Of a DNA stretch of 64,000 bases, positions 1 to 64,000 are shown one piece after another. Source of the stretch: Patescibacteria group bacterium (GTDB taxonomy: Bacteria; Patescibacteriota; Patescibacteriia; Patescibacteriales; GWC2-42-12). The position numbers and the translations under genes are program-made. Each line of letters starts with the position of its first letter. The first letter of the stretch is position 1. Where the stretch lies: NCBI GenBank assembly GCA_028707005.1, contig JAQTVB010000001.1, forward strand, positions 755 through 64,754. Direction: 5' to 3'. Under the pieces are notes generated by a model. That model was not told the origin of the DNA. It did no database searches and worked only from the letters and a program-made list of their open reading frames with translations.

Positions 1-416
1 TTATTAACCGCCTTGGTAACCGCCCCGGTAACGTCGGCGCCTTTGGCCAAACCGATGGCCACTCTGCCCTTTTTATTGCCAATAGCCACGCAGGCCCTGA
101 AGCGCATTCTCTTGCCCCCGGCCATAACTCTGGTTACTCTGGCGATATCAATCATTTTTTGTTCAAACTCTTCGTCTTTGCCCTCGCCTCGGCCGCGCGG
201 AGCTCCTCGCTTGCCCTTAAAATTTTTCCTTCTGTCTCCGCCTCTTTCGCCAAAACCGGATCCGGACGAAAGATTATTTTTCGCTCCGGCCGCCGGCGCG
301 GCACGTCCGCTATCGCCGCGCGCAGGAGTGATTGGGCGGACAGCTTTAACCTTAGCTTCCGTGGCCGGCGCTATTTCACTTTTCTTATTCTCTTGTGGTT
401 TTTTTTCTTCCGTCAT
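1..416 (-). CDS. rpsE: 30S ribosomal protein S5, 3' end truncated by window edge. Minus-frame translation from ATG at 414-416 gives MTEEKKPQENKK...RVTRVMAGGKRMRFRACVAIGNKKGRVAIGLAKGADVTGAVTKAVN, with a long Ala/Gly/Arg-rich N-terminal extension.
   Basis: My own reverse-complement translation; conserved S5 motif GGRxxRFxAxVxxGNxxGRVGxGxGKA; position downstream of rplR in spc operon order. The six-frame track misses it because the frame has no stop inside the window. Confidence 0.8.
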   Translation of the reverse strand, partial: MTEEKKPQENKKSEIAPATEAKVKAVRPITPARGDSGRAAPAAGAKNNLSSGSGFGERGGDRRKNFKGKRGAPRGRGEGKDEEFEQKMIDIARVTRVMAGGKRMRFRACVAIGNKKGRVAIGLAKGADVTGAVTKAVN

Positions 417-431
417 ATTGATACTCTAAAA

Positions 432-785
432 TTAAAATTGTAATCCCCCCGCTCTTGCTCCTTCGGCCAGCGCCTTTACCCGGCCGTGGTATTTATAGCC
501 ATTACGGTCAAACACTACCTTGCTGATGCCTTTTTTAACGGCTTTTTGAGCAATTAACTTGCCCAACTCCAAGCTCACGGCAACTTTTTTATCTTTAATT
601 TTCACTTCGCCGGCGCTGGCGCTCACTACTGTTTTGCCAATCTGATCATTGATTATCTGAACATAAAAGCCGCGGTTTGATCTAAATACGCTTAATCTGG
701 GGCAAGCGGCTGTGCCGTTTACTTTAGCTCTTACTCTGCCTTTGCGCCTGATTCTTTTGCCTTGTTTTATTTTATTTTTATCCAT
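432..785 (-). CDS. rplR: 50S ribosomal protein L18. ORF runs to 854, but Met at 785 (MDKNKIKQ...) fits the L18 N-terminus better.
   Basis: ORF 432..854 translation has L18 features (RLSVFRSNRGFYVQIIND, C-terminal GRVKALAEGARAGGLQF); spc operon order. Confidence 0.85.
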   Translation of the reverse strand: MDKNKIKQGKRIRRKGRVRAKVNGTAACPRLSVFRSNRGFYVQIINDQIGKTVVSASAGEVKIKDKKVAVSLELGKLIAQKAVKKGISKVVFDRNGYKYHGRVKALAEGARAGGLQF

Positions 786-870
786 ATAGTTAATGCGAAT
801 CTGCGAATTCGTGCGAATGCCACGAATAACTAATTTCATTTGCGGCATTCGCATGCTATTCGCAGGCGAG

Positions 871-1422
871 TTACTTGGTTTCGGTCTTGCCGGCCGTCTT
901 GCCGGCCTTGCGCCTTAATATTTCATCGCTATATTTAATGCCCTTGCCTTTATAAGGTTCTGGCTTCCTGATTCTTCTGATGCGCGCCGCCGTTTCTCCA
1001 ACAAGATATTTATCGATGCCGCTCACAGTAATGATATTGGCTTGAACGTCGGCTTTGATTCCGGCCGGCAATTCATAAACTACCGGGTGGGAAAATCCCA
1101 CATTCAGCGTTAATTTGCTGCCGCTTACCGCCGCCTTGAAACCCACGCCGTTAATCTCCAATTTTTTGGAATATGGCTGATTGACTCCGGTTACCATGTT
1201 ATTTATCAAACTCCTGAACAAGCCCCACAAAGCCTTGTCCTTTACTTTTGTTTGGTCGCCGATGCTAAGCGTAACTGCTTTATCGGTTATAGCAGCTTTG
1301 ACTGATTCATGCAATTTGGTTTTAAGCTCGCCTTTCGGTCCCTTGACGATAATAAAACCGCTCTCAAGTTTTACTTGAGTTCCCTGGGGTAATTCAATTG
1401 GCAATTTTCCTAATCTCGACAT
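871..1422 (-). CDS. rplF: 50S ribosomal protein L6 (start at internal Met MSRLGKLPIELP; ORF extends to 1455).
   Basis: SRxGKxPIxxP N-terminus and two-domain L6 layout; operon position. Confidence 0.9.
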   Translation of the reverse strand: MSRLGKLPIELPQGTQVKLESGFIIVKGPKGELKTKLHESVKAAITDKAVTLSIGDQTKVKDKALWGLFRSLINNMVTGVNQPYSKKLEINGVGFKAAVSGSKLTLNVGFSHPVVYELPAGIKADVQANIITVSGIDKYLVGETAARIRRIRKPEPYKGKGIKYSDEILRRKAGKTAGKTETK

Positions 1423-1509
1423 AGTTTTATTCAATCTGCAATTACGAATTATCAATTAACAATTTCATGATTTTAATTCGTAATTCGTAATTTTTCATTG
1501 ATCATTGAT

Positions 1510-1920
1510 TTAATATATTTCGCAAATCACTTCTCCGCCGATGCCTTGCTTTTTGGCCTCTTTGTTGGTCATTAAGCCGCGCGGAGTGGAAATAATCGCG
1601 ATGCCCAAATTATTCAACACTTTAGGCAGCTCTGTTTTACCCGCGTAGACCCTTCTACCCGGCGTGCTTACTTTCTTTAAGCAAGAAATCATCGGCTGGC
1701 CGTTCTTATATTTTAATTCAATCTTTATTTCATTAAAGGCGGAACTTGAATTCTTTTTGGCCGCGACTTTAATTATCTCCACTTTCTCAATCCAGCCGCC
1801 CTGCTCTAAAATTTTCGCAATATTATATTTCATTCTGCTCATAGGCAAAACAACCGTTTTTTTATTTACGGCTTGTGCATTCCTGATTCTTGTTAGCATG
1901 TCTGCGATTGGATCGGTCAT
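1510..1920 (-). CDS. rpsH: 30S ribosomal protein S8
   Basis: MTDPIADMLTRIRNA signature N-terminus of S8; 136 aa. Confidence 0.95.
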   Translation of the reverse strand: MTDPIADMLTRIRNAQAVNKKTVVLPMSRMKYNIAKILEQGGWIEKVEIIKVAAKKNSSSAFNEIKIELKYKNGQPMISCLKKVSTPGRRVYAGKTELPKVLNNLGIAIISTPRGLMTNKEAKKQGIGGEVICEIY

Positions 1921-2017
1921 ATTTAATAAATTTACAATTACGAATTATCAATTACGAATTATTTTATTCATTTATTTAACTAATTCGTAATTCTTAATTG
2001 TTAATTGATAATTGAAA

Positions 2018-2203
2018 TTACCAGCTGGACTTGGTGACTCCCGGTATATCGTTATTGGACGCCAGTTCCCTGAAACAAATGCGGCATAAGCCAAAATCTC
2101 TCATATAGCCGTGATTGCGGCCGCAGCGCCAGCAGCGCCTGATAATTCTGGTGGAAAATTTTGGTTTTCTTTTGGCTTTTACGATTAAAGCTGTTCTTGG
2201 CAT
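2018..2203 (-). CDS. rpsZ: 30S ribosomal protein S14 type Z (zinc-binding, 61 aa)
   Basis: [23 protein letters not shown] four-Cys motif typical of S14 type Z; between rplE and rpsH. Confidence 0.9.
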
Positions 2204-2220
2204 ATAGACAATAATTTAAA

Positions 2221-2796
2221 TTATTTTTTCTTAATTTTTCCCGCTTTAGGCTCAGTCTCATCCGCCCTGAAAGGGAAACCTAGTAATTTAAACAACTCTA
2301 GGCCTTGCTCGCGGTTTTTCGCAGTGGTGCTAAGGCAGACTCCCAAACCATGGATGTTTTCCGCTTCGTCGGCTTTAATTTCCGGGAAAGCGATATGCTC
2401 CTTAAAACCAACGGCCAAGTTGCCATGATTGTCTACCTGTTGCTGGCTGATGCCCCTGAAATCTCTGATTCTGGGAAAAGTTATATCAACTAATTTATCC
2501 ACGAAATCATACATTCTTTTATTGCGCAAAGTCACCGCCACTCCCAAAGTCATGCCTTTCCTGGTTTTAAAAGCGGAAATTGACTGTTTGGCTTTTGTTA
2601 AAATCGGCTTTTGGCCGCTAATCCTTTCCAAGCTGGAAACAACGCTATCTATAAAAGCCTTATCTTTGGCATTCCTGCCCACGCCGGAATTCAGCACAAC
2701 TTTAACCAGGCGCGGCACGGCCATGACGTTCTTATAACCGAATTTCGCGATCATTTTCGGAATTATTTCTTTTTGGTATCTCTCTTTTAAATTCAT
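2221..2796 (-). CDS. rplE: 50S ribosomal protein L5
   Basis: LKERYQKEIIPKMIAKFGYKNVMAVPRLVKVVLN is the canonical L5 N-terminus. Confidence 0.95.
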   Translation of the reverse strand: MNLKERYQKEIIPKMIAKFGYKNVMAVPRLVKVVLNSGVGRNAKDKAFIDSVVSSLERISGQKPILTKAKQSISAFKTRKGMTLGVAVTLRNKRMYDFVDKLVDITFPRIRDFRGISQQQVDNHGNLAVGFKEHIAFPEIKADEAENIHGLGVCLSTTAKNREQGLELFKLLGFPFRADETEPKAGKIKKK

Positions 2797-2812
2797 ATAT
2801 GCGAATTCTTAA

Positions 2813-3145
2813 TTAATCTATCGCTTGCTTGCATTTTTTACAAACCCTTACTTTTTTCTTATGTTTAACTTCATTTTTCACGACTTCTATATATTTATAG
2901 CCTACTCTGGTCGGCCGATCGCAGGCTTTGCAAACCAAGATGACATTTGATAAGTCCAGGGGCGCGGGAAATTCAATTCTCTGCCCTTTCTCGCCCTGCT
3001 TCCTCGGGCGCATATGCTTAATCAAAAGATTCAAGCCTTCAATCGAAGCCCGGTTGCCTAAGGGAAAAACTTGCAAAACTTTGCCGGTCTTGCCCTTGTC
3101 TTTGCCTGCTAATATTTTTACTTTGTCTCCCTTCTTTATCTTCAT
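2813..3145 (-). CDS. rplX: 50S ribosomal protein L24 with C-terminal Cys4 (CxxC...CxxC) extension
   Basis: MKIKKGDKVKILAGKDKGKTGKV KOW-domain start; C-terminal CKACDRP...CKKCKQ. Confidence 0.9.
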   Translation of the reverse strand: MKIKKGDKVKILAGKDKGKTGKVLQVFPLGNRASIEGLNLLIKHMRPRKQGEKGQRIEFPAPLDLSNVILVCKACDRPTRVGYKYIEVVKNEVKHKKKVRVCKKCKQAID

Positions 3146-3168
3146 ATAATTCTTAATTGATAATTGAC

Positions 3169-3540
3169 TTATAGCACCTCCGGCGCCAGCGAAGCAATCT
3201 TGGCAAAACCCAACTGCTTTAATTCGCGCGCCACCGGGCCGAAAATTCTTGTGCCTTTAGGATCTTTTTTATCTTTTTCAATAATAACGCAAGCGTTATC
3301 GTCAAAACGTAAATACGCGCCGTCAGAACGCCTGATTTCTTTTTTGGTTCTGATGATTACTGCCTGCGCAATGTCTCCGTCTTTAATCGCGGTATGCGGT
3401 TCAGCTTCTTTAATTACTACGGTAATAATCTCCCCGACGCTGGCATATCGTTTTTTGTAACCGCCTTGAATTCTAATGCACATCGCTCTTTTAGCGCCAG
3501 TATTATCAGCAACTTTTAATATTGTTTGTACCTGTATCAT
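3169..3540 (-). CDS. rplN: 50S ribosomal protein L14
   Basis: [27 protein letters not shown] is highly conserved L14 sequence. Confidence 0.95.
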
Positions 3541-3571
3541 ACCTTAATTTCAAATTTAAAATTTAAAATTC

Positions 3572-3862
3572 TTAATATATCATGCGCCAGCGCTTTTCTT
3601 TGCTTAACGGGCGGCATTCAACAAACCGCACTTTATCGCCGACTTTATATTGATTCTTCTCGTCATGAACTTTGAACTTCCTGCTTACTTTAAACCGTTT
3701 ATGGTATTTCGGATATATTCTGGCGGTTTCAACCGCGACCACTCTGGTTTTATCCATTTTATCGCCTATAACCACGCCGCTAAACTTGCGTTTAATGACT
3801 TGGCGCTTAGCTGGCTGGCTATTTTGACTTTGTTCTACCATATTTATTATATTAATTTTCAA
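3572..3862 (-). CDS. rpsQ: 30S ribosomal protein S17
   Basis: KRQVIKRKFSGVVIGDKMDKTRVVAVE...KVGDKVRFVECRPLSKEKRW S17 OB-fold pattern. Confidence 0.9.
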   Translation of the reverse strand: MKINIINMVEQSQNSQPAKRQVIKRKFSGVVIGDKMDKTRVVAVETARIYPKYHKRFKVSRKFKVHDEKNQYKVGDKVRFVECRPLSKEKRWRMIY

Positions 3863-3869
3863 TGGAAAA

Positions 3870-4061
3870 TTATTTTTTATTCTTATGATTTATTAATGTT
3901 AAAATCCGTGCAATTGTCCTTTTTATCACCCTAATCTCTCTAACATCTTTCAGCTGCTTATTAGCATCCTTAAAGCGCAAATCTCTCAATTTGTCGCGAG
4001 ATTCGTCCAAGATTTTCCTCAATTCTTTTTCGGTTTTAAGTTTTAATTCTTTTAAATCCAT
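3870..4061 (-). CDS. rpmC: 50S ribosomal protein L29 (start at MDLKELKLKTEKELRK; ORF extends to 4091 overlapping rplP)
   Basis: Small K/E/R-rich helical protein between rplP and rpsQ; L29-like. Confidence 0.8.
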   Translation of the reverse strand: MDLKELKLKTEKELRKILDESRDKLRDLRFKDANKQLKDVREIRVIKRTIARILTLINHKNKK

Positions 4062-4069
4062 ATAATATT

Positions 4070-4474
4070 TTATTTCTTGATGTATTTGCAATTAACCGGC
4101 AACTTATAAGCGGCCATCTTCATGGCTTCCTTGGCTTCTGGTTCGCTGATGCCGGCTATTTCAAACATTATCATGCCGGGTTTAACCACGGCGACATAAT
4201 GGTCAACCGCGCCCTTGCCTTTACCCATGGGAATTTCTCCGCCCTTAACCGTCACTGATTTATCCGGGAAAATTCTGATCCAAAGCCTGCCGCCTTTGCT
4301 GATATATCTGGTTAAAACTTTTCTGGCTGCTTCAATCTGCCGGGAGGTTACCCAGTAAGCGCCCAAACTCTTTAGGCCGTAATCGCCAAAGCTCAACTTA
4401 ATCATCTGCGAGGCTTTGCCTCCCCTTTTACGCTTATGCGACTTTCTCCATTTTGTTTTTTTTGGCATCAACAT
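4070..4474 (-). CDS. rplP: 50S ribosomal protein L16
   Basis: MLMPKKTKWRKSHKRKRGG...RQIEAARKVLTRYI L16 hallmark. Confidence 0.95.
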   Translation of the reverse strand: MLMPKKTKWRKSHKRKRGGKASQMIKLSFGDYGLKSLGAYWVTSRQIEAARKVLTRYISKGGRLWIRIFPDKSVTVKGGEIPMGKGKGAVDHYVAVVKPGMIMFEIAGISEPEAKEAMKMAAYKLPVNCKYIKK

Positions 4475-4565
4475 AGATTCAATTACAAATTGTCAATTAT
4501 CAATTACGAATTCACTTTATATTTGACGATTCTTAATTCGTAATTTTTAATTTTAAATTGGCTAA

Positions 4566-5255
4566 TTACTTCTTTTCTCCGACAATTTCTCCTTTGGCAG
4601 TCTCGCTTTCTTTCTTAAACACATCTCCCTTATATATCCATAACTTTATTCCAATGGTTCCATAGGTGGTTTTGGCCGTGGCTTTGGCGAAATCAATATC
4701 GGCTCTTAAGGTGTGCAACGGAACTTTGCCCGAGGTAAGCATTTCCGTCCTGGCGATTTCCGCGCCATTTAACCGGCCGCTGATAATTACTTTTACTCCT
4801 AAAGCGCCCGCTCTTTCTATCCGGCTAATCGCCTGCTTCATTACTCTTCTGAAAGGCATTCTTTTTTCAATGTCAATCGCCATCAAACCGGCGATAATCG
4901 CGCTCGATAAATTCGGCCTGTCAAATTCCGTGATATTCAAATTTATATCGCCCAACTTGAAATTCTTTAAAAATTTATCATGCAATTTCTTTTTTAAATC
5001 ACCCGCGCCGCTACCGCCGCGGCCGATTATAATCCCCGGCTTAGCCGTAAAAATACCGATTACAACCTTATGCCCGCTTCTTTCTATCTCCACCCGATCC
5101 ACGCCGGCTTCCCTAAACTCGGTGAATAAATATTTTCTTAAATTAACATCCTGCTCTAAATTTTTAATTAAAATCTTTCCAGTAGCAAACCATCGGGACG
5201 GCCAAGTCCTGGTAATATTCAACCTAAATACTTTTGGATTTACTTTATGTCCCAT
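4566..5255 (-). CDS. rpsC: 30S ribosomal protein S3
   Basis: MGHKVNPKVFRLNITRTWPSRWFA and KH-domain GRGGSG; 229 aa. Confidence 0.95.
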   Translation of the reverse strand: MGHKVNPKVFRLNITRTWPSRWFATGKILIKNLEQDVNLRKYLFTEFREAGVDRVEIERSGHKVVIGIFTAKPGIIIGRGGSGAGDLKKKLHDKFLKNFKLGDINLNITEFDRPNLSSAIIAGLMAIDIEKRMPFRRVMKQAISRIERAGALGVKVIISGRLNGAEIARTEMLTSGKVPLHTLRADIDFAKATAKTTYGTIGIKLWIYKGDVFKKESETAKGEIVGEKK

Positions 5256-5342
5256 AGATTCAATTACAAATTATCAATTATCAATTACGAATTAAGGAAT
5301 TTATAATTTTTAATTCGTAATTTTTAATTTTTAATTGATTTA

Positions 5343-5939
5343 TTATCCGCTCTTTCTCCTAAACATCTTCCCCACAAACCCCTTGCTGCCGCCTTCTATC
5401 CTGGCGTGGCCGCGGCGTCCTTCCATCCTCGGATCGGTAATTACTTTGCCTTCTTCTTTGGTTTCAATGTTCTTTTCTTTCTTGTCTTTTTTGGCCGGTT
5501 CTTTGATTTCAACGGCCGGTTCTTTTTTGGGCTTGGTTTCAAGCTTAATCGGCGAGGCCAAAACCTGCTTTTTCGCAGCCACCTTGCCCGAAGGCTTAAT
5601 CTCATCTAAAACCAAGTAAATATGACTGGTCCGTTTTCTGATGGGTGTTGCTCGTCCGTGCGCTCTGGGCATCCAGCGCTTCAAAGTCGGACCCTGGCCG
5701 ATGGTTATTTCTTTTATGAATAAATTATCTTTAACCAATTCAAAATTGTGCTCGGCGTTCGCCATGGCTGATTTTATGAGCTTAGCTACCGGCCCGGCGG
5801 CCAATTTATCTATAAATTGCAACTGGTCCAGCGCTTTGACTACCGGCATTTTTTTTATCAAATTAGCCACCAGTCTTATCTTGGTCGGCGACATTTTGAT
5901 AAATTTTAATTTCGCTTTTACTTCCATAAATAGATTCAA
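5343..5939 (-). CDS. rplV: 50S ribosomal protein L22 with ~80 aa K/E-rich C-terminal extension
   Basis: KAKLKFIKMSPTKIRLVANLIKKMPVVKALDQLQF L22 core; extension KPKKEPAVEIKEPAKKDKKEKN. Confidence 0.9.
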   Translation of the reverse strand: MNLFMEVKAKLKFIKMSPTKIRLVANLIKKMPVVKALDQLQFIDKLAAGPVAKLIKSAMANAEHNFELVKDNLFIKEITIGQGPTLKRWMPRAHGRATPIRKRTSHIYLVLDEIKPSGKVAAKKQVLASPIKLETKPKKEPAVEIKEPAKKDKKEKNIETKEEGKVITDPRMEGRRGHARIEGGSKGFVGKMFRRKSG

Positions 5940-5975
5940 TTACAAATTATCAATTATCAATTACGAATTATTGAT

Positions 5976-6314
5976 TTACTTGCCTGCTTTCGGCGCTGGC
6001 GCTCCGGCTGGCGCTGGCGCTCCGGCCGCGGCCGATTCTCTGGCCTGATCTTTGGCCATCTTGCCGCCATGGCTGATAAATTTCCTGGTTGGTGAAAATT
6101 CTCCCAGCTTGTGCCCTACCATATTTTCCACAATAAAAACCGGCACATGTTGCTTGCCATTATGCACGCCGATGGTAAAGCCTACCATTTCCGGAGCAAT
6201 CGTACAAGCCCTGTCCCAAACCTTAATAACGGCCTTATCCCCCTGGCGCAAGGCTCTGATTTTTTTCATTAATCTTTCGTTAACGTATGGCCCTTTTTTC
6301 AACGATCTGGACAT
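5976..6314 (-). CDS. rpsS: 30S ribosomal protein S19 with [17 protein letters not shown]-terminal tail
   Basis: [19 protein letters not shown] and [14 protein letters not shown]19 motifs. Confidence 0.95.
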
Positions 6315-6326
6315 ATATTATATAAA

Positions 6327-7160
6327 TTATTTTACTCTTCTTGAAATAATTAATCTATTGGATCTCTTTTTGTGGTCCCTGGTTTTGACTCCCAGCGCCG
6401 GTTTGCCCCATTTTGTCTTCGGGTGCCTTAAACCGATTGATTGCTTGCCTTCACCGCCGCCATGCGGATGGTCCACCGGATTCATGGCCGTTCCTCTTAC
6501 CGTCGGCCTTACGCCCAAAAGTCTTTGCCGGCCGGCTCGGCCGATAACGATGTGATTTCTGTCCGGATTGCTTACTTGGCCGATTGTGCAAAGGCACTCT
6601 TTGTTCACCAGCCGAATTTCGCTGGAAGGCATTTTAATCTGCGCATAATCCCCTTCAACGCCCATCACAGACGCTAAATTGCCTGCCGCGCGGGCGACGC
6701 GCGCGCCCCGTCCCGGCTCTAATTCAAGATTATAAACCTGGATGCCGGCAGGAATGAATTTAATGGGCATGGCATTGCCGGTTTTAATTTCAATTTTATT
6801 CTTTGAACTTAAAATTTCCTCGCCGACATTCAGGCCCAGCGGCATAATGATATATCTTTTTTCGCCGTCTTTATAATATACCAAGCCGATTCTTGCACCG
6901 CGGTTCGGATCATATTCAATAGACATTACCTTGCCCGGAATATCAAATTTGTCTCTTTTAAAATCAATTTGGCGGAGATATCTTTTAACGCCGCCGCCCT
7001 GATGGCGCACCGTAATCTTGCCGGTGTTGTTTCTGCCCGCCTGGGGCTTCTTGATGGTAATCAAACTCGGCTCCGGTTCAGTTTTGGTAATATCCAAAAA
7101 ATCGTCGAATGTTGCCGACCGCCTGCCTGATGATGTAGGTTTTACTATTTTAATTCCCAT
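6327..7160 (-). CDS. rplB: 50S ribosomal protein L2
   Basis: GRNNTGKITVRHQGGGVKR and PVDHPHGGGEGK L2 signatures. Confidence 0.95.
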   Translation of the reverse strand: MGIKIVKPTSSGRRSATFDDFLDITKTEPEPSLITIKKPQAGRNNTGKITVRHQGGGVKRYLRQIDFKRDKFDIPGKVMSIEYDPNRGARIGLVYYKDGEKRYIIMPLGLNVGEEILSSKNKIEIKTGNAMPIKFIPAGIQVYNLELEPGRGARVARAAGNLASVMGVEGDYAQIKMPSSEIRLVNKECLCTIGQVSNPDRNHIVIGRAGRQRLLGVRPTVRGTAMNPVDHPHGGGEGKQSIGLRHPKTKWGKPALGVKTRDHKKRSNRLIISRRVK

Positions 7161-7244
7161 AGAATCAATTACGAATTATCAATTACGAATTACGAATTTT
7201 TGTAATCTTAATTGATAATTGTTAATTCGTAATTTTTAATTGAA

Positions 7245-7730
7245 CTAAACTCCTTCGTAAATTTTAATGGTCTGGCCTTCGGGCAAGGTTACAATAGCCT
7301 TCTTCCAATCTTTTCTCTTGCCGCTGGTTCGGCCATAACGCGCCTTCTTGCCTATCTTATTAATAACGTTAACGCCGATCGGCTTGATGCCATAGATTTC
7401 TTTAACAGCTTTAGCTATTTCTATTTTATTGGCATCAAGCGCTACGGCGAAAACATATTTATTTAAAACACCTAAATTGCTCACTTTTTCAGTCACTAAC
7501 GGCTTGGCTAAAATTCTATAAGCATTGCCATAAACCGTTCTCACTTCCGTCTTTTTACCGCCGGCTTTAACGGTTTTCACGGTGCTGGGCGCGGCATACA
7601 AATCTTTCATGCTTTTGCCGGCCGGTTCGGTCTTAAGGACTTTTTTAGCAGCTTGAACCGGAGCGGGTTTTGCAACCTCTTTTGTCTTATCTGCTTTTTT
7701 ATCTTCAGTTTTCTTGCCGAATAGTGACAT
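7245..7730 (-). CDS. rplW: 50S ribosomal protein L23 with ~65 aa Lys/Ala-rich N-terminal extension
   Basis: C-terminal 95 aa (YRILAKPLVTEKVSN...KKAIVTLPEGQTIKIYEGV) is L23; the N-terminus is low complexity. Confidence 0.85.
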   Translation of the reverse strand: MSLFGKKTEDKKADKTKEVAKPAPVQAAKKVLKTEPAGKSMKDLYAAPSTVKTVKAGGKKTEVRTVYGNAYRILAKPLVTEKVSNLGVLNKYVFAVALDANKIEIAKAVKEIYGIKPIGVNVINKIGKKARYGRTSGKRKDWKKAIVTLPEGQTIKIYEGV

Positions 7731-7744
7731 AGATTACAATTTTT

Positions 7745-7876
7745 AATTTTTAATTTTATAATTTTTAAATAATAACCAAATATTCTAATTTTTAATAAAA
7801 TGCGAGTCGTGAGAGCTGAATTATATTTAGTTATTAAAAATTAAGATATTATTTAAAAATTATAAAATTAAAAATT
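7745..7876. repeat. Perfect 30-bp inverted repeat (aatttttaattttataatttttaaataata / its reverse complement) flanking a 72-bp core in the rplD-rplW spacer; long hairpin or miniature element
   Basis: Direct reading: arms at 7745-7774 and 7847-7876 are exact reverse complements. Confidence 0.7.
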
Positions 7877-8612
7877 ACCCGTATCTTTCTTCCGTTTTTT
7901 TAATCGCCGCCTTGGTCATGATTAAATTTTTGTATTTCAATAAATCCACCACGTTGATATTATCTAAATTCTGCAATTTAATGCCGGGCAAATTTCTGAC
8001 CGAATTATTTAATTTTTCATCAGCCTTGTCCACCATAATTAATATGCTCCGCTTCTTGTTTTCTTGTTTTTTTGTTTTCTTGTTTTCTTGTTTTTTTACC
8101 TCTTGGCTTTTTTGCTTACCTGCTTCGGCTGGCTCGGCCGCGAGCGGCTTGGCGCCCGTCTGCTTTTCCAGGCCGGCAACAATGGCGTTAAACGCCTTGG
8201 TTTTATATTCGGCCATCGCCAATTGATCTAAAACTATAAAATGATTGCTGGCTACTTTATCGGACAAAGCCATAAAAATGGCCGCTTGTTTCATTTTTTT
8301 ATTGATTCTCAATTTGAAATTGCGGTCTTTCCTCGGACCGAAAGTCACTCCGCCGCCGCGCCAGATCGGCGAGCGAGAAGAACCATGGCGCGCCCGGCCC
8401 GTTCCCTTTTGCGCCCAAGGCTTTTTGCCGCCGCCGCGCACTTCGCTTCTAATCAAAGTATGCGCTAAAACTTTCCTCATGTTGGCCATCTGGGCAACCA
8501 CCGCCTGATGCACTAAAGCCGCGTTGGCTGGCACGCCAAAAATTTTGGCACTAAGCTCCATTTCTCCCTTTTCTTCCGCTTGCTGATTGTAGATTTTTAC
8601 TTTTATCGCCAT
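7875..8612 (-). CDS. rplD: 50S ribosomal protein L4 with internal low-complexity insert ([15 protein letters not shown])
   Basis: [45 protein letters not shown]4 start; insert encoded by the (caagaaaa)n repeat at 8040-8100. Confidence 0.9.
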
Positions 8613-8624
8613 ATTTCATTATTA

Positions 8625-8738
8625 TTGTCATTGCGGGCTTGACCCGCAATCCAGGAGAGTGTGGCACGAACACATTATTTTACCATTCGCGTTCTTGCTA
8701 CATACTCCTGGATGGCGGCTCGGAGGCCGCCATGACAA
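8625..8738. mobile_element. MITE-like palindromic element of the TTGTCATTSCGGG family (TIR ttgtcattgcgggc ... gccgccatgacaa; internal ccaggag/ctcctgg palindrome)
   Basis: Terminal inverted repeats and sequence similarity to copies at 12311, 12581, 47406 and 59975. Confidence 0.55.
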
Positions 8739-8817
8739 AAATTATTCAAATCACTAATCTGTAAAATTGGGGGGAGTTTGCTTCCTCCGCCCCATGAGGA
8801 CTGGCCTCTCTAGACCT

Positions 8818-9339
8818 TTAGCTGGCCTCGTCGTCCAGCGCCGACCTGGCATCCCCATCGTATAGCAGTTTTCGCAAACGATCGGCAACGGCTCTGGCCG
8901 TAACCATCTTCTCAAATGCCCTCACAAACTGTCGGTGGTTGCGTCTCCACTGGATTGCCTCTTGGTCTTGGCTTAACTCAGCGGCCAGATCACGATACTC
9001 AACATCAAGTTCCGCCACCTCTTTTAGCACTACCGACTCGTTCACCATGATGAATAGTTGTGACATCAATGGTAGTGGTTGCAACAGCCTGCGCAGGCGT
9101 TCAACAAGGGCTCTGGCTCTAATCATTCGCTCAAACTTCCGGACGAACTCTTGATGTTCCTCTCTCCATTGGATTACCTCCTGGTATTGGCTTAACTCAG
9201 TGGCCAGATCACGATACTCGGCATCAAGCTCCGCCACCTCTTGGCGCAATTTTTCCACGTCCGCCACCACGAATGGCTGTGATTCAATTGGTCGTGGTCC
9301 AAACATCAGCTCCAACTCTGCTTCTGTAATTGCAATCAT
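8818..9339 (-). CDS. Hypothetical GC-rich coiled-coil protein made of two tandem ~55-aa repeats (VAELDAEYRDLATELSQYQEVIQWREEHQEFVRKFERMIRARALVERLRRLL / VAELDVEYRDLAAELSQDQEAIQWRRNHRQFVRAFEKMVTARAVADRLRKLL), inserted between rplD and rplC
   Basis: Single uninterrupted ORF; internal duplication seen directly in translation; GC roughly 55% versus about 40% in flanking genes. Confidence 0.6.
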   Translation of the reverse strand: MIAITEAELELMFGPRPIESQPFVVADVEKLRQEVAELDAEYRDLATELSQYQEVIQWREEHQEFVRKFERMIRARALVERLRRLLQPLPLMSQLFIMVNESVVLKEVAELDVEYRDLAAELSQDQEAIQWRRNHRQFVRAFEKMVTARAVADRLRKLLYDGDARSALDDEAS

Positions 9340-9394
9340 TTCTGACCTCCATTTCTCTTATTTGTTTTTTCTGTTTTTTATTCTATTGAAAATT

Positions 9395-10186
9395 TTACTT
9401 TGTCTTCTCCGCGACTAACTCAACTTTACTCACAACTTCTTTTTTCTCTTCCGTCTTTGTTTCCACCGCGGTTTCAGTTTTCACTTCCGGATTTTTCTCT
9501 TTCGCCACTTCAGTTTTCGCGGCTACTTCAACTTTCGGCTGCGCAATTTTCAGCTCCCCTTCTCCCTGAATCATCACCACGCTATTTCTCGCGCCCGGGA
9601 CTGCGCCGCTTACATATAGAATATTATTCGCCTGATCAACTTGCACGATTTTTACGTTGCTGGTTGTCACCCGGTCATTGCCCATGCGGCCGGACATCCT
9701 TTTGCCCTTCAAAACGTGCTGGATGCCGCCCGCGCCGATGGAGCCGGAAGTTCTTACCTGATCTTTGGTGCCATGAGTTTGAAAATGTCCGCTCCAGCCG
9801 TGCCGTTTCACGCCGCCCTGAAAACCCTTGCCTTTGGAAGTGCCGATCACCTTAACCGTATCACCAACCGCGAAAGTGCTTACATCAATGACATCGCCTA
9901 TCTTCAAATTTTTCACTTCATCTCTGAATTCCCTTAAATATTTTAAATTTTTCTTTCCATCCTTTGAAACTTGGCCGGCTTTCTTCAAATGGCCGAGTTG
10001 CGGCTGGCTAATATTTTTTTCTTTTCTTAAGCCAAACCCAAGCTGAACGGAATTATATCCATCGGTTTTAACATTCTTCAGCTGCACTACCGGACAAGGG
10101 CCGGCCTGAACTTTGGTTACGGCCACCACATTTTCACCCTGCCAAACCTGCGTCATTTCTAATTTTTTTCCTATAATATACTTCAT
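9395..10186 (-). CDS. rplC: 50S ribosomal protein L3 with ~60 aa C-terminal K/E/T-rich extension
   Basis: MKYIIGKKLEMTQVWQGENVVAVTKVQAGPCPVVQLK and GTSKGKGFQGGVKRHGWSG L3 motifs. Confidence 0.95.
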   Translation of the reverse strand: MKYIIGKKLEMTQVWQGENVVAVTKVQAGPCPVVQLKNVKTDGYNSVQLGFGLRKEKNISQPQLGHLKKAGQVSKDGKKNLKYLREFRDEVKNLKIGDVIDVSTFAVGDTVKVIGTSKGKGFQGGVKRHGWSGHFQTHGTKDQVRTSGSIGAGGIQHVLKGKRMSGRMGNDRVTTSNVKIVQVDQANNILYVSGAVPGARNSVVMIQGEGELKIAQPKVEVAAKTEVAKEKNPEVKTETAVETKTEEKKEVVSKVELVAEKTK

Positions 10187-10341
10187 ACTAAAATATGCTT
10201 TTGCTTCTTTAAGTTATAAACTAAAACTAAATACAGGATATAATCCTAATACTACAAATGTTACACGAATACTACAAATATAATAATTTTGTAGTATTTG
10301 CATACTATTCGTAGTATTCGCATTTTAATATTCGTAGATAT

Positions 10342-10367
10342 AAAAAACTGGTCTTCAACAAAACCAG
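10342..10367 (-). terminator. Stem-loop (ctggtcttcaacaaaaccag) followed by T-run on minus strand inside the 384-bp rpsJ-rplC spacer; intrinsic terminator or attenuator
   Basis: Hairpin plus A6 on plus strand (T6 on minus). Confidence 0.5.
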
Positions 10368-10570
10368 CTTAAGCCGCCCATGGCGGTTCAATTCTCTAGA
10401 CTTAATGGAATTTTAGCTGTTTTATTGGATTTACCTCGTTTTTATATCAACCATTATTCAAGCACTTTCCCGCAGGAGTTGCTTAAACAATCGTTAATAT
10501 TATCTAAAAAACATTCTAACTGATAATTAAATCTGTGTCAATCTGTCCAATCTATGTTCAATTTGTGCCC

Positions 10571-10948
10571 TTACATCTTAATCTCAATATCCACGCCAGC
10601 CGGCAGCCCCAGATTAGTCAACGACTCGATAGTCTTGGCCGTGGGTTCAATAATATCTACCAGCCTCTTATGAATTCTGATTTCATATTGATCCCGGGAA
10701 TCTTTATGCACAAAAGTAGAGCTATTGACTGTGTACTTTTTCTTTTCCGTCGGCAAAGGTATGGGTCCGTAAATCTGCGCTCCGGTCCGCTCGGCCGTGT
10801 CAATAATAGTCTTGGTTGATTGGTCAATAATCTTGTGATCAAAAGCCTTAATCTTAATGCGGATCCTTTGCTTAGACTCCTCATTAGCTTTTATCTCTTC
10901 TTTCGCCTTATCGTCTCTAATGGACTTTTTGTCTTTAGCTTCGGTCAT
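10571..10948 (-). CDS. rpsJ: 30S ribosomal protein S10 with ~25 aa N-terminal extension
   Basis: [42 protein letters not shown]10 core. Confidence 0.95.
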
Positions 10949-11090
10949 GTAAAATAATTAATTCAAATCTACAAATGATATGCCAATCTACAAATATTTG
11001 TAGATTAGGATTATGTTTGTAGATTAGGATTATGTTTAAATAAGAACAAATTTGCCCCGCCGTTTAGTTACGGCAGGGCCGTATCTGCCA

Positions 11091-12278
11091 TTATTTAATA
11101 ATCTTAGTGACTACTCCAGCGCCCACGGTTTTGCCGCCTTCGCGAATAGCGAATCTCATCTTTTCTTCCAGAGCTACTTGGGCGATTAATTTAATCTTTA
11201 AATTAACCGTATCGCCGGGCATGACCATTTCCGTGCCGGCCGGCAATTCAACTTCGCCGGTGACATCGGTGGTGCGGATATAGAATTGCGGCTTATAGCC
11301 TTTGAAAAACGGCTTGTGGCGGCCGCCTTCTTCTTTGGTTAAGACGAAAACTTCGCCTTCAAATTCAGAATGAGGATGAACCGTGCCCGGTTTGGCCAAA
11401 ACCTGGCCTCTTTCCACTTCATCTTTTTTGGTGCCGCGTAAAAGCAAACCGGCGTTATCGCCAGCTTGGCCCTGATCCAATGATTTATTGAACATTTCAA
11501 TGCCGGTGATAACGGTCTTTTGCGTATCCCTTAAACCGATAATTTCCACTTCATCGTTTAATTTGATGGTGCCTCTCTCAATTCTGCCGGTCACGACTGT
11601 GCCGCGGCCTTCAATTGAGAAAATGTCTTCAACCGGCATCAAGAACGGCTTATCGGTTTCGCGCTTGGGTTCGGGGATATATTCATCCAAGGCTTTGGCC
11701 AAATCCAAAATGGCTTTGCCGTATTCCCCGTCCGGACTTTCCAGCGCCTTTAAAGCGCTGCCGCGGATAATCGGCGTGGTGTCGCCCGGGAATTCGTATT
11801 TCTTTAATAAATCGCGGATTTCTTCCTCAACCAAGTCAATTAATTCTTTATCTTCCACCATATCGCACTTGTTCAAGAAGACAATAATGTATGGTACGCC
11901 GACCTGTCTGGCCAAAAGAATGTGCTCTCTGGTTTGGGGCATGGGTCCGTCAGCGGCGGAAACCACTAAAATGGCTCCGTCCATTTGCGCCGCGCCGGTG
12001 ATCATGTTTTTAACATAGTCAGCATGGCCCGGGCAGTCCACGTGCGCATAGTGCCTTTTTTCAGTTTCATACTCAACGTGGCAAGTGGCGATAGTAATAC
12101 CGCGCGCCTTTTCTTCCGGCGCCGAGTCAATCTGGTCAACGCTTTTTTGGGTAGCCTTAAAACCCTTGTGATGCAATACCGTAAGCATTGCCGCGGTCAA
12201 GGTTGTTTTGCCATGATCCACATGGCCGATGGTTCCCACGTTAACATGGGGTTTTGAGCGATCAAATTTTTCTGCCAT
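11091..12278 (-). CDS. tuf: Elongation factor Tu
   Basis: [27 protein letters not shown] GTPase motifs; 395 aa. Confidence 0.98.
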
Positions 12279-12310
12279 ATTATATTGTCTTAACGGCCCC
12301 CAACATCACC

Positions 12311-12339
12311 TTGTCATTCCCGCGAAAGCGGGAATCCAG
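12311..12339. repeat. Partial copy of the MITE-like repeat (ttgtcattcccgcgaaagcgggaatccag)
   Basis: Identical 29-mer to the left end of element 12581-12700. Confidence 0.6.
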
Positions 12340-12420
12340 AAATTTTGGGGTTATCGCCCGATAATTTAAAAGGTGGGCGTCCAACCGTCTATAATTAATT
12401 TTATTATGAATTTTATTAAG

Positions 12421-12449
12421 GACACGATACGACAAGCTTGCATCGTGTT
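12421..12449 (-). terminator. Hairpin (cacgatgcaagcttgtcgtatcgtg) plus AT-rich tail immediately 3' of the tRNA-like element
   Basis: Inverted repeat read directly. Confidence 0.4.
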
Positions 12450-12527
12450 TGGAGCCCCCGATTGGAATCGAACCAATTACCTCGACCTCTTGCGAGGCCG
12501 CAGTCTAGCCATGTGACTTACGGGGGC
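12450..12527 (-). ncRNA. 78-nt tRNA-like element. It has a 7-bp acceptor stem, U8, D-arm with G18G19, T-arm GGTTCGATTCC, discriminator and encoded CCA. The anticodon arm is replaced by a 6-bp stem capped by a GCAA tetraloop (GGCCTC-GCAA-GAGGTC); no 7-nt anticodon loop can be folded.
   Basis: Manual folding of GCCCCCGTAAGTCACATGGCTAGACTGCGGCCTCGCAAGAGGTCGAGGTAATTGGTTCGATTCCAATCGGGGGCTCCA. Confidence 0.45.
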
Positions 12528-12580
12528 GCCAAAAATTTTAAAAGTACATCTCCTTAACGAAATGCACAATCCTTATTTCT

Positions 12581-12700
12581 TTGTCATTCCCGCGAAAGCG
12601 GGAATCCAGGAGGGAGCGGCAGGAATGCGGCCGTTATGATAACATGTTCATGCCTCGCTCTCCTGGATTCCCGACAGCCTGCGGCTTCGGGAATGACAAC
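12581..12700. mobile_element. Full-length 120-bp MITE-like element: TIR ttgtcattcccg / cgggaatgacaa, internal hairpins (tcccgcgaaagcggga; ccaggagag...ctctcctgg)
   Basis: Perfect 12-bp terminal inverted repeats; member of dispersed family. Confidence 0.6.
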
Positions 12701-12706
12701 ATATAA

Positions 12707-13114
12707 TTAAAACGCCAAATCTTCCAGATACTGCCGGTCTTCTTCAATAATTTCTTCGGCGTTAACCTTTCTCTTTGGCGGAATTGACCAGCTTTTATTA
12801 AATTTTCTTATCATTTTCTCCCGCGCTTCTTCTTTATCTTCTTTAACCGGCAGCTCGGAAAAATAATCCAGGCTGGTGTCAAAATCTTTATCTTCAACTT
12901 GTTCGCTTTTCCAGATGGCAATATCGCGATTTATTTTATCAAGTAGCTCATCTTCTGTCAAGCCCCTAACCTCGCTTTTGCCTAAAACCAAGTTTTCATA
13001 ATCTTTCACCGACATGATTACAAAAGCGTTGTCCGGCTTGGAGCTGTCGAAAACAATTAATTTATCGCCGGTTTTTTTTACCAAATTAATCGCTTTTTGC
13101 AATTGATCCTGCAT
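12707..13114 (-). CDS. Hypothetical acidic protein (135 aa)
   Basis: Uninterrupted ORF with typical codon usage; no recognisable motif. Confidence 0.5.
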   Translation of the reverse strand: MQDQLQKAINLVKKTGDKLIVFDSSKPDNAFVIMSVKDYENLVLGKSEVRGLTEDELLDKINRDIAIWKSEQVEDKDFDTSLDYFSELPVKEDKEEAREKMIRKFNKSWSIPPKRKVNAEEIIEEDRQYLEDLAF

Positions 13115-13292
13115 AACAATACGAATTACGAATTTATTACGAATTTACGAAAATTTAATATCGCTCACTCTAATGATTCGTATTTACATTATATTTTCTC
13201 TGGACTAAAAAGTCAAACACTGGACAAATTCCTGATAGAAAGAAACTTGACTTTTATATTCGTAAATTTGTAACTGATTCGTAATTCGTATG

Positions 13293-15374
13293 CTATTTTT
13301 TCTCTTTTTCCCCGATAATCTCTTCCGCCACGTTTCTCGGCACTTCGGCGTAATAGCCGAATTCCATGGTATAGCTGGCGCGGCCCTGGGTCATTGATCT
13401 GATCTGGGTGGCGTAACCGAACATTTCCGACAGCGGCACTTTTGCTTTGATGAATTTAACTACGCCGCGATCACCCATTTCTTCAATCTGCGCCCGTTTG
13501 GAATTCAGGTCGCCGATAACTTCGCCCATGAACTCCTCCGGGGTAACGGTTTCAACTTTCATAATCGGCTCTAAAATTACGGGCGAGGCGTGCTTGGCGG
13601 CGTCCTGGAAAGCCAGGGAGCCGGCGATTTTAAAAGCGGCTTCCGAAGAATCAACTTCATGGAAAGAGCCGTCAAAAACCGCGGCCTTGACATCCACGAT
13701 CGGATAGCCGGCTAGAATGCCCCGGCTCAAAGCTTCTTTCACGCCTTTTTCAATCGCCGGAATAAATTCGCGAGGAATTACGCCGCCTTTTACTTCATCA
13801 ATAAACTCAAAGCCCTTGCCCGTTTCATTGGGTTCAACTCTTAACCAGCAGTGGCCGTATTGGCCATGGCCGCCCGACTGCCTGATATATTTTCCTTCGG
13901 CTTCGGCTGATTTTTTGACGGTTTCGCGATAAGCTACCTGCGGCTTGCCCACGTTAGCTTCCACTTTAAACTCGCGCCTCATCCGGTCAACAATAATATC
14001 CAAATGAAGCTCGCCCATGCCGCCGATAATCGTCTGCATGGTTTCTTCGTCGCTTCTCACGCTAAAGGTTGGGTCCTCCTCCGCCAATTTAGCCAAAGCC
14101 ATACCCATTTTTTCCTGATCAGCTTTGGTTTTGGGCTCAATGGCAATATGAATAACCGGTTCGGGAAAGACAATTGACTCTAAAACCACCGGCCGAGTTT
14201 CCACGCATAAAGTATTGCCCGTGGTCGTGCCTTTCAAGCCGATTACCGCCGCGATTTCACCGGCGTAGACTTCCTGGACTTCTTCCCGGTGATTGGCGTG
14301 CATTCTTACGATGCGGCCGATTCTCTCTTTCTTGCCGGTAGAAGTATTTAAAACATAGGAACCGGAATTTAAAACGCCACTGTAAACTCTGATAAAACAA
14401 AGCTTGCCCACGTAAGGATCGGTGGCGATTTTAAAAGCCAAGGCCGCGAACGGCTCCGCGTCCGACGGCTTGACTTCAACAATTTTTTCTTTATCATCCG
14501 GATCAAAACCGGTGATAGCCGGCACATCTAACGGCGACGGCAAATAATCAACCACGCCGTCCAAAACGGCCTGGACGCCCTTATTCTTCAAAGCGCTGCC
14601 GCAAAAAACCGGCACGATTTTATTATGTATCACCGCTTGGCGCAAAACCTTTTTCAAATCTTCAATTTTAATTTCTTCGCCGGCTAAATATTTATTCATT
14701 AAAACTTCGTCATTTTCGGCAATCGCTTCAACCAGTTTGGCCCGAAAGTCTTCCACTTTTTCTTTCATCTCGGCCGGCACCTCTCTATCTTCCCATTTCG
14801 TGCCCAAGTCGTCTAAAAAAAACCGCGCTTTTCTTTCCAATAAATCTATCATGCCCTTAAACTGGTCTTCGGCGCCGATCGGCAACTGCACCGGATAGGC
14901 ATGTTTAGTAAGCCTTTTATGGATTGATTCCAAGTCTTTATAAAAATCGGCTCCGGTGCGGTCCATTTTATTGATAAAAGCCAGGCGCGGCACTTTGTAT
15001 TTGTCCGCCTGATGCCAAACGGTTTCCGATTGCGGCTCAACGCCGGCCACGCCGTCAAAGACGACCACGCCGCCATCCAAGACGCGCAATGAACGCTCCA
15101 CTTCGGCGGTAAAATCCACATGGCCAGGAGTGTCAATCAGGTTGATGCGGCAGTCTTTCCAAAAGCAAGTCGTGGCCGCGGAAGTAATAGTGATGCCGCG
15201 CTCGCGCTCCTGCTCCATCCAATCCAAATCGGTTGAACCTTCATGCACTTCGCCGATCTTATGTTTTTTGCCGGTATAAAAAAGAATCCGCTCGCTGGTA
15301 GTGGTCTTGCCGGCGTCAATATGCGCGATCACGCCGATATTCCTGGTTTTTTCCAAACTATATTCTCGGGGCAT
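13293..15374 (-). CDS. fusA: Elongation factor G
   Basis: [33 protein letters not shown]; 693 aa. Confidence 0.98.
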
Positions 15375-15446
15375 AGAGTAAAAATTTTTAATTTTGTAAT
15401 TTTTAATTTTTAAACAATTTTCAATGATTTAATTTTCAAAAAATTT

Positions 15447-15881
15447 TTAGCCCCGAAATTCTCTTCGCACATTTTCATCTAATCGACTAATAAAACCGCT
15501 TCTATTTTCAGGCCGTATATCTGCAATTAATCTTTTTAAAAATGGGACATCTTTTTTTATTCTATCGGAAGCATATTGTATAGCGTAAGGATCGCCTCCA
15601 AGACCGTCCGTTCCCTTAGAGCACGCGCTAAAAACAACATCTTCATCGTCTCGTAAACTATTAGACGCAAATCTTAAATACTCGCCATTGTGTAATCTCA
15701 AAAAAGCCTTCATAAAATCTTTGTCGTTTACCAAGGTCGGATCACCTTGCTCAACTAGCTCAGCTAATTGAGTAAGTTCTTCATTATTCATTTCTCTTCC
15801 TGATTTATGTGCAGCAAGAATATGTCTTCTTAAAGTTAACGCTTCATTTTCGTTTGGTTGTCGCGGGATTTGTTCTGGCAT
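15447..15881 (-). CDS. Hypothetical protein with DUF4116-like repeats (NGEYLRFASNSLRDDEDVV; DPYAIQYASDRIKKDVPFL), inserted between rpsG and fusA
   Basis: ORF; repeat pattern xNGxxLxYASxxLRxDxE recalled from DUF4116 family. Confidence 0.45.
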   Translation of the reverse strand: MPEQIPRQPNENEALTLRRHILAAHKSGREMNNEELTQLAELVEQGDPTLVNDKDFMKAFLRLHNGEYLRFASNSLRDDEDVVFSACSKGTDGLGGDPYAIQYASDRIKKDVPFLKRLIADIRPENRSGFISRLDENVRREFRG

Positions 15882-15979
15882 TTTTTATAAACAATAACTC
15901 AATTTCTCTTTTCAAAATTGAAAATTGAGAATTGAAAATTGTTTAAAAATTAAAAATTACAAAATTAAAAATTACTGTA

Positions 15980-16456
15980 TTATCTCGCGAAGTGCGCGAA
16001 CGCCTTGTTGGCTTCGGCCATGCGGTGCACTTCGGCGCGCTTCTTCACGGCCGTACCCTCGCCCTTGGCCGCGTCCATAATCTCGGCCGCCAGCTTTTCC
16101 GCCATGGGTTTTCCCTTGCGGGCCCGGGCCGCTTCAATCAGCCAGCGGCAGCCTAAAGCAAAACGCCGTTCGCCTCTAACCTGAAAAGGAATCTGGTAAT
16201 TGGCTCCGCCGACGCGCCGGCCGCGGATTTCCAAAAGCGGACTAACCTGCTTTAAAGCTTTATTAAAAACGTGCCTGGGATCCTGCTTGGTCATTTCTTT
16301 TACAATATCAAAACAGCTGTAGACGATTTTTTGCGCCACGGATTTTTTACCGCGCTCCATGATGTAATTAATAAATTTAGCGATATCCAAATCGTTGAAT
16401 CTCGCCTCCGGCAAAATTTTTCTTTTGCTTACTGCTTTTCCTCTCATATTGGTCAA
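15980..16456 (-). CDS. rpsG: 30S ribosomal protein S7
   Basis: KRAEVHRMAEANKAFAHFAR C-terminus and overall S7 pattern. Confidence 0.95.
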   Translation of the reverse strand: MTNMRGKAVSKRKILPEARFNDLDIAKFINYIMERGKKSVAQKIVYSCFDIVKEMTKQDPRHVFNKALKQVSPLLEIRGRRVGGANYQIPFQVRGERRFALGCRWLIEAARARKGKPMAEKLAAEIMDAAKGEGTAVKKRAEVHRMAEANKAFAHFAR

Positions 16457-16518
16457 TTAAGAATTACGAATTATCAATTACGAATTAAAATTCGTAATTC
16501 GTAATTTTTAATTGTTAA

Positions 16519-16938
16519 TTATTTTTTTGGTCTTTTTGCTCCGTAGCTTGACCGGCTCTGCATGCGGCCTTCCACGCCCAAAGTATCATAAACGCCGCGG
16601 ACAATCTTATACCTTACGCCCGGCAAATCCTTGGTGCGGCCGCCTTTAATTAAAACGATGGAGTGTTCCTGCAAGTTATGGCCTTCGCCCGGGATATAAG
16701 CGGTTACTTCCATGCCGTTGGATAATCTTACGCGGGCGATTTTTCTTAAAGCCGAGTTAGGTTTCTTGGGCGTGGTGGTGGTTACCTTAACGCAAACGCC
16801 GCGCTTAAACGGCGCGCCTTTGGGCAATTCGGTTCTTTTCCTATGCAAAGTATCCAGCGTTGATTGCAGCGCCGGCGACTTGGTTTTGCTTTTGTTTGAA
16901 TGCCGCCCCTGGCGGACCAGCTGATTTATTGTGGGCAT
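16519..16938 (-). CDS. rpsL: 30S ribosomal protein S12
   Basis: [12 protein letters not shown]...[10 protein letters not shown]...[15 protein letters not shown] canonical S12. Confidence 0.97.
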
Positions 16939-17158
16939 ATGAAAAAATTTTTAATTTTATAATTTAATAATACGAATTACGAATCTGCTACGAATTTACG
17001 AATGAATATAATGCAAAACATAAACGAGGTAGATGGCGCGGTTATCAGTATTCGTAAATTCGTAATTCGCATCCCTTTAGTAAAAAAACAAACCCGTATA
17101 CGCGGGATATTTAAAAAACTAACGGCTTATTCTAATCTAACACAAGGTAAAAAAATGG

Positions 17159-17398
17159 TCAAGAGCGCTTATTGCTTACTTTCTTCTCCAATATTTCCAC
17201 TCGCCGTTGCAATTCTACTAGCTCAAATCGGTAAGCCACATTGTCTAGTTTTAGTTTAATTTCCTCCTGGCCTCGCTCTAAAGTATCTAACCGCTCTTCT
17301 GTGCGATTAAACCTCTTACTATGGCTATTTTCCGCTTCAGCAAAGCCAGTTTGCACCATAGCCGCCAAATCTTCAATTGTCACTTTTTTATTTTTCAT
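17159..17398 (-). CDS. Hypothetical small coiled-coil protein (79 aa)
   Basis: ORF with heptad-like charged pattern; no homolog recognised. Confidence 0.35.
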   Translation of the reverse strand: MKNKKVTIEDLAAMVQTGFAEAENSHSKRFNRTEERLDTLERGQEEIKLKLDNVAYRFELVELQRRVEILEKKVSNKRS

Positions 17399-17753
17399 AA
17401 GTATATTATAGCAAAACTTGATATTTATTCAAGGGCTCCGCTTCTTCTCAAACGGATAAAAACCCTAGCTGGTTATAAAGAAGGGCGACATAGAGTTCTT
17501 CTCGCAGTCGCCCTGGCCATTGGTTTTCGCTCGCTTGCGCAAGCGACCTCTCCCTGGCCGGGGAGAGCGGTGTTAATCGCCCTTAGTTCTGGTTCTGGGT
17601 GTTGTTAAAGGTGTTCATAGGCAGAAGTGCCGAATTGAACGTTGTGGTTGTGAGTTATACAACTAACCCGCCTCCCTTTTTCTCCGGGTCGTTGTCCATT
17701 ACTTATTATCTTATAACAAAACAAACCCCCTGTAAAGGAGTTGTGAGGTAGTA

Positions 17754-17819
17754 GATATGAGATATGAGATATGAGATACGAGCTACGAGCTGTGAGATGT
17801 GAGATATGAGCTGTGAGAT
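17754..17819. repeat. Tandem heptamer array (GAGATAT/GAGCTAC/GAGCTGT, about 9 units) immediately 3' of the M50 protease stop
   Basis: Direct reading of gatatgagatatgagatacgagctacgagctgtgagatgtgagatatgagctgtgagat. Confidence 0.8.
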
Positions 17820-17821
17820 TT

Positions 17822-18424
17822 TTACATGCCCACAATCAGCCTAAACAAAAAATTGATAAGCGGCACGATCAAAGAAAAGCCGAACAGCGCAAACAACAAA
17901 ACAAACATAAAGCCATAATGCTCAAGCTGCGATAATGTCCTTTGCCAGTCATAAGGCAAAAACGGCAAGAGCACTTTAGCGCCGTCCAAGGGCGGTATGG
18001 GCAGAAGATTAAATATCATCAGCACTAAATTTATTTGCACAATGGCGGCTATTAAGGAAGCCATGGCCAGGCTTAAGCCGGGGAAAAATCTTAAGACCAG
18101 CCCGAAAAACAAAGCGGTAATCAAATTGGCCAGCGGGCCGGCAACCGCTACTTTGGCGATGCCGTATTTCTGATCGCGCAAATTATACGGGTTGAAGGGC
18201 ACGGGTTTGGCATAACCAAAGGCTAAAGCGCCATTCGTGCCGAAAAATAAAAATAGCGGCATCAAAACAGAGCCCCACCAGTCAATGTGCGCCAGAGGAT
18301 TCAAAGTCAACCGGCCGGCATCGCGCGCCGTCGGATCGCCCAGCCTGTCCGCCATCCAGCCATGCATATATTCATGGATAACGGCGGAAAATAGAATAAT
18401 AATCAGAATATATATAATCGCCAT
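17822..18424 (-). CDS. Peptidase M50 family (site-2 protease-like) membrane metalloprotease
   Basis: HEYMH (HExxH) in a TM helix and downstream LDG motif; multiple TM segments. Confidence 0.8.
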   Translation of the reverse strand: MAIIYILIIILFSAVIHEYMHGWMADRLGDPTARDAGRLTLNPLAHIDWWGSVLMPLFLFFGTNGALAFGYAKPVPFNPYNLRDQKYGIAKVAVAGPLANLITALFFGLVLRFFPGLSLAMASLIAAIVQINLVLMIFNLLPIPPLDGAKVLLPFLPYDWQRTLSQLEHYGFMFVLLFALFGFSLIVPLINFLFRLIVGM

Positions 18425-18606
18425 AGTTTAAAACAATATAATATAAATCCTAAACCCCAATGACCAATCACCAATCAAGCTCTAAGTCTTAAATTCCAAT
18501 TTATATTTGGTCATTGTGAATTGAAAGTTGGGAATTGCATTTTAATTTTACCACTTCTTGCTTATTTTCACAAAACATGCTACCCTTTATTCATAATTCA
18601 TTACTT

Positions 18607-18625
18607 GCCTGCCGGTAGGCAGGTT
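18607..18625. promoter_or_regulatory. GC palindrome cctgccggtaggcagg 15 nt upstream of rpmB start; member of a recurrent CCTGCC-Nx-GGCAGG motif
   Basis: Palindrome read directly; similar sites at 22551 and 47205. Confidence 0.4.
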
Positions 18626-18640
18626 CATTATCTATAACTT

Positions 18641-18817
18641 ATGGCTACGAAATGCTCTCTTTGCGGACGGGGTTCGACTCGCGACGCCTCTCGTTCTCAT
18701 TCCAACATTCAAACTTTAAAAAGGCAGCATATTAATCTGCAAGTAAAAAAAATCAACGGCCGCCGGCTGGCGGTCTGCGCCAAATGCATTAAAAGCCTGG
18801 CCAAAAAGAAAAAATAA
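18641..18817 (+). CDS. rpmB: 50S ribosomal protein L28 (58 aa; below the ORF-track size cutoff)
   Basis: Manual translation MATKCSLCGRGSTRDASRSHSNIQTLKRQHINLQVKKINGRRLAVCAKCIKSLAKKKK matches the L28 pattern CxxCGK..GNxVSHxNxKTKRxxxPNLQ. Confidence 0.85.
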   Translation: MATKCSLCGRGSTRDASRSHSNIQTLKRQHINLQVKKINGRRLAVCAKCIKSLAKKKK

Positions 18818-18845
18818 TTTTCTTTTTATTTTATGTCCTCTAAAA

Positions 18846-18875
18846 ATCCCGCCGGTCTCCGGCGGGATTTTTTTA
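18846..18875 (+). terminator. Rho-independent terminator after rpmB (atcccgccggtctccggcgggat + T7); A-run upstream makes it bidirectional
   Basis: 10-bp GC stem plus T-run. Confidence 0.85.
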
Positions 18876-18959
18876 TCTGTATCTTAGGCTGGAAACTTTT
18901 TTTCCTGACTTTTTCCTGTGCTTTTTCCAAGCCATTTTTTTCTTTTTGTTCATATGATT

Positions 18960-19793
18960 TTATATAGCTAACAAAATTATGCCGCCAATCAGCAATATCA
19001 AACAAACCGCCTTAACTAACAAATGCTTTTCATGAAAATAAACCTTGCCGGACGCAACCGACCAAAACACGGCCGAAGACCGAAAAGCCGATAAAATCAC
19101 CGAGGCTGGCGCTAAAACGTAAGCATAGCTGTTTAAAAAAGACGGGATGGCATTAAGCAGAGACTGGAAACAAAAAATTTTCTGCCGAAAAAAAATGAAT
19201 GGATTTTCTTTGGCTTTTAAAAAGGCCATTAGCAATAAAAAAATCAACAAGGCTAAATAGATGATGGTTTGTTCAGCGGCGACCGAATTATAATAAGTAA
19301 TATCGTATTTATACAAGGAAATGGTCGCTACCGCCAAAACGGCCGTGGCTAAAGACAGCCAGGCGCCTTGTTTCTTCACGCCCTGATAAGAAAAAAGCAA
19401 AATTAAAGAAAGGATGATCACGCCGATGCCGGCCATTTGATAATTATTTATTTGATAGTTAAGAAAAAAATCAACCAGCAGCAATAAAGGCATGGTTAAA
19501 ATCCTGATAAAACCATAGGTGCTGCGTTCGGCTTGAGCGATGGCGGTTAAAGAAATATAGGTTAAAATAACCTCCAAAATCGCCCTGATGCTGATCGTGG
19601 GCAAAGAAGCCAGGGAAAAAATAAATTCACGCCGAAAAATATTAACGGCGATAAAAATTAAAGTTACCGTAAAACTATTGACAACCGCCAAACTGTAAAG
19701 GCTTATTTGCTTTTGTTTTAATTCAACCTTAACAAGGGAATTGGAAATTTCATCAAAAAATGTACTGAAAAAAACTATCAAGACTCCAAACAT
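18960..19793 (-). CDS. Polytopic membrane protein, probably DMT/EamA-like transporter (about 10 TM)
   Basis: Hydrophobic periodicity, 277 aa; family assignment tentative. Confidence 0.5.
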   Translation of the reverse strand: MFGVLIVFFSTFFDEISNSLVKVELKQKQISLYSLAVVNSFTVTLIFIAVNIFRREFIFSLASLPTISIRAILEVILTYISLTAIAQAERSTYGFIRILTMPLLLLVDFFLNYQINNYQMAGIGVIILSLILLFSYQGVKKQGAWLSLATAVLAVATISLYKYDITYYNSVAAEQTIIYLALLIFLLLMAFLKAKENPFIFFRQKIFCFQSLLNAIPSFLNSYAYVLAPASVILSAFRSSAVFWSVASGKVYFHEKHLLVKAVCLILLIGGIILLAI

Positions 19794-19797
19794 ATTT

Positions 19798-20082
19798 TTA
19801 ATTTTTTGTAGTAACGGAAAAACTTCGTCCGTCCTCGGCTAATTTTAACTTGGCAAACCGGCCGGCCGCACCGCGCCACTCGTTCGCGAAGCCCCAGCCG
19901 TTCCAGCGCCACAGCGCGAGATACTCGCCCCGGCAAATGTATTTATCATCATACTCCCCTTCTATAACGATCAATTCCGGCTTCTTATCCCCGTCAAAAT
20001 CGCTGAACAAAAATTCGCAGTTCGGTTTTTCTAAATTTGACGACTGCCAGAGCGGTCTTACGGTATCGGCGGCGAAGCGCAT
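19798..20082 (-). CDS. Hypothetical protein with FG-GAP/VCBS-like DFDGDKKPEL motif
   Basis: ORF; short motif only. Confidence 0.4.
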   Translation of the reverse strand: MRFAADTVRPLWQSSNLEKPNCEFLFSDFDGDKKPELIVIEGEYDDKYICRGEYLALWRWNGWGFANEWRGAAGRFAKLKLAEDGRSFSVTTKN

Positions 20083-20103
20083 GTTGATTAATAATTTAAC
20101 AGG

Positions 20104-21147
20104 CTAGCCCCTGGTTTCTTTATTATTCACAAAAGAAGCGTAGATATCCAACAAGGCGAACAACAGGCTTAAGATGATTGGGCCCAAGAGGAAGCCAATC
20201 GGACCGAACAAAACGATGCCGCCAAGAACTGACAAAAGAATCAGCAAAGGATGGAGTTCCATGCCGCGGCCAATAAGCTTGGGCCCGAGCAAATTATCAA
20301 TCAGCCCGACCGCCAGCATGCCCCAAAGCGCCAGTCCGCAGGCGGAAAAATAGCGGCCGCCCACAAAAAGAAAAATTATCGTTGGAATAAAGACCAGTGA
20401 AGTGCCAAACGTCGGAATAAGCGCGGCCACGGCCGCGGCCGTGCCCCAAAGCACGGCGTTGGGCACGCCGAAAATGGTAAAGCCGATCGCGGTTAACGTG
20501 CCCTGAATAATGGCAATCAAAAGATTGCCCCTGACGACCGAGCTCATGGCCAGCTCCAGCCTCTTGATGATGGTTTCATCGTCTTTATCGTTAAGCGGAC
20601 TTAAAGCGATGATTTTTTTTCTAAGCTTTGGCCCGTCTTTCAAAAGGTAATAAAGCGAAATTAAAAATAAAAAAGCCGTGGCGACGATATTGGCGAAGTT
20701 GGAAAAAACCACGCCTAAATTGGCCAAAAACCAGCTTAAGCCTTGTTGAAAATATTGGCCGAAATTAAGGGAAAATTCCGGCAAATCCGGAAAACGTTCG
20801 CGGAAATCGTTCATCAAAACATTTAAAGCGTTAAAAATACTGTCCGTGCCGCCGCCCGCGGCCAGATATAAATATAGATCCCTGGCTTCTTTTAAAATCT
20901 GCGCCCCGACAAACAGCAAAGGCGTGAAGATTAGAACTAAAATTGTAGCTACTGTCGCCAACGCCGCCGCGGCTTCATGATGGAAAAAATACTTCAGCAT
21001 CTTGCGGTAAAGCGGCTGGAACAAAACGGCGAAAACCACGGCCAAGGTAAAAGCGAACAGAAACGGCTTTAAAATTAAAAACGACAAAACCAACGTAGTG
21101 GCCAAAAGAATCAATAAAAAATAAAATTGCGGCTTTTGGTTGTTCAT
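20104..21147 (-). CDS. AI-2E family transporter (PerM/UPF0118-like permease)
   Basis: 347 aa, 8 TM pattern, conserved loop and TM arrangement of the AI-2E family. Confidence 0.7.
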   Translation of the reverse strand: MNNQKPQFYFLLILLATTLVLSFLILKPFLFAFTLAVVFAVLFQPLYRKMLKYFFHHEAAAALATVATILVLIFTPLLFVGAQILKEARDLYLYLAAGGGTDSIFNALNVLMNDFRERFPDLPEFSLNFGQYFQQGLSWFLANLGVVFSNFANIVATAFLFLISLYYLLKDGPKLRKKIIALSPLNDKDDETIIKRLELAMSSVVRGNLLIAIIQGTLTAIGFTIFGVPNAVLWGTAAAVAALIPTFGTSLVFIPTIIFLFVGGRYFSACGLALWGMLAVGLIDNLLGPKLIGRGMELHPLLILLSVLGGIVLFGPIGFLLGPIILSLLFALLDIYASFVNNKETRG

Positions 21148-21175
21148 ATAATTTATTAAATTTTAAAAATATTAC

Positions 21176-21249
21176 TGGTCGGGGTGCGCGGAATCGGACC
21201 GCGGCTACAAGCACCCCATGCTCGCGTACTGCCACTATACGACACCCCG
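21176..21249 (-). tRNA. tRNA-Pro (anticodon GGG), 74 nt with encoded CCA, C1:G72 pair, G37
   Basis: Manual cloverleaf: CGGGGTG acceptor, D stem GTAT/GTAC, anticodon stem CGAGC/GCTTG with loop AUGGGGU, T arm CGCGG-TCCGATT-CCGCG, ACCA. The overlapping ORF 20975..21259 is spurious. Confidence 0.85.
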
Positions 21250-21384
21250 AAAAAAGCAAAAATTTAACAGGACAATGCGGGAGTTACCGTTATATTGCCC
21301 CCCGTCGCATTACCGGGGCTACAGCCCGCTAATCTTATTTTATCATTATAGCATAATCATAAGCCAAATTTACAAATTTTTGCA

Positions 21385-21425
21385 AATAAAAAAAGACCCG
21401 GCGTTGCTTTGCGCATCCGCCGGGT
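21385..21425 (-). terminator. Minus-strand intrinsic terminator (cccggcgttgctttgcgcatccgccggg, then T10 on minus) terminating transcription coming from the GC-rich segment 21539-22140
   Basis: GC stem plus A10 on plus strand. Confidence 0.7.
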
Positions 21426-21538
21426 GTGTAGCTCGCTTGAGCTGAAGTAAATCAGTCATTTAGCAGAACACTTAATTGAATTGAGCGTCCTGGCCAAAAA
21501 CTGAAAAACCATAGAAAGTAAATTACGCTTTGTTGTTT

Positions 21539-22140
21539 TTACCCGCACGGAGCGGGTGGTAGCGTGGCCATTGGCGCCTGCTCGTTCGACGCAGGCAGAC
21601 GCAGATTGGAGCGATGAATCCGAAATGGTAGAGGAGAGCCTGCTACCATGAAGTCCACTTCAGAATCGTTCGAAGCGGGATTCCCGGTTATTCTCACCGC
21701 GCTTCCTGCTTCTATGCGCAGCGTCCTTCCGGCCGGCTGCCCTCCCGCCGGCGACATTTCCAGCGCGAAGTTGGCCGGCTGCACAAAGATCGCTCGATCC
21801 CCCTTGCGAAACACTGCTACTGACTGTATTTGTTGCATAGTTATACTCTTTCAGATCGTTGCCTGCGAACCGTAATTCGGGATGTGTAAATCTCCGACCC
21901 AGACTAAGGCCGGCGATTTGGTCTTAGGATCCTTGAGGCTAATACGGGCCAGTTCAATTCGGCCGTGGCCGTTTCTAACCTTTAGCCTCCCCCTGACACT
22001 AAATTTTACGCTAGGATCAATGCGAAACCCCGAGTACCGGCATCTTCTCTTTGATCTTCTCCGGCACAGCCTGTAACAGTGAGCTATCCAATTAGTATGC
22101 ATCCGCCTGCCAATGAGCTGTTGTTTGTTTTTTTTCATAG
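21539..22140 (-). other. Anomalous GC-rich (~55-60%) 600-bp segment with overlapping ORFs on both strands (99, 95, 75, 64 aa), none protein-like. It is bracketed by terminators; candidate ncRNA, decayed gene or foreign DNA next to tRNA-Pro.
   Basis: Composition shift and ORF-track pattern; no conserved RNA motif identified. Confidence 0.3.
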
Positions 22141-22230
22141 TTTTTGTTATTACCGCGAATATTGGCGCTCCAAAAGTTCACCCTCTGAATAGCCAATTGC
22201 GCGATAATAACGAATTTTCAAAGAACATAT

Positions 22231-22270
22231 AAAAACTGGCTCCCCGTTAAGAGAGCCAGTTTTTGTTTTC
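22231..22270. terminator. Bidirectional intrinsic terminator (ctggctccccgttaagagagccag flanked by A5 and TTTTTGTTTT)
   Basis: 8-bp stem and flanking runs. Confidence 0.7.
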
Positions 22271-22620
22271 CCTAGTGAGTTTTAACTTAATCAATTCGTT
22301 AAAACACCACAAAAAACTGCTCTCCCTAGCGAGAACCAATAAAAGTAAAATGAAAAAACAGTTTTTTGTATGGTCTTAAGCATAATTATTAAATTTTTAT
22401 CAACCCGACTTTGGCGCGAGCACCTAAACTCTCATTCGGATGATCGCAATTTGTAGAATGCGAGTCTAATCATACCTGTGGATAATTATAGCAAATTGTA
22501 CATAAAAAGCAAGTTATTCTGTAAATTATATATTCGCATGTGCCCCTATTTGCCTGCCTGCCGGCAGGCGGGTAGTGGGGCTCCGCCGCAGGCGGACAAC
22601 CAAAATATGGCTAATTTTAG

Positions 22621-22657
22621 AAAAAAAGAGGGGTGACCGACATCTGCCGATCACCCC
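22621..22657 (-). terminator. Minus-strand terminator after hypothetical gene 22676-22981 (ggggtga...tcacccc, then T7)
   Basis: Hairpin plus A7 on plus strand. Confidence 0.7.
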
Positions 22658-22675
22658 GTGTTCATCCCCCCGTGT

Positions 22676-22981
22676 TCAGCCCCGTTTCCCTTCCTGGGCT
22701 TTTTTCTGTCTTCGCTCAATCTGGCGCCCGTAGGATTCTTGAATCATGCTCCAGGCTTGTTCCCTGGAAATTCTCGGACCACGAGGAATGGCCGCCTTCC
22801 TTAATCCCGGATAGAACCCGGCCAGCACTGCATGCAGGCTGTCGCGCGCCGCCGCTACCCAGCTAGAGGCGCAATTAACTCCTACCCACCAAGTCTTGTT
22901 GTCGACAGAAACTCGGATATTGGCTGCCCCCTGCTCATGACCGACCACGCACTCCAACACTTGAAAACTGTTGTTTTTCAT
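22676..22981 (-). CDS. Hypothetical GC-rich protein (101 aa)
   Basis: ORF followed by its own terminator; GC-rich island. Confidence 0.45.
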   Translation of the reverse strand: MKNNSFQVLECVVGHEQGAANIRVSVDNKTWWVGVNCASSWVAAARDSLHAVLAGFYPGLRKAAIPRGPRISREQAWSMIQESYGRQIERRQKKAQEGKRG

Positions 22982-23009
22982 CTTGCTTCTCCTTCCTGTA
23001 ATGGCCCGG

Positions 23010-23345
23010 CTAATCCCCTTGGCCGCACTTATGCCCCGGTATCTGATCAGTAAAATCGCACTCCAGCCTGGCGTAGATTCTCTCCACGTCCCACTCTGCG
23101 GTATTAACTGACACCGGCCGCAACTGACAAATGAAAAGTTCGCTCAAAGCGAAAGCCATGGCATGGCTCACAGCCTCGGCCGGCGATTTTCCTATGAAAC
23201 AACTCGTAACACTACGGCCATCCCTGGACTTCATCGTTACTTCGGCCTTGATGGTGCACCTGGAACCGACACGCCCAATGGTAACCAAGTATCTTTCCAT
23301 AGTGAACAGCTTGCTCACACTAACGTCTTGTAAAGTTTGTTGCAT
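23010..23345 (-). CDS. Hypothetical GC-rich protein (111 aa), forms two-gene cassette with 22676-22981
   Basis: ORF 28 bp upstream of partner; the (caagaaaa)n repeat lies upstream at 23346-23420. Confidence 0.45.
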   Translation of the reverse strand: MQQTLQDVSVSKLFTMERYLVTIGRVGSRCTIKAEVTMKSRDGRSVTSCFIGKSPAEAVSHAMAFALSELFICQLRPVSVNTAEWDVERIYARLECDFTDQIPGHKCGQGD

Positions 23346-23504
23346 TTGTTTTTCTCTTTCCTTTTTGTTTTCTTGATTGTTTTTTTGTTTTCTTGATTTT
23401 TTGATTTTTTGTTCTCTTGTTTATTTAATTACCGAAAACCGCCAACCAGCCAGATTCGCTCATAAGCCGTTTACGATAATTAAGCCGGTTGTTGAAAGAG
23501 CGAT

Positions 23505-23532
23505 AAAAAACCGCCCCGATAGCTTGGGGCGG
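23505..23532 (-). terminator. Minus-strand terminator downstream of ndk (ccgccccgatagcttggggcgg, then T6)
   Basis: 7-bp GC stem plus A6 on plus strand. Confidence 0.7.
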
Positions 23533-23563
23533 CTTTGTATGTAAATTATTTTTTCACGATTTT

Positions 23564-23654
23564 ACACCGCCCCATAATCAATAGCAATAAGGCCCTTAAC
23601 CTTAATAATAATGGCGATAATCATGCTAATGATTTGTCCGGCGGTCTTAAACAT
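23564..23654 (-). CDS. Possible 30-aa hydrophobic peptide (MFKTAGQIISMIIAIIIKVKGLIAIDYGAV) between ndk and its terminator
   Basis: Manual translation; single TM-like helix; could be spurious. Confidence 0.2.
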
Positions 23655-23703
23655 ATTATGAATCTTAGCGAACAATAATTTATTTGTCAAATAATAATTC
23701 GTA

Positions 23704-24315
23704 TTATTCCTTCAGGCCGTCTAGATTGACGTCATATAAAATCTGCTCGGCAATCAAACGATAATTATGCAATTCTTCTTTTTTAAACCAAATTTTTATT
23801 TCCTTCTCCGCTTCTTCGGCCGAGCCGGAAGCATGAATCAAATTTCTCACGCTGCGCTGATCCAAGTCGGCCATGGCGTAGGAGTCTAAGGTCAAATCTC
23901 CTCTGATCGTGCCGACATCCGAGGTCAACGGTTCGGTTGAGCCGGTAATTTTTCTGACAATCGCCACCGCGCCATTGCCCTGCCAAACCATAATGATCAC
24001 CGGGCCGGAGCTTAAATATTTGGCATTGCTCATCATCACCGCTTTGCCGTTGTCCATATTAGTCTTATAGGGAGAAGTCAAGCCTTTTTTTTCATAAGCC
24101 GCCCGCGCCTTGCGTCCGACTTCTTCCAGCCAGGCGTCGCCGCCCACTTCATAATAATGCTTAATCGCCATTTTCTCCGTCGGGATAGCCATTTTCAGGC
24201 CGGTAAGTTTTAAACCGGTCCGCTCATAACGATGAATTAATTCGCCGATCAGCGATCTTTGGACGCCGTCCGGCTTAACAATAACCAAGGTTCTTTCTTG
24301 TTTGGGATGATTCAT
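23704..24315 (-). CDS. ndk: Nucleoside diphosphate kinase (203 aa, with insertions)
   Basis: ERTLVIVKPDGVQRSLIGELIHRYE, SGPVIIMVWQG, TIRGD motifs. Confidence 0.85.
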   Translation of the reverse strand: MNHPKQERTLVIVKPDGVQRSLIGELIHRYERTGLKLTGLKMAIPTEKMAIKHYYEVGGDAWLEEVGRKARAAYEKKGLTSPYKTNMDNGKAVMMSNAKYLSSGPVIIMVWQGNGAVAIVRKITGSTEPLTSDVGTIRGDLTLDSYAMADLDQRSVRNLIHASGSAEEAEKEIKIWFKKEELHNYRLIAEQILYDVNLDGLKE

Positions 24316-24424
24316 ATAATTTATTCAAACGAATTACGCGGATACAAAGTTGCCGAGAAAAAATCGAAGCTTCACTGATTCTGGCATTCGTAAATTCGTA
24401 CCCGATTCGTAATTCGTATTATTA

Positions 24425-24796
24425 TTATTTCAAAATATTTTTAACCTTCTCGCTTACTTCGGCCGGCGTCAAGCTGGCCTTAACCAAATAATCGGCCGCG
24501 CCCATTTTTTTCCCTTTGATTTTATCGTCTTCGGTGCCCAAATTAGTAAGCATGATTACCGGAATATGCTTGGTAGTCTGACCTTTTTTGATTTCCTCAA
24601 GCACGGAAAAACCGTCCAGCCCGGGTAAAATGACATCCAACATAATAATGTCCGGCTTTTCGCTCTTGGCCAAACTAAGCCCGACGGCTCCGTCCTGGGC
24701 GGTTAAAACTTTAAAACCATCAGCCGTAAATTTAGCTTGATAAATTGAACTGATCGTTGCATCATCCTCCACTAATAAAATCTTTTTGTTGTCCAT
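24425..24796 (-). CDS. Single-domain response regulator (CheY-like receiver); start at MDNKKILLVEDD
   Basis: LLVEDD, DIIMLDVILPGLDG and TNLG..K receiver-domain motifs. Confidence 0.85.
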   Translation of the reverse strand: MDNKKILLVEDDATISSIYQAKFTADGFKVLTAQDGAVGLSLAKSEKPDIIMLDVILPGLDGFSVLEEIKKGQTTKHIPVIMLTNLGTEDDKIKGKKMGAADYLVKASLTPAEVSEKVKNILK

Positions 24797-24893
24797 AGCC
24801 GTGAAAAAAATAATAATAAAATTACACCTTAGATGGTGATTTGCTTTCAATTATAACAGTTTTTTGATAAATTGCAACCGGCTTATCAAGCCT

Positions 24894-25823
24894 CTATTTT
24901 TTGATGATTTTCCGGCCATCGCTCGCCAGTCTGATTGTTCCCTCCAAATCAGTGCGATAAATTTTTGCGCCTTGCCGTTCGATTCTTTTTATTGTTCTTA
25001 AGCTGGGGTGGCCGAATTGATTGTCCCGGCCGACTGCAATCACGGCAATATCCGGCCGAACCAATTTAAGAAATGCTTCGCCGGTGGAATAGCTTGATCC
25101 ATGATGACCGACCTTTAAAACATCGGCTGGCAGATCAACGCCGGCGGCAATCAAGGCATCCTCAACTTCCGCTCCCGCGTCGCCGGTCAAGAGGATCTTC
25201 TTCTGGCCATAAATCAGTTTGCTGATTATGGAACTTTGATTTAAATCCTTGATGGCGCGATTCAACAGGCTGGAATTGGGATAAAGTATCTCCAGGCGGG
25301 TGTTCTCGCCCAAAGCTATAGTTTGCGCCCGATCAACTATCTCCAGCGGCACTTTTTTATCACGCACCAGCTTAAGCCAGCTTAAATAGTTGGGCGCGTT
25401 ATGCGTTACGCCGGTGTATAAAATCTTTTTCACCTGATATCTTTTTAAAACTTCTATCAGCCCGGTTACATGATCATCATGCGGATGCGTAAGAATCATT
25501 AGATCAATTTCCTTGTCCCACCAAGCCAAATTTTCCGAGAGCCGCCTTACCACGGTTTTATCCGGCCCGCCGTCTATTAAAACATTTTGTCCGGCCGGCG
25601 TTTTAATTAAAATCGCATCGCCCTGGCCCACGTCCAAAAAATCCGCTTCCAGCTTTTGCGGCTGGCTCCAGTAAAGCCAAAACAAAGGAATAGCGACCAA
25701 TATAGCCGCTATTCCCAGTATGAGAAAAATTTTACATAGTTTGGCAGACACAAAAAAATTTTCAATTTTAAATTTTTGAATTATTTTGAAAATTGATAAT
25801 TGATAATTGAAAATTATCCTCAC
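24894..25823 (-). CDS. MBL-fold metallo-hydrolase, ComEC C-terminal domain-like (stand-alone), N-terminal TM anchor
   Basis: LDVGQGDAILIKTP...THPHDDHVTG metallo-beta-lactamase motif, as found in the ComEC/Rec2 C-terminus. Confidence 0.75.
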   Translation of the reverse strand: MRIIFNYQLSIFKIIQKFKIENFFVSAKLCKIFLILGIAAILVAIPLFWLYWSQPQKLEADFLDVGQGDAILIKTPAGQNVLIDGGPDKTVVRRLSENLAWWDKEIDLMILTHPHDDHVTGLIEVLKRYQVKKILYTGVTHNAPNYLSWLKLVRDKKVPLEIVDRAQTIALGENTRLEILYPNSSLLNRAIKDLNQSSIISKLIYGQKKILLTGDAGAEVEDALIAAGVDLPADVLKVGHHGSSYSTGEAFLKLVRPDIAVIAVGRDNQFGHPSLRTIKRIERQGAKIYRTDLEGTIRLASDGRKIIKK

Positions 25824-28171
25824 TTCCCTCCCAACGCCTGATAGTCAGCCTCGGTCACGCCCACGCCCAGTTTGCGCATGATATTAAAAGCATCGGCGGC
25901 TTTGGCCAGAAAATATCTTTTGCCGTCGGCCGGATTAATATACCAGGCCTCGCCATGTCCCTGCACCTGCAACAAAATCTTGCCTATGAACTTTTTCGCC
26001 AAAGCGCTGTCAAAAACCAATTTTTTATTTTTTATTAAAGGCGAATAGCCGGTGATGATCTCATCTTTATCGCTATAACCGTCGGCATCGGTATCAGCCT
26101 TGTTCGGATCGCTGCCGATAGCGGTTTCAAAAGCATCGGGCAAGCCATCGTTATCCGCATCGGCGCCGGATAAAGCGCTTAAGCCGACCGGAATTTTTAC
26201 CAAATTGGCATTGGTCATGCCGATGGCCTGCTGTCTGATAACGGCAAAGGCTTGCTCCGGCTTGCCCAAAAAATACAACTTCTTATCTGTTTGGCTAAGA
26301 TAATAGGCTTGGCCCTTGGCTTGCACCCTTAAAACAATTCTGCCTTTAAGTTTCCCGTATAAGCTGTTATTAGCGATGGCGTAACTCTCAAGGTTGGCGG
26401 CCTCGGCTATACTGCCGGCGCCGGCGGAAAGCGGCGCCGCAATAGCCGGTTCTTGAACATTCAGGCCGGCCCAGGCGGTTTTCACATTCGTGCCCGGAGT
26501 GCTGGTAGAACTTACAAAATATTCATATTGGCCATAAGCCAAATTTTTTAAAACCACTTCATGCCGCGCGGTTTTGGCGTCTGACCCGGCTACGCTTACC
26601 GAGGCGTCTCCTGCCTTGCGATAATAGACATAACCCGAGGAGATTAAATTAGTGGCCCAGCTGGTGGTGGCGTTCTGGCCCAAAGCGGAAACGCTCGGAC
26701 CGGCAGTAATGGCTAAAGTATCATCTATGGGCAGAGAAAAACCGCTGATTATCTCGGTCTTTTCCGCCGTGCCGTTCTTGGCCGTTATGGCATAAATATA
26801 ATTTTCTCCCGATTTTAAATGATCTAAAATAATAGCATGTTCAAGCGCCGATTCAGCAGCGTCAATTTTATTATCATTAACATTATAATGCGCTTGGTTG
26901 TAATTTAAAACGCCCGTGGTTTTCAGATCGGTTGTCCAGCCGATTATGGCGGTAGTGGAACTTACCAAGCTTACGCTTTTGGCTATAACGAAAAAATCGT
27001 CAGCTTCCGCCAAACTCTTGTAAACTTTGACCGGGGTAGAAGTGGCATCATTATTATAATTGGCTTCAACCAACTGCTTATTTTTATTGACGGCAAAGGA
27101 CAAATTAAAATTTCCCGGCTGGCTGAAAACGCCATGGAACTTATAGTTAAAAATCCCGCCCGGATTAAAAGGCGCGTTTAGCGTCGGGTAAGAGTCCATG
27201 ACCGGATCGTTGACGCCGTAGTCAAAATACGGCAGGCTGAAATTTATTTCGCTTTTTGCCAGGCCGACGGCGTCGGTTAAAGCAACCTTGCCTGAATTTT
27301 TTATGCCAATAATTAAATCAATCGCCTGGCCCAGAATAATTTTATCCGCGCTAAAGCTCGCCGAATTAATGGCCAGATCGGTGTCGGCCGCGTTATAAAC
27401 GGTAATTTTTTTAGCGGCTGAATTATTAGCTAAGTCGCTTTCCGCTAAAGCGTCGTCCGCATCAATGGTAAAGCTGAATTGCTTTTCGCCGCTTGAAGTA
27501 AATTTTCCTTCATAGCTCCAGTAGAGATAGCCGCCGCTATGAATTATATTCTTAAGCGACGGCGCAGTGCTTGAGGCCCGGTCAATGGAAAAATCTTGAA
27601 AACCGCGCGCTATATTTAAACCGGCCTCGGTATATAAATTATAAGAACTGTTGTTTTTCACCGCGATTTGGATATAACAATTTTGGTTGACCATGGGGTT
27701 GGCCGGCAGGAGAGAAATGGATTCAACCGCCAAATCATAGCCGGCCACGCTCACCGTTAAGCTAATCGAATTGTTGCCGGTGTCGCTTTCGGTTAAAAAA
27801 CCGGCCGGATCAACGGAAAAATTAAGCGTCACCGAGCCGATCTTGGTAAACAAACCATTGATGCCGAAAGTAATATAATCGTTAGTTCTTATAAACGCGC
27901 CTGGCGACGGCGAAACACCGGTTTGAGAATCGGTTTTATAGCCATCTCCGGAAACATTGGATTTCAAAGGAAAATTCAAAGTAAAATCATTGCCCAGATT
28001 TTTTACCTTGGCGGTAAAACTGCATAATTGATTAACTTCGCACTTAGCCGAATTCATAATTAAAGATTCGGCCTTCAAGTCATAATTTTCATCCGCCCGG
28101 GCATGCTTCGGTCCGGGGGAAATAACTAAAAGCAAGAAAAATAATATAACAATTTTTATAAACTTTTGCAT
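25820..28171 (-). CDS. Large secreted protein (783 aa): signal peptide, Ig/CARDB-like beta domains, TSP3-like Ca-binding DxDxDG repeats, two C-terminal ~55-aa repeats (GEAWYI/GQAYYL ... DAFNIMRKLGVG)
   Basis: Signal peptide MQKFIKIVILFFLLLVISPGPKHARA; repeats read in translation. Confidence 0.6.
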   Translation of the reverse strand: MQKFIKIVILFFLLLVISPGPKHARADENYDLKAESLIMNSAKCEVNQLCSFTAKVKNLGNDFTLNFPLKSNVSGDGYKTDSQTGVSPSPGAFIRTNDYITFGINGLFTKIGSVTLNFSVDPAGFLTESDTGNNSISLTVSVAGYDLAVESISLLPANPMVNQNCYIQIAVKNNSSYNLYTEAGLNIARGFQDFSIDRASSTAPSLKNIIHSGGYLYWSYEGKFTSSGEKQFSFTIDADDALAESDLANNSAAKKITVYNAADTDLAINSASFSADKIILGQAIDLIIGIKNSGKVALTDAVGLAKSEINFSLPYFDYGVNDPVMDSYPTLNAPFNPGGIFNYKFHGVFSQPGNFNLSFAVNKNKQLVEANYNNDATSTPVKVYKSLAEADDFFVIAKSVSLVSSTTAIIGWTTDLKTTGVLNYNQAHYNVNDNKIDAAESALEHAIILDHLKSGENYIYAITAKNGTAEKTEIISGFSLPIDDTLAITAGPSVSALGQNATTSWATNLISSGYVYYRKAGDASVSVAGSDAKTARHEVVLKNLAYGQYEYFVSSTSTPGTNVKTAWAGLNVQEPAIAAPLSAGAGSIAEAANLESYAIANNSLYGKLKGRIVLRVQAKGQAYYLSQTDKKLYFLGKPEQAFAVIRQQAIGMTNANLVKIPVGLSALSGADADNDGLPDAFETAIGSDPNKADTDADGYSDKDEIITGYSPLIKNKKLVFDSALAKKFIGKILLQVQGHGEAWYINPADGKRYFLAKAADAFNIMRKLGVGVTEADYQALGGK

Positions 28172-28359
28172 TTTATTAAAAATTATAAAATTAAAAATTA
28201 AAAATTTTCCTTATGCTTATATTTTATCACTTCTTCCCTGCTTTAACAATTAAGGAGATATTTGAATAAAAAAACCGCGGCCGAGAGATCTCCTGGCGGA
28301 AATCTCCGATCGCGGTCTGATTTTCTAAAAGGACTCCACTCCGGCTGCCGGCGCTGGCG

Positions 28360-29529
28360 CTAGTAGCCGATAGTGATGGTCTGCAGGCTATCCGTTAATT
28401 CAAACGTCCTGCAAGTCAAGACGCTGAAGGCATCAACCTTGATGCAAGCCTGCCAAACCCCAGGGCTGGCGTTCGTCGCCACGTCGCCGTAGAGATCAAC
28501 CACCCTGGTGCCGAGCGGCAACACGCAAAACGAGACATTTGAAAAGACGTTTGTCGCCGTAAGGACGACTTTTTTGCTTCCTAGTTGAACGCCATCGGCA
28601 GGATCAACCAAGCGCAAGTTGGAAACGGCCTGACACTCGGCCGGATCCAAATAGACGGTTACTGGTCCCACGTTGTCTCCCTCGTTCGTGTTGTCGGTTA
28701 AGACGAACGAACCCAGTTTAACGTTTCTTGTTCCCGGTGCCACGGTTTGGTCGCCAAAATTGGGATTTTTGGTTAACAGTAGACAATCGTCGCTCACCCT
28801 GAGCGTACACCCATCAACTTCTGCGACGGGTACAGAGAACCAGAACGCCCTCTGCGCTATCACCCCTTGGACATTGTTATGCCCGGAGGCTATACCAACG
28901 GTTATGGTTTTACCGCCGAAGTTGCCTATATTACAGGCTGTGAGCTTCACTTTATTGGTCACCCCAACTGCAACTGTAAAGTCGCCCGGATTAAACCGGA
29001 AATCCTTAGGCAAGCCGTTTGTCACGGCCCGGCAACATAGCTCCCGGCCATCGACGATCAGCCGGATATACATCACCTGACCAGGCATCAGGTCGCCGTT
29101 AGGCTCCCTGATGTAAATGACGACCGGCAGGCCGTCAACCCACGACCCGGCATCCGTCGCCGTGACATCAAACACGGCCAATACCTGTTCAAACGTGTTG
29201 ACGATCAGCTCGCTGTCCGGAGACTCCGGCGCGCGAGTGATGGTCAAATTGGGCTGCTTCACAACCCAGAAAAAACTCCGGCTATTGGTCATAGTCGTGT
29301 CAAAAGTGCAGACATTGGTCGGCAATGCCGCCACCTCGGACCAAGGGCCGTTCACCGACGTTGAACTTAAGACCCGGTAGGCTACGCCTGGCTCTCCCTG
29401 CCAGCAGATTCTGGCTTGATCGCCGCCTACCGGATTATTGATGATGAGCTGAAGACCTGTGTCTTCAGCATTAACTGCCGTCACGATAAGCAACGACAGG
29501 ATTACTGCGTTGATTGTTGTAGTTTTCAT
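28360..29529 (-). CDS. Hypothetical secreted protein (389 aa), GC-rich relative to neighbours
   Basis: Signal peptide MKTTTINAVILSLLIVTAVNA; composition. Confidence 0.5.
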   Translation of the reverse strand: MKTTTINAVILSLLIVTAVNAEDTGLQLIINNPVGGDQARICWQGEPGVAYRVLSSTSVNGPWSEVAALPTNVCTFDTTMTNSRSFFWVVKQPNLTITRAPESPDSELIVNTFEQVLAVFDVTATDAGSWVDGLPVVIYIREPNGDLMPGQVMYIRLIVDGRELCCRAVTNGLPKDFRFNPGDFTVAVGVTNKVKLTACNIGNFGGKTITVGIASGHNNVQGVIAQRAFWFSVPVAEVDGCTLRVSDDCLLLTKNPNFGDQTVAPGTRNVKLGSFVLTDNTNEGDNVGPVTVYLDPAECQAVSNLRLVDPADGVQLGSKKVVLTATNVFSNVSFCVLPLGTRVVDLYGDVATNASPGVWQACIKVDAFSVLTCRTFELTDSLQTITIGY

Positions 29530-29641
29530 GATGTTTCATGTAGTTTCTTTGTACTTTCATTTTGAAATTGTCAATGTGCCTTCCACCCGGAATGGCCCAT
29601 TTTCTTGTGTCACTATCCTACTAACCCAACTTGTCATTGTA

Positions 29642-31186
29642 CTACAATTGTGAGCTAATGTCAAATTTTTCTGCCAACATTTTGCATCGCCGCAATTTGA
29701 TGACTAAAAAAATTATTAGCAAATAATAGACCGCCACCCAGCCCCAAGCCAGATGACCAACGGTCAAAGAGCTGAATTTAAAACCGGCAAAAAATTTCAC
29801 CACCGCCAGAATGTATTTGGTCAAAATCAGGCTGGGCAGAAAAAAAAGAAATGACAGCTTAGGGACAAGCGCGGCCAGAGGCAAGGCCGCCAAAATAGCC
29901 ATGGTCAGAATCGGCACGGCCCATAGCACGGCCAAATTGGCCAGGGGCGCGATCAAAGAGACGCGCGAAAAGTCATAAGCCAGGATCGGCACAGTGAAAG
30001 TTTGCGCGGCCAGCGTGATCAGCAAAGCGTCGCTCACGCCCTTGAGCTTGGGCAGTTTGATTTTTTCCCAGAGCGCTTCCAGAATCGGATAAACATAAAC
30101 CAGCCCGGCCATGGCCGCAAAAGACAGCTGGAAACCGGCGTCATCGCGCAACAGCTTGGGATTAATTAACAATAAAATCGCCGCGGTTAAAACCAGCGAG
30201 TTGGTCATCTTGTTTAACCGCCCCAATTTCAGCGCCCAAAGCACAAAAAAAGCCATCAGCCCGGCGCGCGTGGCCGAGGCCGGTGCGCCGACCAATATAA
30301 TATAACCGGCCAGCAGCGCGACCGCCAAATAAAACGCGTAACGCCGCGCCACTCCTAAGGCCAATAAGACGGCCATGGCGATAGCCGCTAAAATACTGAC
30401 GTTGAAACCGGAAACGGCCATAATATGCGTCAAGCCGACTTTTTGAAAATCATCCCTAATATTTTGCGGCAAGCCTTTTTGTCCGCCAAAAACAATCGGC
30501 CGCGCCAAACTTGCTTCCGGCTCGCTTAATCCCGCGTCAATCAAGCCGGCCAGAATTTTTTTAAAATGAAAAATGCGGCGGTAAATCAGATTGCCTTGGC
30601 CCGAGCGGATGACGCTGATCTTCGGATAATAGCACACCGCGTAGATATTATAGCGCGCCAAGTAGCGATCATAAGCAAACCCGTTGAATTCTTCCGGCTG
30701 CTCCGGCTGGCACGCTATTTCCAGCTCGTCGCCATAGTCATGCTCCGGATACAAATTGGTGGTAACCAGCAATCTGCCCTTGGCCGGCCGCCAGGCCGGC
30801 GACTGAATTGCCACCACCGCGATCTCTAATTTTTGGCTGGTTTCCCTTGGATCAGGCTCGCTGGCCACCAACCCGCGCGCTACCACTGATTTCCCATGAT
30901 AATGCCAGATTTTATCCGGCGCATCCTGCGGCAGGCTTACGGCATAGCGCCAAAGGGCAAAGCATAAAATGGCCATGCCCAGTAAGGCCAGGTCGCGACC
31001 TGGCCTTGCCTTGGCCGTTGCTCCGCCTGTCTGCCACAACAACGCCGCCACCATCAAAAAAAATATGGCGGCGCCAAACCACCGTATTTTATATTCTAAA
31101 AATTTAACTGGCAAAAACGAGGCCGCGGCAATACCGACAATAAACACTAAACAACTGATTAAAAAAATCTTGGATTTAGAAAACAT
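29642..31186 (-). CDS. comEC: ComEC/Rec2-family DNA internalisation channel (DUF4131 plus competence domain) lacking the MBL domain
   Basis: GLTHIMAVSGFNVSIL competence-domain motif; polytopic membrane protein of 514 aa. Confidence 0.8.
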   Translation of the reverse strand: MFSKSKIFLISCLVFIVGIAAASFLPVKFLEYKIRWFGAAIFFLMVAALLWQTGGATAKARPGRDLALLGMAILCFALWRYAVSLPQDAPDKIWHYHGKSVVARGLVASEPDPRETSQKLEIAVVAIQSPAWRPAKGRLLVTTNLYPEHDYGDELEIACQPEQPEEFNGFAYDRYLARYNIYAVCYYPKISVIRSGQGNLIYRRIFHFKKILAGLIDAGLSEPEASLARPIVFGGQKGLPQNIRDDFQKVGLTHIMAVSGFNVSILAAIAMAVLLALGVARRYAFYLAVALLAGYIILVGAPASATRAGLMAFFVLWALKLGRLNKMTNSLVLTAAILLLINPKLLRDDAGFQLSFAAMAGLVYVYPILEALWEKIKLPKLKGVSDALLITLAAQTFTVPILAYDFSRVSLIAPLANLAVLWAVPILTMAILAALPLAALVPKLSFLFFLPSLILTKYILAVVKFFAGFKFSSLTVGHLAWGWVAVYYLLIIFLVIKLRRCKMLAEKFDISSQL

Positions 31187-31246
31187 TTTCCCTCCTTATG
31201 AAAAAATAATTTTCAAACAAAGACCATGGGTTTGCTTAATTAAAAA

Positions 31247-32062
31247 TTACCCAAAGGGATTTTCTTTGGTAAAATCCGGCAAAAACACGGAATGGCTGCC
31301 CGGCGCCTGCGCCCAGCCTTGATCAAGCCCAAGCTTCAACATGTAATGAAAAACTTTTTCATATTCTTCCGGCGCCACGTTCCGTCTAAGTTCCGGAAAA
31401 TTTTTCGCTTTGAAAACCGGCGCGTATTGACTCATTAAATTAACGCGAATGTCTTGATTGATTTCTTTAAGACAATTTAAAGCCATAAAGCTATTTTCCG
31501 CGTTATTGGGCAAAACCAGATGTCTGACCATCAAGCCTTTTATCGCAATCTTGTTTTTATCCAGCTGCAGATGGCCGACCTGCAGCAGCATGGCTCCGAC
31601 CGCCGCCTTGGCCTTTACCAGATAATCTTTCACGCCGGAATATTTAAAAGCCAAAGAGTCGCTGCCATATTTAAAATCAGGCAGATAAATATCCACCAGC
31701 CCCTTCATGCTCTCAATGACGTCAAGGCTTTCATAAGCGTTAGAATTCCAAATAATCGGCAGTTTTAAGCCCTGCTCTTGAGCCATGACAATCGCTTGCT
31801 TAATCTCTTTAGCCCAAATGGTTGGCGACACCAGATCAATGTTAACTGCGCCCTCCCGCGCCAAGGTAAGCATAATGTCGGCCAGTTCTTTAATACTGAA
31901 CTTTTTACCAAGGCCCTGTTGCGAAATTTGGTAATTTTGGCAATAGACACATCTCAAATTACAACCGGTAAAAAATATTGTACCTGCGCCTTGATCTCCG
32001 ACTAGCGGCGGCTCTTCGCCAAAATGTTTGCCATACCAGGCAATTTTTACGGAATTGGACAT
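31247..32062 (-). CDS. Radical SAM protein, PflA/AmmeMemo-type activase-like family
   Basis: GCNLRCVYCQN CxxxCxxC cluster motif near N-terminus; 271 aa. Confidence 0.6.
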   Translation of the reverse strand: MSNSVKIAWYGKHFGEEPPLVGDQGAGTIFFTGCNLRCVYCQNYQISQQGLGKKFSIKELADIMLTLAREGAVNIDLVSPTIWAKEIKQAIVMAQEQGLKLPIIWNSNAYESLDVIESMKGLVDIYLPDFKYGSDSLAFKYSGVKDYLVKAKAAVGAMLLQVGHLQLDKNKIAIKGLMVRHLVLPNNAENSFMALNCLKEINQDIRVNLMSQYAPVFKAKNFPELRRNVAPEEYEKVFHYMLKLGLDQGWAQAPGSHSVFLPDFTKENPFG

Positions 32063-32092
32063 AATGATGCTTATTCTAAATTTCCCATTGTT

Positions 32093-32755
32093 TTATTTAT
32101 ACACCCGGTGAAATTTATAAAATAAATAACTAAAAATAATCAAAGCAAGCAGGCCCAAGCCGGCGTATTTCCCTACCTTGCCTTCAAAAGACCGCCAGAC
32201 CGGCTTGTTGAAAAATTTTGTTTTTAATCGCGGAATAGTGATCAAGGCCTTGGCCATCTCTAAAATGGGAAATTCCTCCTTCTCCCCCACCACCAAAACA
32301 TATTTGCCTAAATTATCCGGGCTAGAAACTTTTATAAAATAATAGCCGGCCTCACCGAATTTTTTTACCCATGGCCCTTGCCAATAATCATCGCCCGCGT
32401 ATTCTTCATAAAACGCGGTCCAGGCCGCCGCTTCGGGATTAAGCGTGGCGAAAACCGCGGCCGCTTGTCCTAGCTCCGGCGCATACTCTATGGCCACAGT
32501 TTTATCTTTACCAATATTCGGCAAAGCCGGCACCAGAATTTGCCAATAAAGCTCCTGCGCTTCTTTCAAGTCAATAACGTAAAATGCCGGCTGGCCTTTT
32601 AGTTCGCCATAAAATGCCTGGGAAACTCTGGGATTCTTGATAACGACCAGCTGATCGCCGGTGATATAGCGCGGCTGATGCGCTCCAGCTGCCGCCGCCA
32701 CGCCGAAACTGCAAAATACCAAGCCTAATATTAAAATAAACCGATATTTCATCAT
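32093..32755 (-). CDS. Hypothetical exported protein with C-terminal TM anchor (220 aa)
   Basis: Signal peptide plus C-terminal hydrophobic helix. Confidence 0.5.
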   Translation of the reverse strand: MMKYRFILILGLVFCSFGVAAAAGAHQPRYITGDQLVVIKNPRVSQAFYGELKGQPAFYVIDLKEAQELYWQILVPALPNIGKDKTVAIEYAPELGQAAAVFATLNPEAAAWTAFYEEYAGDDYWQGPWVKKFGEAGYYFIKVSSPDNLGKYVLVVGEKEEFPILEMAKALITIPRLKTKFFNKPVWRSFEGKVGKYAGLGLLALIIFSYLFYKFHRVYK

Positions 32756-32756
32756 A

Positions 32757-32800
32757 AATTGTTTTATTGTTTTCTTGCTTTCTTGCTTTCTTGCTTGTCC
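32757..32800. repeat. (caagaaag)n repeat gttttcttgctttcttgctttcttg upstream of 32755 start, adjacent to hairpin tcctccg-aagcttcag-cggagga
   Basis: 25-nt identity with the nrdR 3' end (40880-40904). Confidence 0.6.
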
Positions 32801-32809
32801 TCCGAAGCT

Positions 32810-33914
32810 TCAGCGGAGGAGGGTTTTCTTGCTTCGTAAATACGCTTCCATAAAGCCGTTAAGCTCTCCGTCCAAGACGCTTTGAATATCAGAAGTTTCC
32901 TGCTCGGTGCGATGGTCTTTAACTAACTGGTAGGGCTGCATGACGTAAGAGCGGATCTGCTTGCCCCATTCGGCTTTTTCTAATTTGCCGCGCACTTTTT
33001 TTTCTTCACTATCCTTTCTTTCTTCGGCCAGCTTGAATAATTTAGCTTTTAAAATCCGCAGGGCCGTTTCCCTGTTTTGCAATTGCGATCTCTGCGTCTG
33101 GCAAGCGACCACAATGCCGCTCGGCTTATGCAAAATACGCACCGCGGTTTCCACTTTATTGACATTTTGCCCGCCCGCGCCCGAAGAGCGGTAAGTCGTC
33201 ACCTCCAGATCGGCCGGCTTGATTTCCATTATTTCAGTGTCCGGCAATTCGGGAATAACTTCCACTAAAGCGAAAGAGGTGTGGCGCATCTGTTCGGCAT
33301 CAAACGGCGAAATGCGCACCAAGCGGTGCACTCCTGATTCGCTCTTTAAATAACCGTAAGCCCAGTTGCCGATAATACGGTAGCTGGCGTTTTTAATGCC
33401 GGCTTCGTTGCCCGCGTTGCGCTCCACTAATTCGGCTTGCCAGCCGCGCTTTTCCGCGAATCTTAAAAACATGCGCTCCAGCATCTGCGCCCAGTCCTGC
33501 GCGTCCACGCCGCCGGTGCCGGCGTGTAAAGAAATAATAGCATTATTTTTATCGTATTTGCCGGAAAATAAAACAAAAAACTCCAGCTCCTCGTAGCGGC
33601 GCTTGAACTCCTGGTATTTTAAATTAGCTTCATCAGCGATTGATAAATCACGCTCTTTCACGGCTTCGGCAACATACTGTTCCAAATCGGTAATTTCTTT
33701 TTTTAGCTTTTCCCACTGGCCGATTTCTTTTTCTTCATTTTCCGCCTGTCGGCTGATGGCCACGGCCGCTTCCCGATTTTGCCAAAAATCAGGCGCGCTC
33801 ATCTTTAACTTCTGGCCGCCGACTTCGACCATTCTTCTGTCCAAATCAAAGCAACCTCCAGGTATCTAGGAGGCGTTCTCTCAATATTTCCAGATTTTTC
33901 AATAAATTTTCCAT
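32810..33914 (-). CDS. prfB: Peptide chain release factor 2 with programmed +1 frameshift (frame-0 peptide [22 protein letters not shown] ends at CTT TGA T at 33846-33851, then continues [12 protein letters not shown]...)
   Basis: SPF and GGQ motifs; manual translation of the upstream frame shows the canonical CUU-UGA shifty stop. Confidence 0.85.
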
Positions 33915-34028
33915 GCATTTATCTTACACTTTTACAGCCTAAAAATCAAGCCGGCGACAAGGGTTTCTATAAATAAACAGGTATGCTATAATAACTAAAG
34001 AAGGGATTAAATATTAACTAAAAAAATT

Positions 34029-34175
34029 ATGCCGGAGATTTACAACCCTAAAAAAGAAACACAAAAAATCAAACAGGGAATTGAAGTTTCTCCGCAAGGT
34101 TACCACCTCACGGAAAAAGATACGCAGGAAAAGAAAAAAGGAGCAAAGCAGGAAGAATGGAGAGAGCAAAAATAA
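34029..34175 (+). CDS. Possible small hydrophilic protein (48 aa) with its own terminator
   Basis: Manual ORF MPEIYNPKKETQKIKQGIEVSPQGYHLTEKDTQEKKKGAKQEEWREQK; hairpin terminator 34186-34217. Confidence 0.3.
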   Translation: MPEIYNPKKETQKIKQGIEVSPQGYHLTEKDTQEKKKGAKQEEWREQK

Positions 34176-34185
34176 TTTTTTATAA

Positions 34186-34217
34186 AACACGACCGTTAAT
34201 TGGTCGTGTTTTAATTT
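34186..34217 (+). terminator. Hairpin aacacgacc-gttaat-tggtcgtgtt followed by TTAATTT
   Basis: 9-bp stem. Confidence 0.55.
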
Positions 34218-34258
34218 GTGCTAATCTGTGTATTTTATCCGTGTTAAATTTGTGTGTC

Positions 34259-35521
34259 TTATCTAGCCTCTTCCAGTTTAACTTTAATGGTTTTTTCCTT
34301 GGCTTGGTGAAGAACTTTTAAAGTAATCTCCTGGCCCGGCTTAAATTTGGCGATTTCCGCGGCCAGCAAATTTTCTTCGGTGATTTTCTCGCCGTTAATT
34401 TCCAAAATAATATCATTTTCCGTGAGTCCCGCCTTGTCCGCCGGACTGCCGGGGATAACCGCCAAATCGGTCGGCTTCTGGCCGCGGACGATAATCGCGC
34501 CGTAATCCACCGATAATTTATTGTCCTGGGCAATGGACTGATTGATAATTAAATATCTCACGCCAAGCCAGGGCCGGACAATGCGGCCGTTGGTTTTAAC
34601 ATTATTAATAATGCTTTTAACCGCGTCAATCGGTATGGCGAAACCGATGTTCTGCGCCCCTTGCGCCATAGCCGTGTTAATGCCGATCACCTGGCCGGCA
34701 ATATTGAGGAGCGGACCGCCGGAATTGCCCTGATTAATGGAAGCGTCTGTCTGGATGACATTTTCCAATTCTTCCGCTCCGGATAAAGCGCCGCTGGCGG
34801 TAATGGAGCGGGCTAGACCGGAAATCACGCCGGTGGAAACCGTGTTTCTGAATTCGCCCAAAGCGTTGCCGATGGCGATAACGCTCTGCCCCACTTTCAG
34901 ATTGGCGCTGTCGCCCAATTCCACGGTGGGCAGATTTTTAGCGTCAATTTTCAAAATTGCCAAATCAATAGTCTGATCCTGGCCCACGACTTTGGCCGGA
35001 AATTTCTTGCCATCATTCATTAAAACCGTATAATCGGCTTCAGCGTCATCAACCACATGGCGATTGGTGACAATCAAGCCGTCGGCGGTAATGATAAAAC
35101 CGCTGCCGCCGCCGATTTCTTGCTTAACTGTCCCGCTTGAATCCTGGTTGGACTGATTATTATTCTGCGGCTGGCTAGGCAAAGCAAAATCCGGAAAATC
35201 GGAACCGAAGAATTGGCGGAAAAATTCCGAGCCGAAAGGATTGCCGTATTGCTGAATTTTGGGCAAATTTTTGGTGATAATAATACTTACTACGGCCGGC
35301 GAAACCTTGTCTACGGCCGAAATCACGGCAGAATCTTCGCTTACTTTAATGATTTTTTCCCTCTCCGCGGACGGTTTAGAAAAGCCAAACCACTGGCCGA
35401 AATTCAGCTGATTGGAGGCCAGGCTGCCTGCCCAAAACCCGAAACCGGCGCCCACGATTGAGCTTACAATAATAGAAATGACGATAACCGCAATAAACGC
35501 TTTTTTAAAATTATTGTCCAT
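34259..35521 (-). CDS. htrA: HtrA/DegP-family serine protease (trypsin-like domain plus PDZ) with N-terminal TM
   Basis: TNRHVV (His), D, GNSGGPLLN (Ser) catalytic triad context; C-terminal PDZ. Confidence 0.9.
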   Translation of the reverse strand: MDNNFKKAFIAVIVISIIVSSIVGAGFGFWAGSLASNQLNFGQWFGFSKPSAEREKIIKVSEDSAVISAVDKVSPAVVSIIITKNLPKIQQYGNPFGSEFFRQFFGSDFPDFALPSQPQNNNQSNQDSSGTVKQEIGGGSGFIITADGLIVTNRHVVDDAEADYTVLMNDGKKFPAKVVGQDQTIDLAILKIDAKNLPTVELGDSANLKVGQSVIAIGNALGEFRNTVSTGVISGLARSITASGALSGAEELENVIQTDASINQGNSGGPLLNIAGQVIGINTAMAQGAQNIGFAIPIDAVKSIINNVKTNGRIVRPWLGVRYLIINQSIAQDNKLSVDYGAIIVRGQKPTDLAVIPGSPADKAGLTENDIILEINGEKITEENLLAAEIAKFKPGQEITLKVLHQAKEKTIKVKLEEAR

Positions 35522-35699
35522 AGATTTTATTGAGAAAAGTGAATCAACGAGATTATGACCTATATATTTATACGCTGACCAGGACAGTTTTGTTGCAGAT
35601 TATATAATATTATAGTATTGCCATAAAAAATTTTCAAATCGAACATACTTGATTTTTTTGTTATTATTTGGTTTCATTAAGAGAGGTTGAAAAAAACAA

Positions 35700-35990
35700 T
35701 AGGCGGAGCGGCTTACAGGCAAAAAACTGCCGGCTTAGCCGCTATGCTGACATTAGAGCCAAAAAACACCACGGCTCTGTCTGGCGAACACTTCGCCATT
35801 ATTATTTCGCGATCAACGCGCGCCCCCCAGCGCGTTCAACACCATAGACCACGGTAAGACGACAATAGCGACCACGCCGGCCCACCAGCGAAGTCGAATT
35901 CTCCTCACGCCATACTATGGCCCTGGCTTTCGCGAAATCAGCCTTGGGGAGGGCGAGCTGTTCAGCCGCTCTCCCCCTCTTTTTTTAAAT
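35700..35990 (+). ncRNA. Candidate structured ncRNA (~290 nt, GC-rich, multiple hairpins) ending at a strong intrinsic terminator; antisense to flanking genes; class unknown
   Basis: No ORF; GC island in AT-rich intergenic DNA; plus-strand terminator at 35946-35987 not attributable to any plus-strand CDS. Confidence 0.4.
35946..35987 (+). terminator. Intrinsic terminator ggggagggcgagc-tgttca-gccgctctcccc + CTCTTTTTTT
   Basis: 12-bp GC-rich stem plus T7. Confidence 0.8.
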
Positions 35991-36085
35991 CAACTTCAAC
36001 ATAAAAAAACCGCGCGACACCAACGGCTCGCGCTGAAAAAATTTGCCTCGCACCAAATATATTGCCTTAGATTCTGGAATCAAAC

Positions 36086-36418
36086 TTATTTGAACCTAAA
36101 TATTTTTTCTTCAAACTCTTCTATCCTGCCTTTAACCACTTCAACGCCTTCCAATTCCAGCAGTTCATTTTTCTTTTTCGCTCCCCGCGCGTACCCGCCC
36201 AAGCCGCCATCGCTTTTAACCACGCGGTGGCAAGGCGCTTGCGGCGCTTGCGGATTTTTATTCAAAGCATTGCCCACGGCGCGCGCAGCCTTGGGCCTGC
36301 CCAGATGCTTGGCCAGCTCTTGATAAGTCGTAACCCGGCCACGCGGAATTTTTTTCAGCGCTTGCCAGACTTTTTGATTGAATCCGGCTGATTTTATGTT
36401 CTTACATAATGTTGACAT
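36086..36418 (-). CDS. ogt: Methylated-DNA-[protein]-cysteine S-methyltransferase family (DNA-binding / active-site domain only, 110 aa)
   Basis: PCHRVV active-site motif and surrounding HTH. Confidence 0.8.
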   Translation of the reverse strand: MSTLCKNIKSAGFNQKVWQALKKIPRGRVTTYQELAKHLGRPKAARAVGNALNKNPQAPQAPCHRVVKSDGGLGGYARGAKKKNELLELEGVEVVKGRIEEFEEKIFRFK

Positions 36419-36466
36419 CTAACAAAAATTAGGCTAATTTAATATTATCACGGCAGAATAAAAACA

Positions 36467-36700
36467 ATGAGAGAAAACAAAATGAACTTTGCAACTTTTA
36501 TTCCTAAACTCGTGGCCAACCTTACCCAGGTCTCAACGCAACGGGTCGGCGAGCAGACGGTTATCCCCCCGGCAATACAGGAGGAAGTAATCAGCAACAT
36601 CGCCGCTGCTATTGAAACACAGTTGTTGACCTACAGAGCCAACAGCCTCAGAGTCGGAGAACTTGTGGCGGCGGTCAGAAACGTAACCGGAGGTTGCTGA
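36467..36700 (+). CDS. Hypothetical small protein (77 aa) followed by terminator
   Basis: ORF plus dedicated terminator. Confidence 0.4.
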   Translation: MRENKMNFATFIPKLVANLTQVSTQRVGEQTVIPPAIQEEVISNIAAAIETQLLTYRANSLRVGELVAAVRNVTGGC

Positions 36701-36717
36701 TCTGATCATCTCTCCCC

Positions 36718-36753
36718 GCTCGCCCGGTGTCTTAGCGCCGGGCGAGTTTTTTT
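36718..36753 (+). terminator. Intrinsic terminator gctcgcccgg-tgtcttag-cgccgggcgag + T9
   Basis: 10-bp stem plus T-run. Confidence 0.85.
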
Positions 36754-36863
36754 ATTTAAAAACAATACGAATTACGAATCAATTACTAATTTACCAATTC
36801 AATCGCTGATTTACCTAAATTTATTCGTAAATTCGTATAGAATTCGTAATTTGTATTGTTAAA

Positions 36864-37205
36864 CTATTTTATCAGCGCCTTAATGTTATCCGGCAAATTA
36901 TTCACGTCGACATTATTCAAATTAAGGTTGCCGGCCGAACCTTTAAGCAAATCCTGCACAGAACTGCCACCTAGCAACTCCTGATACTGGCCCATATAAG
37001 TCTTTAAAAGCGGCGGCAAATAAATCAAACCCAGAATCAGCGGCACGACAATCAATAGTAAATAGATCACGCTGATAATCTTCTGCAAAGTAATGTAGCG
37101 CTTGATGCTTTTGGTCAAGCGATAAATCTCCTGGCTATATTCCAGGTTTTGTTCCAATAATTTTTTAATCTGCTCTGTTTCGTTAGTTTTGTTTTCTTCA
37201 TCCAT
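36864..37205 (-). CDS. Hypothetical single-TM membrane protein (113 aa)
   Basis: ORF with central hydrophobic helix. Confidence 0.5.
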   Translation of the reverse strand: MDEENKTNETEQIKKLLEQNLEYSQEIYRLTKSIKRYITLQKIISVIYLLLIVVPLILGLIYLPPLLKTYMGQYQELLGGSSVQDLLKGSAGNLNLNNVDVNNLPDNIKALIK

Positions 37206-37312
37206 AAATTACCAATCAACAAATCAGCTACGAATAACACGAATACTCATAGAAAATTTGTAAATTTTTTTATTATTTGTGTCATTTGTGAATTAATTTG
37301 TTGATTTGTAAT

Positions 37313-38146
37313 TCATCTTACTTCACACCTCTCAACATATCTCCGCCCAATCTCCGCCATTTCGTTCATCTGCCGCGTGTTATACGGCACCCGGCCCTTT
37401 AAAGCCTCGTCCACCAAATCGACCCGGCTTTGAAAATTCTGCAGATACCAAAGCGCCGCACCCTTGATGATTTTTCCCATGGCCGCAATATCATTTCGAT
37501 CTATCAACTCCGGCACCACGGTTGTCCTGAATTCATAGGGCAAACCGTTCGCCATAACTATTTTAACACTTTCTTGAATTTTTTTTAAGTCTGCCGCCGC
37601 GCCGACAACTGCTTGGTATTTATCCAATGGCGCTTTAAGATCCATGGCCCAATAATCGATCAGCCCTTCCCTGATGAGCAATTCCAGCATCGCAGGATTG
37701 GTGCCGTTGGTGTCTAATTTCACTAAAAAGCCCAACGCTTTTATTTTTTTTGCAAATTCAGGCAAATCTCGCTGGAGCGTTGGCTCGCCGCCGGTAATCA
37801 CCACGGCATCCAGCTTCTTTAGCCGCGATTTCAAGAAGACAAAAAAGTCATCCTGGGTAATTAAAGGATGAACTTTTTGTTGCCCGCTAAGCGGGTTAGC
37901 GCCTGAGCGGGCATATTTCAACTTGCCATCCCTTGCCTGTGCGACTCCGGTCTTAATGGGCAAACCCGCGACAGTATTAACGAAAGAAGCGGGCTTGCCC
38001 GCCGAAGCTTCAGCGCAGGCGGGCCAGACAAGCATGGGGTTATAGCAAAAATGACAACGGAAATTGCAGCCTTGAGTAAAAACAATCGCGCTCACCTTTC
38101 CGGGATAATCCAATAAGCTGAATTTTTGTAAACCACCAATGGTCAT
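37313..38146 (-). CDS. nrdG: Anaerobic ribonucleoside-triphosphate reductase activating protein (radical SAM) with ~60-aa insertion
   Basis: LLDYPGKVSAIVFTQGCNFRCHFCYNP NrdG motif. Confidence 0.85.
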   Translation of the reverse strand: MTIGGLQKFSLLDYPGKVSAIVFTQGCNFRCHFCYNPMLVWPACAEASAGKPASFVNTVAGLPIKTGVAQARDGKLKYARSGANPLSGQQKVHPLITQDDFFVFLKSRLKKLDAVVITGGEPTLQRDLPEFAKKIKALGFLVKLDTNGTNPAMLELLIREGLIDYWAMDLKAPLDKYQAVVGAAADLKKIQESVKIVMANGLPYEFRTTVVPELIDRNDIAAMGKIIKGAALWYLQNFQSRVDLVDEALKGRVPYNTRQMNEMAEIGRRYVERCEVR

Positions 38147-38719
38147 AATGCGAATACTGCGAATTAATCGCGAATACTGCGAATTAATATTTGCGGCATT
38201 CGCATATCATTCGCGGATTCGCATTAATTTTGATTCACTTTATAAGTCTTGCGATTATAATACTCGGCCTGTTTGCCGTCGTTCCATTGCTGGACCGGCC
38301 GTAAATAACCGACGACGCGGGAATAAACTTCGCAAGCGGTTCTCTTGGTTTCAATGGGGCTCATAGATAATTTTCAATTTTCAATTTACTAATTTTCAAT
38401 CAATTTTCAATGCAACAATTCTTAAATTTTCAATTGGTTTTATCCGCCGTTTGAAAATTGAAAATTGTAAATTCATTGAAAATTGAAAACTGTAAATTGA
38501 AAATTTTTATTTTATTTTTTATTTACAATAAATATTTTAACAATGAGTATTTATGCAATAATCTATTGCACCTACTATTATAAACGGCATCACACAAAAT
38601 AAAACAACTAAAAGAAATATGACAAGCAAAATAGTAAAAAATAACTGATGTTTTTGAGATTCTCCCTTAATTTTAAATTTTACATTGTCATTTTCCATTT
38701 TGATTTTTACATTTTCAAC

Positions 38720-40789
38720 TTATATCAACGCGTGTTCAATCTCTTTGGCCACTTCCTCCTTAGGCGTATAACCGATCTCTTGGTCGCACTTGGGGCAGAA
38801 AAAATGTTCGCCGGCCAGATAACCGTGCTTGGGGCAGACGGAAAAGGTCGGCGTAACCGTAAAGTACGGCAAACGATAGCGATTGACTATCTTCTGCACC
38901 AAACTCTTGACCGCTTCGGCCGAGGGCATGGCCTCGCCGATAAAACCGTGCAAAACCGTGCCGCCGGTATATTTGGTCTGCATTTCATCCTGCAAATCCA
39001 AAGCTTCAAACAAGTCATGCGTATAATTCACTGGTAAGTGGCTGGAATTGGTATAGTAGGGCGAAGCTTTGCCGGCTTCCACCGCTTCGTTATTGGCCAC
39101 AATAATATCTTTATATTTATCTTTATCAATTCTGGACAAGCGCCGGGTTACGCCCTCGGCCGGCGTGGCTTCCAGGTTGTATAGATGATTGGTTTTTCCT
39201 TGATAATCCAGAACTTTATTTCTCATGTAATCCAAAACCTGCAAAGCAAATTCCCGGCCCTCCGGCGTGACAATGCCTTTCTTGATCGGCGCAAAATTCA
39301 GCAAAGCTTCATTCATGCCGATAATGCCGATGGTGGAGAAATGATTATTCCAAAAGCCGCCGAAGCGCTCTCTAATATTATTTAAATAATATTTAGCGTA
39401 AGGATAAAGCCCTTTTTCCGTTAAATCTTCCAGCGCCTTGCGTTTTATTTCCAGGCTCTCCGAGGCAATCTGCATTAAATTATCCAGCCGTTCAAAAAAT
39501 TCTTCTTTAGTCTTGGATAAATAGCCGACGCGCGGCAAATTAACGGTGACCACGCCGATGGAACCGGTCAAAGGGTTGGCCGCGAACAAACCGCCGCCTC
39601 GTTTTCTTAATTCGCGATTATCCAGGCGCAGACGGCAGCACATAGAACGAGCGTCTTCCGGATTCATGTCGCTATTGATAAAATTGGAAAAATAAGGAAT
39701 GCCGTACTTGGCCGTCATTTCAAAGACCTTGCCGGCGACCGGCGAATCCCACTGGAATTCTTTGGTAATATTGTAAGTCGGGATCGGGAAAGTAAACACC
39801 CGGCCCTTGGCGTCGCCCGCCATCATCAATTCGGCGAAAGCCAAATTAATCATGTCCATTTCCGGCTGAAATTCTTTATACTTCTCCGGCATAATCTTGC
39901 CGCCAATAATCACATTCTCTTCGCCGGTGGTCGGCCCGGGCACTAAATCCATGGTGATGTTAGTAAAAGGCGTCTGAAAACCCACTCTGGTCGGCACGTT
40001 GACGTTAAACAAAAACTCCTGCATGGCTTGCTTAACTTCCTGATAATTAAGATGGTCGTATCTGACGAATGGCGCTAAATAAGTGTCAAAATTGGAAAAA
40101 GCTTCAGCTCCGGCCACTTCGCCCTGCAAAGTATAGAAAAAATTAATAATTTGCCCTAAGGCCGTCCTTAGATGCTTGGCCGGCCGGGATTCAACCTTGC
40201 CGGAAACTCCGCCAAAACCGCGGATTAAAAGATCTTTTAGATCCCAGCCGGCGCAATAAGCGGCTAACAATTGGAGATCATGAAGATGCAAATCTCCGTT
40301 TTTATGGGCATCTCTGATGTTTTGCGTATAAACCTGGTTTAACCAATAATTAGAAGAAATCGCTGAAGCCAAATGATTATTTAAGCCCTGCAGCGAGTAG
40401 CTCATGTTGGAATTTTCTTTAACGCGCCAATCACTCTGCTTCAGATAGCCTTCCATCAATTCATCGGAATTGATCATGGATTTCATCTCGCGCAGGCGCG
40501 CGCGCTGATCGCGGTACAGAATATAGGCTTTAGCGGTTTTAATCTGCCGGTTCTTAATTAAAATTTCTTCCACCAAATCCTGCACCTCTTCCACCGCCGG
40601 AATGGAGCGGGCGTGAAATTTCTCATTCAAAGTCGCCACCACCTGGTCAGCGAACTTTTTCGCCAAAAACATATCAGGCTTGCCCACGGCTTCGGTTGCT
40701 TTATAAATCGCGTTTACCAATTTAGTCTGGTCAAACGGCGCGATTTCTCCGGAACGTTTTAATATTTGGTTAATCGTATTCTCCGCCAT
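38720..40789 (-). CDS. nrdD: Anaerobic ribonucleoside-triphosphate reductase (class III), ATP-cone N-terminus, C-terminal Zn ribbon; glycyl-radical loop appears as EIGYTP instead of RVxGY
   Basis: SMCCRLRLD thiyl-radical motif, ATP-cone, CPKHGY...CPKCDQ. Confidence 0.9.
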   Translation of the reverse strand: MAENTINQILKRSGEIAPFDQTKLVNAIYKATEAVGKPDMFLAKKFADQVVATLNEKFHARSIPAVEEVQDLVEEILIKNRQIKTAKAYILYRDQRARLREMKSMINSDELMEGYLKQSDWRVKENSNMSYSLQGLNNHLASAISSNYWLNQVYTQNIRDAHKNGDLHLHDLQLLAAYCAGWDLKDLLIRGFGGVSGKVESRPAKHLRTALGQIINFFYTLQGEVAGAEAFSNFDTYLAPFVRYDHLNYQEVKQAMQEFLFNVNVPTRVGFQTPFTNITMDLVPGPTTGEENVIIGGKIMPEKYKEFQPEMDMINLAFAELMMAGDAKGRVFTFPIPTYNITKEFQWDSPVAGKVFEMTAKYGIPYFSNFINSDMNPEDARSMCCRLRLDNRELRKRGGGLFAANPLTGSIGVVTVNLPRVGYLSKTKEEFFERLDNLMQIASESLEIKRKALEDLTEKGLYPYAKYYLNNIRERFGGFWNNHFSTIGIIGMNEALLNFAPIKKGIVTPEGREFALQVLDYMRNKVLDYQGKTNHLYNLEATPAEGVTRRLSRIDKDKYKDIIVANNEAVEAGKASPYYTNSSHLPVNYTHDLFEALDLQDEMQTKYTGGTVLHGFIGEAMPSAEAVKSLVQKIVNRYRLPYFTVTPTFSVCPKHGYLAGEHFFCPKCDQEIGYTPKEEVAKEIEHALI

Positions 40790-40865
40790 ATCATTTTGTT
40801 TAATATAAATTTAATTTTCTCACCGCTTGCCTCGCCGAAGTTTTAGCGAAGGCGGGAATCCGGAT

Positions 40866-41351
40866 TTATTTTTTTGTTTTCTTGCTTTCTTGCTTTCTTG
40901 TTTTCTTCAGCAGCTTGTTCAATTCCCGCCTGAATTCGTGGGCGTCTTTAAATGATTCATAAACACTGGCGAAACGGATATAGGCAACCTGATCAAACCG
41001 CTTCAAATTCTTCATGACGATTTGCCCGATATGGTCCGAAGTTACTTCGTTTTTCCTTAAAATTTGCAAGTCGCGCTCAATCAGATTAACCAGCTTCTTG
41101 AAGTTATCGTCCGTGACCGGCCTTTTTTCCAAGGCTCGCTTCAAGCCTTTGACTAACTTCTCTCTGGAATATGATTCTTTGCGGCCATCGCGCTTAACCA
41201 CTACCAGATCCAGAATTTCCACCTCCTCATAAGTAGAAAACCTAAAACCACACTTTAAGCACTCGCGCCTCCGTCTGATAGACAAGCCGTCTGCCGCCAC
41301 TCTGGAGTCAATCACCTTGGAATCTTCATAATAACAGGCTGGACATCTCAT
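40866..41351 (-). CDS. nrdR: Transcriptional repressor NrdR (start MRCPAC; ORF extends to 41393); C-terminal KQESKKTKK tail encoded by the (caagaaag)n repeat
   Basis: MRCPACYYEDSKVIDSRVAADGLSIRRRRECLKCGFRFSTYE zinc ribbon plus ATP-cone. Confidence 0.95.
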   Translation of the reverse strand: MRCPACYYEDSKVIDSRVAADGLSIRRRRECLKCGFRFSTYEEVEILDLVVVKRDGRKESYSREKLVKGLKRALEKRPVTDDNFKKLVNLIERDLQILRKNEVTSDHIGQIVMKNLKRFDQVAYIRFASVYESFKDAHEFRRELNKLLKKTRKQESKKTKK

Positions 41352-41387
41352 ATAAGACACTAAGTTACACGGATTAGAAACCAATTT

Positions 41388-41406
41388 ACACAAATTAAAT
41401 TTGTGT
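41388..41406. promoter_or_regulatory. NrdR-box-like palindrome acacaaattaaatttgtgt upstream of nrdR (second half-site taatttgtgtt at 41417-41428)
   Basis: Matches NrdR box consensus acaCwAtATaTwGtgt; positioned in promoter region of nrdR-nrdD-nrdG. Confidence 0.6.
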
Positions 41407-41724
41407 TCATTCGTCCATAATTTGTGTTAATCTGCGTCTACCCCAAATAAAAAAGCACCTATGCTGCCAAAAAATCATAAAAAGTGCTTTATCGGGCGGG
41501 AGGGAAATTAACCATATCTTGTGATTGCTAATTTAATTATACCACTAGGGATAGTATGGTCAAGTTCAAGCCCTTTGGCTAATTTTAGTTTAGTTTTTCA
41601 AAAATATTTCACAATGTTTCGTTTTGATTTCCCACTGCTCGATTCGAGGCTGTGGATATGTGGATATGTCGGCACCGACCAGGCGAATTCGGCCGCGATT
41701 GGCGCCGGCTGACCTGAAAAAAAA

Positions 41725-42528
41725 TTATTCAGCGCTAAATCTGGCCAGTTGCCCATTCTTAAGGTTGCGGCGATAAACCATAAACAGAAATAGGCTCATC
41801 GCTACCAAATAGAGCAAGGCTAGGCCAGCGCCGATCAAAAAATTATTCAATAATGGGGCTGTTGGATCGCCATTAACGATGCCGCGCAGGCTTTCAAAGA
41901 CATAAGAAGGCGGAATCGCCTTGGCAACTATCTGCAAACTCGCCGGCAGAGTGGCTACCGGATAAAAAACGCCGGCAAAAACCGACAAAGCAAAAGGTAT
42001 GGGCCAACCCAGCCACTCGGCTGCCGGGCCAAAACGCAGAATAATCGCAGTCATCAACAAGCCCAGGGCTATGCCGAAAATCAAGAGCACCACCAAGAAC
42101 GGCAAAACGGCCAGGCCAACCCTAAAAATGTCATAGCCGAAAGCCAGGCCAGCGAACAAGGCGTTAATAAGAAAGGCGGCAACGCCAGTGGTCAGGCCGG
42201 TCACCACCAAGCCGGCGACATATTCTTTAAGCCGCAGAGGCGAAGCAAAAAAATTGACGAAATTCTGCGTCCAGACATCTTCTAAGAATCCGGTCATTAA
42301 GCCGTGCATAATCCGGCTGAAAAAATCCCAAAGAATAATTGCGCCTAAAATCACGTTAGCAAAAGTAAAAGTCGCCTGGCCGAAAGTGCTTAAATAGCGA
42401 TTAATGAACCCCCACATCACGATGTCCAGCAACGGCCAGAGGAAAATTGCGACCAAGCGCACCGGGTTGCCTTTAAATAGAAAAAGCTGGCGGACAAAGA
42501 TGGCGTAAATTTTGCATAGCATCATCAT
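41725..42528 (-). CDS. ABC-2 type transporter permease
   Basis: 6 TM, 267 aa, immediately downstream of ATPase. Confidence 0.75.
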   Translation of the reverse strand: MMMLCKIYAIFVRQLFLFKGNPVRLVAIFLWPLLDIVMWGFINRYLSTFGQATFTFANVILGAIILWDFFSRIMHGLMTGFLEDVWTQNFVNFFASPLRLKEYVAGLVVTGLTTGVAAFLINALFAGLAFGYDIFRVGLAVLPFLVVLLIFGIALGLLMTAIILRFGPAAEWLGWPIPFALSVFAGVFYPVATLPASLQIVAKAIPPSYVFESLRGIVNGDPTAPLLNNFLIGAGLALLYLVAMSLFLFMVYRRNLKNGQLARFSAE

Positions 42529-42542
42529 AGACTTGTTAAGCG

Positions 42543-43289
42543 CTATCGCTCAAAAGTTAACGGCTCCCTGGCCACAGCAATGAATAGCTCTTCCAAATCC
42601 TTCTTCCCCTGTAGAGCGGGCAAAGTCTTGGGGTCGCCGGCCAATAAAACTTTGCCATGGGACATAAAAAGCACGCGGCCGCAAACATCGGTAATTTCCG
42701 CCATATTATGCGAGGTCCAAAGCACGGCGGCGCCGCTTTTTTTTACATAATCTTTAATAATCTGCCTGATTAAATGCGCGATACTCGGATCCAAAGAAGC
42801 TGTCGGCTCGTCGAGCAACAGCAGCTTAGGCTCATTAATAATGGCCTTGGCTAAATTTAAGCGGCTGGCTTCGCCGGAAGATAAAAGTCCGACCTTAGTT
42901 TTGGCAAATTTCTGCAAAGAAAAATCTGCCAATAAAAAATTTATGCGCTGCTGCAGGTTTTTCACGCCATAAAGCAGGCCGAAAATATAAAGATTCTGGC
43001 GAACCGTTAAATTGGCGGGCAAATGCGCGTAAACAGCGGCAAAATTAGTCTGGCGGCTGATTGCCTCGCGCTGAGTTTTCAAATCTTTGCCTAAGATTTC
43101 AATCCTGCCGGCGCTCGGCTCCAAAATGCCCAAAATCATATTGATGGTCGTGGTTTTGCCCGCGCCATTGGGGCCCAAGAGGCCGACGATTTCTCCGGCT
43201 TTAATCTCAAAAGAAACCTGATCAACCGCTTTAACCGCCCGATATTGCTTTGTCAGCTTATTAAGACGTAAAATTGTTTCTTGGGACAT
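42543..43289 (-). CDS. ABC transporter ATP-binding protein
   Basis: GPNGAGKTT Walker A, LSSGE signature, LLLDEPT Walker B. Confidence 0.95.
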   Translation of the reverse strand: MSQETILRLNKLTKQYRAVKAVDQVSFEIKAGEIVGLLGPNGAGKTTTINMILGILEPSAGRIEILGKDLKTQREAISRQTNFAAVYAHLPANLTVRQNLYIFGLLYGVKNLQQRINFLLADFSLQKFAKTKVGLLSSGEASRLNLAKAIINEPKLLLLDEPTASLDPSIAHLIRQIIKDYVKKSGAAVLWTSHNMAEITDVCGRVLFMSHGKVLLAGDPKTLPALQGKKDLEELFIAVAREPLTFER

Positions 43290-43297
43290 GTGAACTT

Positions 43298-44266
43298 TTA
43301 TTTTTTAATAAAACGTCGGTAAGCCTTTTTGCCCAAATAATATAAGAGCCAAATAACCAAGGCATAAACTATCAACGCCGGCAGGACAACAACTAAAAAG
43401 CCAATCAAACCGTCAACAAAATTCTGGCCATTGACCAATAGCTGCTTAACCGAGTTTTTCACTACCTGCCAGGGGCGCCAGTCGTCCGCTGCCGGCGCAA
43501 TCGTTACGTCTTCGCTGATATTTGCCGTAATGGTGGACATATCGGTTTGAGAATCAAGGTAGCGCTGCTGGCCCTCCAGCTGTTCAATCTCGCCCCGCAC
43601 CGCGGCCAACTCTTTGGTCACGGCTAAAATTTCTTCCATCTTGCCCGAACGATTTAATAAGGCTAAAAAGGAAGCCTCCTCGGCGCGCTTATTTTTTAGA
43701 CACGCCTCCAGGTCAATATACTCGGCGGTGATATCTTGAGCGTTAGTGGATTCGGATAAAACCTGCGTAGCCACTTTTTTAATTGCCGTGAAAGCGGCGG
43801 TAAAATGGTTAAAGGGCACGCGCACGGTGATGGAGCCGGCTTTAACGCCGCGGCTTGATTCATAAAAATTTGAATTGGCCACTTCCCCTTGGTTTATTTT
43901 AGCGATATTGGCAATTGCTTCAGCGGCGCTCTCTGTTTTCTCCACCTTAAGGCTTAAACTGCCGGTTCTAATCACCTTTTTTTCTGCAGTTGCGCCAGAA
44001 TTGGCAACTGCAGAACCGCTCGCGCCGGCCGATGAGGCCATGTCTTGCGCCACTTCACCTTTAAAAACGACATTGCTCATGGCCGATGGCGACATGAGCG
44101 ATAAAGCGCCGGCAACACCCGACTCTTCGGCGGCAATATTATAACTGATGCTATGAGTGGTTGCCGCGCCTTGGCCCAGGCTCTTAACCATAATCACCAG
44201 GCCAACATAAAAAACCGCTAGCACCAGCAGAGCGATTCCGGCAATTTTTAAAATTTTTTTTGTCAT
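43298..44266 (-). CDS. DUF4349-like protein (N-terminal TM, coiled coil, C-terminal TM), partner of the ABC exporter
   Basis: Architecture and synteny; family assignment from memory. Confidence 0.5.
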   Translation of the reverse strand: MTKKILKIAGIALLVLAVFYVGLVIMVKSLGQGAATTHSISYNIAAEESGVAGALSLMSPSAMSNVVFKGEVAQDMASSAGASGSAVANSGATAEKKVIRTGSLSLKVEKTESAAEAIANIAKINQGEVANSNFYESSRGVKAGSITVRVPFNHFTAAFTAIKKVATQVLSESTNAQDITAEYIDLEACLKNKRAEEASFLALLNRSGKMEEILAVTKELAAVRGEIEQLEGQQRYLDSQTDMSTITANISEDVTIAPAADDWRPWQVVKNSVKQLLVNGQNFVDGLIGFLVVVLPALIVYALVIWLLYYLGKKAYRRFIKK

Positions 44267-44310
44267 AAGCTAGATGAATTATAAATTAACGGATAATTCT
44301 TAAAAACTAT

Positions 44311-44799
44311 TTAATTGCTCACTTGAAAATATTTATCGCTGCCATTCCAGCCCCGGCTACCCTGAAAAATTCCTTTGCCGCCAGCCGGGGTGGGCGCGCT
44401 TAAGCCAGAAAGGCTCACTGCCGCGTCTTTGTTCTCCAAATTGGCATACAAAGCGCACTGGCCAGAATCAGTTACTAGATATTTATAATTGGACGCGGCC
44501 TCTGTGCCGGTCTTGGGGTCGCGAATGTTCTTCGGGATATTGGCGCTATACTGCGGATATTTAGCCGCGTATTCGGCGATCAGCTCGTTTAAATCATACT
44601 CGCCCGCCCCGGCGCCGGGCAATAAACAGCCAAGGCTGAAAAAGCGCCCAATCTCGCTTAAGTCGTTCATTCGCTTGGCGTCGCGCGCTTTGACCATGGC
44701 ACCGCCCAAATAAACAACAGTCAGGCTGGCTAAGACGCCGATGATGGCGATAACCAGTAAAACTTCAATTAGAGTAAAAGCTTTGGTTGATTTGGGCAT
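44311..44799 (-). CDS. Type IV pilin-like protein (prepilin-type N-terminal cleavage/methylation domain KAFTLIEVLLVIAIIGVLA). The ORF continues in frame to 45249 through an AT-rich 150-aa membrane segment; start called at MPKSTK.
   Basis: Class III signal peptide motif; composition break at 44800. Confidence 0.7.
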   Translation of the reverse strand: MPKSTKAFTLIEVLLVIAIIGVLASLTVVYLGGAMVKARDAKRMNDLSEIGRFFSLGCLLPGAGAGEYDLNELIAEYAAKYPQYSANIPKNIRDPKTGTEAASNYKYLVTDSGQCALYANLENKDAAVSLSGLSAPTPAGGKGIFQGSRGWNGSDKYFQVSN

Positions 44800-45330
44800 C
44801 CGTTTTTTATCTCTAAAAATAAAGGTGAAAAGAATAAAAAAAATAATGCAAGGCACTATTGCCGTTCCCCAGAACGACAATTGATATAAAATTAATATGA
44901 TCCATGAATTTGGTAATTTCGCGGCCGAAGACATGAATGAAACAGGTATTATAAATGTACCTATCCCAACCAGTGTTAAAGCACTCACCCGTTTTAGCCA
45001 TAATAAAGATAGCTTGTCTTTTGTAAGTTCAAAAAATATATATATAACAAAATAGATAGCGATGACAATACTATAAGAAAGTACGATATTATCTGATTTT
45101 GTCTTATCATAAATATTAAAAAAATTATACATTACACCCGAAAAAAACATAGCAACTACTATGACAAATTGAATTCTGTTTTCAATTTCCTTGATGATAG
45201 TTTTTTTGTCAATATTTTCGTTACTCATAGTATTCCTTAACTTTACCATTCTTAAACCAATTTTTCAACTTCGCTAAAACACAAAAACACCGTCCCCTCC
45301 TAAACGGTGTTTTGCGTTTTATAAAAAAGG

Positions 45331-45691
45331 TTATTTTAAAAACCTTTTATAAACCAACAACCCGCCTTGGGCTAAAAGCCAGCCAAGCACGGAAAAAACT
45401 GCATACCACGCATACATGGCCCACATTCCCCAACTGATAATTAACAACGGTGCAGCTATAATCAACCGGCACCACCAATATTTTTTGTCTATGAATATAA
45501 AAGAAAATAATGAAGCAAACAAAGAAATAGATTAAATTGGGCCCTATTATAAATAGATTTGGTGATATAGCTTCAGGTCGCATTGCTACAACATACAAGT
45601 CGCCAAATATTTTTCTCGTAAACCAAGCTATTATGGTTGACGCTATAAAAATTAAAATAATTTTTATAACCATTTGAATGTTTTTACTCAT
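45331..45691 (-). pseudogene. Two overlapping small membrane-protein ORFs in different frames (45347-45691 and 45331-45522) within an AT-rich segment; possible frameshifted small membrane protein
   Basis: Both frames show TM-like stretches; AT-rich composition (about 27% GC). Confidence 0.25.
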
Positions 45692-46007
45692 AAAGTTATT
45701 CTTAATATTTTACTACTTTTAATGAGTAAGCTATATCCGTCTATAGTTATTTTATTCTTTTTCTTTAAATTCTCCAAATGTTTAATAAACGAATTAGGAT
45801 CTCGCTCGATAAATTCTACTCGCTGAGCCGACAGTTTGGCCAACCGGCGCCGAACCATAGTTAACTAGCCCTTGGCTTTGATTTTACCGCCCAAAACAAA
45901 AAACCATGCCGCGGCAAAAATTGGCATGATAAATAAAAACAGAACCCTCCTGCTCATAAAAATTTTAGTTAAGAATTATTTTAATAATTATTAATCAAGC
46001 AAAATAT

Positions 46008-47189
46008 TTACATCATCTTCTTCCGAATGAACGCCGGGATGCCGAGCTCGTCGTCTTCTTCCGCGGCGGCCGCGCCTTTTTTTTGCGCCGGTTCGGCTTG
46101 AGCCTGCTTTAAGGGCGAAATCTTGCTCTTTTTCTTGGTTTGGTCTCTTTTATCTTTTTCCTCTTCCACCGAGGCAATATAAGGATTGGGCGTATAGACT
46201 CTTTCTCCGGCCAAACCTTCGCTTACGCCCACGCGCCGGCCGTCAAAACCGGTCGCTACCACCGTAACTTTTATTTCATCTTTATATTTATCGTCAATCA
46301 CGGCTCCGAAAATGATCTTGGCGTCCTCATCGGCCGAAGAAGTAATCACTTTGGCTGCTTCATTAACTTCATGCATGGTAAGATTCGGCCCGCCCACGAT
46401 CGTAAAGAGCACGCCGCGCGCGCCCTCAACCGACATCTCTAGGAGCGGCGAACTGATTGCGGCCTTGGCCGCTTCAATCGCCTTGTTTTCTCCCGAGGCC
46501 TGGCCGATGCCCATCAAGGCCGAACCGGCGTTAGCCATCACCGCTTTAACATCGGCAAAATCCACGTTGATGAGCGCCGGGATGGTAATAATTTCCGAAA
46601 TGCCTTGCACGCCCTGCCTTAAAACTTCGTCCACGACCATAAACGCGTCCAAGAGCGTGGTTTTCTTATCAATCACTTGCAATAATTTATCGTTGGGAAT
46701 AGTAATAATGGCGTCAACCTTGTCGGCCAGTTCGGCCAGCCCCCGCTCGGCGATATTTTTTCTCTGCGCGCCTTCGAAAGAAAACGGCTTGGTCACTACG
46801 GCAACGGTCAAAGCGCCCAAATCGCGGGCGATCTCTGCCACGATCGGCGAAGCGCCCGTGCCGGTTCCGCCGCCCAAACCGCAAGTAATAAAAACCATAT
46901 CCACATCTTTTAGAACGTCTCTGATTTCATTCTGGCCCTCTTCGGCGGAACGTTTGCCTAATTCCGGATTCATGCCCGCGCCCAAGCCGCGGGTAATGGT
47001 TTTCCCGATATGAATTTTCTTTGAAGCCTTATTCATGTGCAGGGCCTGAACGTCAGTGTTAACCGCGATAAACTCCACGCCCCGGATGCCGCAATCAATC
47101 ATGCGGTTGACCGCACTGCCGCCCGAACCGCCCACGCCGATCACTTTTATTTTCGCAAAGGTTTCCACCGATGGTTTTACTTCTGCCAT
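46008..47189 (-). CDS. ftsZ: Cell division protein FtsZ
   Basis: GVGGSGGSAVNRM, GGGTGTGASPIVAE tubulin signature. Confidence 0.98.
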   Translation of the reverse strand: MAEVKPSVETFAKIKVIGVGGSGGSAVNRMIDCGIRGVEFIAVNTDVQALHMNKASKKIHIGKTITRGLGAGMNPELGKRSAEEGQNEIRDVLKDVDMVFITCGLGGGTGTGASPIVAEIARDLGALTVAVVTKPFSFEGAQRKNIAERGLAELADKVDAIITIPNDKLLQVIDKKTTLLDAFMVVDEVLRQGVQGISEIITIPALINVDFADVKAVMANAGSALMGIGQASGENKAIEAAKAAISSPLLEMSVEGARGVLFTIVGGPNLTMHEVNEAAKVITSSADEDAKIIFGAVIDDKYKDEIKVTVVATGFDGRRVGVSEGLAGERVYTPNPYIASVEEEKDKRDQTKKKSKISPLKQAQAEPAQKKGAAAAEEDDELGIPAFIRKKMM

Positions 47190-47204
47190 ATTTGAGAATT
47201 ACGA

Positions 47205-47228
47205 ATTACCTGCCTGCCAGACAGGCAG
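47205..47228. promoter_or_regulatory. GC palindrome cctgcctgccagacaggcagg about 20 nt upstream of ftsZ start codon
   Basis: Same CCTGCC/GGCAGG arms as sites at 18607 and 22551. Confidence 0.4.
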
Positions 47229-47442
47229 GCGAATTATGAATCTCTAATTTTCTCACCCCATGATTCATTATTCCTGTTTATATCTTAACCTATACTTAAA
47301 AATATAGCAAGTGGTTTGATTCTACCGACTTTTCCACAGGGTGTATAAATCTTTTATACACCTGGCTTTTGCCCCCTTGATAAAGGGGGTTAGGGGGATT
47401 TTATTTTGTCATTTCCGCGCAGGCGGGAATCCAAAATTTATT

Positions 47443-48141
47443 TTACTTCTGCCCTTTTATTTTTTCCAATCTCTCGACAATATTCTTTAAGTCATTAACA
47501 TCTTGATTACTATATTTTCCTTTATTATATTTAAATTTATTGAGGATAGCTTCTACCTTATCAAAAATATTATTTAAAATAGTAGAATCCAGATTACATT
47601 TATTGTCAGTATAAAGGTAACTCATGGCTTTCCTAAACCTATCTAAGAGCTCGCCCATTTCCTCGTTTTGTTTAAACTTAGAATAGTCGTGATATTGATC
47701 ATTAACCAGGCTTAGTATATAACTGTATCGATATCTGTCACGCTCATATTCATCCTCTAACATACTCCATCTTTTTGGATGTCTTAATTTTCTTAATACT
47801 CTAGCTTCGATCTCTAATATACGTCCCTTGTTGGTCCCGATATCTTTTGCAATTTCTTCAGGTGTTTCTCCTAAGAAGAATCTTCGCCTTATTACCTCTT
47901 TTTCTTTTTCGCTTGATAAAGTTTCAATCATTATTTCCAGTTCTTCGCGTAGTAACGAATCTTCCGAAACATCTCTCCTGTCTAATTTGGCCCGCCGTTG
48001 CATTTCTCTAAATGCTTCTTTTTCTTTTTCCGACACCCTGTCCTCTCTTTTTATTGGTTCGATCTCTTCGCCTTCAACCGCTATCTCTCCTTCACTGCCC
48101 AACACTTCTTCCTCCTTTGGCATAGTTTCAAACTTCGGCAT
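47443..48141 (-). CDS. Hypothetical protein with sigma-70 region-4-like HTH (RRFFLGETPEEIAKDIGTNKGRILEIEARVLRKLRHP), acidic N-terminus, ~100-aa C-terminal domain; located between ftsA and ftsZ
   Basis: Region 4.2-like motif recognised by eye; no regions 2 or 3. Confidence 0.6.
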   Translation of the reverse strand: MPKFETMPKEEEVLGSEGEIAVEGEEIEPIKREDRVSEKEKEAFREMQRRAKLDRRDVSEDSLLREELEIMIETLSSEKEKEVIRRRFFLGETPEEIAKDIGTNKGRILEIEARVLRKLRHPKRWSMLEDEYERDRYRYSYILSLVNDQYHDYSKFKQNEEMGELLDRFRKAMSYLYTDNKCNLDSTILNNIFDKVEAILNKFKYNKGKYSNQDVNDLKNIVERLEKIKGQK

Positions 48142-48267
48142 AACATTATTTTTAAACCTCCTCTTAATCCCCTCTTTCGTAAGGAGGGGGCCTTAAATCC
48201 CCGCTCGGCTAACGCCTCGCCGCCCCTTTATTAAAGGGGCCTTAAATCATGATTCATGATTCATTCT

Positions 48268-49533
48268 TCACGGTATCAGCGAACTAAACCACTTCTTAAC
48301 TTTTTCCACAGTCTGGCCTACCGCGCCGCCGAGCCGCCAATTAATCTTTGAACCTGATTTATGCCCGGACAATTGATTGCCCCAGGCTAGAAGCCCCAAG
48401 GCGGTCAAATAATCTATGTCATTCACTTTATCAATGGCCGAAGAGACATTATTGTTAGCGCCTAAACAAGCGGGCAGGCGCAAACGATTTTTCGCGGTTT
48501 CCACAATATCATTAAGCTTAGCGCCGCCGCCGATTAAAAATACTCCGGCCGGGAGCATACCCGAGCGGTCTATCTTTTTCAATTCATCGTCAATTTTATC
48601 AAAAATTTCTTCCACCCGCGCCTCAATGATTTCCGCCACGTATTTTTTGGAAATTATCATTTTTTCGTCAGCCATGTTTTCTTCTCTGGCCAGATCGGAA
48701 ATATCCACCTCGTCCTTCTTGGTAAATTTATCTCCCCGGGAAGATCCGTATTCCAGCTTGATCCGCTCCGCCAAATTAATCGGGCATCTTAAGCCGATCG
48801 CCACATCGGAAGTAATGTGCTCGGAGCCGATAGGAATGACCGCGGCATGGAGCAATTCGCCTTCTTCAAAAACGGCCAAGCTGGTAGTGGCGGCGCCGAT
48901 ATTGATTAAAGCCGCGCCCAATTCTTTCTGCTTCGGGGAAATTACCACTTCAGCGGCGGCCAAAGGCGATAAAACCAAATCATTGATTTCCAGGCCGGTG
49001 CGATAAATCGCCTTGGTCAAATTCTTTATCTGGCTGGAAAATCCCTGAATAATCAAAGTTTCAACTTCCAGCCTTACGCCGGTCATGCCGATCGGGTCTT
49101 TGATATCCGCCTGGTTATCCACGTTAAACTTAACCGGAATGACATGGAGAATTTCGTAATTTGGCGGCACGGATAAAGCCTGCGCCGCTTCCACGGCGCG
49201 GTTGACATCGTCTTCGGTAATTTCATTATCGCTCCGGCCGACTGCTACCACGCCATGGCTTTTTTCGCACTTCAAATTCGGGCCGTTGATGCCGACCCAG
49301 ACATTATTCAAAGGCACGCCGATCAGTCTTTCGGCTTTTTCCAGGCAGGCGGAAATGGCCGAGGTGGCGTCTTCAATGCTATTGACCGAACCGCGGTTAA
49401 TCCCTTCGGCCGGGGCGGTAACCGCGCCTAAAATATGCAATTGTTCACCGGTTTCACCGGCCGCTCTTTGGCCGACTGCCAGTCTGATGGCTGTTGAGCC
49501 GATGTCTAAACCGGCGATGATGTTATCTTTCAT
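48268..49533 (-). CDS. ftsA: Cell division protein FtsA
   Basis: GLDIGSTAIRLAV actin-fold phosphate-1 motif; 421 aa. Confidence 0.95.
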   Translation of the reverse strand: MKDNIIAGLDIGSTAIRLAVGQRAAGETGEQLHILGAVTAPAEGINRGSVNSIEDATSAISACLEKAERLIGVPLNNVWVGINGPNLKCEKSHGVVAVGRSDNEITEDDVNRAVEAAQALSVPPNYEILHVIPVKFNVDNQADIKDPIGMTGVRLEVETLIIQGFSSQIKNLTKAIYRTGLEINDLVLSPLAAAEVVISPKQKELGAALINIGAATTSLAVFEEGELLHAAVIPIGSEHITSDVAIGLRCPINLAERIKLEYGSSRGDKFTKKDEVDISDLAREENMADEKMIISKKYVAEIIEARVEEIFDKIDDELKKIDRSGMLPAGVFLIGGGAKLNDIVETAKNRLRLPACLGANNNVSSAIDKVNDIDYLTALGLLAWGNQLSGHKSGSKINWRLGGAVGQTVEKVKKWFSSLIP

Positions 49534-49649
49534 AAGTAATGCAAATTACGAATTTTTTACAAATTTACAAATATTTTTGTCATCTTATTTACTTTATTTG
49601 TAAATTTGTGACAGATTTGTAATTCGTATTGTTATTATACTAAAATTAT

Positions 49650-50039
49650 TTAAAACTGTCCAAATAATTTATACGCCTGCGGCCAAAAAATGATCAGGCC
49701 GATGATTAGCGCGCCCAGCGATGATAGTAAAACCGCGGCCGCCATAATATCTTTAATCTCTTTTACGTAAGTATTGATCCTCGGTTTTAAGACGTCGGTA
49801 ATCCTTTCCACCGCGCTGTTGGCGGTTTCCGCGACCAGCACCAGCGCGATTGCCAGAACGAGCAAAGCCCAGCTCACCGGGTCAATCTTAAAATAAATCC
49901 CGAAAATTACGACCACCAGGCTTAGGCTCGCCTGGATTTTTAAATTTTGCTCTTCATGAAAAATTTTTAACAAGCCCTTAAAAGCATAGCTAAAACTTCT
50001 CACCAGCCTGCCAATTCTTATCATAAATTTATTCAACAA
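49650..50039 (-). CDS. dgkA: Diacylglycerol kinase / undecaprenol kinase family (DgkA)
   Basis: 3 TM, ETANSAVERI motif; 129 aa. Confidence 0.75.
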   Translation of the reverse strand: MLNKFMIRIGRLVRSFSYAFKGLLKIFHEEQNLKIQASLSLVVVIFGIYFKIDPVSWALLVLAIALVLVAETANSAVERITDVLKPRINTYVKEIKDIMAAAVLLSSLGALIIGLIIFWPQAYKLFGQF

Positions 50040-50042
50040 TTT

Positions 50043-50474
50043 TTAATTACAAAATTTTAAATTCTCCATAAACTGCTCCCCCATCTCCATCATCTTCTGT
50101 CTGTCTTTTTCCGTTTCATCGTCATATCCCAGCAAATGCAGCAGCCCATGGACCAGGATAAAAATCAACTCCTCGCGAGCAGAATTGCCGAATTGACCGG
50201 CTTGCCTTTTTATCTGGTCGTAGTCGATTATCAGCTCGCCCCAAAGCTCGCCTTCTCCGGCAAAAGACAGGATGTCGGTCGGTTCGCTTTTATCGCGATA
50301 TATCCGGTTCAACTTTTTAATTTCCGCGTCGCTTACAAAAGCAATGGACAGTTCTTCGCCTTTAACTTGATATTCCGCAACAAATTTATTTACCAGCCCT
50401 TTAATAAAGCTTGAATTAATCTTTTTCTTGGTCCGATTGTTAATCTCAATTCTCATGTATTTCCCGTTATTCAT
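50043..50474 (-). CDS. ybeY: Endoribonuclease YbeY
   Basis: HGLLHLLGYDDE H3xH5xH metal site. Confidence 0.9.
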   Translation of the reverse strand: MNNGKYMRIEINNRTKKKINSSFIKGLVNKFVAEYQVKGEELSIAFVSDAEIKKLNRIYRDKSEPTDILSFAGEGELWGELIIDYDQIKRQAGQFGNSAREELIFILVHGLLHLLGYDDETEKDRQKMMEMGEQFMENLKFCN

Positions 50475-50480
50475 TATTCA

Positions 50481-51509
50481 TTACTGTTTTAAGGTAAAAG
50501 ACTTAACCATCATGTTGAAAATATCAATGTAATCAAGGATATTGTTCTCGCCGGGATTATAGGTAATGGTAAAAATATAATTTTGCCCCGCATCCATTAA
50601 GTAAGCGGTCAAGCCGTCTAAATTTTTTATCCCCTGCCAGCCCGCTCCGGCCAAGCGGTCGGCGTCATTAATGACGCTAACCCCCAGTTGGTCCAAATAC
50701 CACTGGTCAAGCGTTGCTTTAGCCTCATTAGCTTGGACAATAATCCCGAAAAATTGGTTGTCATCGGTTTTAAACATTATTGAATCGTCCCCACCGCTCA
50801 AACTCATCTGCCAGGCGCTGGGATACAACACGATATATTTATAGGTATTGTTTTCATAAAGCGAAATCGCGGGATTATCAATTAATTTGCCCGAGCCGGC
50901 CGGATTATATAAATTCATCACTTCGTCTCCGTCTAAATAACTGTCACCATCCGTATCCGGAGAAGAAGTGGCCGTGCCCAATAAAAATTCTTCCGCGTTA
51001 GCCAGGCCGTCCGCGTCGCTATCAAGCGCAGGGATCAAGCCAATTGACGTTTCCGGCTCAACCGTTTCCAGAGTGCTCGTGGCCGTCGTTGATGTAGCCG
51101 CTGTTTCTTCTGTCGATAAGGCGGCTGTTTCGGTTGAGGTGGTTGCCAGGTCGGTTTGATTTTGTTCCGCTTCAGCCGCGTTTTCAGCCGGCGGGTTGGT
51201 TTCAACCGCCGTAAGCTCCGTCTTAACGGTAACGGCCGGCTCTTTTAATAAATAGAAATACAAACCAGCCGAAACCGCGGCCAAAAATAACACGCCGCCG
51301 CCGACAATCATCAAACCGGCGGTTTTGGCGCTGTCGGCTTTTATCGGTTTATGGCGAAAACGCTCCGGCATGGTATGAATGGCAATATTGTCTATCTGAA
51401 TCTGTTTTTCTTTCACCGGCTCGGCCGCGGCCAATTCCTCGCCAGCCGGCTGTTCCGCCGGCTTTTTCTTAAAAAAACTTAAGGGGTTAAACATAATATT
51501 GATTTTCAA
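50481..51509 (-). CDS. Membrane-anchored protein with TSP3-like Ca-binding repeats (DSDADGLANAEE...DTDGDSYLDGDEV) and C-terminal beta domain
   Basis: TM near N-terminus; DxDxDG repeats. Confidence 0.55.
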   Translation of the reverse strand: MKINIMFNPLSFFKKKPAEQPAGEELAAAEPVKEKQIQIDNIAIHTMPERFRHKPIKADSAKTAGLMIVGGGVLFLAAVSAGLYFYLLKEPAVTVKTELTAVETNPPAENAAEAEQNQTDLATTSTETAALSTEETAATSTTATSTLETVEPETSIGLIPALDSDADGLANAEEFLLGTATSSPDTDGDSYLDGDEVMNLYNPAGSGKLIDNPAISLYENNTYKYIVLYPSAWQMSLSGGDDSIMFKTDDNQFFGIIVQANEAKATLDQWYLDQLGVSVINDADRLAGAGWQGIKNLDGLTAYLMDAGQNYIFTITYNPGENNILDYIDIFNMMVKSFTLKQ

Positions 51510-51520
51510 ATTCCATAGTA

Positions 51521-52231
51521 TTATTTAATTTCCAATAATTTTCCCGCCCCCTTGGGATTATAGCCGTTTTTGACTTCGTCGCCATCCTTATAGCCGTCGC
51601 CGTCAGTATCGGGGATTAGAGGATCGGTATTGTAAACTTTGGTTTCTTCCCGATCGGTTAAACCATCCTGGTCAGTATCCGCATCGGTAACGCTGGTGCC
51701 ATAAGCGGCTTCTTCTTCATCGGTTAAGCCGTCGCCGTCAGTATCCTGGGGTTCGGTTATAACCTGCTCCACCGGTTCAATCGGGGCCGTATTCGCCTCC
51801 TCGGCTGACGGCGAAGTTGCCTGGTTGGTTTCACCGCCGCTTGTCTGTTCTTCCACTATCGTGCTATCAGCCGCCTGCTTGCCGCCGAACGCCAGCTTCA
51901 AGCCGAAATAGCCTCCGGCAATGACCACGACCACGCCGCCAAACAATAAGCCAAACACCAGCATTTTATTGCTTCTCCAGCCCACGGCCGGCGGCACTAC
52001 GGTGCCGCGCGGCGGCTCGCCGGCTGGCCGAGAGCGGAAAACTTCTGGTTTGGCGGTTTTATCCATTTCGGCAAAAATGTCTTCAGCTTTGACCGGCCCG
52101 GCTCCGGCGCCGTTCTTAACTCCAGCCGCGTTTTCCGGGACTGGCCTTACGGGCGCCTGGCTCAACGGCCTGGCGCCAGACTGCGGCATCGCTTGATTGC
52201 GCTCATCCACTTTGTCTAATTCGTCAAACAT
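51521..52231 (-). CDS. Membrane-anchored protein with three TSP3-like DTDGDG repeats
   Basis: TM plus DTDGDGLTDEEE / DTDQDGLTDREE / DTDGDGYKDGDE. Confidence 0.55.
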   Translation of the reverse strand: MFDELDKVDERNQAMPQSGARPLSQAPVRPVPENAAGVKNGAGAGPVKAEDIFAEMDKTAKPEVFRSRPAGEPPRGTVVPPAVGWRSNKMLVFGLLFGGVVVVIAGGYFGLKLAFGGKQAADSTIVEEQTSGGETNQATSPSAEEANTAPIEPVEQVITEPQDTDGDGLTDEEEAAYGTSVTDADTDQDGLTDREETKVYNTDPLIPDTDGDGYKDGDEVKNGYNPKGAGKLLEIK

Positions 52232-52251
52232 AAATTTATTTTATGAATAAT

Positions 52252-55200
52252 TTATCTTTCATCAGGCATCGCTTGATTTGCGTTCAGGCTATCGGCCGTT
52301 GCCGCTGTTCCTTGTATGCGGCCGCTTTCATTGCCTTGAGCGTCCAAAGCGGAAACCGCAAAATAATAGGTAGTGCCTGAAGCCAAACCGGTGATAGCGG
52401 TGCTGCAAAGAGCGTTAGAACATTTACTCTTATCCACCTTAACCGACGCGCCGGGAATGACCGCTCCACTGCCGTCGCGGCTGGCGCCATAATATACTTT
52501 ATAGCTTACCGTATCGTCAATGTTGGGCGCCCAGGCAACCGTTGTCTGGTTTGAGCCGACCGTAACCGACAAATCTCGCGGCGTGGCCGGAGCCAAAGTA
52601 TCGGCCGGCGTGGTGCTGGCCTCATTGGAGTAACCGCTTTCTATGGCCTTGTTATTATACGCGGTAACGGCAAAGTAATAAACTTGTCCATTAACCAGGC
52701 CGGTCACTGTATAATTAGTCGCCGCGCTCTTAATATCAATGTTTTTATTATATTGGCCGCTGGCCGTGCCATAATATAATTTATAGCCGGCAGCCGATCT
52801 GGCCGGATTCCATGAAGCGCTTACTTTCCCGCCCGCCCGCAAGGCATTGACGCTTAATCCGCTGGCTACGTCCGGCGCAACACCTCTAAAAAAATATAAT
52901 TCTTTTACAATATCATCCGCCGCTGAAGCGCCGCGAATGATTGCGCTTTCCGACAGCGCCGGCAAATCATCGGCTGTGCCGGCTTCACCGGCATCGCGGC
53001 AGTAATGCAATGAAAAATTGGTGTTATAGCAATCGCCTCCGCCGGCGGCGCAATTTCCGGCCAGGTCTGTCCATGGCGCCCAAGTGCCGTCAGCCTTAAC
53101 CACCGGCCAGGGGTTATCGCACAAAAATACGTAAATTTCCGCCTGGCCTTCTTTAACCGCGCCTTTGGTTCCCATCACCGAGTCTTCGGCGATGGTCGCT
53201 TTGGCGTCAAGCAACGTGCTGGCATCTTTAATATTCTGCGCCACAATCACCACGTTATCGGTTGCGTTTTCTCCGGCTTTAAACTTAACCACCGTTTGAT
53301 CCTCGATCGCCCAGCTCCACTCCCAGCTATACAAACCCGCGATCGAACTAAGCGCCTGCCCGTCCGCGGAGTAGCCGGTCGCCCGAAAAATTTTATCGCT
53401 ATCCTGGACGGTATCGTAATCCGCGTTCTGGCTGTTATCATCTTTAGTATCATTAACGCTGGTCTTGAATAAATAGCTCGCCGGATTAACCGCTACCGAA
53501 GCCAAGCGGCAAATCCCGCTGTCAACGTCAGAACTCTCTTTAGTGGTGAAATACCAAATTTTCGCGTTTTTAAAGTTTTGACCGTTGAAAACCGCCGGAT
53601 TTTCATAGGCGTCGCCGCCCAGAGGCGCGCCAACGCTATTCATACCCACGCCGCTCGCGGCCAGCACGCCTTCTTTGATCGCGTCGGACGTGTCCGCGTC
53701 TCCCTTAATGATCACATAATATCTTCTGCCGGCATCCAGCATTTTTCTCAATTTATATTCTACCACGGTTTTATTGGCAATATTATAGCCATCAACCGCT
53801 CCCGGAACAACGCAATAATTTCCATTTAAAGCCAAAGCTTCTTGAGCAAAAAGTTTATTTACTAAAGGCGCCTTAGCCAGCCAGGCTTTAATCCTGCCCG
53901 CCAAACTGGGCCGATACGCGGCGGTTAAATAGGTGGTGCCGGACGGGCAGGGGTCGGCGCCGTAAGATCCGGCCACCATAATATTATTCGCGAAAGAATC
54001 CGGCCGCATATACTGGTTAAAAGTGGCTTGAATCAGAGCGTTGCGGCAGATGCCGGGCCCCATGGGCTTGGCGCTCTCCACGCTCGGCCGGGCATGGCAG
54101 CAGGCATCGGCGCCGCAGCCGGTCGTGGCCGCGCTGCCGCAGTCGCCATCCTTCGTACAGCCGCAACACAGTCCGCGCTTATCGCCGGAGCAGGGTGATT
54201 GGTTGGCTTTACAGGTTAACAACGTATTGATGGCCGTACATTTATCCGGATTAGCCGCCGGATCGCAGCAGCAAGTGCCGCAGTCATTAGGCGGATTCTG
54301 CGGCCCCGTGCCATCCTCATTCAAGCAGTTAAAGCCGGTGCAGATATCAGTATCGCATCGTGGTTGGGTCGTAGAATAATTAAAGCAGGTTTGGCCAAAG
54401 GCCGGCGGCAAAGTACAGCTGGCGCTGCAGCCGGCCGCAGTCCGATAGCTGGGCAAAGTCGTTTTGTAAATCGCCGAACCGCAAGTAGCGGTGCTGTTAT
54501 CGCAAGGATAATATGAACAATAAGCGTTAGTGTCGCCGCTTACGCCGGAGGAAACCGTTTCCGTGCCGCCGCGGCAAGCATTGCCGCCCATGGCGTCAAC
54601 GCAGCAGGTGCCGACGCCAAGCTTGGTGCAGTTGCCGCTGCCGCTAAGCCCCGAGCAGTCCTGGCAAATGCCGTCACCGCCCGCGCCGGCAGTATCGCAG
54701 AATTTACCGCTGGCGTTTTTGCAATTGCAAGCGCGGTTGCTGGCCGCTTGATTAACTGTGCCGCCAATTTTTACCGTACAGCCGGTGCAATAACCCAAAG
54801 TATTGGTATCGGCATTTCTGTCGCTGCCGCAATTGCCTTGGCATTTTAAAGGATAACAGCAGTCTTGCGCCGAATAGTCGAGGCGGCAGCAGCATTCGCA
54901 AGCTCCGGCGCTGGCTTTCTGGCATTTGCCGCTTACACAGCTGGCGCCGCTCGCGCAGACATTTTTGTCAATCAGGCATTGTTTAGCCTGACAAATTGAG
55001 CCGCTGGGGCATACGTTCAGTTCGCAGACAGAGGCATCGCCCGCCTGACCGCCGGCTCTGATGATGCTGCACCAGCCATTAGCGTCTAAAAAAGTTCCGC
55101 CCGGACAAGGGTTGCCGCCGGAATTAATCTGCAAAATTTTCGTGCTATAACCGCTTACGGTCCGGCATTGCTGTTCGGCAAAGACGATGTCGTCAAATTG

Positions 55201-58200
55201 GATTTTCTCATTTTCCGTCTGCCGGTAATTTACCAGTAAAACCAGCTTAACGTATTTTGTACCCATTCTAAAAGCATTAGGACCATTGCCAAAGCTTTGT
55301 CCGGTGATGCCGCCGCGGTTATAAGCTAAATTCTCCCATTCCCAGGGAACGGCGGAATTTACGGCCGCGGCATATAAATAAGTATTGCCGCCATAATGAT
55401 TTTTCACAACAACCTTTGCGCCAGGTTTATTGATTTCATCAAGCACCTGCTGGGGCAAAGCATGATTTAAATTAATAACTTTACTGCCGTTAATGCCGGT
55501 GCCGTTATAAGCGCCTCGATTGAGTTCAACGGAGTTGAAACAGCTGGAATTGGCCGGGTTGGTCGTGCCGCAAGGCGTAGGATACCAGGAAAAAACATAA
55601 TCAACTCTATGGCTGGTATCGCCGTCATAATAGAAACCCAGGCTTCTAACGCCGGCCACGGTTGTCTGGTCGTTCCAGCCGCTGATGGCTTCCTTAACAA
55701 CGATCTGGGTATCAGAAACGCTCGCAATCGTAGCGTCGCTACCCTTCCTTAAGACTTCTTCAGCGCTGATTAATTTTTGATTTTCATCATACGGCGCCAG
55801 GCCGAAATACAGTCTTGATTTGAATGGCACGCAGCTTTCTCCGTTCGCGGCATCGCAGATATTAGCATCGTTAGTGCAAGTTTTATAGGCTGAATTGGCA
55901 ATCACTTCCGTGCCATTCTTCACGCAGACTTTGCCCGTGCCGGCTGATTTGAATCTGCCAAAAATATAATAGGTGGTATTTATATTAATGGGCACAAAAT
56001 CAGTGGAAAAAAGGTTGTGGAATCCGTTTTGCGCGTATATTTTATTAGAGCCTTCGGCAACGATGCCGATTTTAAAATTAGAAGCCGGCTCGGTGTCAAA
56101 ATCGCTGGCGGCATCCGGCTCTTCGGCGTCAAATTTCATTGACTCGCTGGCCGCCAAATCATCGCACGTCCTATCTTTCAGCCTGCATTTATTCAAAGTT
56201 TGATCATAAACGCATTGACCACTGCCGCAAATCACCGGATAGGCGGCATGGCAATAATCATCGCCGCAATCCCCGGCCGCTGTTAAGCCGCCGGCGTATG
56301 ACGAGCACAAGCCCAGCGAATTCGGGCAGTAATAGCCGCCCGCGCATTGGTTGCCATAACCGGCGCAGGAATCTGGAGCAGTGCAGACGGTTGGAGTGGC
56401 GGAATTATTATCAGTATCTCTGCAATAAGAATTATCTTTGCAACATGAGCCATCGCCGCATTGGGCGGGCGAATTGGCGGGACAATCATCACACGTTCCA
56501 TCGTAATTGCATTCACCGACACTGCAGCATCTAAAGGTAGCGCCGACAGCAAGCGGGTTGGGAATATTGCATTTTTCCTGATTGACGCAATCTTTCGGCT
56601 GGCAAATACAGCTTGCGGTATCGCAGTATGTGGTGGCATGATCGCATTGATCTTTATTAATATCGCAACTGCCGGCTTTGCCATCTTTATAGCAAGGACC
56701 GCCGGCAAGCGATTTGCAGATACACTCATCAGTATTGCAAACGGAAATCGCCAGATCGCACTGGTTGTCATCGCTACTGCAATCGCCGGCCACGCCATCC
56801 TGATAGCAAGGATCGCCGATAGCCGGATGCTCCGCGCAGGTGCAAGACCTGGGCTGGCAAACCAAACCCGCGGCTTCGCACCTGGATTGACTGGCGTCGC
56901 AAGTTCCGCTTACCGCGCCGTTATAGCAAGGATCGCCCACGCTGGGCAGATAAGTCGTGCTGAAAGTCCATTGATAGACGCTGGACTTATATTGAGGAAA
57001 GCAAACATCTTGTTCTGTTTTTCCTCCGGTTGTGCTTTTGCATTGCCCGGCGTAGGGCGTGCCGGTTGAACAGCACAGGCTGTCCGCGCCGCAATCGCCG
57101 GTTTGTTTGCAGATGCCAACGGTAAAATTCAGGCCATTGCCGACCGCTTCCTTGCTCACGCCATGATCTATTAAAGTTTTAACGGCGCGCACCGGACCGG
57201 TTACCGCTTGCTGATGCACCGTGGTTTCGGCTTTGTCCGGCTTGGGATTGCCTTGAGCCTCGGTGTCAATTCCCCAAAAAGCAATCGCGCTGCCGGATTG
57301 ATTATGATTAAGCTGAAATCTAACCTGGCTATTCGCGTCTTGATCGCCAAAATACTCGCCCCATAAACTTACCTGGCTATTCCTTTGCCCCATGATCGGG
57401 TCAAGCTTGCATAAGCTGGGCGCGAGCGGCAGGGTTGAATCGGCTGTAAATGCCGCCGGGCTCAAATCACTGCTATCTATTTCCCAAAATTGGCCGCCGC
57501 TTTTGGCGATTTTCATGTAAATTACATAATCTCCATTAGCCAGTCCGGCCGGCGCTTTGACGATCACCTGCTTGTCGCTCCAGACTGAATCAGCGCAAAC
57601 TTCCGGAAAAGTATAACTGGCTTTTTTGTCGTTAAGCGCGGGGCCGAAATAAATTTCGCTAGTTCCTTTAGCGGCGCCAAAACCTTGGCCGCGGATGGTA
57701 ATATATTGCCCGGCCGCGCCTTGAACCGGATCAAAAGAGGAAATCAGCGGACCGGCATAAGGCTCGGCGGTTTTCTGAAACTCCAAATAATTACTTAAAA
57801 CTTTTTTAGCTTCATCAGCCACAAAGCTGGTGGTTTTGCCGGTTTGAATATTAGGCACTTGGGCAGCTCCCTGCTTGCCTCTCACATCTGTGAATACTGA
57901 ACTTAAGGCCGTGGTGCTGGCCGACCAATCGCCAAAATAAGCTTGATTGTCTTTAGTCAATCCGACTCCGCCATAAGTAATAGTATCATTCATTTTCCCG
58001 CTCGCCGGCGCCAGCTGGCACAATCCGGGCCGGGCGATCGTATTAATCAAAAAATCATCCAGGCGCGGATTAGTAAGGCTGTCATCGGAAAAACCGCTGG
58101 CCGCTTCCACTTTAATCGGCCCGGTAGCCGCGCCAACCGGCACTATCGCGATAATCTGCGTGTCGCTCCAGACATGAGCGCATTGGCTGTTGCCCGCGCC

Positions 58201-60015
58201 CGCGTCGTTGGCTAATTTAGCTTCCTGCCAAAAATTACAAGTGCCTGGAGTAAAAGCATCGCAATCGTCATTTGATCGACAGGATATTTTAATATGCCCA
58301 TCGCATTTTCCCTGGCCGCTTTTAAAATAGACTTTGCCCGCTTGAGCGCCGAAATATTTGCCGATGATGGTCACAAAATTTCCGGCCGCGCCGTTAGGCG
58401 TAGTCTGGCCGCATTTTACCGAGCCACCGCAATCGCTATCAGCCAAGCAGGCTTTATTAACATCATTTTCGCAAAAACCGCCGGCCGGAAAAATTCCGGT
58501 GATCACCGGCAGGCGTTGGCATAGGCAGCAATTGGCCACGCCCGCGCCATAGCCGCCGGCCGCGCAAGCCGCTTGATTTGAATTTTGCGCCGTGCAAAAT
58601 TGGGAGGCGCACAAGCTATTATTGCAGGTAGCCGGAACGGATAAATCATTGGCGCAAGCCTGTCCGTCGCAGGCGCCGCACTCTCCGCCGCAATCCACAT
58701 CGGCTTCATCCAAATCTTTAATGCCGTTGCAGCAATGGCCCGGCCTGATCTTTGCGGTAAAACTGTCTTCAGCCGGCTGGTTGGCCACGTCATGAGCTTT
58801 AATTTTAAAAATATAGTTGTCGCCCGCCTTCATGGCCGTGGTGTCGTAGACGTGCTCGGCTGACTGATAGGTCTTGCCATTGCCGGCGATCTGCTTGGCC
58901 ATCGTTTCCGCGCCGTCTTGTTTTTGCTGATAAAAAACCAAATCTGCAATGCCAAGATCATCTCGGCCCCAGCCGGTGACGGTATTGGCGCCCGCCTTCA
59001 TGGCAACTCCGGCTTCAGTCTGGCAGATCTGCGCCGGCACGATGCCGGCTTCAGGGCCGGCCGTATCAATTAAATTGCCGGTGGAAAACACGAATTCGCA
59101 GGGCGCGTTAAAACCGCAGCTCAAGCTCTGGCCGCCGGCCGAAATGATGCCGCTCAAACCGTTGATCTTTACTTTAAATTTGCTCCAGGCCGGAAAACAG
59201 CCCAGCGTATTTTTTTCATCCCCGCAAGCCGTGGTGGTGGCATAGCTCATGGCCCAGCGGCCGTTGACAAAGTCTCTCATGCCACCCATGTCCAGCGCCT
59301 CGCCCAAAGCAGTGATATTTTGAGAATTGGCCGGATCAATATCGGCTATTTTCTCCATTTTAAAATTATTGTCCAAAATCTGCTGGGTAATATTTTCGGC
59401 CGCCACGCCATTAAAAAAGGCTTTAACCGTTACGTTGCGCGCTACATTTATGTCCTGGTCGCCCGGCCTGGTGGCGGTTAAGCCAAAAGCGCCGCCGCCA
59501 TAAGGCGTGCCGCAAGGACCGGCTTGACAGGAACTATTGCAACAATACTGGCCGGCTGAACAGGCCGGGTTGCAGATCGTGCCGTCGCCTTGGCCGCCGG
59601 TCGTCGCGCCAAGCAAACTATTTAAAATAAAGCTGGCGATCGCGAAAGAAGCCAAAATAATAATCAGGCCGATCACCGCGCCGGTTAAAATCTTTTTGGC
59701 TTTTTCTATTTTATCCGCCTCGCCCCCGGCCGTCATCCACAGCCAGCCGGCGTAAATTATCAAACCGACCGCGATGATGCCTAAGAATCCCAGCGCTATC
59801 CTGATAATATTAGCCACCACGACTCTGGGATCGGTCGCCGACAAGCCGGTGCCGGCGGCGTAGTTTAAGCCCGTGTCAACCGCCGCCATGGCAAAATGAG
59901 CCGAAGCGAACAAGGCGATCAGCAGGCAAGCGATGAAAACTAGTTTTTTTATTATTTTAAAATTATACATTGCATTGTCATTGCGAGGATCCGCCAGCTG
60001 GCGGAGACGAAGCAA
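52252..60015 (-). CDS. Giant (2587 aa) surface protein: N-terminal VirB2/TrbC-like (T4SS pilin-type) two-TM domain, then ~2000 aa of extremely Cys-rich repeats, then fibronectin type III domains
   Basis: Uninterrupted 7.8-kb ORF; N-domain ...DPRVVVANIIRIALGFLGIIAVGLIIYAGWLWMTAGGEADKIEKAKKILTGAVIGLIIILASFAIASFILN; C-terminal YKLYYGTASGQY...YYFAVTAYN FN3. Confidence 0.8.
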   Translation of the reverse strand: MLRLRQLADPRNDNAMYNFKIIKKLVFIACLLIALFASAHFAMAAVDTGLNYAAGTGLSATDPRVVVANIIRIALGFLGIIAVGLIIYAGWLWMTAGGEADKIEKAKKILTGAVIGLIIILASFAIASFILNSLLGATTGGQGDGTICNPACSAGQYCCNSSCQAGPCGTPYGGGAFGLTATRPGDQDINVARNVTVKAFFNGVAAENITQQILDNNFKMEKIADIDPANSQNITALGEALDMGGMRDFVNGRWAMSYATTTACGDEKNTLGCFPAWSKFKVKINGLSGIISAGGQSLSCGFNAPCEFVFSTGNLIDTAGPEAGIVPAQICQTEAGVAMKAGANTVTGWGRDDLGIADLVFYQQKQDGAETMAKQIAGNGKTYQSAEHVYDTTAMKAGDNYIFKIKAHDVANQPAEDSFTAKIRPGHCCNGIKDLDEADVDCGGECGACDGQACANDLSVPATCNNSLCASQFCTAQNSNQAACAAGGYGAGVANCCLCQRLPVITGIFPAGGFCENDVNKACLADSDCGGSVKCGQTTPNGAAGNFVTIIGKYFGAQAGKVYFKSGQGKCDGHIKISCRSNDDCDAFTPGTCNFWQEAKLANDAGAGNSQCAHVWSDTQIIAIVPVGAATGPIKVEAASGFSDDSLTNPRLDDFLINTIARPGLCQLAPASGKMNDTITYGGVGLTKDNQAYFGDWSASTTALSSVFTDVRGKQGAAQVPNIQTGKTTSFVADEAKKVLSNYLEFQKTAEPYAGPLISSFDPVQGAAGQYITIRGQGFGAAKGTSEIYFGPALNDKKASYTFPEVCADSVWSDKQVIVKAPAGLANGDYVIYMKIAKSGGQFWEIDSSDLSPAAFTADSTLPLAPSLCKLDPIMGQRNSQVSLWGEYFGDQDANSQVRFQLNHNQSGSAIAFWGIDTEAQGNPKPDKAETTVHQQAVTGPVRAVKTLIDHGVSKEAVGNGLNFTVGICKQTGDCGADSLCCSTGTPYAGQCKSTTGGKTEQDVCFPQYKSSVYQWTFSTTYLPSVGDPCYNGAVSGTCDASQSRCEAAGLVCQPRSCTCAEHPAIGDPCYQDGVAGDCSSDDNQCDLAISVCNTDECICKSLAGGPCYKDGKAGSCDINKDQCDHATTYCDTASCICQPKDCVNQEKCNIPNPLAVGATFRCCSVGECNYDGTCDDCPANSPAQCGDGSCCKDNSYCRDTDNNSATPTVCTAPDSCAGYGNQCAGGYYCPNSLGLCSSYAGGLTAAGDCGDDYCHAAYPVICGSGQCVYDQTLNKCRLKDRTCDDLAASESMKFDAEEPDAASDFDTEPASNFKIGIVAEGSNKIYAQNGFHNLFSTDFVPININTTYYIFGRFKSAGTGKVCVKNGTEVIANSAYKTCTNDANICDAANGESCVPFKSRLYFGLAPYDENQKLISAEEVLRKGSDATIASVSDTQIVVKEAISGWNDQTTVAGVRSLGFYYDGDTSHRVDYVFSWYPTPCGTTNPANSSCFNSVELNRGAYNGTGINGSKVINLNHALPQQVLDEINKPGAKVVVKNHYGGNTYLYAAAVNSAVPWEWENLAYNRGGITGQSFGNGPNAFRMGTKYVKLVLLVNYRQTENEKIQFDDIVFAEQQCRTVSGYSTKILQINSGGNPCPGGTFLDANGWCSIIRAGGQAGDASVCELNVCPSGSICQAKQCLIDKNVCASGASCVSGKCQKASAGACECCCRLDYSAQDCCYPLKCQGNCGSDRNADTNTLGYCTGCTVKIGGTVNQAASNRACNCKNASGKFCDTAGAGGDGICQDCSGLSGSGNCTKLGVGTCCVDAMGGNACRGGTETVSSGVSGDTNAYCSYYPCDNSTATCGSAIYKTTLPSYRTAAGCSASCTLPPAFGQTCFNYSTTQPRCDTDICTGFNCLNEDGTGPQNPPNDCGTCCCDPAANPDKCTAINTLLTCKANQSPCSGDKRGLCCGCTKDGDCGSAATTGCGADACCHARPSVESAKPMGPGICRNALIQATFNQYMRPDSFANNIMVAGSYGADPCPSGTTYLTAAYRPSLAGRIKAWLAKAPLVNKLFAQEALALNGNYCVVPGAVDGYNIANKTVVEYKLRKMLDAGRRYYVIIKGDADTSDAIKEGVLAASGVGMNSVGAPLGGDAYENPAVFNGQNFKNAKIWYFTTKESSDVDSGICRLASVAVNPASYLFKTSVNDTKDDNSQNADYDTVQDSDKIFRATGYSADGQALSSIAGLYSWEWSWAIEDQTVVKFKAGENATDNVVIVAQNIKDASTLLDAKATIAEDSVMGTKGAVKEGQAEIYVFLCDNPWPVVKADGTWAPWTDLAGNCAAGGGDCYNTNFSLHYCRDAGEAGTADDLPALSESAIIRGASAADDIVKELYFFRGVAPDVASGLSVNALRAGGKVSASWNPARSAAGYKLYYGTASGQYNKNIDIKSAATNYTVTGLVNGQVYYFAVTAYNNKAIESGYSNEASTTPADTLAPATPRDLSVTVGSNQTTVAWAPNIDDTVSYKVYYGASRDGSGAVIPGASVKVDKSKCSNALCSTAITGLASGTTYYFAVSALDAQGNESGRIQGTAATADSLNANQAMPDER

Positions 60016-60306
60016 TCTCTGGTTAGAAACGCTTTACATGTCTAGCGCTAAATATCTTTGTTTTCCTTGTTTTTATACTGGTCGTTTCTGTTTAACAGAT
60101 TATCGGTTACTCCAACGTAAAATACATTATGCGATTTATTAGTGTTTATGTATACAAAATAGTATTTCTCATAAATCATATTCGTTCTAACTTACCAGAG
60201 ATTGCCGCGTCGTCGCTAACGCTCCTCCTCGCAATGACATACAAGAAAAGATTGTCGTATCATCCAACCTCGGTTGTTTTAACTAGGGCTGGCTTCGGGA
60301 ATGACA
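59975..60306. mobile_element. Composite MITE-like element in the spacer between the two giant genes: ttgtcattgcgagga ... tcctcgcaatgacat inverted termini, AT-rich 230-bp core, extra half-site cgggaatgacaa
   Basis: Inverted repeats at 59975-59989 and 60224-60240; family similarity. Confidence 0.5.
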
Positions 60307-60314
60307 AAAATGGT

Positions 60315-63188
60315 TTATTCGCAAACTCCTTTAGCCCTGCCGTTGCAGCAGGACGGCTTATTGTCGCTCACCGCTTGAGCGCCCGAACAGGCCGGACCGG
60401 CGCCGGGCTTATAGCAATTTTGATAGACATCTTTTAAGCCTGAACCGGCTTGCGCCTGATAACTGGCGGCACCGCTAAAATTGCTGTGGTTGATGAAAAC
60501 ATCGCTTTCTTCATACTCGCCGTCTTTAGGCTCTTTATCAAAACCCTTGCCGGTCACCCAATATGCCAAAGGCGCCTGGGCAAGAGCGTTTAAATTAAGC
60601 AGTTGATGGACAATTTGCTCCTCGCCGTTAACCACCGTGACACTGCCCGTGGTCAATCTGGAAGACATCATTAATTTGTCAAAATGCATTTGCACTGAAT
60701 TGGACAAGCCGACATTATCGGCCGGGTAAGCCGGAACGGTTTGAGTTGCTTTCGGGCTGGTAATATCTAAAAGGTCGCTGATGAAAAACGACCAGCGGAA
60801 ACTATCGCCGTTGTTCTGGGCCGCAGTTAACGCCACGGCGCCGGTGCAGTTAACGCCAGAACCGCAAACCGTTTCTTCATCATTTAAACTGCATTGCCGA
60901 TTGTTGCCGTTCGCGCATAAGCCGTAAAGATCATTTTCATTATAATAACTTACCGGTCCTTGAGCGAGAATGTCGCGATTGCCGTCCAGAGAATTCATGG
61001 CCATGTCCACTATGCCGTCCACGATATTCGGTTTGGTCATATCAGCCTGCGGATAATTTTTTCCATTAGCGTCTTGGCAAATTTTCTCGGCTGAATCGCA
61101 AAGATTAAAAGGCGCTTTGCTGGCGCAGTCAAGATTAGCGGCACAAGCGGCAAAATTGGCCGCGGCCAATTCCACCTTTAAGCGGCTATTGGCCGGCAGG
61201 CAATAAATTTTTTCCCCGCAAGCGTTAAAACCGCATTCATTATCAGAAATAAAATTAACCGTGCGGTACTGGTTGGAAATTTCAAATTTTCCGCCCAAAG
61301 AATTGCCGGCGCATTTATTGCTCACGCATTTATAGGATTTGCATTCCGCGTCAGCGCTGCAGGCCGCGTCTCCTGCTTTGGCGGCCGCGGCATTATTGAC
61401 TACTCTAATATAATTTTCCACTTCGGTATTGGCTCCGGAAACCGTTAAAGGCATGACCGCCTCGTTAAAATCAAGCTGAATGGTCGCGTTCATGGGCTTA
61501 TCGCCCCGCCCCTTAACAATCTTAGCTGTTTGCTTATCCGCGCCGCGAGCCGCCGCCGCTATGGTTAGGGCGTCGGGATTGCTGGTCTTTAATTCAATAT
61601 TATTACCATCCGTTCCGGCTACTGCGGCTGTTATAGTTACGATTTTAGCTAAACTCGTTGCCGTTACTTCGTTATTGCCGCTCAACGCTATTTTGATATT
61701 AGCCGCGGTGGCTCCAATACCACTTCCCAAACTAATTTGCCCCGCTCCGGCAGCTCCGGCCACAAAAGTGTAAACCGTGTTGCCCACGGTTAAAGTGTCG
61801 GCCGTGATCGCCCTGGATACCGTTATATTCCAGCCGTTGCCGGCCGTAAAACTGCCGGTGGCGCTATTTAAAGTTAAAAGCAAATTGCATTCGCCGAAAG
61901 CAATGGTTTTTTGTCCCGCGCTGTTTTGTCCAAAAACGCCCTGGCCTAACATCGTGGCGCCAGGGGAAGGTGAAGAATAAAGTATGGCAACTAATCCGCC
62001 GTTATCAGCCAAACTAACATTTAAAGTGCCGTCCTGTTGGCAGTTGGCATTGATGATCGTGCTAGCGGCTGGCGTGTCACTTTGCGGATCGGACTTGACC
62101 GTGCTTGCCACTCGCGCATCGCGCCCAGCTAGCGGCTGTTCGCTTACCGTGATTGTCCATCGCGCTGGCACCGCCTGGCCGGAAGTATTGGCAGCGTCCT
62201 GGCTCACGTCCGGCGCCGGAAAAATTCCGCTTGACTCCACTTGCGGCGGAGTTAAGTCAATCTTATTGCTCACTTCAAAACTCCATTCATAATCATTGCC
62301 GAACGAGCCAAAGGCTTTTTTACCATCAGCTTTTAAAATATCATTCCCCAGATACACGGCATAATTTATATACTCGGCGGGCGAACCTAAATAGGTGTCC
62401 GGCATGAAGACAAAGGTTTTATTATTGGTGGTGGAATAAACTTTAGCGCTTACAGTCGGGCAGGTGCCGATAGCCGTACCTAAACATTTGAGCTCATCCG
62501 CTAGTTTAAATATTCTAACGTTATTATTGGCAATCGCTCCGCCGTTACATTTTGGAGTTGGAGGAGTTGTTGAATTATCTGTACCTACCGGATCGCAAAG
62601 CGTATCCAGTTGCATCGCTTCCCTGAAAGTCACGATAATACTGGTGTTGCGCGGCACGTCTTTTTGCCCGCGCGCCGGATAATGCGATTCTATGATGCCG
62701 TTGCCCAAAGCCGAAATGCCGCCGCCGCTCGGGCCGCCGCCAGCCGGATTATTAGCGCCGCCGCTGGTTGAATTCGTAAGCATATTTAAAATGAAAGTGG
62801 CGATAGCGAATGACGCGAAAATAATAATCAAGCCGATGACCGCGTTTTTTAAAATGTTCTTGGCCTGTTCTATTTTCTCTTCATTGCCATTACTGGTCAT
62901 CCAGATAAAACCGGCGTAAATAATCAAGCTCACGGCAATGATGCCCAAAAACCCCAGGGCTATTCTGATAATGTTGGCAATAATAACTCTCGGATCAGTG
63001 TTGGACAAACCGGTAGCCTCCACGTAGTTCAATCCCAGGTTAGGTTCGGCCGCCAGCGTAAAGTTCGCCAACAAAAAAATAGCCGTTGTCGCGATAAACA
63101 AATAGACAGCTACTTTTAAATTTTTGGAGTATTTTGAAAATGAAAGCATGGGGAAAAAATTGAAATTTATATTCTTTGACTTTTGCAC
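60315..63188 (-). CDS. Paralogous surface protein (957 aa) with the same VirB2/TrbC-like N-terminal domain (~75% aa identity to the 52252-60015 N-domain) and a Cys-containing beta-rich ectodomain
   Basis: N-domain ...DPRVIIANIIRIALGFLGIIAVSLIIYAGFIWMTSNGNEEKIEQAKNILKNAVIGLIIIFASFAIATFILN; DNA about 80% identical to 59640-59900. Confidence 0.8.
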   Translation of the reverse strand: MQKSKNINFNFFPMLSFSKYSKNLKVAVYLFIATTAIFLLANFTLAAEPNLGLNYVEATGLSNTDPRVIIANIIRIALGFLGIIAVSLIIYAGFIWMTSNGNEEKIEQAKNILKNAVIGLIIIFASFAIATFILNMLTNSTSGGANNPAGGGPSGGGISALGNGIIESHYPARGQKDVPRNTSIIVTFREAMQLDTLCDPVGTDNSTTPPTPKCNGGAIANNNVRIFKLADELKCLGTAIGTCPTVSAKVYSTTNNKTFVFMPDTYLGSPAEYINYAVYLGNDILKADGKKAFGSFGNDYEWSFEVSNKIDLTPPQVESSGIFPAPDVSQDAANTSGQAVPARWTITVSEQPLAGRDARVASTVKSDPQSDTPAASTIINANCQQDGTLNVSLADNGGLVAILYSSPSPGATMLGQGVFGQNSAGQKTIAFGECNLLLTLNSATGSFTAGNGWNITVSRAITADTLTVGNTVYTFVAGAAGAGQISLGSGIGATAANIKIALSGNNEVTATSLAKIVTITAAVAGTDGNNIELKTSNPDALTIAAAARGADKQTAKIVKGRGDKPMNATIQLDFNEAVMPLTVSGANTEVENYIRVVNNAAAAKAGDAACSADAECKSYKCVSNKCAGNSLGGKFEISNQYRTVNFISDNECGFNACGEKIYCLPANSRLKVELAAANFAACAANLDCASKAPFNLCDSAEKICQDANGKNYPQADMTKPNIVDGIVDMAMNSLDGNRDILAQGPVSYYNENDLYGLCANGNNRQCSLNDEETVCGSGVNCTGAVALTAAQNNGDSFRWSFFISDLLDITSPKATQTVPAYPADNVGLSNSVQMHFDKLMMSSRLTTGSVTVVNGEEQIVHQLLNLNALAQAPLAYWVTGKGFDKEPKDGEYEESDVFINHSNFSGAASYQAQAGSGLKDVYQNCYKPGAGPACSGAQAVSDNKPSCCNGRAKGVCE

Positions 63189-63237
63189 CTTTTTGTAATA
63201 TTATTATAACACTAATAGCCGGGGGAAAGCAAACTCT

Positions 63238-64000
63238 ATGACCATTAACCAAGTTACCAGTAAATTTAAAGAAAATAACCCCAAGGCCGACACCACCTTG
63301 ATAGAGTTGGCGTATGAATTCGCGATCAAAGCCCATGGCGGGCAAAAAAGAAAAAACGGCGAGCCGTATATCCAGCACTGCCTGCATACGGCTTTTGTTT
63401 TAGTGCAAACTAAAGCTGATTTAGAAACCGTAATCGCCGGCCTGCTTCATGACATCCCCGAGGATACGGAATACACCTTAGCGGATGTTGAAAAAAATTT
63501 CGGCGCTGAAGTGGCGAGCCTGGTTGAGGGCATCACTAAATTAAGCAAAATAAAATACCGCGGCATCGAGCGCTATCGCGAAAGCTTAAGAAAAATGTTT
63601 TTGGCCATGGCCCGCGACCTAAGAGTTATCTTGATTAAATTCGCCGACCGCCTTCATAATCTTAGAACGTTGGATTCTCTGCCCTTGGAAAAGCGCCTGC
63701 GCATCGCTAAAGAAACTCTGGAAATTTACGCCCCCATCGCCGGCCTCCTGGGCATCATGCAATTAAAATGGCAGATGGAAGATATTTGCTTTAAACATCT
63801 TTATCCGGAGGAATACAAAAAACTGGCCTATAAATACGAGGTGGAAAAAAGGCTGGAGCATAACCAATACATTCAAAAAATAAAAAATATTTTAAGCGCG
63901 AAACTCCGCGAAGCTAAAATCCCTTTTGAGCTCACCAGCCGCTTTAAGCATCTTTACAGCATTTACCTTAAAATGCAGAAAAAAAACAGAAGATTTGATG
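63238..64000 (+). CDS. RelA/SpoT-family (p)ppGpp synthetase/hydrolase, N-terminal HD domain; 3' end beyond window
   Basis: Manual translation MTINQVTSKFKENNPKADTTLIELAYEFAIKAHGGQKRKNGEPYIQHCLH...LLHDIPED HD motif. Confidence 0.85.
   Translation, partial: MTINQVTSKFKENNPKADTTLIELAYEFAIKAHGGQKRKNGEPYIQHCLHTAFVLVQTKADLETVIAGLLHDIPEDTEYTLADVEKNFGAEVASLVEGITKLSKIKYRGIERYRESLRKMFLAMARDLRVILIKFADRLHNLRTLDSLPLEKRLRIAKETLEIYAPIAGLLGIMQLKWQMEDICFKHLYPEEYKKLAYKYEVEKRLEHNQYIQKIKNILSAKLREAKIPFELTSRFKHLYSIYLKMQKKNRRFD

Follow-up and report, generated by a model that had tools for sequence, protein, structure and literature searches.

Palindromic heptanucleotide-repeat spacers between ribosomal protein genes of a Falkowbacteria-like CPR genome are probably fast-evolving, dispensable DNA elements

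Introduction

Correia, ERIC and REP elements are transcribed together with neighbouring genes and influence mRNA cleavage or stability. Heptanucleotide repeats are described as the commonest class of long simple sequence repeat (SSR) in bacteria, and are ascribed in those accounts to polymerase slippage (Mrazek 2007; PMC4679880, PMC4692102). A regulatory network has been proposed for the TAACTGA repeats of Beggiatoaceae, with S1, Csp or CsrA suggested to bind them (PMC4679880). The arrays described here match the TAACTGA case (PMC4679880) in lying directly upstream of start codons that lack a Shine–Dalgarno (SD) sequence, including those of ribosomal protein (r-protein) operons.

We analysed a 64-kb stretch (64,000 nt, hereafter the window) of a Falkowbacteria-like CPR genome. 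Here and in relatives, repeat elements fill essentially the whole stop-to-start interval at co-directional junctions, an unexpected load for the streamlined genome of an ultra-small bacterium. We consider it likely that these spacers are a fast-evolving population of dispensable, DNA-level palindromic heptanucleotide-repeat (microsatellite/MITE-like) elements.

Results and discussion

Heptamer arrays in the window

Gene starts were corrected for L6 (1422), L22 (5927), S7 (16446) and the ORF called at 24894–25823 (true start 25736), and a plus-strand ORF at 17002–17259 was spurious. With gene starts corrected, all matches to AATTACGAATT are intergenic, 24 exact copies on both strands against 0.21 expected in dinucleotide shuffles of the window (n = 100, highest count in any shuffle 3), and none in its coding DNA. 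The initial annotation had placed this motif between r-protein genes and named equal frequency in coding regions as the sign of a compositional artefact; the motif is present there far above chance and its coding copies number zero.

The AATT cores repeat at a strict 7-nt period, with 81 intergenic matches to AATT-N3-AATT compared to 2–14 for other spacings (N1, N2, N4, N5, N6). AATT-N3-AATT-N3-AATT occurs 45 times in intergenic DNA and three times in nominally coding DNA, the latter all within an 82-nt spacer (25738–25819) masked by an over-extended ORF call. The elements are imperfect inverted repeats, each arm being built of tandem 7-nt units with a conserved 4–6-nt core and a variable linker. 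Units in the window follow AATT+NNN, with AATTACG and AATTAAA predominating in the 5′ arm and AATTCGT and AATTGAT in the 3′ arm. Across the six full AATTACG spacers, AATTACGAATT copies without exception lie 5′ of the AATTCGTAATT copies, hence these are true inverted repeats. Linkers are ACG, AAA or AAC in the 5′ arm and CGT or GAT in the 3′ arm. This orientation holds for 16 of 16 elements, drawn from 10 genomes, and the elements form one homologous, oriented family. Units have only the core in common, not the full heptamer, a pattern unlike the product of recent pure slippage.

Intergenic DNA here has a GC content of 10–25%, and AATT arrays always look partly palindromic because AATT is self-complementary, both of which favour an artefact of composition or assembly. 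That reading is refuted, and its probability is negligible, given the dinucleotide-preserving shuffles (0.2 versus 24 observed), the confinement of enrichment to 7-nt spacing, the strict split of ACG and CGT linkers between arms, an equal inverted architecture built from non-self-complementary cores (GAAGTAA/TTACTTC, AAAGTTA/TAACTTT) and the recurrence of elements in many independent assemblies.

Between S12 and S5, 13 of 24 junctions carry a repeat-array spacer of at least 48 nt, seven of these being of the AATTACG type (S10/spc/str cluster) with palindromes filling the stop-to-start gap, and the other 11 are tight, from overlap to 31 nt (Table 1). The claim that almost every junction is punctuated was therefore too strong, and among the examples listed for it the r-protein sites stand, but those at 13115–13292, 24340–24424, 36760–36863 and 49534–49649 belong to a looser TACGAAT/ACAAAT family, spaced at 8–11 nt and found at operon boundaries. 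Strongly 7-periodic spacers occupy 10 of 24 junctions in the r-protein cluster, compared to 3 of 41 elsewhere in the window (p = 0.0025). This concentration, together with a single orientation relative to genes, could reflect selection for function.

Table 1. Repeat-bearing spacers in the window, with RNA folding energy, z-score against shuffles and self-match at period 7
Feature	Position	Strand	Element	Fold (kcal/mol)	z	Self-match
L6→L18 junction	786–870	−	GCGAAT-type palindromic spacer, 85 nt	−34.8	−5.3	
S8→L6 junction	1423–1509	−	AATTACG...CGTAATT palindromic heptamer spacer, 87 nt	−18.8	−3.6	0.60
S14→S8 junction	1921–2017	−	AATT-core palindromic heptamer spacer, 97 nt		−3.5	0.58
L14→L24 junction	3146–3168	−	Short array, three AATT units, no hairpin			
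S17→L14 junction	3541–3571	−	Short AAATTTT array, small hairpin			
S3→L16 junction	4475–4565	−	AATT-core palindromic spacer, 91 nt, weak fold		−1.7	
L22→S3 junction	5256–5342	−	AATT-core palindromic spacer, 87 nt		−5.0	0.68
S19→L22 junction	5928–5975	−	Half element, 3′ arm only			
L23→L2 junction	7161–7244	−	AATTACG palindromic spacer, 84 nt	−20.7	−6.1	
L4→L23 junction	7731–7874	−	AATTTTT...AAAAATT palindromic heptamer spacer, 144 nt	−28.2	−6.4	0.53
Downstream of fusA	13115–13292	−	Looser TACGAAT-type palindrome		−6.8	
DUF4116→fusA junction	15375–15446	−	GAAAATT/AAAAATT direct heptamer arrays, no hairpin of their own		+0.8	0.52
S7→DUF4116 junction	15882–15979	−	AATTTTT/AATTTTC heptamer arrays, local hairpin		−3.0	0.57
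S12→S7 junction	16447–16518	−	AATTACG palindromic spacer, 72 nt		−5.5	0.70
Intrinsic terminator / S12 start gap	16939–17075	−	TACGAAT-type palindrome			
Response-regulator / NDK gene gap	24316–24424	−	TACGAAT-type array, partial palindrome		−3.7	
CARDB surface-protein / metallo-beta-lactamase-fold gene spacer	25738–25819	−	AATTTTC/AATTATC...GAAAATT arrays			
TACGAAT-type palindrome	36760–36863	−	104 nt		−6.1	
ACAAAT/ATTTGT-type palindrome	37206–37312	−	107 nt		−5.3	
NrdD-side small ORF / radical-SAM gene gap	38147–38536	−	Two palindromes: TTTTCAA...TTGAAAA heptamer type; GCGAAT...ATTCGC type		−3.5; −4.7	
Diacylglycerol-kinase / ftsA gene gap	49534–49649	−	ACAAAT/TACGAAT-type palindrome		−3.0	

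Folding and translation context

The hairpin potential first proposed for these spacers was borne out in silico, with five of six full AATTACG spacers folding at z = −3.5 to −6.1 and none of 200 shuffles equally stable; the sixth, 4475–4565, is marginal (z = −1.7). Stems are 25–35 bp long with periodic internal loops and fill the stop-to-start gap, in one case (1921–2017) as a ‘beaded’ stem of 4–12-bp helices between 2×2 internal loops. The median distance is 4 nt from stop to stem and 8 nt from stem to ATG, with the hairpin comprising 84% of the spacer. SD-like motifs were found at only 6 of 63 genes.

This geometry, in which the stem base adjoins both codons, is what would be expected if the hairpins were selected RNA elements punctuating polycistronic mRNA, as sites for RNase III or another RNase, 3′-end stabilisers or coupling/attenuating structures. 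They would then set the relative output of r-protein genes in an SD-less organism, their turnover being neutral drift under structural constraint. Enrichment in the r-protein cluster, the fixed orientation and a possible analogy with co-transcribed Correia, ERIC and REP elements point the same way, yet we regard such a role as unlikely. Sense and antisense folding of 37 heptamer palindromes showed no bias (17:19, p = 0.57), whereas 230 hairpin spacers of other types in those loci were sense-biased (160:68, p = 3e-11), although the missing G–U asymmetry is weaker evidence than it appears because heptamer arms contain only ~10% G. Moreover, 5928–5975 is a lone 3′ arm, 4475–4565 folds like its shuffles, array length is unconstrained given the gain and loss of units between strains, and close relatives lack elements at the same junctions, some relatives nearly altogether.

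If the elements are instead DNA-level repeats, they would be tolerated because genes do without SD sequences and the stem joins stop and start. Operon transcripts probably include them as weak, AU-rich hairpins of −12 to −21 kcal/mol. The stem base lies ~4 nt past the stop and ~8 nt short of the ATG, where a ribosome reaching the stop would melt it and free the AU-rich leader. We propose that translational coupling is thereby preserved across an 85-nt insertion. Processing of the mRNA by RNase III, or a change in its stability, may also follow from the hairpin, but as a secondary effect.

Comparison with related genomes

Comparison with 160 related loci (three-digit labels below), as the initial annotation had suggested, showed orthologous junctions where elements are absent, tight or differently filled. 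Across these loci the architecture is built from over 10 distinct 7-nt units, including cores AATTACG, AATTTTC, AAAATGT, GAAGTAA, AACTCGC, GATTTTC, AAAGTTA, CTAAATC and ACGAAAn, among others. Among 747 spacers from 81 sources, 53 of the 77 strongly periodic ones had a period of 7 or 14. Long spacers had been called unusual for bacteria, and junctions are indeed mostly short in non-CPR control loci (L060, L065–L080).

Tight junctions (1–30 nt) run nearly or fully throughout L009, L006, L081 and L085, whereas L084 carries elements at nine junctions, eight of one flavour, including an orthologue of the 1423–1509 element with an identical 3′ end. The S3–L16 junction is TAA-T-ATG in at least nine relatives (including L005, L006, L008, L009, L085, L088 and L089) and is filled by at least five different flavours in others. 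L22→S3 holds a GATTTTC-type (L002/L083) or AAAGTTA-type (L001) element or only 20 nt (L004–L006), and L23→L2 holds AATT-type elements in L003, L017, L035 and L089 but 11 nt in L006 and L009. At S19→L22, L002 has a full 85-nt palindrome where the window has the 3′ arm only. Different species thus have different junctions occupied, and the tight orthologous junctions of sister genomes show that the elements are dispensable. A conserved RNase or attenuation site is disfavoured by the absence of elements in L006, L009, L081 and L085 and by the lack of a sense-strand (G–U) folding advantage. The elements come and go among relatives in the manner of repeats or mobile DNA, not of conserved control signals.

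A conserved core recurring every 7 nt, with variable linkers between, resembles an array of sites, and the position before SD-less start codons recalls the TAACTGA repeats. The arrays might therefore be phased binding sites for a protein reading ~7 nt per subunit (S1, a cold-shock-domain or a nucleoid protein) in a translational or chromosomal regulatory network. We find this improbable. At least six unrelated cores occur together in one L001 operon and the window also holds several, hence a single protein cannot read all arrays; the inverted arrangement would be left unexplained, and relatives do without the elements. The single abundant DNA-binding protein suggested initially is unlikely on the same grounds, with more than 10 unrelated cores and several per genome.

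Copying within genomes and unit-number change

Copies at different junctions of one genome reach 100% identity over 95 nt (L017), 92% over 85 nt including the loop (L002) and 89% over 89 nt (L008). Arm copies in the window span 38–39 nt at 97–100% identity: the 38-nt arm of 4475–4565, whose 3′ arm (AATTCGTAATTGATAATTGAcAATTTGTAATTGAATCT) directly adjoins the ATG, is 97% identical to copies at 5256–5342 and 5928–5975, and the latter matches the 3′ arm of 5256–5342 at 100% over 39 nt. Units of 15375–15446 are the complement of those of 15882–15979. In two strain pairs at 99.7–99.8% identity, arrays differ in length by exactly 7 nt and exactly 14 nt through indels. For L002 and L083 (99.8% over 7.4 kb) the sole indel is one GATTTTT unit, and for L095 and L096 the sole small indel is 14 nt, or two units.

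We suggest that the elements arise and persist at the DNA level, where replication slippage would add or remove units, fold-back/template switching or quasipalindrome correction would keep the arms complementary, and copy-and-paste (transposition in trans or gene conversion) would seed new junctions, including originally 1-nt ones. Against this, the ORFs of the 64-kb window yielded no transposase, integrase or RAYT-like domain that could carry out the copy-and-paste step. No clean empty-versus-filled pair showed element ends or a target duplication, and the L006/L089 pair can equally reflect expansion of an AATTA seed that was already there or near-complete deletion.

Phage occurrences

AATTACG arrays were detected in more than 120 viral stretches (GC 21–67%), some palindromic and intercistronic. 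The module is thereby present in unrelated genomes, including a Mu-like phage of 55% GC that carries stop-(AATTACG)4-loop-(CGTAATT)4-SD-ATG. Analogous stop-hairpin-SD-ATG modules recur ahead of several structural genes in L230 and L206, contigs of Mu-like phages, which favours a selected RNA role.

Other palindromes and transcription signals

Being intergenic, the spacers might serve as gene-by-gene promoters or internal terminators/attenuators of an unusual AT-rich, CPR-specific type. The looser TACGAAT palindromes flank promoter-like sequences and adjoin terminators, and a T-rich run follows AATT elements on the antisense strand. Nevertheless, both proposals from the initial annotation are unsupported for the AATT spacers, which contain no sigma-70-like −35/−10 pair above 9–10 of 12 and whose AU-only stems lack a GC-rich stem and a U-tail. 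Canonical TTGACA-17-TATAAT promoters and terminators elsewhere in the window indicate that the organism uses standard signals: 11/12 promoter matches in the same region (TTGACT-17-TATAAT, TTGACA-17-TAGAAT) and terminators with GC-rich stem and T-tract after tuf (11079–11054) and at 17085–17115. Terminator-like sites were no more frequent in a scan than expected (23 versus 24.4), and relatives have the same operon without spacers. We regard a transcriptional role as very improbable.

The TTGACT-17-TATAAT match (11/12, 13216–13188) lies in the loop of the palindrome downstream of fusA. At the L6→L18 junction, the L18 Pfam match starts at residue 30 of a long ORF.

Heptamer arrays in the ribosomal protein operons

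Nearly all genes in the window lie on the minus strand, and Pfam matches read from position 16938 to 1 give the order S12, S7, a DUF4116 gene, EF-G and, further along, EF-Tu, S10, L3, an unknown ORF, L4, L23, L2, S19, L22, S3, L16, L29, S17, L14, L24, L5, S14, S8, L6, L18 and S5. Palindromic spacers had been described in the initial annotation at almost every junction of these operons. Repeat spacers are real, and occupy about half of the junctions: arrays are present at 13 of 24, comprising seven of the AATTACG type and six with other units (AATTTTT, AATTTTC, GCGAAT, TACGAAT and CTACAAA), and 11 junctions are tight. Strongly 7-periodic spacers were found at 10 of the 24 ribosomal protein cluster junctions vs 3 of 41 elsewhere in the window (p = 0.0025). 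The examples first listed beyond 13 kb do contain repeats, these belong to a looser TACGAAT/ACAAAT family at operon boundaries. The proposed motif enrichment is likewise genuine and statistically overwhelming, with 24 copies of AATTACGAATT in the window vs 0.21 expected, all of them intergenic after correction of over-extended ORF starts. Such over-extension of ORFs into repeat spacers by gene callers affects L6, L18, L22, S7 and the gene at 24894.

AATT cores are spaced exactly 7 nt apart, as AATT-N3-AATT has 81 intergenic matches vs 2–14 for other spacings. Read in the sense direction, a full AATT element has a 5′ arm of AATTAAA/AATTACG units starting a few bases past the stop codon, a loop of variable sequence, and a 3′ arm of AATTCGT/AATTGAT units which ends in ..TAATTGA(A/T)TCT immediately 5′ of the ATG. 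The linkers between cores vary (ACG, AAA, AAC and ATC in one arm; CGT, GAT and GAC in the other). Near-identity between copies in the window is confined to the arms (26–39 nt at 97–100%), with three copies having a 38–39-nt arm in common at 97–100% identity.

Presence, turnover and copying among relatives

Judged from its L2 and S3 relatives, the host is a Falkowbacteria-like member of the Patescibacteria/CPR. The closest L2 matches share 83–90% protein identity and about 76–78% DNA identity, hence even the best relatives are a different species. Exact-protein look-ups with S3, L14 and S12 returned no strain of the window’s own species, and relatives in a metagenome scan had S3 identities of 90% or less, which leaves those relatives as the sole source of strain-level evidence. 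Junctions were taken from 160 related loci after locating the ribosomal protein genes. In four of these (L006, L009, L081 and L085) junctions are 1–30 nt nearly or wholly throughout, others carry elements at most junctions (L001, L002/L083, L082, L084, L033 and L035), and in L084 nearly all junctions hold repeat DNA. On this comparison the heptamer palindromes are dispensable.

Individual junctions differ both in occupancy and in unit type. The L22–S3 junction is filled by the AATT type in the window and L082, by GATTTTC units in L002, AAAGTTA units in L001 and ACGAAA units in L084, and is just 20 nt long in L004–L006. At the S3–L16 junction at least nine relatives have TAA-T-ATG, and others hold elements there of at least five flavours (unit types). 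A 1-nt spacer offers slippage nothing to extend, hence at least some elements were inserted. Where flanks of an empty (L006) and a filled (L089) junction could be aligned at about 95% identity, no clear target duplication was seen and the ends were ambiguous.

Of 747 spacers, 77 were strongly periodic, with a period of 7 or 14 in 53 of the 77. More than ten unrelated cores were found, including many that are not self-complementary, and every one follows the plan of unit array, loop and complementary array, so that the palindrome architecture is independent of sequence. Elements are also copied within a genome: near-identical full-length copies occur at different junctions of the same locus, with 100% identity over 95 nt in L017, 92% over 85 nt in L002 (loop included) and 89% over 89 nt in L008. 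Terminal inverted repeats and near-identical full-length copies in one genome are the features of a Correia/ERIC-like MITE, and both are present here in elements that are wholly palindromic. Whole-unit copy-number change between close strains was also observed, in relatives only: L002 and L083 share 99.8% identity over 7.4 kb, with a single GATTTTT array unit as the sole indel between them, and L095 differs from L096 by one 14-nt (two-unit) indel inside an array.

Within the AATT family, 16 of 16 elements, drawn from 10 genomes, have ACG/AAA/AAC linkers 5′ of the loop and CGT/GAT linkers 3′ of it, and the orientation relative to genes is identical in all 16. By these shared features the AATT elements are one homologous family. 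For any one flavour, a 5′ arm of X with a 3′ arm of its complement is trivial for any palindrome and was discarded as evidence, which leaves the arm asymmetry of the AATT family alone as informative on orientation. A leader function would predict a better-conserved 3′ arm, next to the ATG. The 3′ arm is no better conserved: the longest shared word averaged 16.1 nt in the 3′ arm vs 15.6 nt in the 5′ arm (p = 0.38).

Hairpins at the DNA and RNA level

Folding against shuffled sequences showed five of six full AATTACG copies to be much more stable (z −3.5 to −6.1), the energies themselves being modest (−16 to −21 kcal/mol). That the hairpins truly act as RNA, whether in processing, stability or coupling, we regard as improbable, though worth keeping in mind. 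Across the related loci, 37 heptamer palindromes showed no bias between sense and antisense folding (17:19, p = 0.57), whereas 230 other hairpin-forming spacers, which should include terminators and structured RNAs, were sense-biased (160:68, p = 3e-11). The overall sense-strand bias among AT-rich hairpin spacers was traced to these non-heptamer hairpins. The lack of sense bias is consistent with palindromes that arise and are homogenised as DNA, although the arms contain little G, which weakens the comparison. We favour, with some confidence, a dispensable and fast turning-over family of palindromic heptanucleotide repeats, generated by slippage together with a presumed copy mechanism and probably passive in operon transcripts as weak AU hairpins.

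The regulatory readings first proposed for the spacers found mostly no support. The best sigma-70 matches in AATT spacers (TTGACA/TATAAT-like hexamers, 16–18 nt apart) reached 9–10 of 12 positions, a terminator scan detected no intrinsic terminator features in them, their stems are AU-only, and their 3′ flank reads ..AATTGAATCT-ATG. There was no excess of terminator-like sites. Standard signals are used elsewhere in the window, including two promoter matches at 11 of 12 positions outside AATT spacers (Table) and terminators with a GC-rich stem and T-tract after tuf and upstream of rpsL, and the promoter/terminator reading was rejected. An Rfam 15 scan of the whole window at the gathering threshold gave zero matches.

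Comparison with known repeat systems

As summarised in PMC4679880 and PMC4692102, heptanucleotide repeats outnumber every other class of long SSR in bacteria, an abundance ascribed to polymerase slippage (Mrazek 2007), and cyanobacterial STRR heptamers are tandem, strictly intergenic and at times inside operons, e.g. pecE–pecF in Nostoc (Mazel 1990). The same summaries describe units that differ by genome, lengths that differ among close relatives, and a function given as unknown. The window elements are similar in being tandem (head-to-tail) 7-nt units, intergenic and varied by genome, and in relatives also by strain. They differ in that only the 4-nt core is constant among AATT units, arrays are paired as inverted repeats to form one hairpin, and these AT-rich arrays span stop to start exactly in a streamlined CPR genome.

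TAACTGA repeats, known from marine Beggiatoaceae and from some Cyanobacteria and Bacteroidetes, are intergenic and lie directly 5′ of start codons without a Shine–Dalgarno (SD) motif, including in ribosomal protein operons (fusA, L3, S4), and their patchy phylogenetic distribution suggests horizontal spread by a mobilising mechanism that is not known (MacGregor 2015, PMC4679880). The window heptamers also lie upstream of SD-less starts in ribosomal protein operons. However, TAACTGA is one unit in 2–6 copies and almost always direct (169 direct sets vs one inverted; PMC4679880), whereas the window elements use many units in inverted pairs which fill the whole spacer. GGGAATC/GGGGAYT heptamers of Xanthomonas and Nostoc are intergenic with extensive length variation among relatives (Rehm 2015, PMC4692102), and some are inverted pairs able to form stem-loops, though most are direct (PMC4692102). 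Unlike the window elements, they are G-rich, G-quadruplex-forming and not stop-to-start.

REP/BIME, ERIC and Correia (NEMIS) elements of proteobacteria are imperfect palindromes of 35–150 nt, intergenic but also within operons, co-transcribed as RNA hairpins, present or absent by strain, and with several families per genome. REPs carry a GTAG head and require RAYT transposases, and Correia elements have a TA target duplication together with defined inverted repeats at their ends. The window elements are instead built from tandem 7-nt units, with no Correia-type TA duplication found, and in place of a 20–40-nt palindrome with a GTAG/CTAC head they end in (A)TCAATTA...TAATTGA(A/T)TCT. No RAYT (Y1, IS200/IS605-like) domain was detected in any ORF of the 64-kb window, nor was an autonomous IS element with matching ends seen there. 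PeSL of T4-type phages, a short stem-loop with an expression signal before many genes, is copied between intergenic sites, contains an early promoter and has no heptamer arrays. Arbiol, Comeau and Krisch are said to have described these in 2010 as “mobile regulatory cassettes”. The window elements have no recognisable promoter.

Two further readings were considered. DNA uptake sequences, prompted by a comEC gene in the window, were rejected because many flavours coexist and none is in coding DNA, and integron attC-like sites were set aside because the flanking genes are core ribosomal genes in conserved order. The elements thus combine the heptamer-repeat theme with the palindrome theme of REP/BIME, ERIC and Correia. 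We found no literature description of such elements in CPR/Patescibacteria/Falkowbacteria, nor of the repeat sequence itself. Their main interest is their location, within core operons and exactly from stop to start. CPR/Patescibacteria genomes are considered to be strongly streamlined; here, roughly every second junction in the cell’s most conserved operons holds 50–180 nt of fast-turnover repeat DNA. Arrays are likely break or collapse points in metagenome assembly, and unit-number variation could be a strain marker.

Translation context and possible coupling

Only six of 63 window genes have an SD-like motif, and the sequence 5′ of start codons is A/T-rich and usually T-ending. In heptamer palindromes the median distance is 4 nt from stop codon to stem and 8 nt from stem to ATG, and the stem covers 84% of the spacer vs 62% in other hairpin spacers. 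Both distances (stop-to-stem and stem-to-ATG) are ≤12 nt in 51% of heptamer palindromes vs 24% of other hairpin spacers. A ribosome ending the upstream cistron covers roughly a dozen bases 3′ of the stop. From this stem geometry we infer that a terminating ribosome would melt the base of the stem, leaving the leader beside the ATG accessible. Translational coupling could thereby survive insertion, which would explain both the toleration of elements in operons needing balanced output and the exact gap-fit of surviving copies.

A stronger version, which we consider a long shot, is that these are a so far unrecognised class of hairpin-forming, heptamer-built mobile elements common to CPR bacteria and phages, which insert exactly stop-to-start in one orientation and persist because their stem keeps stop and start adjacent, preserving or tuning ribosome hand-over. 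If true, such elements would serve SD-less genomes as portable modules for intercistronic coupling or punctuation. Junctions found empty, filled, or with other units offer natural experiments on hairpin-preserved coupling, and the family links three poorly understood things, the excess of 7-nt repeats in bacterial intergenic DNA, REP/MITE-like palindromes and the translation of coupled operons without SD motifs.

Copies in viruses and phages

The phased AATT/AATTACG pattern was detected in >120 viral stretches with GC from 21 to 67%. Giant-virus MAG contigs, in which long direct arrays occur, are among them. So are Mu-like phage contigs related to phages of Alteromonadaceae, Pseudomonas and Ralstonia; in these, stop-(AATTACG)4-loop-(CGTAATT)4 leads into a repeated SD leader, after which the next structural gene starts. 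In two phage copies (L230, L206) the hairpin is repeated together with the ribosome-binding leader, as in PeSL. Perfect 4.5-unit AATTACG arrays occur in 17 viral stretches vs 7 and 3 for the control units AATTAGC and AATTCAG, hence AATTACG is commoner but not unique, and a special status for it was rejected. Heptamer arrays with an AATT core are a general type of sequence prone to expansion, for which fold-back of a single strand at the self-complementary core is a possible reason. Long direct AATTACG arrays, of up to about 19 units, were seen in giant-virus MAG contigs L168 and L225 and in very GC-rich viral contigs (L199/L213, 64% GC), in both cases far from the surrounding composition.

Other elements in relatives and the window

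A MITE-like element of about 110 nt, AAACTTTTT.AGAAAAAGTTTT...TATAAT...CAAGT.AAAATTTAATAGCG..CCATTAAATTTT.ACTTGATA, was found at different ribosomal protein junctions in 11 related loci (L003, L004, L005, L006, L008, L010, L085, L086, L088, L093 and L095), with no match in the window at up to three mismatches. An 86-nt element bounded by GC-rich terminal inverted repeats, CCTGCCCGCCAT...ATGGCAGGCGGG, interrupts a heptamer array in L095 (positions 3101–3186) and is missing from L096, a strain 99.7% identical to it; no target duplication was evident.

Positions of individual features in the window
Position	Feature	Description
5928–5975	AATTACG-type element	3′ arm alone; among the seven junctions of this type
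8613–8817	Spacer after 173-aa ORF (region 8613–9339)	205 nt, 48% GC, strong palindromes, z −6.3
8818–9339	173-aa ORF	Inserted between L3 and L4; no Pfam match, own GGAGG site
10541–10513	Promoter match	TTGACA-17-TAGAAT
13216–13188	Promoter match	TTGACT-17-TATAAT
12280–13114	fusA–tuf interval	135-aa ORF, weak PhdYeFM antitoxin match
12450–12527	tRNA-like gene	4-base anticodon called by ARAGORN
12582–12698	GC-rich inverted repeat	TGTCATTCC...GGAATGACA
	51-aa ORF	Ends 1 nt before tuf start
8626, 12312, 12582–12698, 47407, 59976–60306	Separate GC-rich inverted-repeat family	TGTCATTCCCG...CGGGAATGACA, in longer intergenic regions
18604, 22553, 47209	Recurrent hairpins	CCTGCCTGCC...GGCAGGCAGG
15447–15881	DUF4116 gene (region 15375–15979)	Between S7 and fusA
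21176–21249	tRNA-Pro(GGG)	Called by ARAGORN
29642–31186	comEC	Competence gene
52252–63188	Two very large ORFs	2587 aa and 957 aa

The tRNA-Pro was called by ARAGORN, yet the Rfam gathering-threshold scan of the window returned not even a tRNA match. Both very large ORFs have N-terminal T4SS-pilin-like domains and Ig/fn3/TIG domains, typical of CPR surface proteins. Arrays of AATTTTC lie 5′ of the DUF4116 gene and the complementary GAAAATT arrays 3′ of it, so that the gene looks as though placed in the loop of a split palindrome.

Follow-up and report, generated by a model that had tools for sequence, protein, structure and literature searches.

Why does a gene for an orphan protein lie between rplC and rplD in the S10 operon of a Patescibacteria group bacterium, and how might it have come there? 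In the 64,000-nt stretch of DNA analysed here (hereafter the window), the gene order rpsJ-rplC-rplD-rplW-rplB and onwards is retained. The slot in question is bounded upstream by rplC (9395..10186; ribosomal protein L3, 263 aa; taken from the ORF list and matched by Pfam PF00297, Ribosomal_L3) and downstream by rplD (7875..8612; ribosomal protein L4, 245 aa; Pfam Ribosomal_L4, E 1e-60), both on the minus strand. The two genes are 782 bp apart, whereas the junction measures 4-21 bp in most close relatives, which are Falkowbacteria-like genomes. The encoded L3 is 65-78% identical to L3 of related loci and carries a lineage-specific, K/E/A-rich C-terminal tail. Within the slot lies an ORF of 173 aa (ORF173; 8818..9339, minus strand), listed by NCBI as hypothetical protein PHS62_00095. 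A first-pass annotation had pointed to this ORF and to extra DNA in a conserved adjacency; the coordinates and the Pfam matches of both neighbours bear out the former, and the short junctions of the relatives the latter. It had further proposed a horizontally acquired or mobile gene that rode a MITE-like miniature element into the operon. We favour another reading, to which we assign a probability of about 0.6: an accessory gene cassette that has no promoter of its own and is transcribed together with the rplC-led operon, next to which a MITE has inserted independently.

The composition of ORF173 is shifted only mildly and is near native. Its GC content is 52% (GC3 55%), compared with 46% for rplC, 45% for rplD, 43% for rpsJ and 42% for rplW, so that the originally claimed difference of roughly 55% against 40% was overstated; values for the window's ribosomal-protein genes lie between 40% and 51%, the entire window has 45.6%, and several other window ORFs also reach at least 52%. 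The start of the gene stands out more clearly. ORF173 has a perfect Shine-Dalgarno (SD) site, GGAGG-N6-ATG, while an SD-like site precedes just 6 of the 63 window ORFs, with no ribosomal-protein gene among the six and none at rplD. Translation of ORF173 would probably use its own SD site, unlike that of the SD-less host genes. The product is acidic (pI 4.9), and an AF2 model (overall pLDDT 67; helices 75-84) predicts paired long helices, as expected of a coiled coil or helical hairpin, at residues 28-50/53-86 and 97-123/126-160. In place of the earlier label 'coiled coil', 'two predicted helical hairpins' is the better wording. Helical hairpins are also predicted by AF2 for one of the cassette proteins of a relative (L024_B, see below). 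A Foldseek search of the ORF173 model against the PDB returned generic antiparallel coiled coils (p85 iSH2, Smc), none with E < 1e-3, and ORF173 had no significant match in Pfam, NCBIfam, PHROG, PADLOC or the PDB sequences.

ORF173 contains a direct, in-frame tandem repeat, which repeat searches and alignments place at 9085..9303 (unit 1, aa 13-85) and 8866..9084 (unit 2, aa 86-158), both on the minus strand. Two repeats of about 55 aa and about 70% identity had been annotated; the duplication is confirmed, but the unit is 73 aa (219 nt) long, and the units are 71% identical at the nucleotide level and 56% at the protein level, with a central 75 nt that is 87-93% identical. Substitutions between the units fall almost equally on the three codon positions (21/18/24), and together with a dN/dS of about 0.47 this indicates that constraint has been only weak. 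The even spread would also be expected if ORF173 were no gene at all and merely a chance ORF in duplicated non-coding DNA, or the result of misassembly, and a single relative in the protein databases fits this idea as well. However, 173 codons follow a perfect SD site, the homolog in a related genome (L019) shows pS of 0.87-0.92 against pN of 0.39-0.42, and four other genomes keep ORFs in this slot. Furthermore, a separate assembly (Logan L220, from SRR22315508) is 100% identical to window positions 8711-10316, its contig ending inside the MITE-like element, and this excludes a MAG assembly artefact for the arrangement. We consider a non-gene hardly tenable. A diversity-generating retroelement was also considered as a source of the repeat and rejected: mismatches are distributed symmetrically (G>A 13, A>G 11, C>T 7, among others) rather than concentrated at the adenines of one copy, and both copies lie within one ORF.

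On either side of ORF173 are untranslated stretches that recur elsewhere. The leader (9340..9394, minus strand) comprises 55 A-rich nucleotides and ends with the GGAGG site (9346-9350), placed 6 nt ahead of the ATG. Both modules of a related locus, L001, have leaders that align with it, in the form ...ACAGAAACAAGAAAACGGAGGTyTGAAATG, and the leader in L024 aligns as well; an SD-bearing, A-rich leader is common to the window, L001, L024 and L025. The trailer (8750..8817, minus strand) is predicted by RNA folding to form a small hairpin (8803-8816) followed by a G/C hairpin, GGGGCGGAG...CUCCCCCC (8768-8794), then AAUUUU and, 3' of it, the conserved motif ACAGATTAGTGAT (8750-8762). A simple G5/C5 stem, a T-run and the motif AAAGATTAGTGAT are shared by the same four cassettes, and in L001, L024 and L025 the hairpin plus ATTTTTAAAGATTAGTKA is confined to the rplC-rplD junction. 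Within the window, AAAGATTAGTGAT is not enriched elsewhere (4 matches at up to 2 mismatches versus 2.3 expected), and the approximately 120 matches of a 17-nt trailer motif in viral contigs are apparently at chance level, the two with an upstream hairpin being judged unrelated. With its GC stem followed by A(C)TTTT(T), the trailer looks like a terminator, with loops of 8-16 nt that are larger than canonical and a T-run of four T in the window; a terminator scan called no cassette hairpin in the window, L024 or L001.

To place these features in context, we surveyed the junction in 99 related loci, covering 4-9 kb around the locus of each relative. The distance between rplC and rplD varies from 4 to 796 bp, and the occupants include MITEs, small genes in pairs, a duplicated fused gene and an unrelated ORF on the opposite strand; intergenic spacers are generally long and variable in this lineage. 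Five loci carry a small-ORF cassette in the gap: the window, L019, L001, L024 and L025. L001 and L024 encode two small proteins of 71-83 aa each, first a basic one (A; pI 10.5-11) and then an acidic or neutral one (B); a basic partner is missing from the cassettes of the window, L019 and L025. The two modules of L001 share a near-identical leader and first five codons as well as the last two codons and the start of the hairpin, while their bodies are 24% identical. In the B type, of which only three members are known, the C-terminus EEEVxPxxYGI is the best-conserved protein segment; it is absent from ORF173-type proteins. BLAST could not align the ORF bodies of the window, L001, L024 and L025, and hhalign comparisons of the ORF173 type with the A and B types of L001, L024 and L025 gave P-values of 0.019 and 0.17, which are not significant and cover an N-terminal motif only. 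Homology of the ORF173-type unit to the A- and B-type ORFs is no more than possible, and the notion of one cassette family therefore stands mainly on the common leader and trailer.

The closest relative of ORF173 is P0002, a protein of 90 aa corresponding to a single unit and encoded directly downstream of rplC in L019. It was the single homolog in a profile search of 1.84 billion representative proteins (E 4.5e-8; 2.5e-24 with the profile), and a word-indexed search of 5.8 billion clusters returned ORF173 itself only; a eukaryotic Ig-repeat protein from the profile search, P0003, was spurious. The leader in L019 has no GGAGG, and the contig stops 46 nt past the P0002 gene, so that any trailer would lie beyond it. 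In all ortholog pairs of cassette proteins pN is smaller than pS (the ratios are 0.42-0.71, and pS is close to saturation when the window is compared with L019), indicating coding constraint.

Such constraint, together with the near-native composition, would suit an old, vertically inherited and lineage-specific protein associated with the ribosome, which the clade's ancestor acquired a single time and which was later lost several times. Position and orientation after rplC are the same in all five loci, the A-type partner is as basic as many ribosomal proteins, and in a neighbour-joining (NJ) tree of concatenated S10, L3, L4 and L23 (four short proteins) four of the five cassette loci, namely the window, L001, L024 and L019, fall into one clade with a bootstrap of 91. 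That clade also contains the cassette-less L002, L020 and L023, two of which are well-supported sisters of cassette carriers: L020 of L024 (bootstrap 95, NJ) and L023 of L019 (bootstrap 91, NJ), both with clean junctions of 6-21 bp. L025, on the other hand, bears a cassette and lies outside the clade. Given that close relatives differ in having the gene, it is an accessory insertion rather than one of the core ribosomal genes; how often it was gained and lost is uncertain because the inner nodes of the tree are weak (bootstrap 51-74). The first-pass annotation had reasoned that the same gene at this position across the lineage, with native composition, would indicate an old accessory gene rather than an insertion. 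This pattern is seen in part, with P0002 after rplC in L019 and cassettes with like leader and trailer in the slot of L001, L024 and L025; the sisters L020 and L023 lack them. Lineage-wide presence, as shown by ribosomal proteins, was not observed, since ORF173 is absent from most close relatives. The cassette proteins are also only 35-49% identical where L3 and L4 are 77-88% identical, their bodies show no recognisable similarity from one cassette type to another, the family numbers 2-3 members among billions of database sequences, and the presumed SD-dependent translation differs from that of ribosomal-protein genes. We do not think that ORF173 is a ribosomal component, and an ancestral ribosome-associated protein appears unlikely to us.

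The succession of a small basic and a small acidic gene in L001 and L024 brings to mind type II toxin-antitoxin pairs. By this account, the cassette would be a selfish two-gene module for toxin-antitoxin, immunity or defence functions, which degenerated to one duplicated acidic partner in the window and was maintained because deletions in an essential operon are risky. Patchy distribution, orphan and fast-evolving proteins and an own SD site all agree with such a module. Toxin-antitoxin modules, however, normally autoregulate their own promoter, and the cassette has none; the basic partner is missing in three of the five cassettes, and the window version consists of a single acidic, duplicated ORF. 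No toxin-antitoxin family was matched: with ORF173, P0002 and proteins A and B as queries, no Pfam, NCBIfam or PADLOC model passed its curated cut-off, and these searches, like those of PHROGs and the PDB sequences, gave only coiled-coil noise below threshold (bZIP, 4HB, LmuB, SbcC). A degenerate selfish module is rather improbable on these grounds.

Between the trailer and rplD sits the palindrome that had been annotated as a MITE-like element at 8625-8738, directly beside the ORF. Inverted repeats and folding support the element, at 8618-8745 with a core GTCAT...ATGAC at 8627-8738; the adjacency does not hold, as the core palindrome lies 79 nt from the stop codon of ORF173. It consists of a hairpin, ATCCAGGAG, a long central stem, CTCCTGGAT and a second hairpin, its arms (8618-8639/8724-8745 and 8641-8671/8691-8721) are 81-82% complementary, and its outer stem ends 5 nt from the ATG of rplD. 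The region 8613-8817 folds into a multi-hairpin structure of -85 kcal/mol (z = -7.1), equalled in none of 200 shuffles. At 112-128 nt, and overlapped solely by chance ORFs of up to 41 aa, the element has the inverted repeats, the small non-coding size and the several dispersed copies of MITE/REP sequences: a second full copy lies at 12583-12697, partial copies at 12313, 47408 and 59977-60305, and further family members in L002, L023, L024 and L027, of which the last three have them at other junctions. ATTATT occurs on both sides of the 8627-8738 copy, where the flanks are AT-rich, and no consistent duplication accompanies the 12583 copy.

Palindromic elements of the MITE/REP type are well known from other bacteria, such as the Correia elements of Neisseria, the Rickettsia palindromic elements and the enterobacterial ERIC and BIME sequences. 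Like these, the element described here is short (about 110-125 nt) and non-coding, has terminal inverted repeats (GTCAT...ATGAC), is dispersed in intra-operon intergenic spacers and is predicted to form a very stable hairpin in mRNA. Unlike the described families, it shows no clear target-site duplication, its three-hairpin architecture with conserved ATCCAGGAG and CTCCTGGAT boxes is particular to it, and it has no sequence relationship to them, with only chance-level matches to miRNA hairpins in Rfam. We found no literature on insertions at the rplC-rplD junction or on MITEs in these bacteria.

Did the gene arrive on this element? ORF and MITE adjoin each other in the window and in L024, and half copies lie beside the cassette of L025. 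The element is, however, found alone at the rplC-rplD site in at least nine loci (gaps with a MITE and no ORF in L002/L029, L027/28/31/32/38/39, L030 as a half copy, and L035), and same-family copies also occupy other sites, such as the rplD-rplW spacers of L024 and L027, without the ORF. Because MITEs occur at the junction without the cassette and elsewhere, the gene did not arrive on the MITE; it is not bracketed by MITE ends, the conserved leader and trailer of the cassette exclude the element, and no full same-family copy was found beside the L001 cassette. Nor did a horizontal donor emerge from phage, plasmid or viral collections: tblastn against the phage and plasmid collections found no match, and two protein profiles and the MITE sequence pattern found no relatives in viral contigs. 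Of the original interpretation, an accessory piece of extra DNA thus remains, while the horizontal donor, to which the mildly shifted composition lends little, and the transport by a MITE do not. A horizontally acquired, MITE-borne passenger is largely refuted and in our view barely plausible. The MITE-like family seems instead to colonise intergenic spacers repeatedly, this site without a cassette included, and its presence in the window would represent a separate insertion.

How the cassette is expressed can be approached from its surroundings. A promoter scan called nothing between rplC and ORF173, and between the trailer and rplD it gave no convincing sigma-70-like promoter. The transcription unit is defined by elements upstream of rplC, namely a predicted promoter at 10513-10541, a structured leader and a hairpin that resembles a terminator or attenuator, and the cassette would be transcribed by read-through from this rplC-led operon. 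The leader RNA upstream of rplC is structured and strongly covarying. In E. coli, an L4-responsive leader with an attenuator precedes rpsJ in the S10 operon. The arrangement upstream of rplC follows the same logic, with the difference that the leader lies between rpsJ and rplC and not before rpsJ. Comparison of the rplC leader and the cassette trailer with Rfam (at gathering thresholds and at E <= 1) gave no real match. The ribosomal-protein regulatory RNAs of E. coli are mostly restricted to Gammaproteobacteria (PMC3616713).

A hairpin so close to a stop codon raises the possibility that the act of translation matters and not the product. A ribosome finishing the ORF would occlude the hairpin, which starts 1-24 nt past the stop. 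Read-through into rplD and the genes behind it would thereby be coupled to translation, much as with an attenuator or a monitor of the SecM/MifM type. SecM, MifM and VemP are regulatory monitor ORFs, to which leader-peptide attenuators are comparable, and they resemble the cassette in combining a fairly long ORF, a poorly conserved body and an RNA hairpin soon after it, upstream of the next gene. The conserved ends and variable bodies of the ORFs, including the near-identical module ends of L001, are in line with this, as are the hairpin start 1-10 nt past the stop codon in L001, L024 and L025, the conserved C-terminus of the B type and the identity of the next gene: L4 lines the ribosome exit tunnel. 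Against it, and unlike SecM, MifM and VemP, the cassette is apparently dispensable in sister genomes and has no arrest motif known here; in the window the hairpin starts 24 nt past the stop codon and is followed by 150 nt, MITE included, before rplD. The ORF173 type further shares no C-terminal motif with the B type, and pN below pS and the retained helical-hairpin architecture point to constraint at the protein level. A regulatory ORF is therefore a very doubtful candidate. Its most specific form, translation-sensing control of the L4-led part of the operon, in which the terminating ribosome masks the hairpin and so licenses continuation into rplD, is more doubtful still. Under this form, leader, SD site, first and last codons and hairpin would be kept, and the body of the ORF would be free to drift, duplicate or be replaced.

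We return to the promoterless accessory cassette as the preferred reading. The cassette comprises an A-rich leader, a GGAGG site, the orphan ORF itself and, at the 3' end, a G/C hairpin with T-run and AAAGATTAGTGAT motif. It lacks a promoter of its own and occupies a variable slot just past rplC in a subclade of Falkowbacteria-like Patescibacteria. ORF173 arose when a helical-hairpin unit of 73 aa was duplicated in tandem and in frame; L019 has this unit in single form, as a gene of 90 aa in the corresponding place. The product of ORF173 is likely to be an acidic four-helix accessory protein that was gained, lost or exchanged among close relatives and that appears to evolve about twice as fast as L3 and L4. 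We would guess that it is a small protein which the cell can do without, possibly selfish or niche-specific, and which exploits a highly expressed, deletion-protected site. Promoterless gene cassettes that depend on an external promoter are familiar from integrons and from phage 'morons'. The present cassette is similarly compact, has its own ribosome-binding site and 3' hairpin, lies between resident genes and is presumably expressed from the host operon promoter, with varying slot occupants and tandemly duplicated modules. In contrast to integron cassettes and morons, the slot is one fixed chromosomal junction and no phage or plasmid relatives were found; the flanks, unlike those of integron cassettes, may be diverged orthologous UTRs and not recombination sites.

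As it stands, the cassette is a well-documented curiosity and not a new system. It nevertheless reveals that the L3-L4 adjacency, usually treated as invariant, is a hot spot in one lineage of Patescibacteria, where such extras are unexpected given the tiny genomes of these organisms. The junction also offers a clean natural case of the origin, duplication and turnover of orphan small proteins under expression signals that are themselves conserved. If the translation-sensing reading were true, the cassette would represent a novel type of regulator for ribosomal-protein operons, in which a long monitor ORF precedes the L4 gene. Should the cassette regulate L4 and the downstream genes, or should its product bind ribosomes, it would bear on how ribosome synthesis is controlled in reduced, SD-poor bacteria.

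The str/S10 ribosomal gene cluster of this Patescibacteria metagenome-assembled genome lies on the minus strand of the window, where the ORF list and Pfam place tuf (11091-12278), rpsJ (10571-10948), rplC (9395-10186), rplD (7875-8612), rplW (7245-7730), and rplB (6327-7160). The 782-bp gap between rplC and rplD contains, in operon orientation, an A-rich leader of 55 nt ending in GGAGG-N6-ATG, an ORF of 173 codons (ORF173; 8818-9339, minus strand; hypothetical protein PHS62_00095 at NCBI), a trailer (8750-8817) with a G/C hairpin, a short T-run, and the motif ACAGATTAGTGAT, and finally a palindromic element of 112-128 nt (8618-8745), whose outer stem stops 5 nt short of the rplD start codon. 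Positions 8711-10316 are 100% identical in an independent Logan assembly of run SRR22315508; the Logan contig ends within the palindrome, where a repeat present in several copies would be expected to break an assembly. Coding regions of the window also contain short runs of 8-nt period (TTGTTTTC/TTGTTTTT, plus strand), at 8040-8128, 23337-23433, 32743-32815, and 40858-40930; the first lies inside rplD and encodes a K/Q/E/N-rich insertion of L4.

The first-pass annotation had described ORF173 as a tandem duplication with units about 70% identical, and an in-frame duplication is indeed present, its copies sharing 71% of nucleotides and 56% of amino acids (87-93% identity across a central 75-nt stretch). 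The unit, however, measures 73 aa (219 nt) rather than about 55 aa, and the proposed GC contrast of about 55% versus 40% holds in direction but is smaller: ORF173 has 52% GC (GC3 55%), compared with 42-46% in the four adjoining ribosomal genes and 45.6% in the whole window. Given that several further ORFs of the window are equally GC-rich, this shift is mild. The translation signals are more telling, as an SD-like motif precedes only 6 of the 63 window ORFs, none of them a ribosomal-protein gene, and ORF173 starts behind an ideally spaced, perfect GGAGG. Several ribosomal-protein genes without SD sites have a conserved motif, TAATTGAyAATTyGTAATTGAwTCT (about 25 nt), right against their ATG (directly upstream of start codons 4474, 5255, 7160, and 16456; also near 5939). 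This motif may act as an alternative signal for initiation or regulation, or represent a repeat of intergenic DNA. At 21539-23345 (minus strand), adjoining tRNA-Pro (21176-21249), lie four small ORFs of 95-111 aa with 49-59% GC, one of them with an SD site; here the window may have a further patch of small accessory or foreign genes, next to a tRNA gene.

ORF173 encodes an acidic protein (pI 4.9), which AF2 without an alignment folds into two helical hairpins (H28-50/H53-86 and H97-123/H126-160; helix pLDDT 75-84, overall mean 67). No real match was found in Pfam, NCBIfam, PHROGs, PADLOC, or PDB sequences, or by Foldseek against the PDB. Searching 1.84 billion representative proteins with a profile built from both units returned one true relative, P0002 (E = 4.5e-8), a single-unit protein of 90 aa sharing the core QWR..H..FVRKFE.MI.A.A. 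Its gene lies directly 3' of rplC in L019, a contig from an independent sample whose L3 core is 77% identical to that of the window. Comparison of the window units with P0002 shows saturation at synonymous sites (pS 0.87-0.92) and a pN of 0.39-0.42, evidence for a moderately constrained protein-coding gene; that ORF173 is a non-gene or an artefact is the least probable of the readings considered. Constraint between the two units themselves is weak (dN/dS about 0.47; 21/18/24 mismatches by codon position).

Our survey of the rplC-rplD gap covered 18 loci gathered through L4 from genomes of species representatives and 80 metagenome loci gathered through an L3 alignment. The gap is 4-21 bp in most close relatives (L033, L020, L023, L021, L022, L026, L037, L040, L036, and L034), so that the window does hold extra DNA, as the first-pass annotation implied, but small-ORF cassettes occur in L001, L024, L025, and L019 as well. 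L001 (gap 796 bp) and L024 (787 bp) have a pair of small ORFs each, a basic A (71-78 aa, pI 10.5-11) followed by an acidic to neutral B (79-83 aa). In L025 (589 bp), a B-type ORF (3376-3642) is broken by an in-frame TAA after codon 71, past which the conserved C-terminal motif EKVNPEDFGLPRDIKIG follows in frame; pseudogenization, a gene split, or read-through may explain this. L074, a more distant relative, has an AT-rich insertion of 571 bp at the junction (4497-5067), with an unrelated ORF of 79 aa in the opposite orientation, which shows this site to be a general hot spot.

The cassettes share their ends. The window, L001, L024, and L025 have in common an A-rich leader with GGAG(G) and a trailer in which a G5...C5 hairpin of varying inner sequence is followed by A(C)TTTTTAAAGATTAGTKA; in the whole set of fetched loci, the rplC-rplD junction is the only place with this trailer. 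In L001, the leaders and first five codons of the two modules are almost identical. The bodies of ORF173-type and A/B-type ORFs gave no BLAST alignment, and their profile match (P = 0.019 and 0.17) is confined to an N-terminal hydrophobic-strand-plus-helix motif, with A and B matching each other at P = 0.0014. AF2 predicts one helical hairpin for the B protein of L024 (H11-30/H36-65), the same predicted architecture as each ORF173 unit. A and B orthologs retain 35-46% identity between genomes whose L3 cores retain 77-88%, so these proteins evolve roughly twice as fast as L3.

The palindromic element follows a different distribution. It is built from GTCAT, a hairpin, ATCCAGGAG, a long stem, CTCCTGGAT, a hairpin, and ATGAC; a further full copy of 115 nt (12583-12697) lies upstream of the tRNA and tuf region, and partial copies at 12313-12345, 47408-47433, and around 59977-60305. 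In the same region, ARAGORN calls a tRNA at 12450-12527 (minus strand) with a four-base anticodon, 'gcaa', and no amino-acid identity (Rfam tRNA-Sec score just 22.6 bits); an Rfam scan of the window at gathering thresholds returned no tRNAs, missing even tRNA-Pro. In relatives, the family occupies other spacers (for example, rplD-rplW in L024 and L027 and two sites in L023), and at least nine loci have it at the rplC-rplD junction without any ORF: L002/L029 (gap 186 bp), L027/28/31/32/38/39 (142 bp), and, as a half copy, L030 (46 bp). L035 has a different palindromic element alone (168 bp). Between genomes, the left halves of copies of the window's family are visibly more alike than the rplC genes (about 76% nucleotide identity). 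With dispersed and ORF-free copies, the element thus behaves as a MITE/REP-like family, a new member of this class, for which neither a transposase partner nor a clear target-site duplication was found. ORF173 is not bracketed by the element's ends and the element reaches the junction without an ORF, so the earlier model of a passenger gene riding a MITE fails and is highly improbable.

On a neighbor-joining tree of concatenated S10, L3, L4, and L23 (732 columns, 100 bootstraps), the window, L001, L002, L020, L024, L019, and L023 form one clade (bootstrap 91), four of whose seven members carry a cassette. Cassette-bearing L024 is sister to L020 with its 21-bp gap (bootstrap 95), as is L019 to L023 with 6 bp (91), and L025 falls outside this clade, grouping with L021 and L022, whose junctions are tight (87). 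Inside the clade, the branching order does not match the two cassette types, but its nodes are weak (57-74). Such a distribution calls for multiple losses, or else for multiple gains or exchanges, and under either history the cassette is accessory. An old ribosome-associated accessory protein, with losses, is unlikely; on testable features of membership, the cassette fell outside core ribosomal proteins, as well as outside TA modules and DGRs. In layout it resembles TA pairs, and a degenerate TA-like or defence pair is an unlikely reading; in its promoterless logic it is akin to integron cassettes and phage morons. A literature search found nothing on insertions at the rplC-rplD junction in these bacteria, and we regard the cassette as an accessory insertion of small genes, specific to this lineage, into a conserved operon.

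Upstream of rplC lies a promoter-like site (TTGACA-17-TAGAAT, 10541-10513), followed by a structured leader and a terminator-like hairpin (10370-10345), and no promoter-like site was called between rplC and ORF173; the cassette would therefore be transcribed together with rplC. It would be translated via its own SD site, and its hairpin may end or stabilise part of the transcripts. A translation-coupled regulatory ORF for rplD, from which ORF173 is separated by trailer and palindrome, is improbable. Dispensability, orphan status, fast turnover, duplication, and a foreign-style translation signal favour a small protein that is non-essential, perhaps selfish, and placed in a highly expressed site protected from deletion; confidence in the overall picture is roughly 0.6.

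Throughout this group, rpsJ and rplC are separated by a spacer of 180-620 bp. Promoter, structured leader, and terminator-like hairpin occupy 10345-10541 (minus strand; core hairpin about 10444-10501), and the same arrangement was called in L001 (1966-2204) and L024 (1949-2186) and recurs in some 20 further loci. Perfect, long, AT-rich hairpins made of TACGAAT/TACAAAT-type repeats flank rpsJ and precede rplC (10246-10320 and 10962-11029); their Rfam matches are chance-level miRNA-precursor models only. The leader forms a conserved hairpin of three helices whose internal loop, CAACUCC ... GGAAAGUG, is invariant. Across 24 loci, compensatory changes affect 16 of its 20 pairs, pairing is kept in 89% of cells (38-46% with partners slid), and none of 500 shuffles reached the observed values. 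It has no Rfam match. Taken together with its own promoter and downstream terminator, the structured leader looks like an undescribed ribosomal-protein leader or attenuator of the rplC-led operon in Patescibacteria, and this candidate RNA may outrank ORF173 in interest.

Follow-up and report, generated by a model that had tools for sequence, protein, structure and literature searches.

A 78-nt tRNA-shaped gene directly upstream of tuf in a Patescibacteria genome is, judging by its sequence, tRNA-derived, because three homologues score 32-57 bits on the Rfam tRNA model, and in its predicted fold it has no usable anticodon loop. We give roughly even odds to the reading that it does not decode, is transcribed together with tuf and has been kept for the sake of its fold, probably as a module for RNase P or 3' processing. 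The window analysed is a 64-kb stretch of contig JAQTVB010000001.1; W denotes its locus and L-numbers denote related or comparison loci. By cassette we mean the 5' box, the tRNA-like body with its CCA, the hairpin and the 3' box (Table 1).

On the minus strand the gene order is rpsL-rpsG-fusA-ORF135-[cassette]-tuf-rpsJ, with the tRNA-like gene (12527-12450) between ORF135 and tuf and on the same strand as tuf, an arrangement of the tufB type. The preliminary description of this DNA gave no strand and missed the tuf context inside the str operon. The gene is surrounded by core genes, namely fusA, ORF135, tuf and rpsJ, and neither an integrase nor an island was found around it, nor a reverse transcriptase near it, nor near the locus any gene that could partner a trans-acting tRNA-like RNA. 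A domain search with ORF135 gave just a weak Phd/YefM match, NCBIfam gave nothing, and exact-protein look-ups for the ORF135 and EF-Tu of the window returned no record.

Table 1. Features of the cassette and its surroundings in the window.
Feature	Position	Strand	Description	Basis
tuf (EF-Tu)	11091..12278	-	downstream of the cassette; Pfam GTP_EFTU, D2 and D3 domains	100% match to a Patescibacteria MAG EF-Tu
tuf 5' leader	12279..12390	-	conserved, structured, AGACGGYUGG ... GGCCGU	comparison and RNAalifold
Solo MITE-end hairpin	12311..12339	.	29 nt identical to 12581-12609, inserted in the apical loop of the leader hairpin of tuf	
3' box	12411..12422	-	conserved UCCUUAAUAAAA, complementary to 5' box UUUCGUUAAGGA at 11/12 positions	
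Post-CCA hairpin	12422..12448	-	conserved ACACGAU/AUCGUGU, 2 nt past the CCA; stems 12448-12442 / 12428-12422	sequence
tRNA-like body	12450..12527	-	78 nt, CCA encoded; 7/4/5/5 cloverleaf, U8, G18G19, T-loop UUCGAUU, discriminator U73	ARAGORN, sequence, fold
Anticodon arm	12483..12500	-	18 nt, 5 bp plus 8-nt loop UCGCAAGA; zips to 7-bp CGGCCUC/GAGGUCG plus GCAA	MFE, pair probabilities
Linker / 5' leader	12528..12550	-	5' box to tRNA-like 5' end; terminal UUGG can pair with the 3'-end CCAA	whole-cassette MFE, sequence
5' box	12551..12571	-	conserved GATTGTGCA-TTTCGTTAAGGA	alignment; single copy in the window
Complete MITE	12581..12699	.	119 bp, 12-nt perfect terminal inverted repeats TTGTCATTCCCG/CGGGAATGACAA; between ORF135 stop and cassette	repeat search
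ORF135	12707..13114	-	conserved uncharacterised protein between fusA and tuf; carries the promoter	
Predicted promoter	12933..12961	-	sigma-70 type, TTGACA-17-TAAAAT, TG-extended, inside ORF135, towards cassette and tuf	11/12 match

Read 5' to 3', the RNA is GCCCCCG UA AGUC ACAUGGCUA GACU G CGGCC UCGCAAGA GGUCG AGGUA AUUGG UUCGAUU CCAAU CGGGGGC U CCA, and all 21 of the 21 cloverleaf pairs form in W, with none broken. Its stem lengths, U8, G18G19 and a T-loop of the form UUCRANY are those of a canonical tRNA; the 15:48 pair is not canonical. The minus-strand sequence thereby bears out what had been described as a perfect 7-bp acceptor stem, U8, a D-arm with G18G19, a canonical T-arm (GGUUCGAUUCC), a discriminator (U) and an encoded CCA. 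The features that RNase P recognises are likewise present, namely a 12-bp acceptor/T-arm stack (7 + 5, perfect), the UUCGAUU loop and a 3' UCCA. The whole RNA folds at -35.7 kcal/mol, with z = -4.0 against 200 shuffles. ARAGORN and the Rfam tRNA and tmRNA models had been suggested as checks, and ARAGORN does call the element, on the minus strand at 12450-12527, as tRNA-??? with the 4-base 'anticodon' gcaa. In the Rfam clan the top match is tRNA-Sec at 22.6 bits, against an RF00005 gathering score of 29, and RF00005 itself scores no higher; a control tRNA-Pro from the same window reaches 48.1 bits. No tmRNA was called by ARAGORN in the window or matched by Rfam, and the element has no tag ORF or pseudoknots.

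The anticodon arm is where W departs from a decoding tRNA. According to ViennaRNA, the eight loop nucleotides zip around a GCAA tetraloop with pair probabilities of 0.999, and a cloverleaf in which the 8-nt loop stays open is less stable by 5.7 kcal/mol. The GCAA closure had been noticed before with a stem of 6 bp; the closure stands, and the stem is of 7 bp, one of them G.U. W has neither the 7-nt loop with U33 and purine 37 of a canonical tRNA nor the open 8-nt loop with U33 of frameshift-suppressor type tRNAs, as U33 is missing and C takes its position. Among random 8-mers, the pattern N1N2-GNRA-N2'N1' occurs in only 0.44%.

As had been proposed, we looked for homologous loci in relatives, and three other lineages carry a cassette at the same site. 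Among the more than 25 related loci examined at the tuf site, the four cassette-bearing lineages are W, L002/L010, L017/L022/L023 and L021/L177, and both boxes and the hairpin are nearly the same in all of them. Apart from duplicates of L017, L021 was all that a metagenome scan with the 5' box added; the remaining 9 metagenome matches were chance matches in coding DNA, and the one viral match was also due to chance. No cassette was found in the closest relatives of W (L001, L034, L170, L176, L004 and L005), where the tuf leader stands alone. By EF-Tu the nearest loci to W are L001 (95%) and L034 (94%), and by ORF135 they are L170-L176 (85-88%), all cassette-free. Therefore, the cassette appears to be dispensable and often lost, and the loop of W cannot be traced through its nearest relatives.

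On RF00005 the three homologous bodies reach 56.9, 43.5 and 32.5 bits, and the four bodies are 50-68% identical to one another (L021/L017 68%, W/L021 59%). Between the cassette lineages, tuf has only 52-62% identity at 4-fold-degenerate sites, which puts neutral sites close to saturation. Across the four bodies 94% of stem cells are paired, with compensatory (double) changes in 13/21 pairs, counts that are inflated by the fitting by hand of the structural alignment, which holds only four sequences, to the cloverleaf. None of 500 shuffles was paired to as high a degree, and slid controls were 31-50% paired. The T arm is 100% paired in all four, none of which deviates in the T-loop, U8, A14 or CCA, and G18G19 is found in 3/4. 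By our own estimate of the identity expected for unrelated tRNAs, the bodies are no more alike than that, apart from L021/L017 and perhaps W/L021, and for that reason the covariation could partly reflect the swapping in of different tRNA bodies.

The anticodon loop is not among the conserved parts. The anticodon loops are UCGCAAGA, CUUUCAG, CCAUUA and CUCGGGA (8, 7, 6 and 7 nt), and the four cassettes share neither an anticodon nor the near-identical sequence of orthologous tRNAs. L021 and L017 are sister lineages with a shared anticodon stem (AAG../CGCUU) and entirely different loops. Nor is the acceptor conserved over the four lineages: the discriminator is U, U, A and G, and the 1:72 pair G-C, G-C, U-A and A.A. 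Each homologue also has lesions of its own: the acceptor stem of L002 contains a bulged U (or a C1.C72 mismatch), L017 has a 6-nt loop, two acceptor mismatches and no G18G19, and L021 has three stem mismatches, two of them in the acceptor. A tRNA fold that is kept while the anticodon region is free favours, at the level of sequence comparison, a non-decoding structural or regulatory role for the cassette family.

In the flanks of the body, the two boxes and the hairpin hardly vary. Within the 5' box, the 13 nt ATTTCGTTAAGGA (12563-12551) are identical in all four lineages, and among the fetched loci of the clade the box is confined to L002/L010, L017/L022/L023 and L021 besides W. A helix between the 5' and 3' boxes is predicted in the MFE structures of the L002, L017 and L021 cassettes (3/4), and the MFE of W does not use it; in the cassette alignment the 3' box substitutions are wobble-compatible, and the helix is without true covariation support since the 5' box never varies. 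The 5' box is a doubtful sigma-70 promoter (TTGTGC-17-TACTTT), as the promoter scan does not call it, its invariant 13 nt would be spacer, and L017 (TTCTTT) and L021 (TCCTTT) lack A2. The 3' box was considered as an anti-Shine-Dalgarno for tuf and set aside, the ribosome-binding regions of tuf in the cassette-bearing lineages being insufficiently complementary. In L002 the post-CCA hairpin has one compensatory pair, A-U to G-C, in an alignment judged by eye. The gene had been credited with its own downstream hairpin terminator. The hairpin is there, but a U tract is absent, the tail being CCUUAAUAAAA, and a minus-strand scan from the promoter to tuf called no terminator-like site. The predicted promoter inside ORF135 is invariant at synonymous codon positions in 20/20 relatives. 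The tuf leader is present in nearly all relatives examined, L016 being without it, and RNAalifold gives it a closing helix that does not vary and an apical hairpin with covariation.

Two copies of a MITE flank the gene. An earlier account of a partial and a full copy agrees with the exact 29-nt repeat and the full element at 12581-12699 with its 12-nt terminal inverted repeats. That element is short and non-coding, contains a long internal palindrome and has a second, solo-end copy in the window, and no target-site duplication was identified for it; a homologous MITE lies in the same place in L021, and a homologous element is also found in L023. The solo insertion in the tuf leader is the same in L002, is a longer copy in L023 and is absent from L001, L004 and others. 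Since the MITE hairpin has 95 exact matches in IMG/VR, it is a promiscuous repeat. These copies bear on the suggestion that a tRNA once used for integration has decayed here, its MITE copies marking the junctions. The exact direct repeat does bracket the gene, with 270-bp spacing, but it is the end of a MITE and not part of the tRNA, one copy sits within the complete 119-bp element, and the other lies in the hairpin loop of the tuf leader and occurs in L002 without the upstream MITE. With no integrase or cargo between repeats that do not resemble att-like tRNA duplications, and with so promiscuous a hairpin, the comparison of loci effectively refutes an attachment site, which we regard as hardly credible.

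Under the reading that we prefer, a tRNA gene may once have stood directly upstream of tuf in the ancestor of a small clade of Falkowbacteria-like Patescibacteria. Decoding would have been lost, the anticodon loop having become an 8-nt self-complementary sequence without U33 that closes as a 7-bp stem capped by GCAA, and the L-shape would have been preserved by compensatory substitutions in all four stems while the anticodon loop drifted in length and sequence. Transcription is predicted to start at the ORF135 promoter and to continue across the MITE, the cassette and the leader of tuf. RNase P would then cut at the 5' end of the tRNA-shaped module and tRNA 3'-end nucleases after the CCA, removing a long 5' UTR and leaving a tuf mRNA that starts at the conserved hairpin, which may serve as a 5' stabiliser. 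Both the co-transcription and the cleavage of the cassette RNA we infer. Only the acceptor/T-arm 'top half', the CCA and the overall fold would be needed for cleavage; any tRNA-shaped body would consequently suffice, with the anticodon irrelevant or counter-selected. The scheme would be that of the tRNA-tufB operon of E. coli, stripped down to a non-decoding 't-element'. The acceptor mismatches of L017 and L021, two each, speak against processing as they would weaken RNase P recognition. Besides the integration site, the preliminary description had offered a tRNA mimic and a tRNA-derived regulatory or primer RNA; the tRNA-derived, non-decoding part is supported and the primer is not, no reverse transcriptase being nearby. 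A stronger version, unlikely in our judgement, is that the cassette is a dedicated bacterial 't-element', anticodon-free and selected for excision from the tuf 5' UTR. In that case EF-Tu synthesis could be coupled to tRNA-processing capacity or be sensed by EF-Tu, closure of the arm by GNRA could be an adaptation that stops the released RNA from decoding, and four phage genes (L048, L152, L154 and L157) with the UCGNAAGA arm might be independent anticodon-less examples.

The most serious competitor is a plain tRNA pseudogene, that is, a redundant accessory tRNA whose copy in W was recently inactivated and whose flanks are conserved by overlap with tuf signals. We think this possible, with well under even odds. 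A tRNA origin with a disabling lesion is what we find, the distribution is patchy, with the cassette fully deleted in most relatives, the lesion differs by lineage (in W an 8-nt loop, no U33 and a 15:48 pair that is not canonical), and RF00005 scores drop from 57 to <23 bits over the four lineages. An unconstrained structure is not what the four hand-aligned sequences have. With neutral sites nearly saturated, the degree of stem pairing, the compensatory pairs and the invariant T-loop, U8, A14 and CCA are unexpected for DNA that has long been dead, and in W the cloverleaf is intact. The two extra loop pairs and GNRA of W, with a prior of 0.4%, look more like selection than random damage, and L021 and L017 keep their anticodon stem despite wholly different loops. 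At the other extreme is a working decoder with an expanded 8-nt loop, one that naturally reads quadruplets or shifts the frame by +1, or else an unusual tRNA resembling tRNA-Cys(GCA), which is very improbable. ARAGORN models the 4-base anticodon GCAA, and GCA plus U73 match the identity elements of tRNA-Cys in E. coli. But U33 is missing, the loop is predicted to be almost always closed, the 15:48 pair is not canonical, the score lies below Rfam gathering, and the loop and anticodon of W are found in no relative, the closest of which are without the gene. Loops of 8 nt do occur in tRNAs, as in yeast mitochondrial tRNA-Thr(UAG) (PMC3113583; PMC7609411).

A different non-decoding role is that of a non-ribosomal, trans-acting tRNA-like RNA made from the tuf leader, which might act in feedback by binding EF-Tu, as a decoy for an anticodon nuclease or as an aminoacyl carrier. 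With an intact top half and CCA, G1-C72, C2-G71, C3-G70 and U73, the W RNA might in principle accept an amino acid and bind EF-Tu; it is encoded directly before tuf, and a nuclease-resistant tetraloop takes the place of its anticodon. The same zipped arm is found in the rare phage tRNA-like genes named above. However, as the acceptor stem and discriminator vary among the four lineages, there is no common aminoacylation identity, the element is dispensable in most relatives and no partner gene is nearby. The viral contigs also offer little: searches with UCGCAAGA and UCGAAAGA gave 13 matches each, six of the GAAA matches were tmRNA 3' ends and several others coding, and only four clean cloverleaves remained among the tetraloop-arm matches. 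In a 2x2 control with zipped and unzipped flanks there were 5 matches against 3, 2 and 2, with no tRNA-like enrichment and no clear excess of zipped over unzipped loops. Thus, we find no solid evidence for a general phage class of tRNA-like genes with tetraloop-closed anticodon arms, and a trans-acting role for the W family is improbable.

Organelles, viruses and eukaryotic nuclei offer well-documented cases of tRNA-shaped RNAs that persist because of their fold rather than as decoders; to our knowledge, few examples exist on bacterial chromosomes. The W family has the signature expected of them, with conserved stems, T-loop, CCA and flanks and an anticodon that is free or closed, in the leader of a gene that ranks among the most highly expressed. 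If processing were confirmed, it would be a simple natural case of tRNA punctuation of a bacterial mRNA and a case study of a redundant tRNA gene that was exapted instead of merely disappearing. Annotators should not take 'tRNA-???' calls in Patescibacteria MAGs for decoders. Should the element prove to be just a dying pseudogene, it matters little.

Our literature search turned up no account of tRNA-like genes from Patescibacteria and none of anticodon arms capped by a tetraloop; several known systems resemble W in part. In E. coli, the thrU-tyrU-glyT-thrT-tufB operon has tRNA genes that are co-transcribed with tufB. As there, a tRNA-shaped gene in W lies directly upstream of tuf on the same strand, a shared promoter is predicted with no terminator called between, and tRNA processing would release the tuf mRNA. 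Unlike the tufB operon, W has a single non-decoding element inside a str-type operon (fusA-ORF135-tuf-rpsJ), flanked by conserved boxes on both sides and by a hairpin on the 3' side, in 4 of more than 25 related lineages, and its co-transcription is predicted. tRNA pseudogenes are, like W, tRNA-derived, score below the Rfam threshold, carry lineage-specific lesions and are often deleted; in contrast to them, the W family has stems kept by compensatory change, and tertiary nucleotides and CCA invariant over near-saturated divergence. Expanded-loop tRNAs share with W a class I body and an 18-nt anticodon arm, but they keep U33 and an open loop, whereas the 8 nt of W are self-complementary around a GNRA tetraloop. 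Anticodon-less tRNA mimics include the tRNA-like domain of tmRNA, the bacterial Y RNA YrlA and mascRNA, which like W mimic the acceptor/T-arm and D-arm with no functional anticodon. Unlike tmRNA, W has no tag ORF or pseudoknots, and unlike YrlA it has no Ro-binding stem or rsr neighbour; the context also differs. The acceptor/T-arm stack together with RCCA is what bacterial RNase P recognises, and the enzyme also cleaves non-tRNA substrates, operon mRNAs among them (reviewed in PMC11143913, which cites Li & Altman 2003 for the operon mRNAs), and the t-elements of plant mitochondria are tRNA-like and define mRNA ends (Forner et al. 2007, as cited in PMC5009733). Like these, W has a non-decoding tRNA-like fold beside an mRNA, and a mimic of the acceptor/T-arm could set mRNA ends via RNase P or Z. 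Those known sites are organellar or weak mimics, whereas W has a complete cloverleaf with CCA in a bacterial genome of free-living type, and its processing is predicted.

An ARAGORN search of the whole window found two tRNA-type genes, a normal tRNA-Pro(GGG) and a tRNA-like gene upstream of tuf, which encodes EF-Tu, to which no ordinary anticodon was assigned. Read 5' to 3' on the minus strand, its RNA is GCCCCCG-UA-AGUC-ACAUGGCUA-GACU-G-CGGCC-UCGCAAGA-GGUCG-AGGUA-AUUGG-UUCGAUU-CCAAU-CGGGGGC-U-CCA, and the features attributed to it in the preliminary description (perfect 7-bp acceptor stem, U8, D arm with G18G19, canonical T arm, discriminator and encoded CCA) are all present. The RNA has class I tRNA geometry apart from a single additional nucleotide in the anticodon loop, which lacks U33; by eye, the canonical 15:48 Levitt pair is also absent (C15/A48). 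Because the outer two nucleotides on each side of the loop are complementary, the arm closes into a stem capped by the GCAA tetraloop already described, with 7 bp instead of the 6 bp first counted. In ViennaRNA, the two extra pairs each have a probability of 0.999 and the closed cloverleaf is favoured by 5.7 kcal/mol over one with an open 8-nt loop. Relative to shuffles, folding of the whole RNA has z = -4.0, and the chance prior of such an 8-mer loop is 0.4%. The best Rfam clan match is tRNA-Sec at 22.6 bits, below the tRNA gathering score of 29, compared with 48 bits for the tRNA-Pro; these scores come from short-region scans, as a gathering-mode scan of 1-64000 returned no match, tRNA-Pro included, a filter artefact.

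The tRNA-like gene lies in the str operon of a Patescibacteria MAG. The EF-Tu encoded there is 100% identical to an NCBI protein assigned to a Patescibacteria group bacterium, and the EF-Tu neighbours in the match list include Falkowbacteria. The minus-strand gene order is rpsL, rpsG, fusA, ORF135, MITE, tRNA-like gene, tuf leader, tuf and rpsJ. The ORF135 product is uncharacterised, about 135 aa long and has at least 500 homologues; its single family match, at the N terminus, is weak and Phd/YefM-like. In every relative examined the gene lies between fusA and tuf. The sigma-70 promoter predicted within this gene is embedded in codons for G-L-T-E-D...L-D-K-I-N. Its hexamers are unchanged in 20 of 20 relatives except for one third-position -35 change in one of them; the constancy extends to synonymous third positions, and the codons alongside vary freely. 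This is probably the tuf promoter of the clade. From this promoter to tuf, a terminator scan of the minus strand found no terminator-like site. With a conserved promoter upstream and no terminator before tuf, we therefore infer from these predictions that the tRNA-like gene most likely lies within the tuf 5' UTR. The hairpin that begins two nucleotides after the CCA, earlier taken for the gene's own terminator, does exist and is conserved, with one compensatory pair in L002 (see table), but it is followed by CCUUAAUAAAA, has no U tract and is not called as a terminator.

Features of the tRNA-like locus and of comparison loci
Sequence	Feature	Coordinates	Strand	Remarks
Window	tuf	11091-12278	minus	
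Window	tuf 5' leader	12279-12390	minus	conserved, structured; same region in L001-L020
Window	post-CCA hairpin	12448-12422	minus	
Window	tRNA-???	12450-12527	minus	ARAGORN; four-base "anticodon" gcaa
Window	MITE	12581-12699		119 bp; between ORF135 and tRNA-like gene
Window	ORF135	12707-13114	minus	
Window	predicted sigma-70 promoter	12961-12933	minus	TTGACA-17-TAAAAT, extended TG; near-consensus; inside ORF135, toward tuf
Window	fusA	13293-15374	minus	
Window	tRNA-Pro(GGG)	21176-21249		ARAGORN; normal tRNA
L002 (= L010)	cassette carrier			assembly GCA_964560005.1
L017 (= L022, L023)	cassette carrier			Falkowbacteria RIFCSPLOWO2_12_FULL_45_13
L021 (= L177, L178)	cassette carrier			
L154	phage tRNA-like gene	654-731		complete cloverleaf
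L152	phage tRNA-like gene	5314-5390		complete cloverleaf
L048	phage tRNA-like gene	about 2226-2303		complete cloverleaf
L157	phage tRNA-like gene			complete cloverleaf

The tRNA-like body belongs to a cassette of 5' box, linker, body with CCA, hairpin and 3' box. ORF135-tuf spacers were gathered without reference to tRNA, from EF-Tu neighbours, a GTDB-wide ORF135-alignment scan (17 loci) and the ORF135 neighbours of the window lineage. The usual spacer in relatives is 90-180 bp and holds the conserved structured tuf leader alone; among the relatives examined, a homologous cassette occurs in only four lineages: the window's own, L002, L017 and L021. As the carriers are scattered on the ORF135 tree and the nearest relatives of the window lineage (L034, L004, L001, L005, L170 and L176) have no cassette, it must have been repeatedly lost or moved by recombination. 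The spacer is also an insertion hot spot: in L011 a 1.4-kb insert (2905-4421) contains small ORFs and a second copy of the tuf-leader start, small ORFs occur in L004 (2917-3384) and L005 (2917 onwards), and extra hairpins in L003 and L007.

The other three bodies are recognised as tRNA by Rfam (56.9, 43.5 and 32.5 bits). ARAGORN reads the L002 body as tRNA-Glu(UUC) and that of L021 as tRNA-Pro(CGG), and makes no tRNA call for the L017 body. Each is aberrant in a different manner: the acceptor stem of L002 contains either a bulged U or a C1.C72 mismatch, three stem pairs are mismatched in L021, and L017 combines a 6-nt loop and two acceptor mismatches with the absence of G18G19. Neither the "Glu" nor the "Pro" body fits its anticodon when judged by E. 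coli identity rules. Four-fold-degenerate tuf sites are 52-62% identical between carriers, so neutral sites are near saturation, and the bodies are 50-68% identical. Nevertheless, in a hand-made alignment of only four sequences, itself fitted to the structure, 94% of stem cells are still paired and both sides have changed in 13 of 21 pairs, values reached by none of 500 shuffles; pairing falls to 31-50% when the partner strand is slid as a control. No change is seen in U8, A14, the T-loop, G53-C61 or CCA. The anticodon loop reads UCGCAAGA in the window and CUUUCAG, CCAUUA and CUCGGGA elsewhere, and the sister lineages L021 and L017 have a common anticodon stem with different loops. Outside L021/L017, and perhaps window/L021, we take body likeness to be no higher than that expected of unrelated tRNAs, so the bodies may have been replaced by different tRNA bodies. 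There is constraint on fold and flanks and none on the anticodon, a pattern characteristic of structural tRNA-like elements and neither of decoders nor of long-dead DNA. The earlier interpretation is right in part, the element being tRNA-derived and non-decoding.

The 5' box, GATTG(Y)G(M)ATTTCGTTAAGGA, has 13 invariant nucleotides and is followed by a linker of about 23 nt; the 3' box is (U)CCUUAAYAAAA. The 5'-box segment UUUCGUUAAGGA is complementary to UCCUUAAYAAAA at 11 of 12 positions, and the resulting helix appears in the MFE structure of three of the four cassettes, the window's being the exception. Changes in the 3' box (A to G where the partner is U, U to C where it is G) are compatible with wobble pairing; as the 5' box does not vary, the helix lacks true covariation. 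The 5' box makes an unconvincing promoter: it is not called by the scan, and its invariant nucleotides would lie in the promoter spacer. In the tuf leader, which has no Rfam match, the closing helix ACGGY/GCCGU is invariant, GGGCAAA is conserved and the apical hairpin CCCCG/CGGGG shows CG to UA covariation in both directions.

MITE copies flank the gene as first described: 12311-12339 and 12581-12609 are exact 29-nt copies of a MITE end. The upstream one belongs to a complete MITE, and a homologous element occupies the same place in L021. The downstream one stands alone, as a hairpin within the apical loop of the tuf leader's covarying hairpin. L002 (3978-4008) has an insert at this place too, L023 (6517-6619) a longer copy, and L001, L004 and others none. 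In three lineages the insertion of MITE-end hairpins or whole MITEs falls precisely within the apical loop, which therefore tolerates insertions. The L002 insert gives the annotated EF-Tu a spurious 12-codon N-terminal extension. The 25-nt hairpin GTCATTCCCGCGAAAGCGGGAATCC is a very widespread, promiscuous repeat, similar to part of Rfam FtrB, with 95 exact matches in IMG/VR viral contigs (L050-L129 included), often several per contig. A further degenerate MITE copy may lie at 60297-60307, where the MITE terminus GGGAATGACAA is matched exactly among CAATGACA-type repeats.

These data bear on what the element is. Frequent loss of the cassette and lineage-specific lesions fit a plain tRNA pseudogene, which we consider possible but doubtful, as the maintained stems and invariant tertiary nucleotides do not fit. 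A tRNA-like RNA acting in trans is unlikely given that acceptor identity is not conserved. That the gene decodes with an 8-nt anticodon loop is highly improbable: U33 is absent, the loop is predicted closed and no relative conserves it. The earlier suggestion of a remnant integration site is very improbable, as the repeats are MITE ends unlike an att-site duplication and no integrase was found at the locus.

Clean tetraloop-closed anticodon arms also occur in a handful of phages (L048, L152, L154 and L157), where 5-7-bp stems are closed by UCG(A/C)AAGA in the same architecture as in the window. The L154 gene adjoins two CUA amber-suppressor tRNAs (754-904) in a 250-kb contig. For a wider phage class of such arms, control patterns gave no convincing enrichment.

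The reading that we favour, with our confidence evenly balanced, is that the element is a tRNA-derived, non-decoding, tRNA-shaped module kept in the tuf 5' UTR and processed by RNase P and 3' nucleases. RNase P and tRNA 3'-end nucleases require only the acceptor/T-arm stack, T-loop and RCCA. Under this scenario, an ancestral tRNA gene upstream of tuf would have given up decoding, its tRNA-shaped module persisting in a few lineages within the 5' UTR. These nucleases would excise the module, leaving the conserved hairpin at the 5' end of the tuf mRNA; in the window, the GNRA-capped closed stem would render the released RNA inert for decoding, whatever benefit that may bring. The proposed excision parallels the E. 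coli tRNA-tufB operon. RNase P cleaves non-tRNA and mRNA substrates as well (PMC11143913), and the excision likewise parallels plant-mitochondrial t-elements, as relayed in PMC5009733 from Forner 2007. The window's element is a variant on tRNA-tuf operons, t-elements and tRNA relics.
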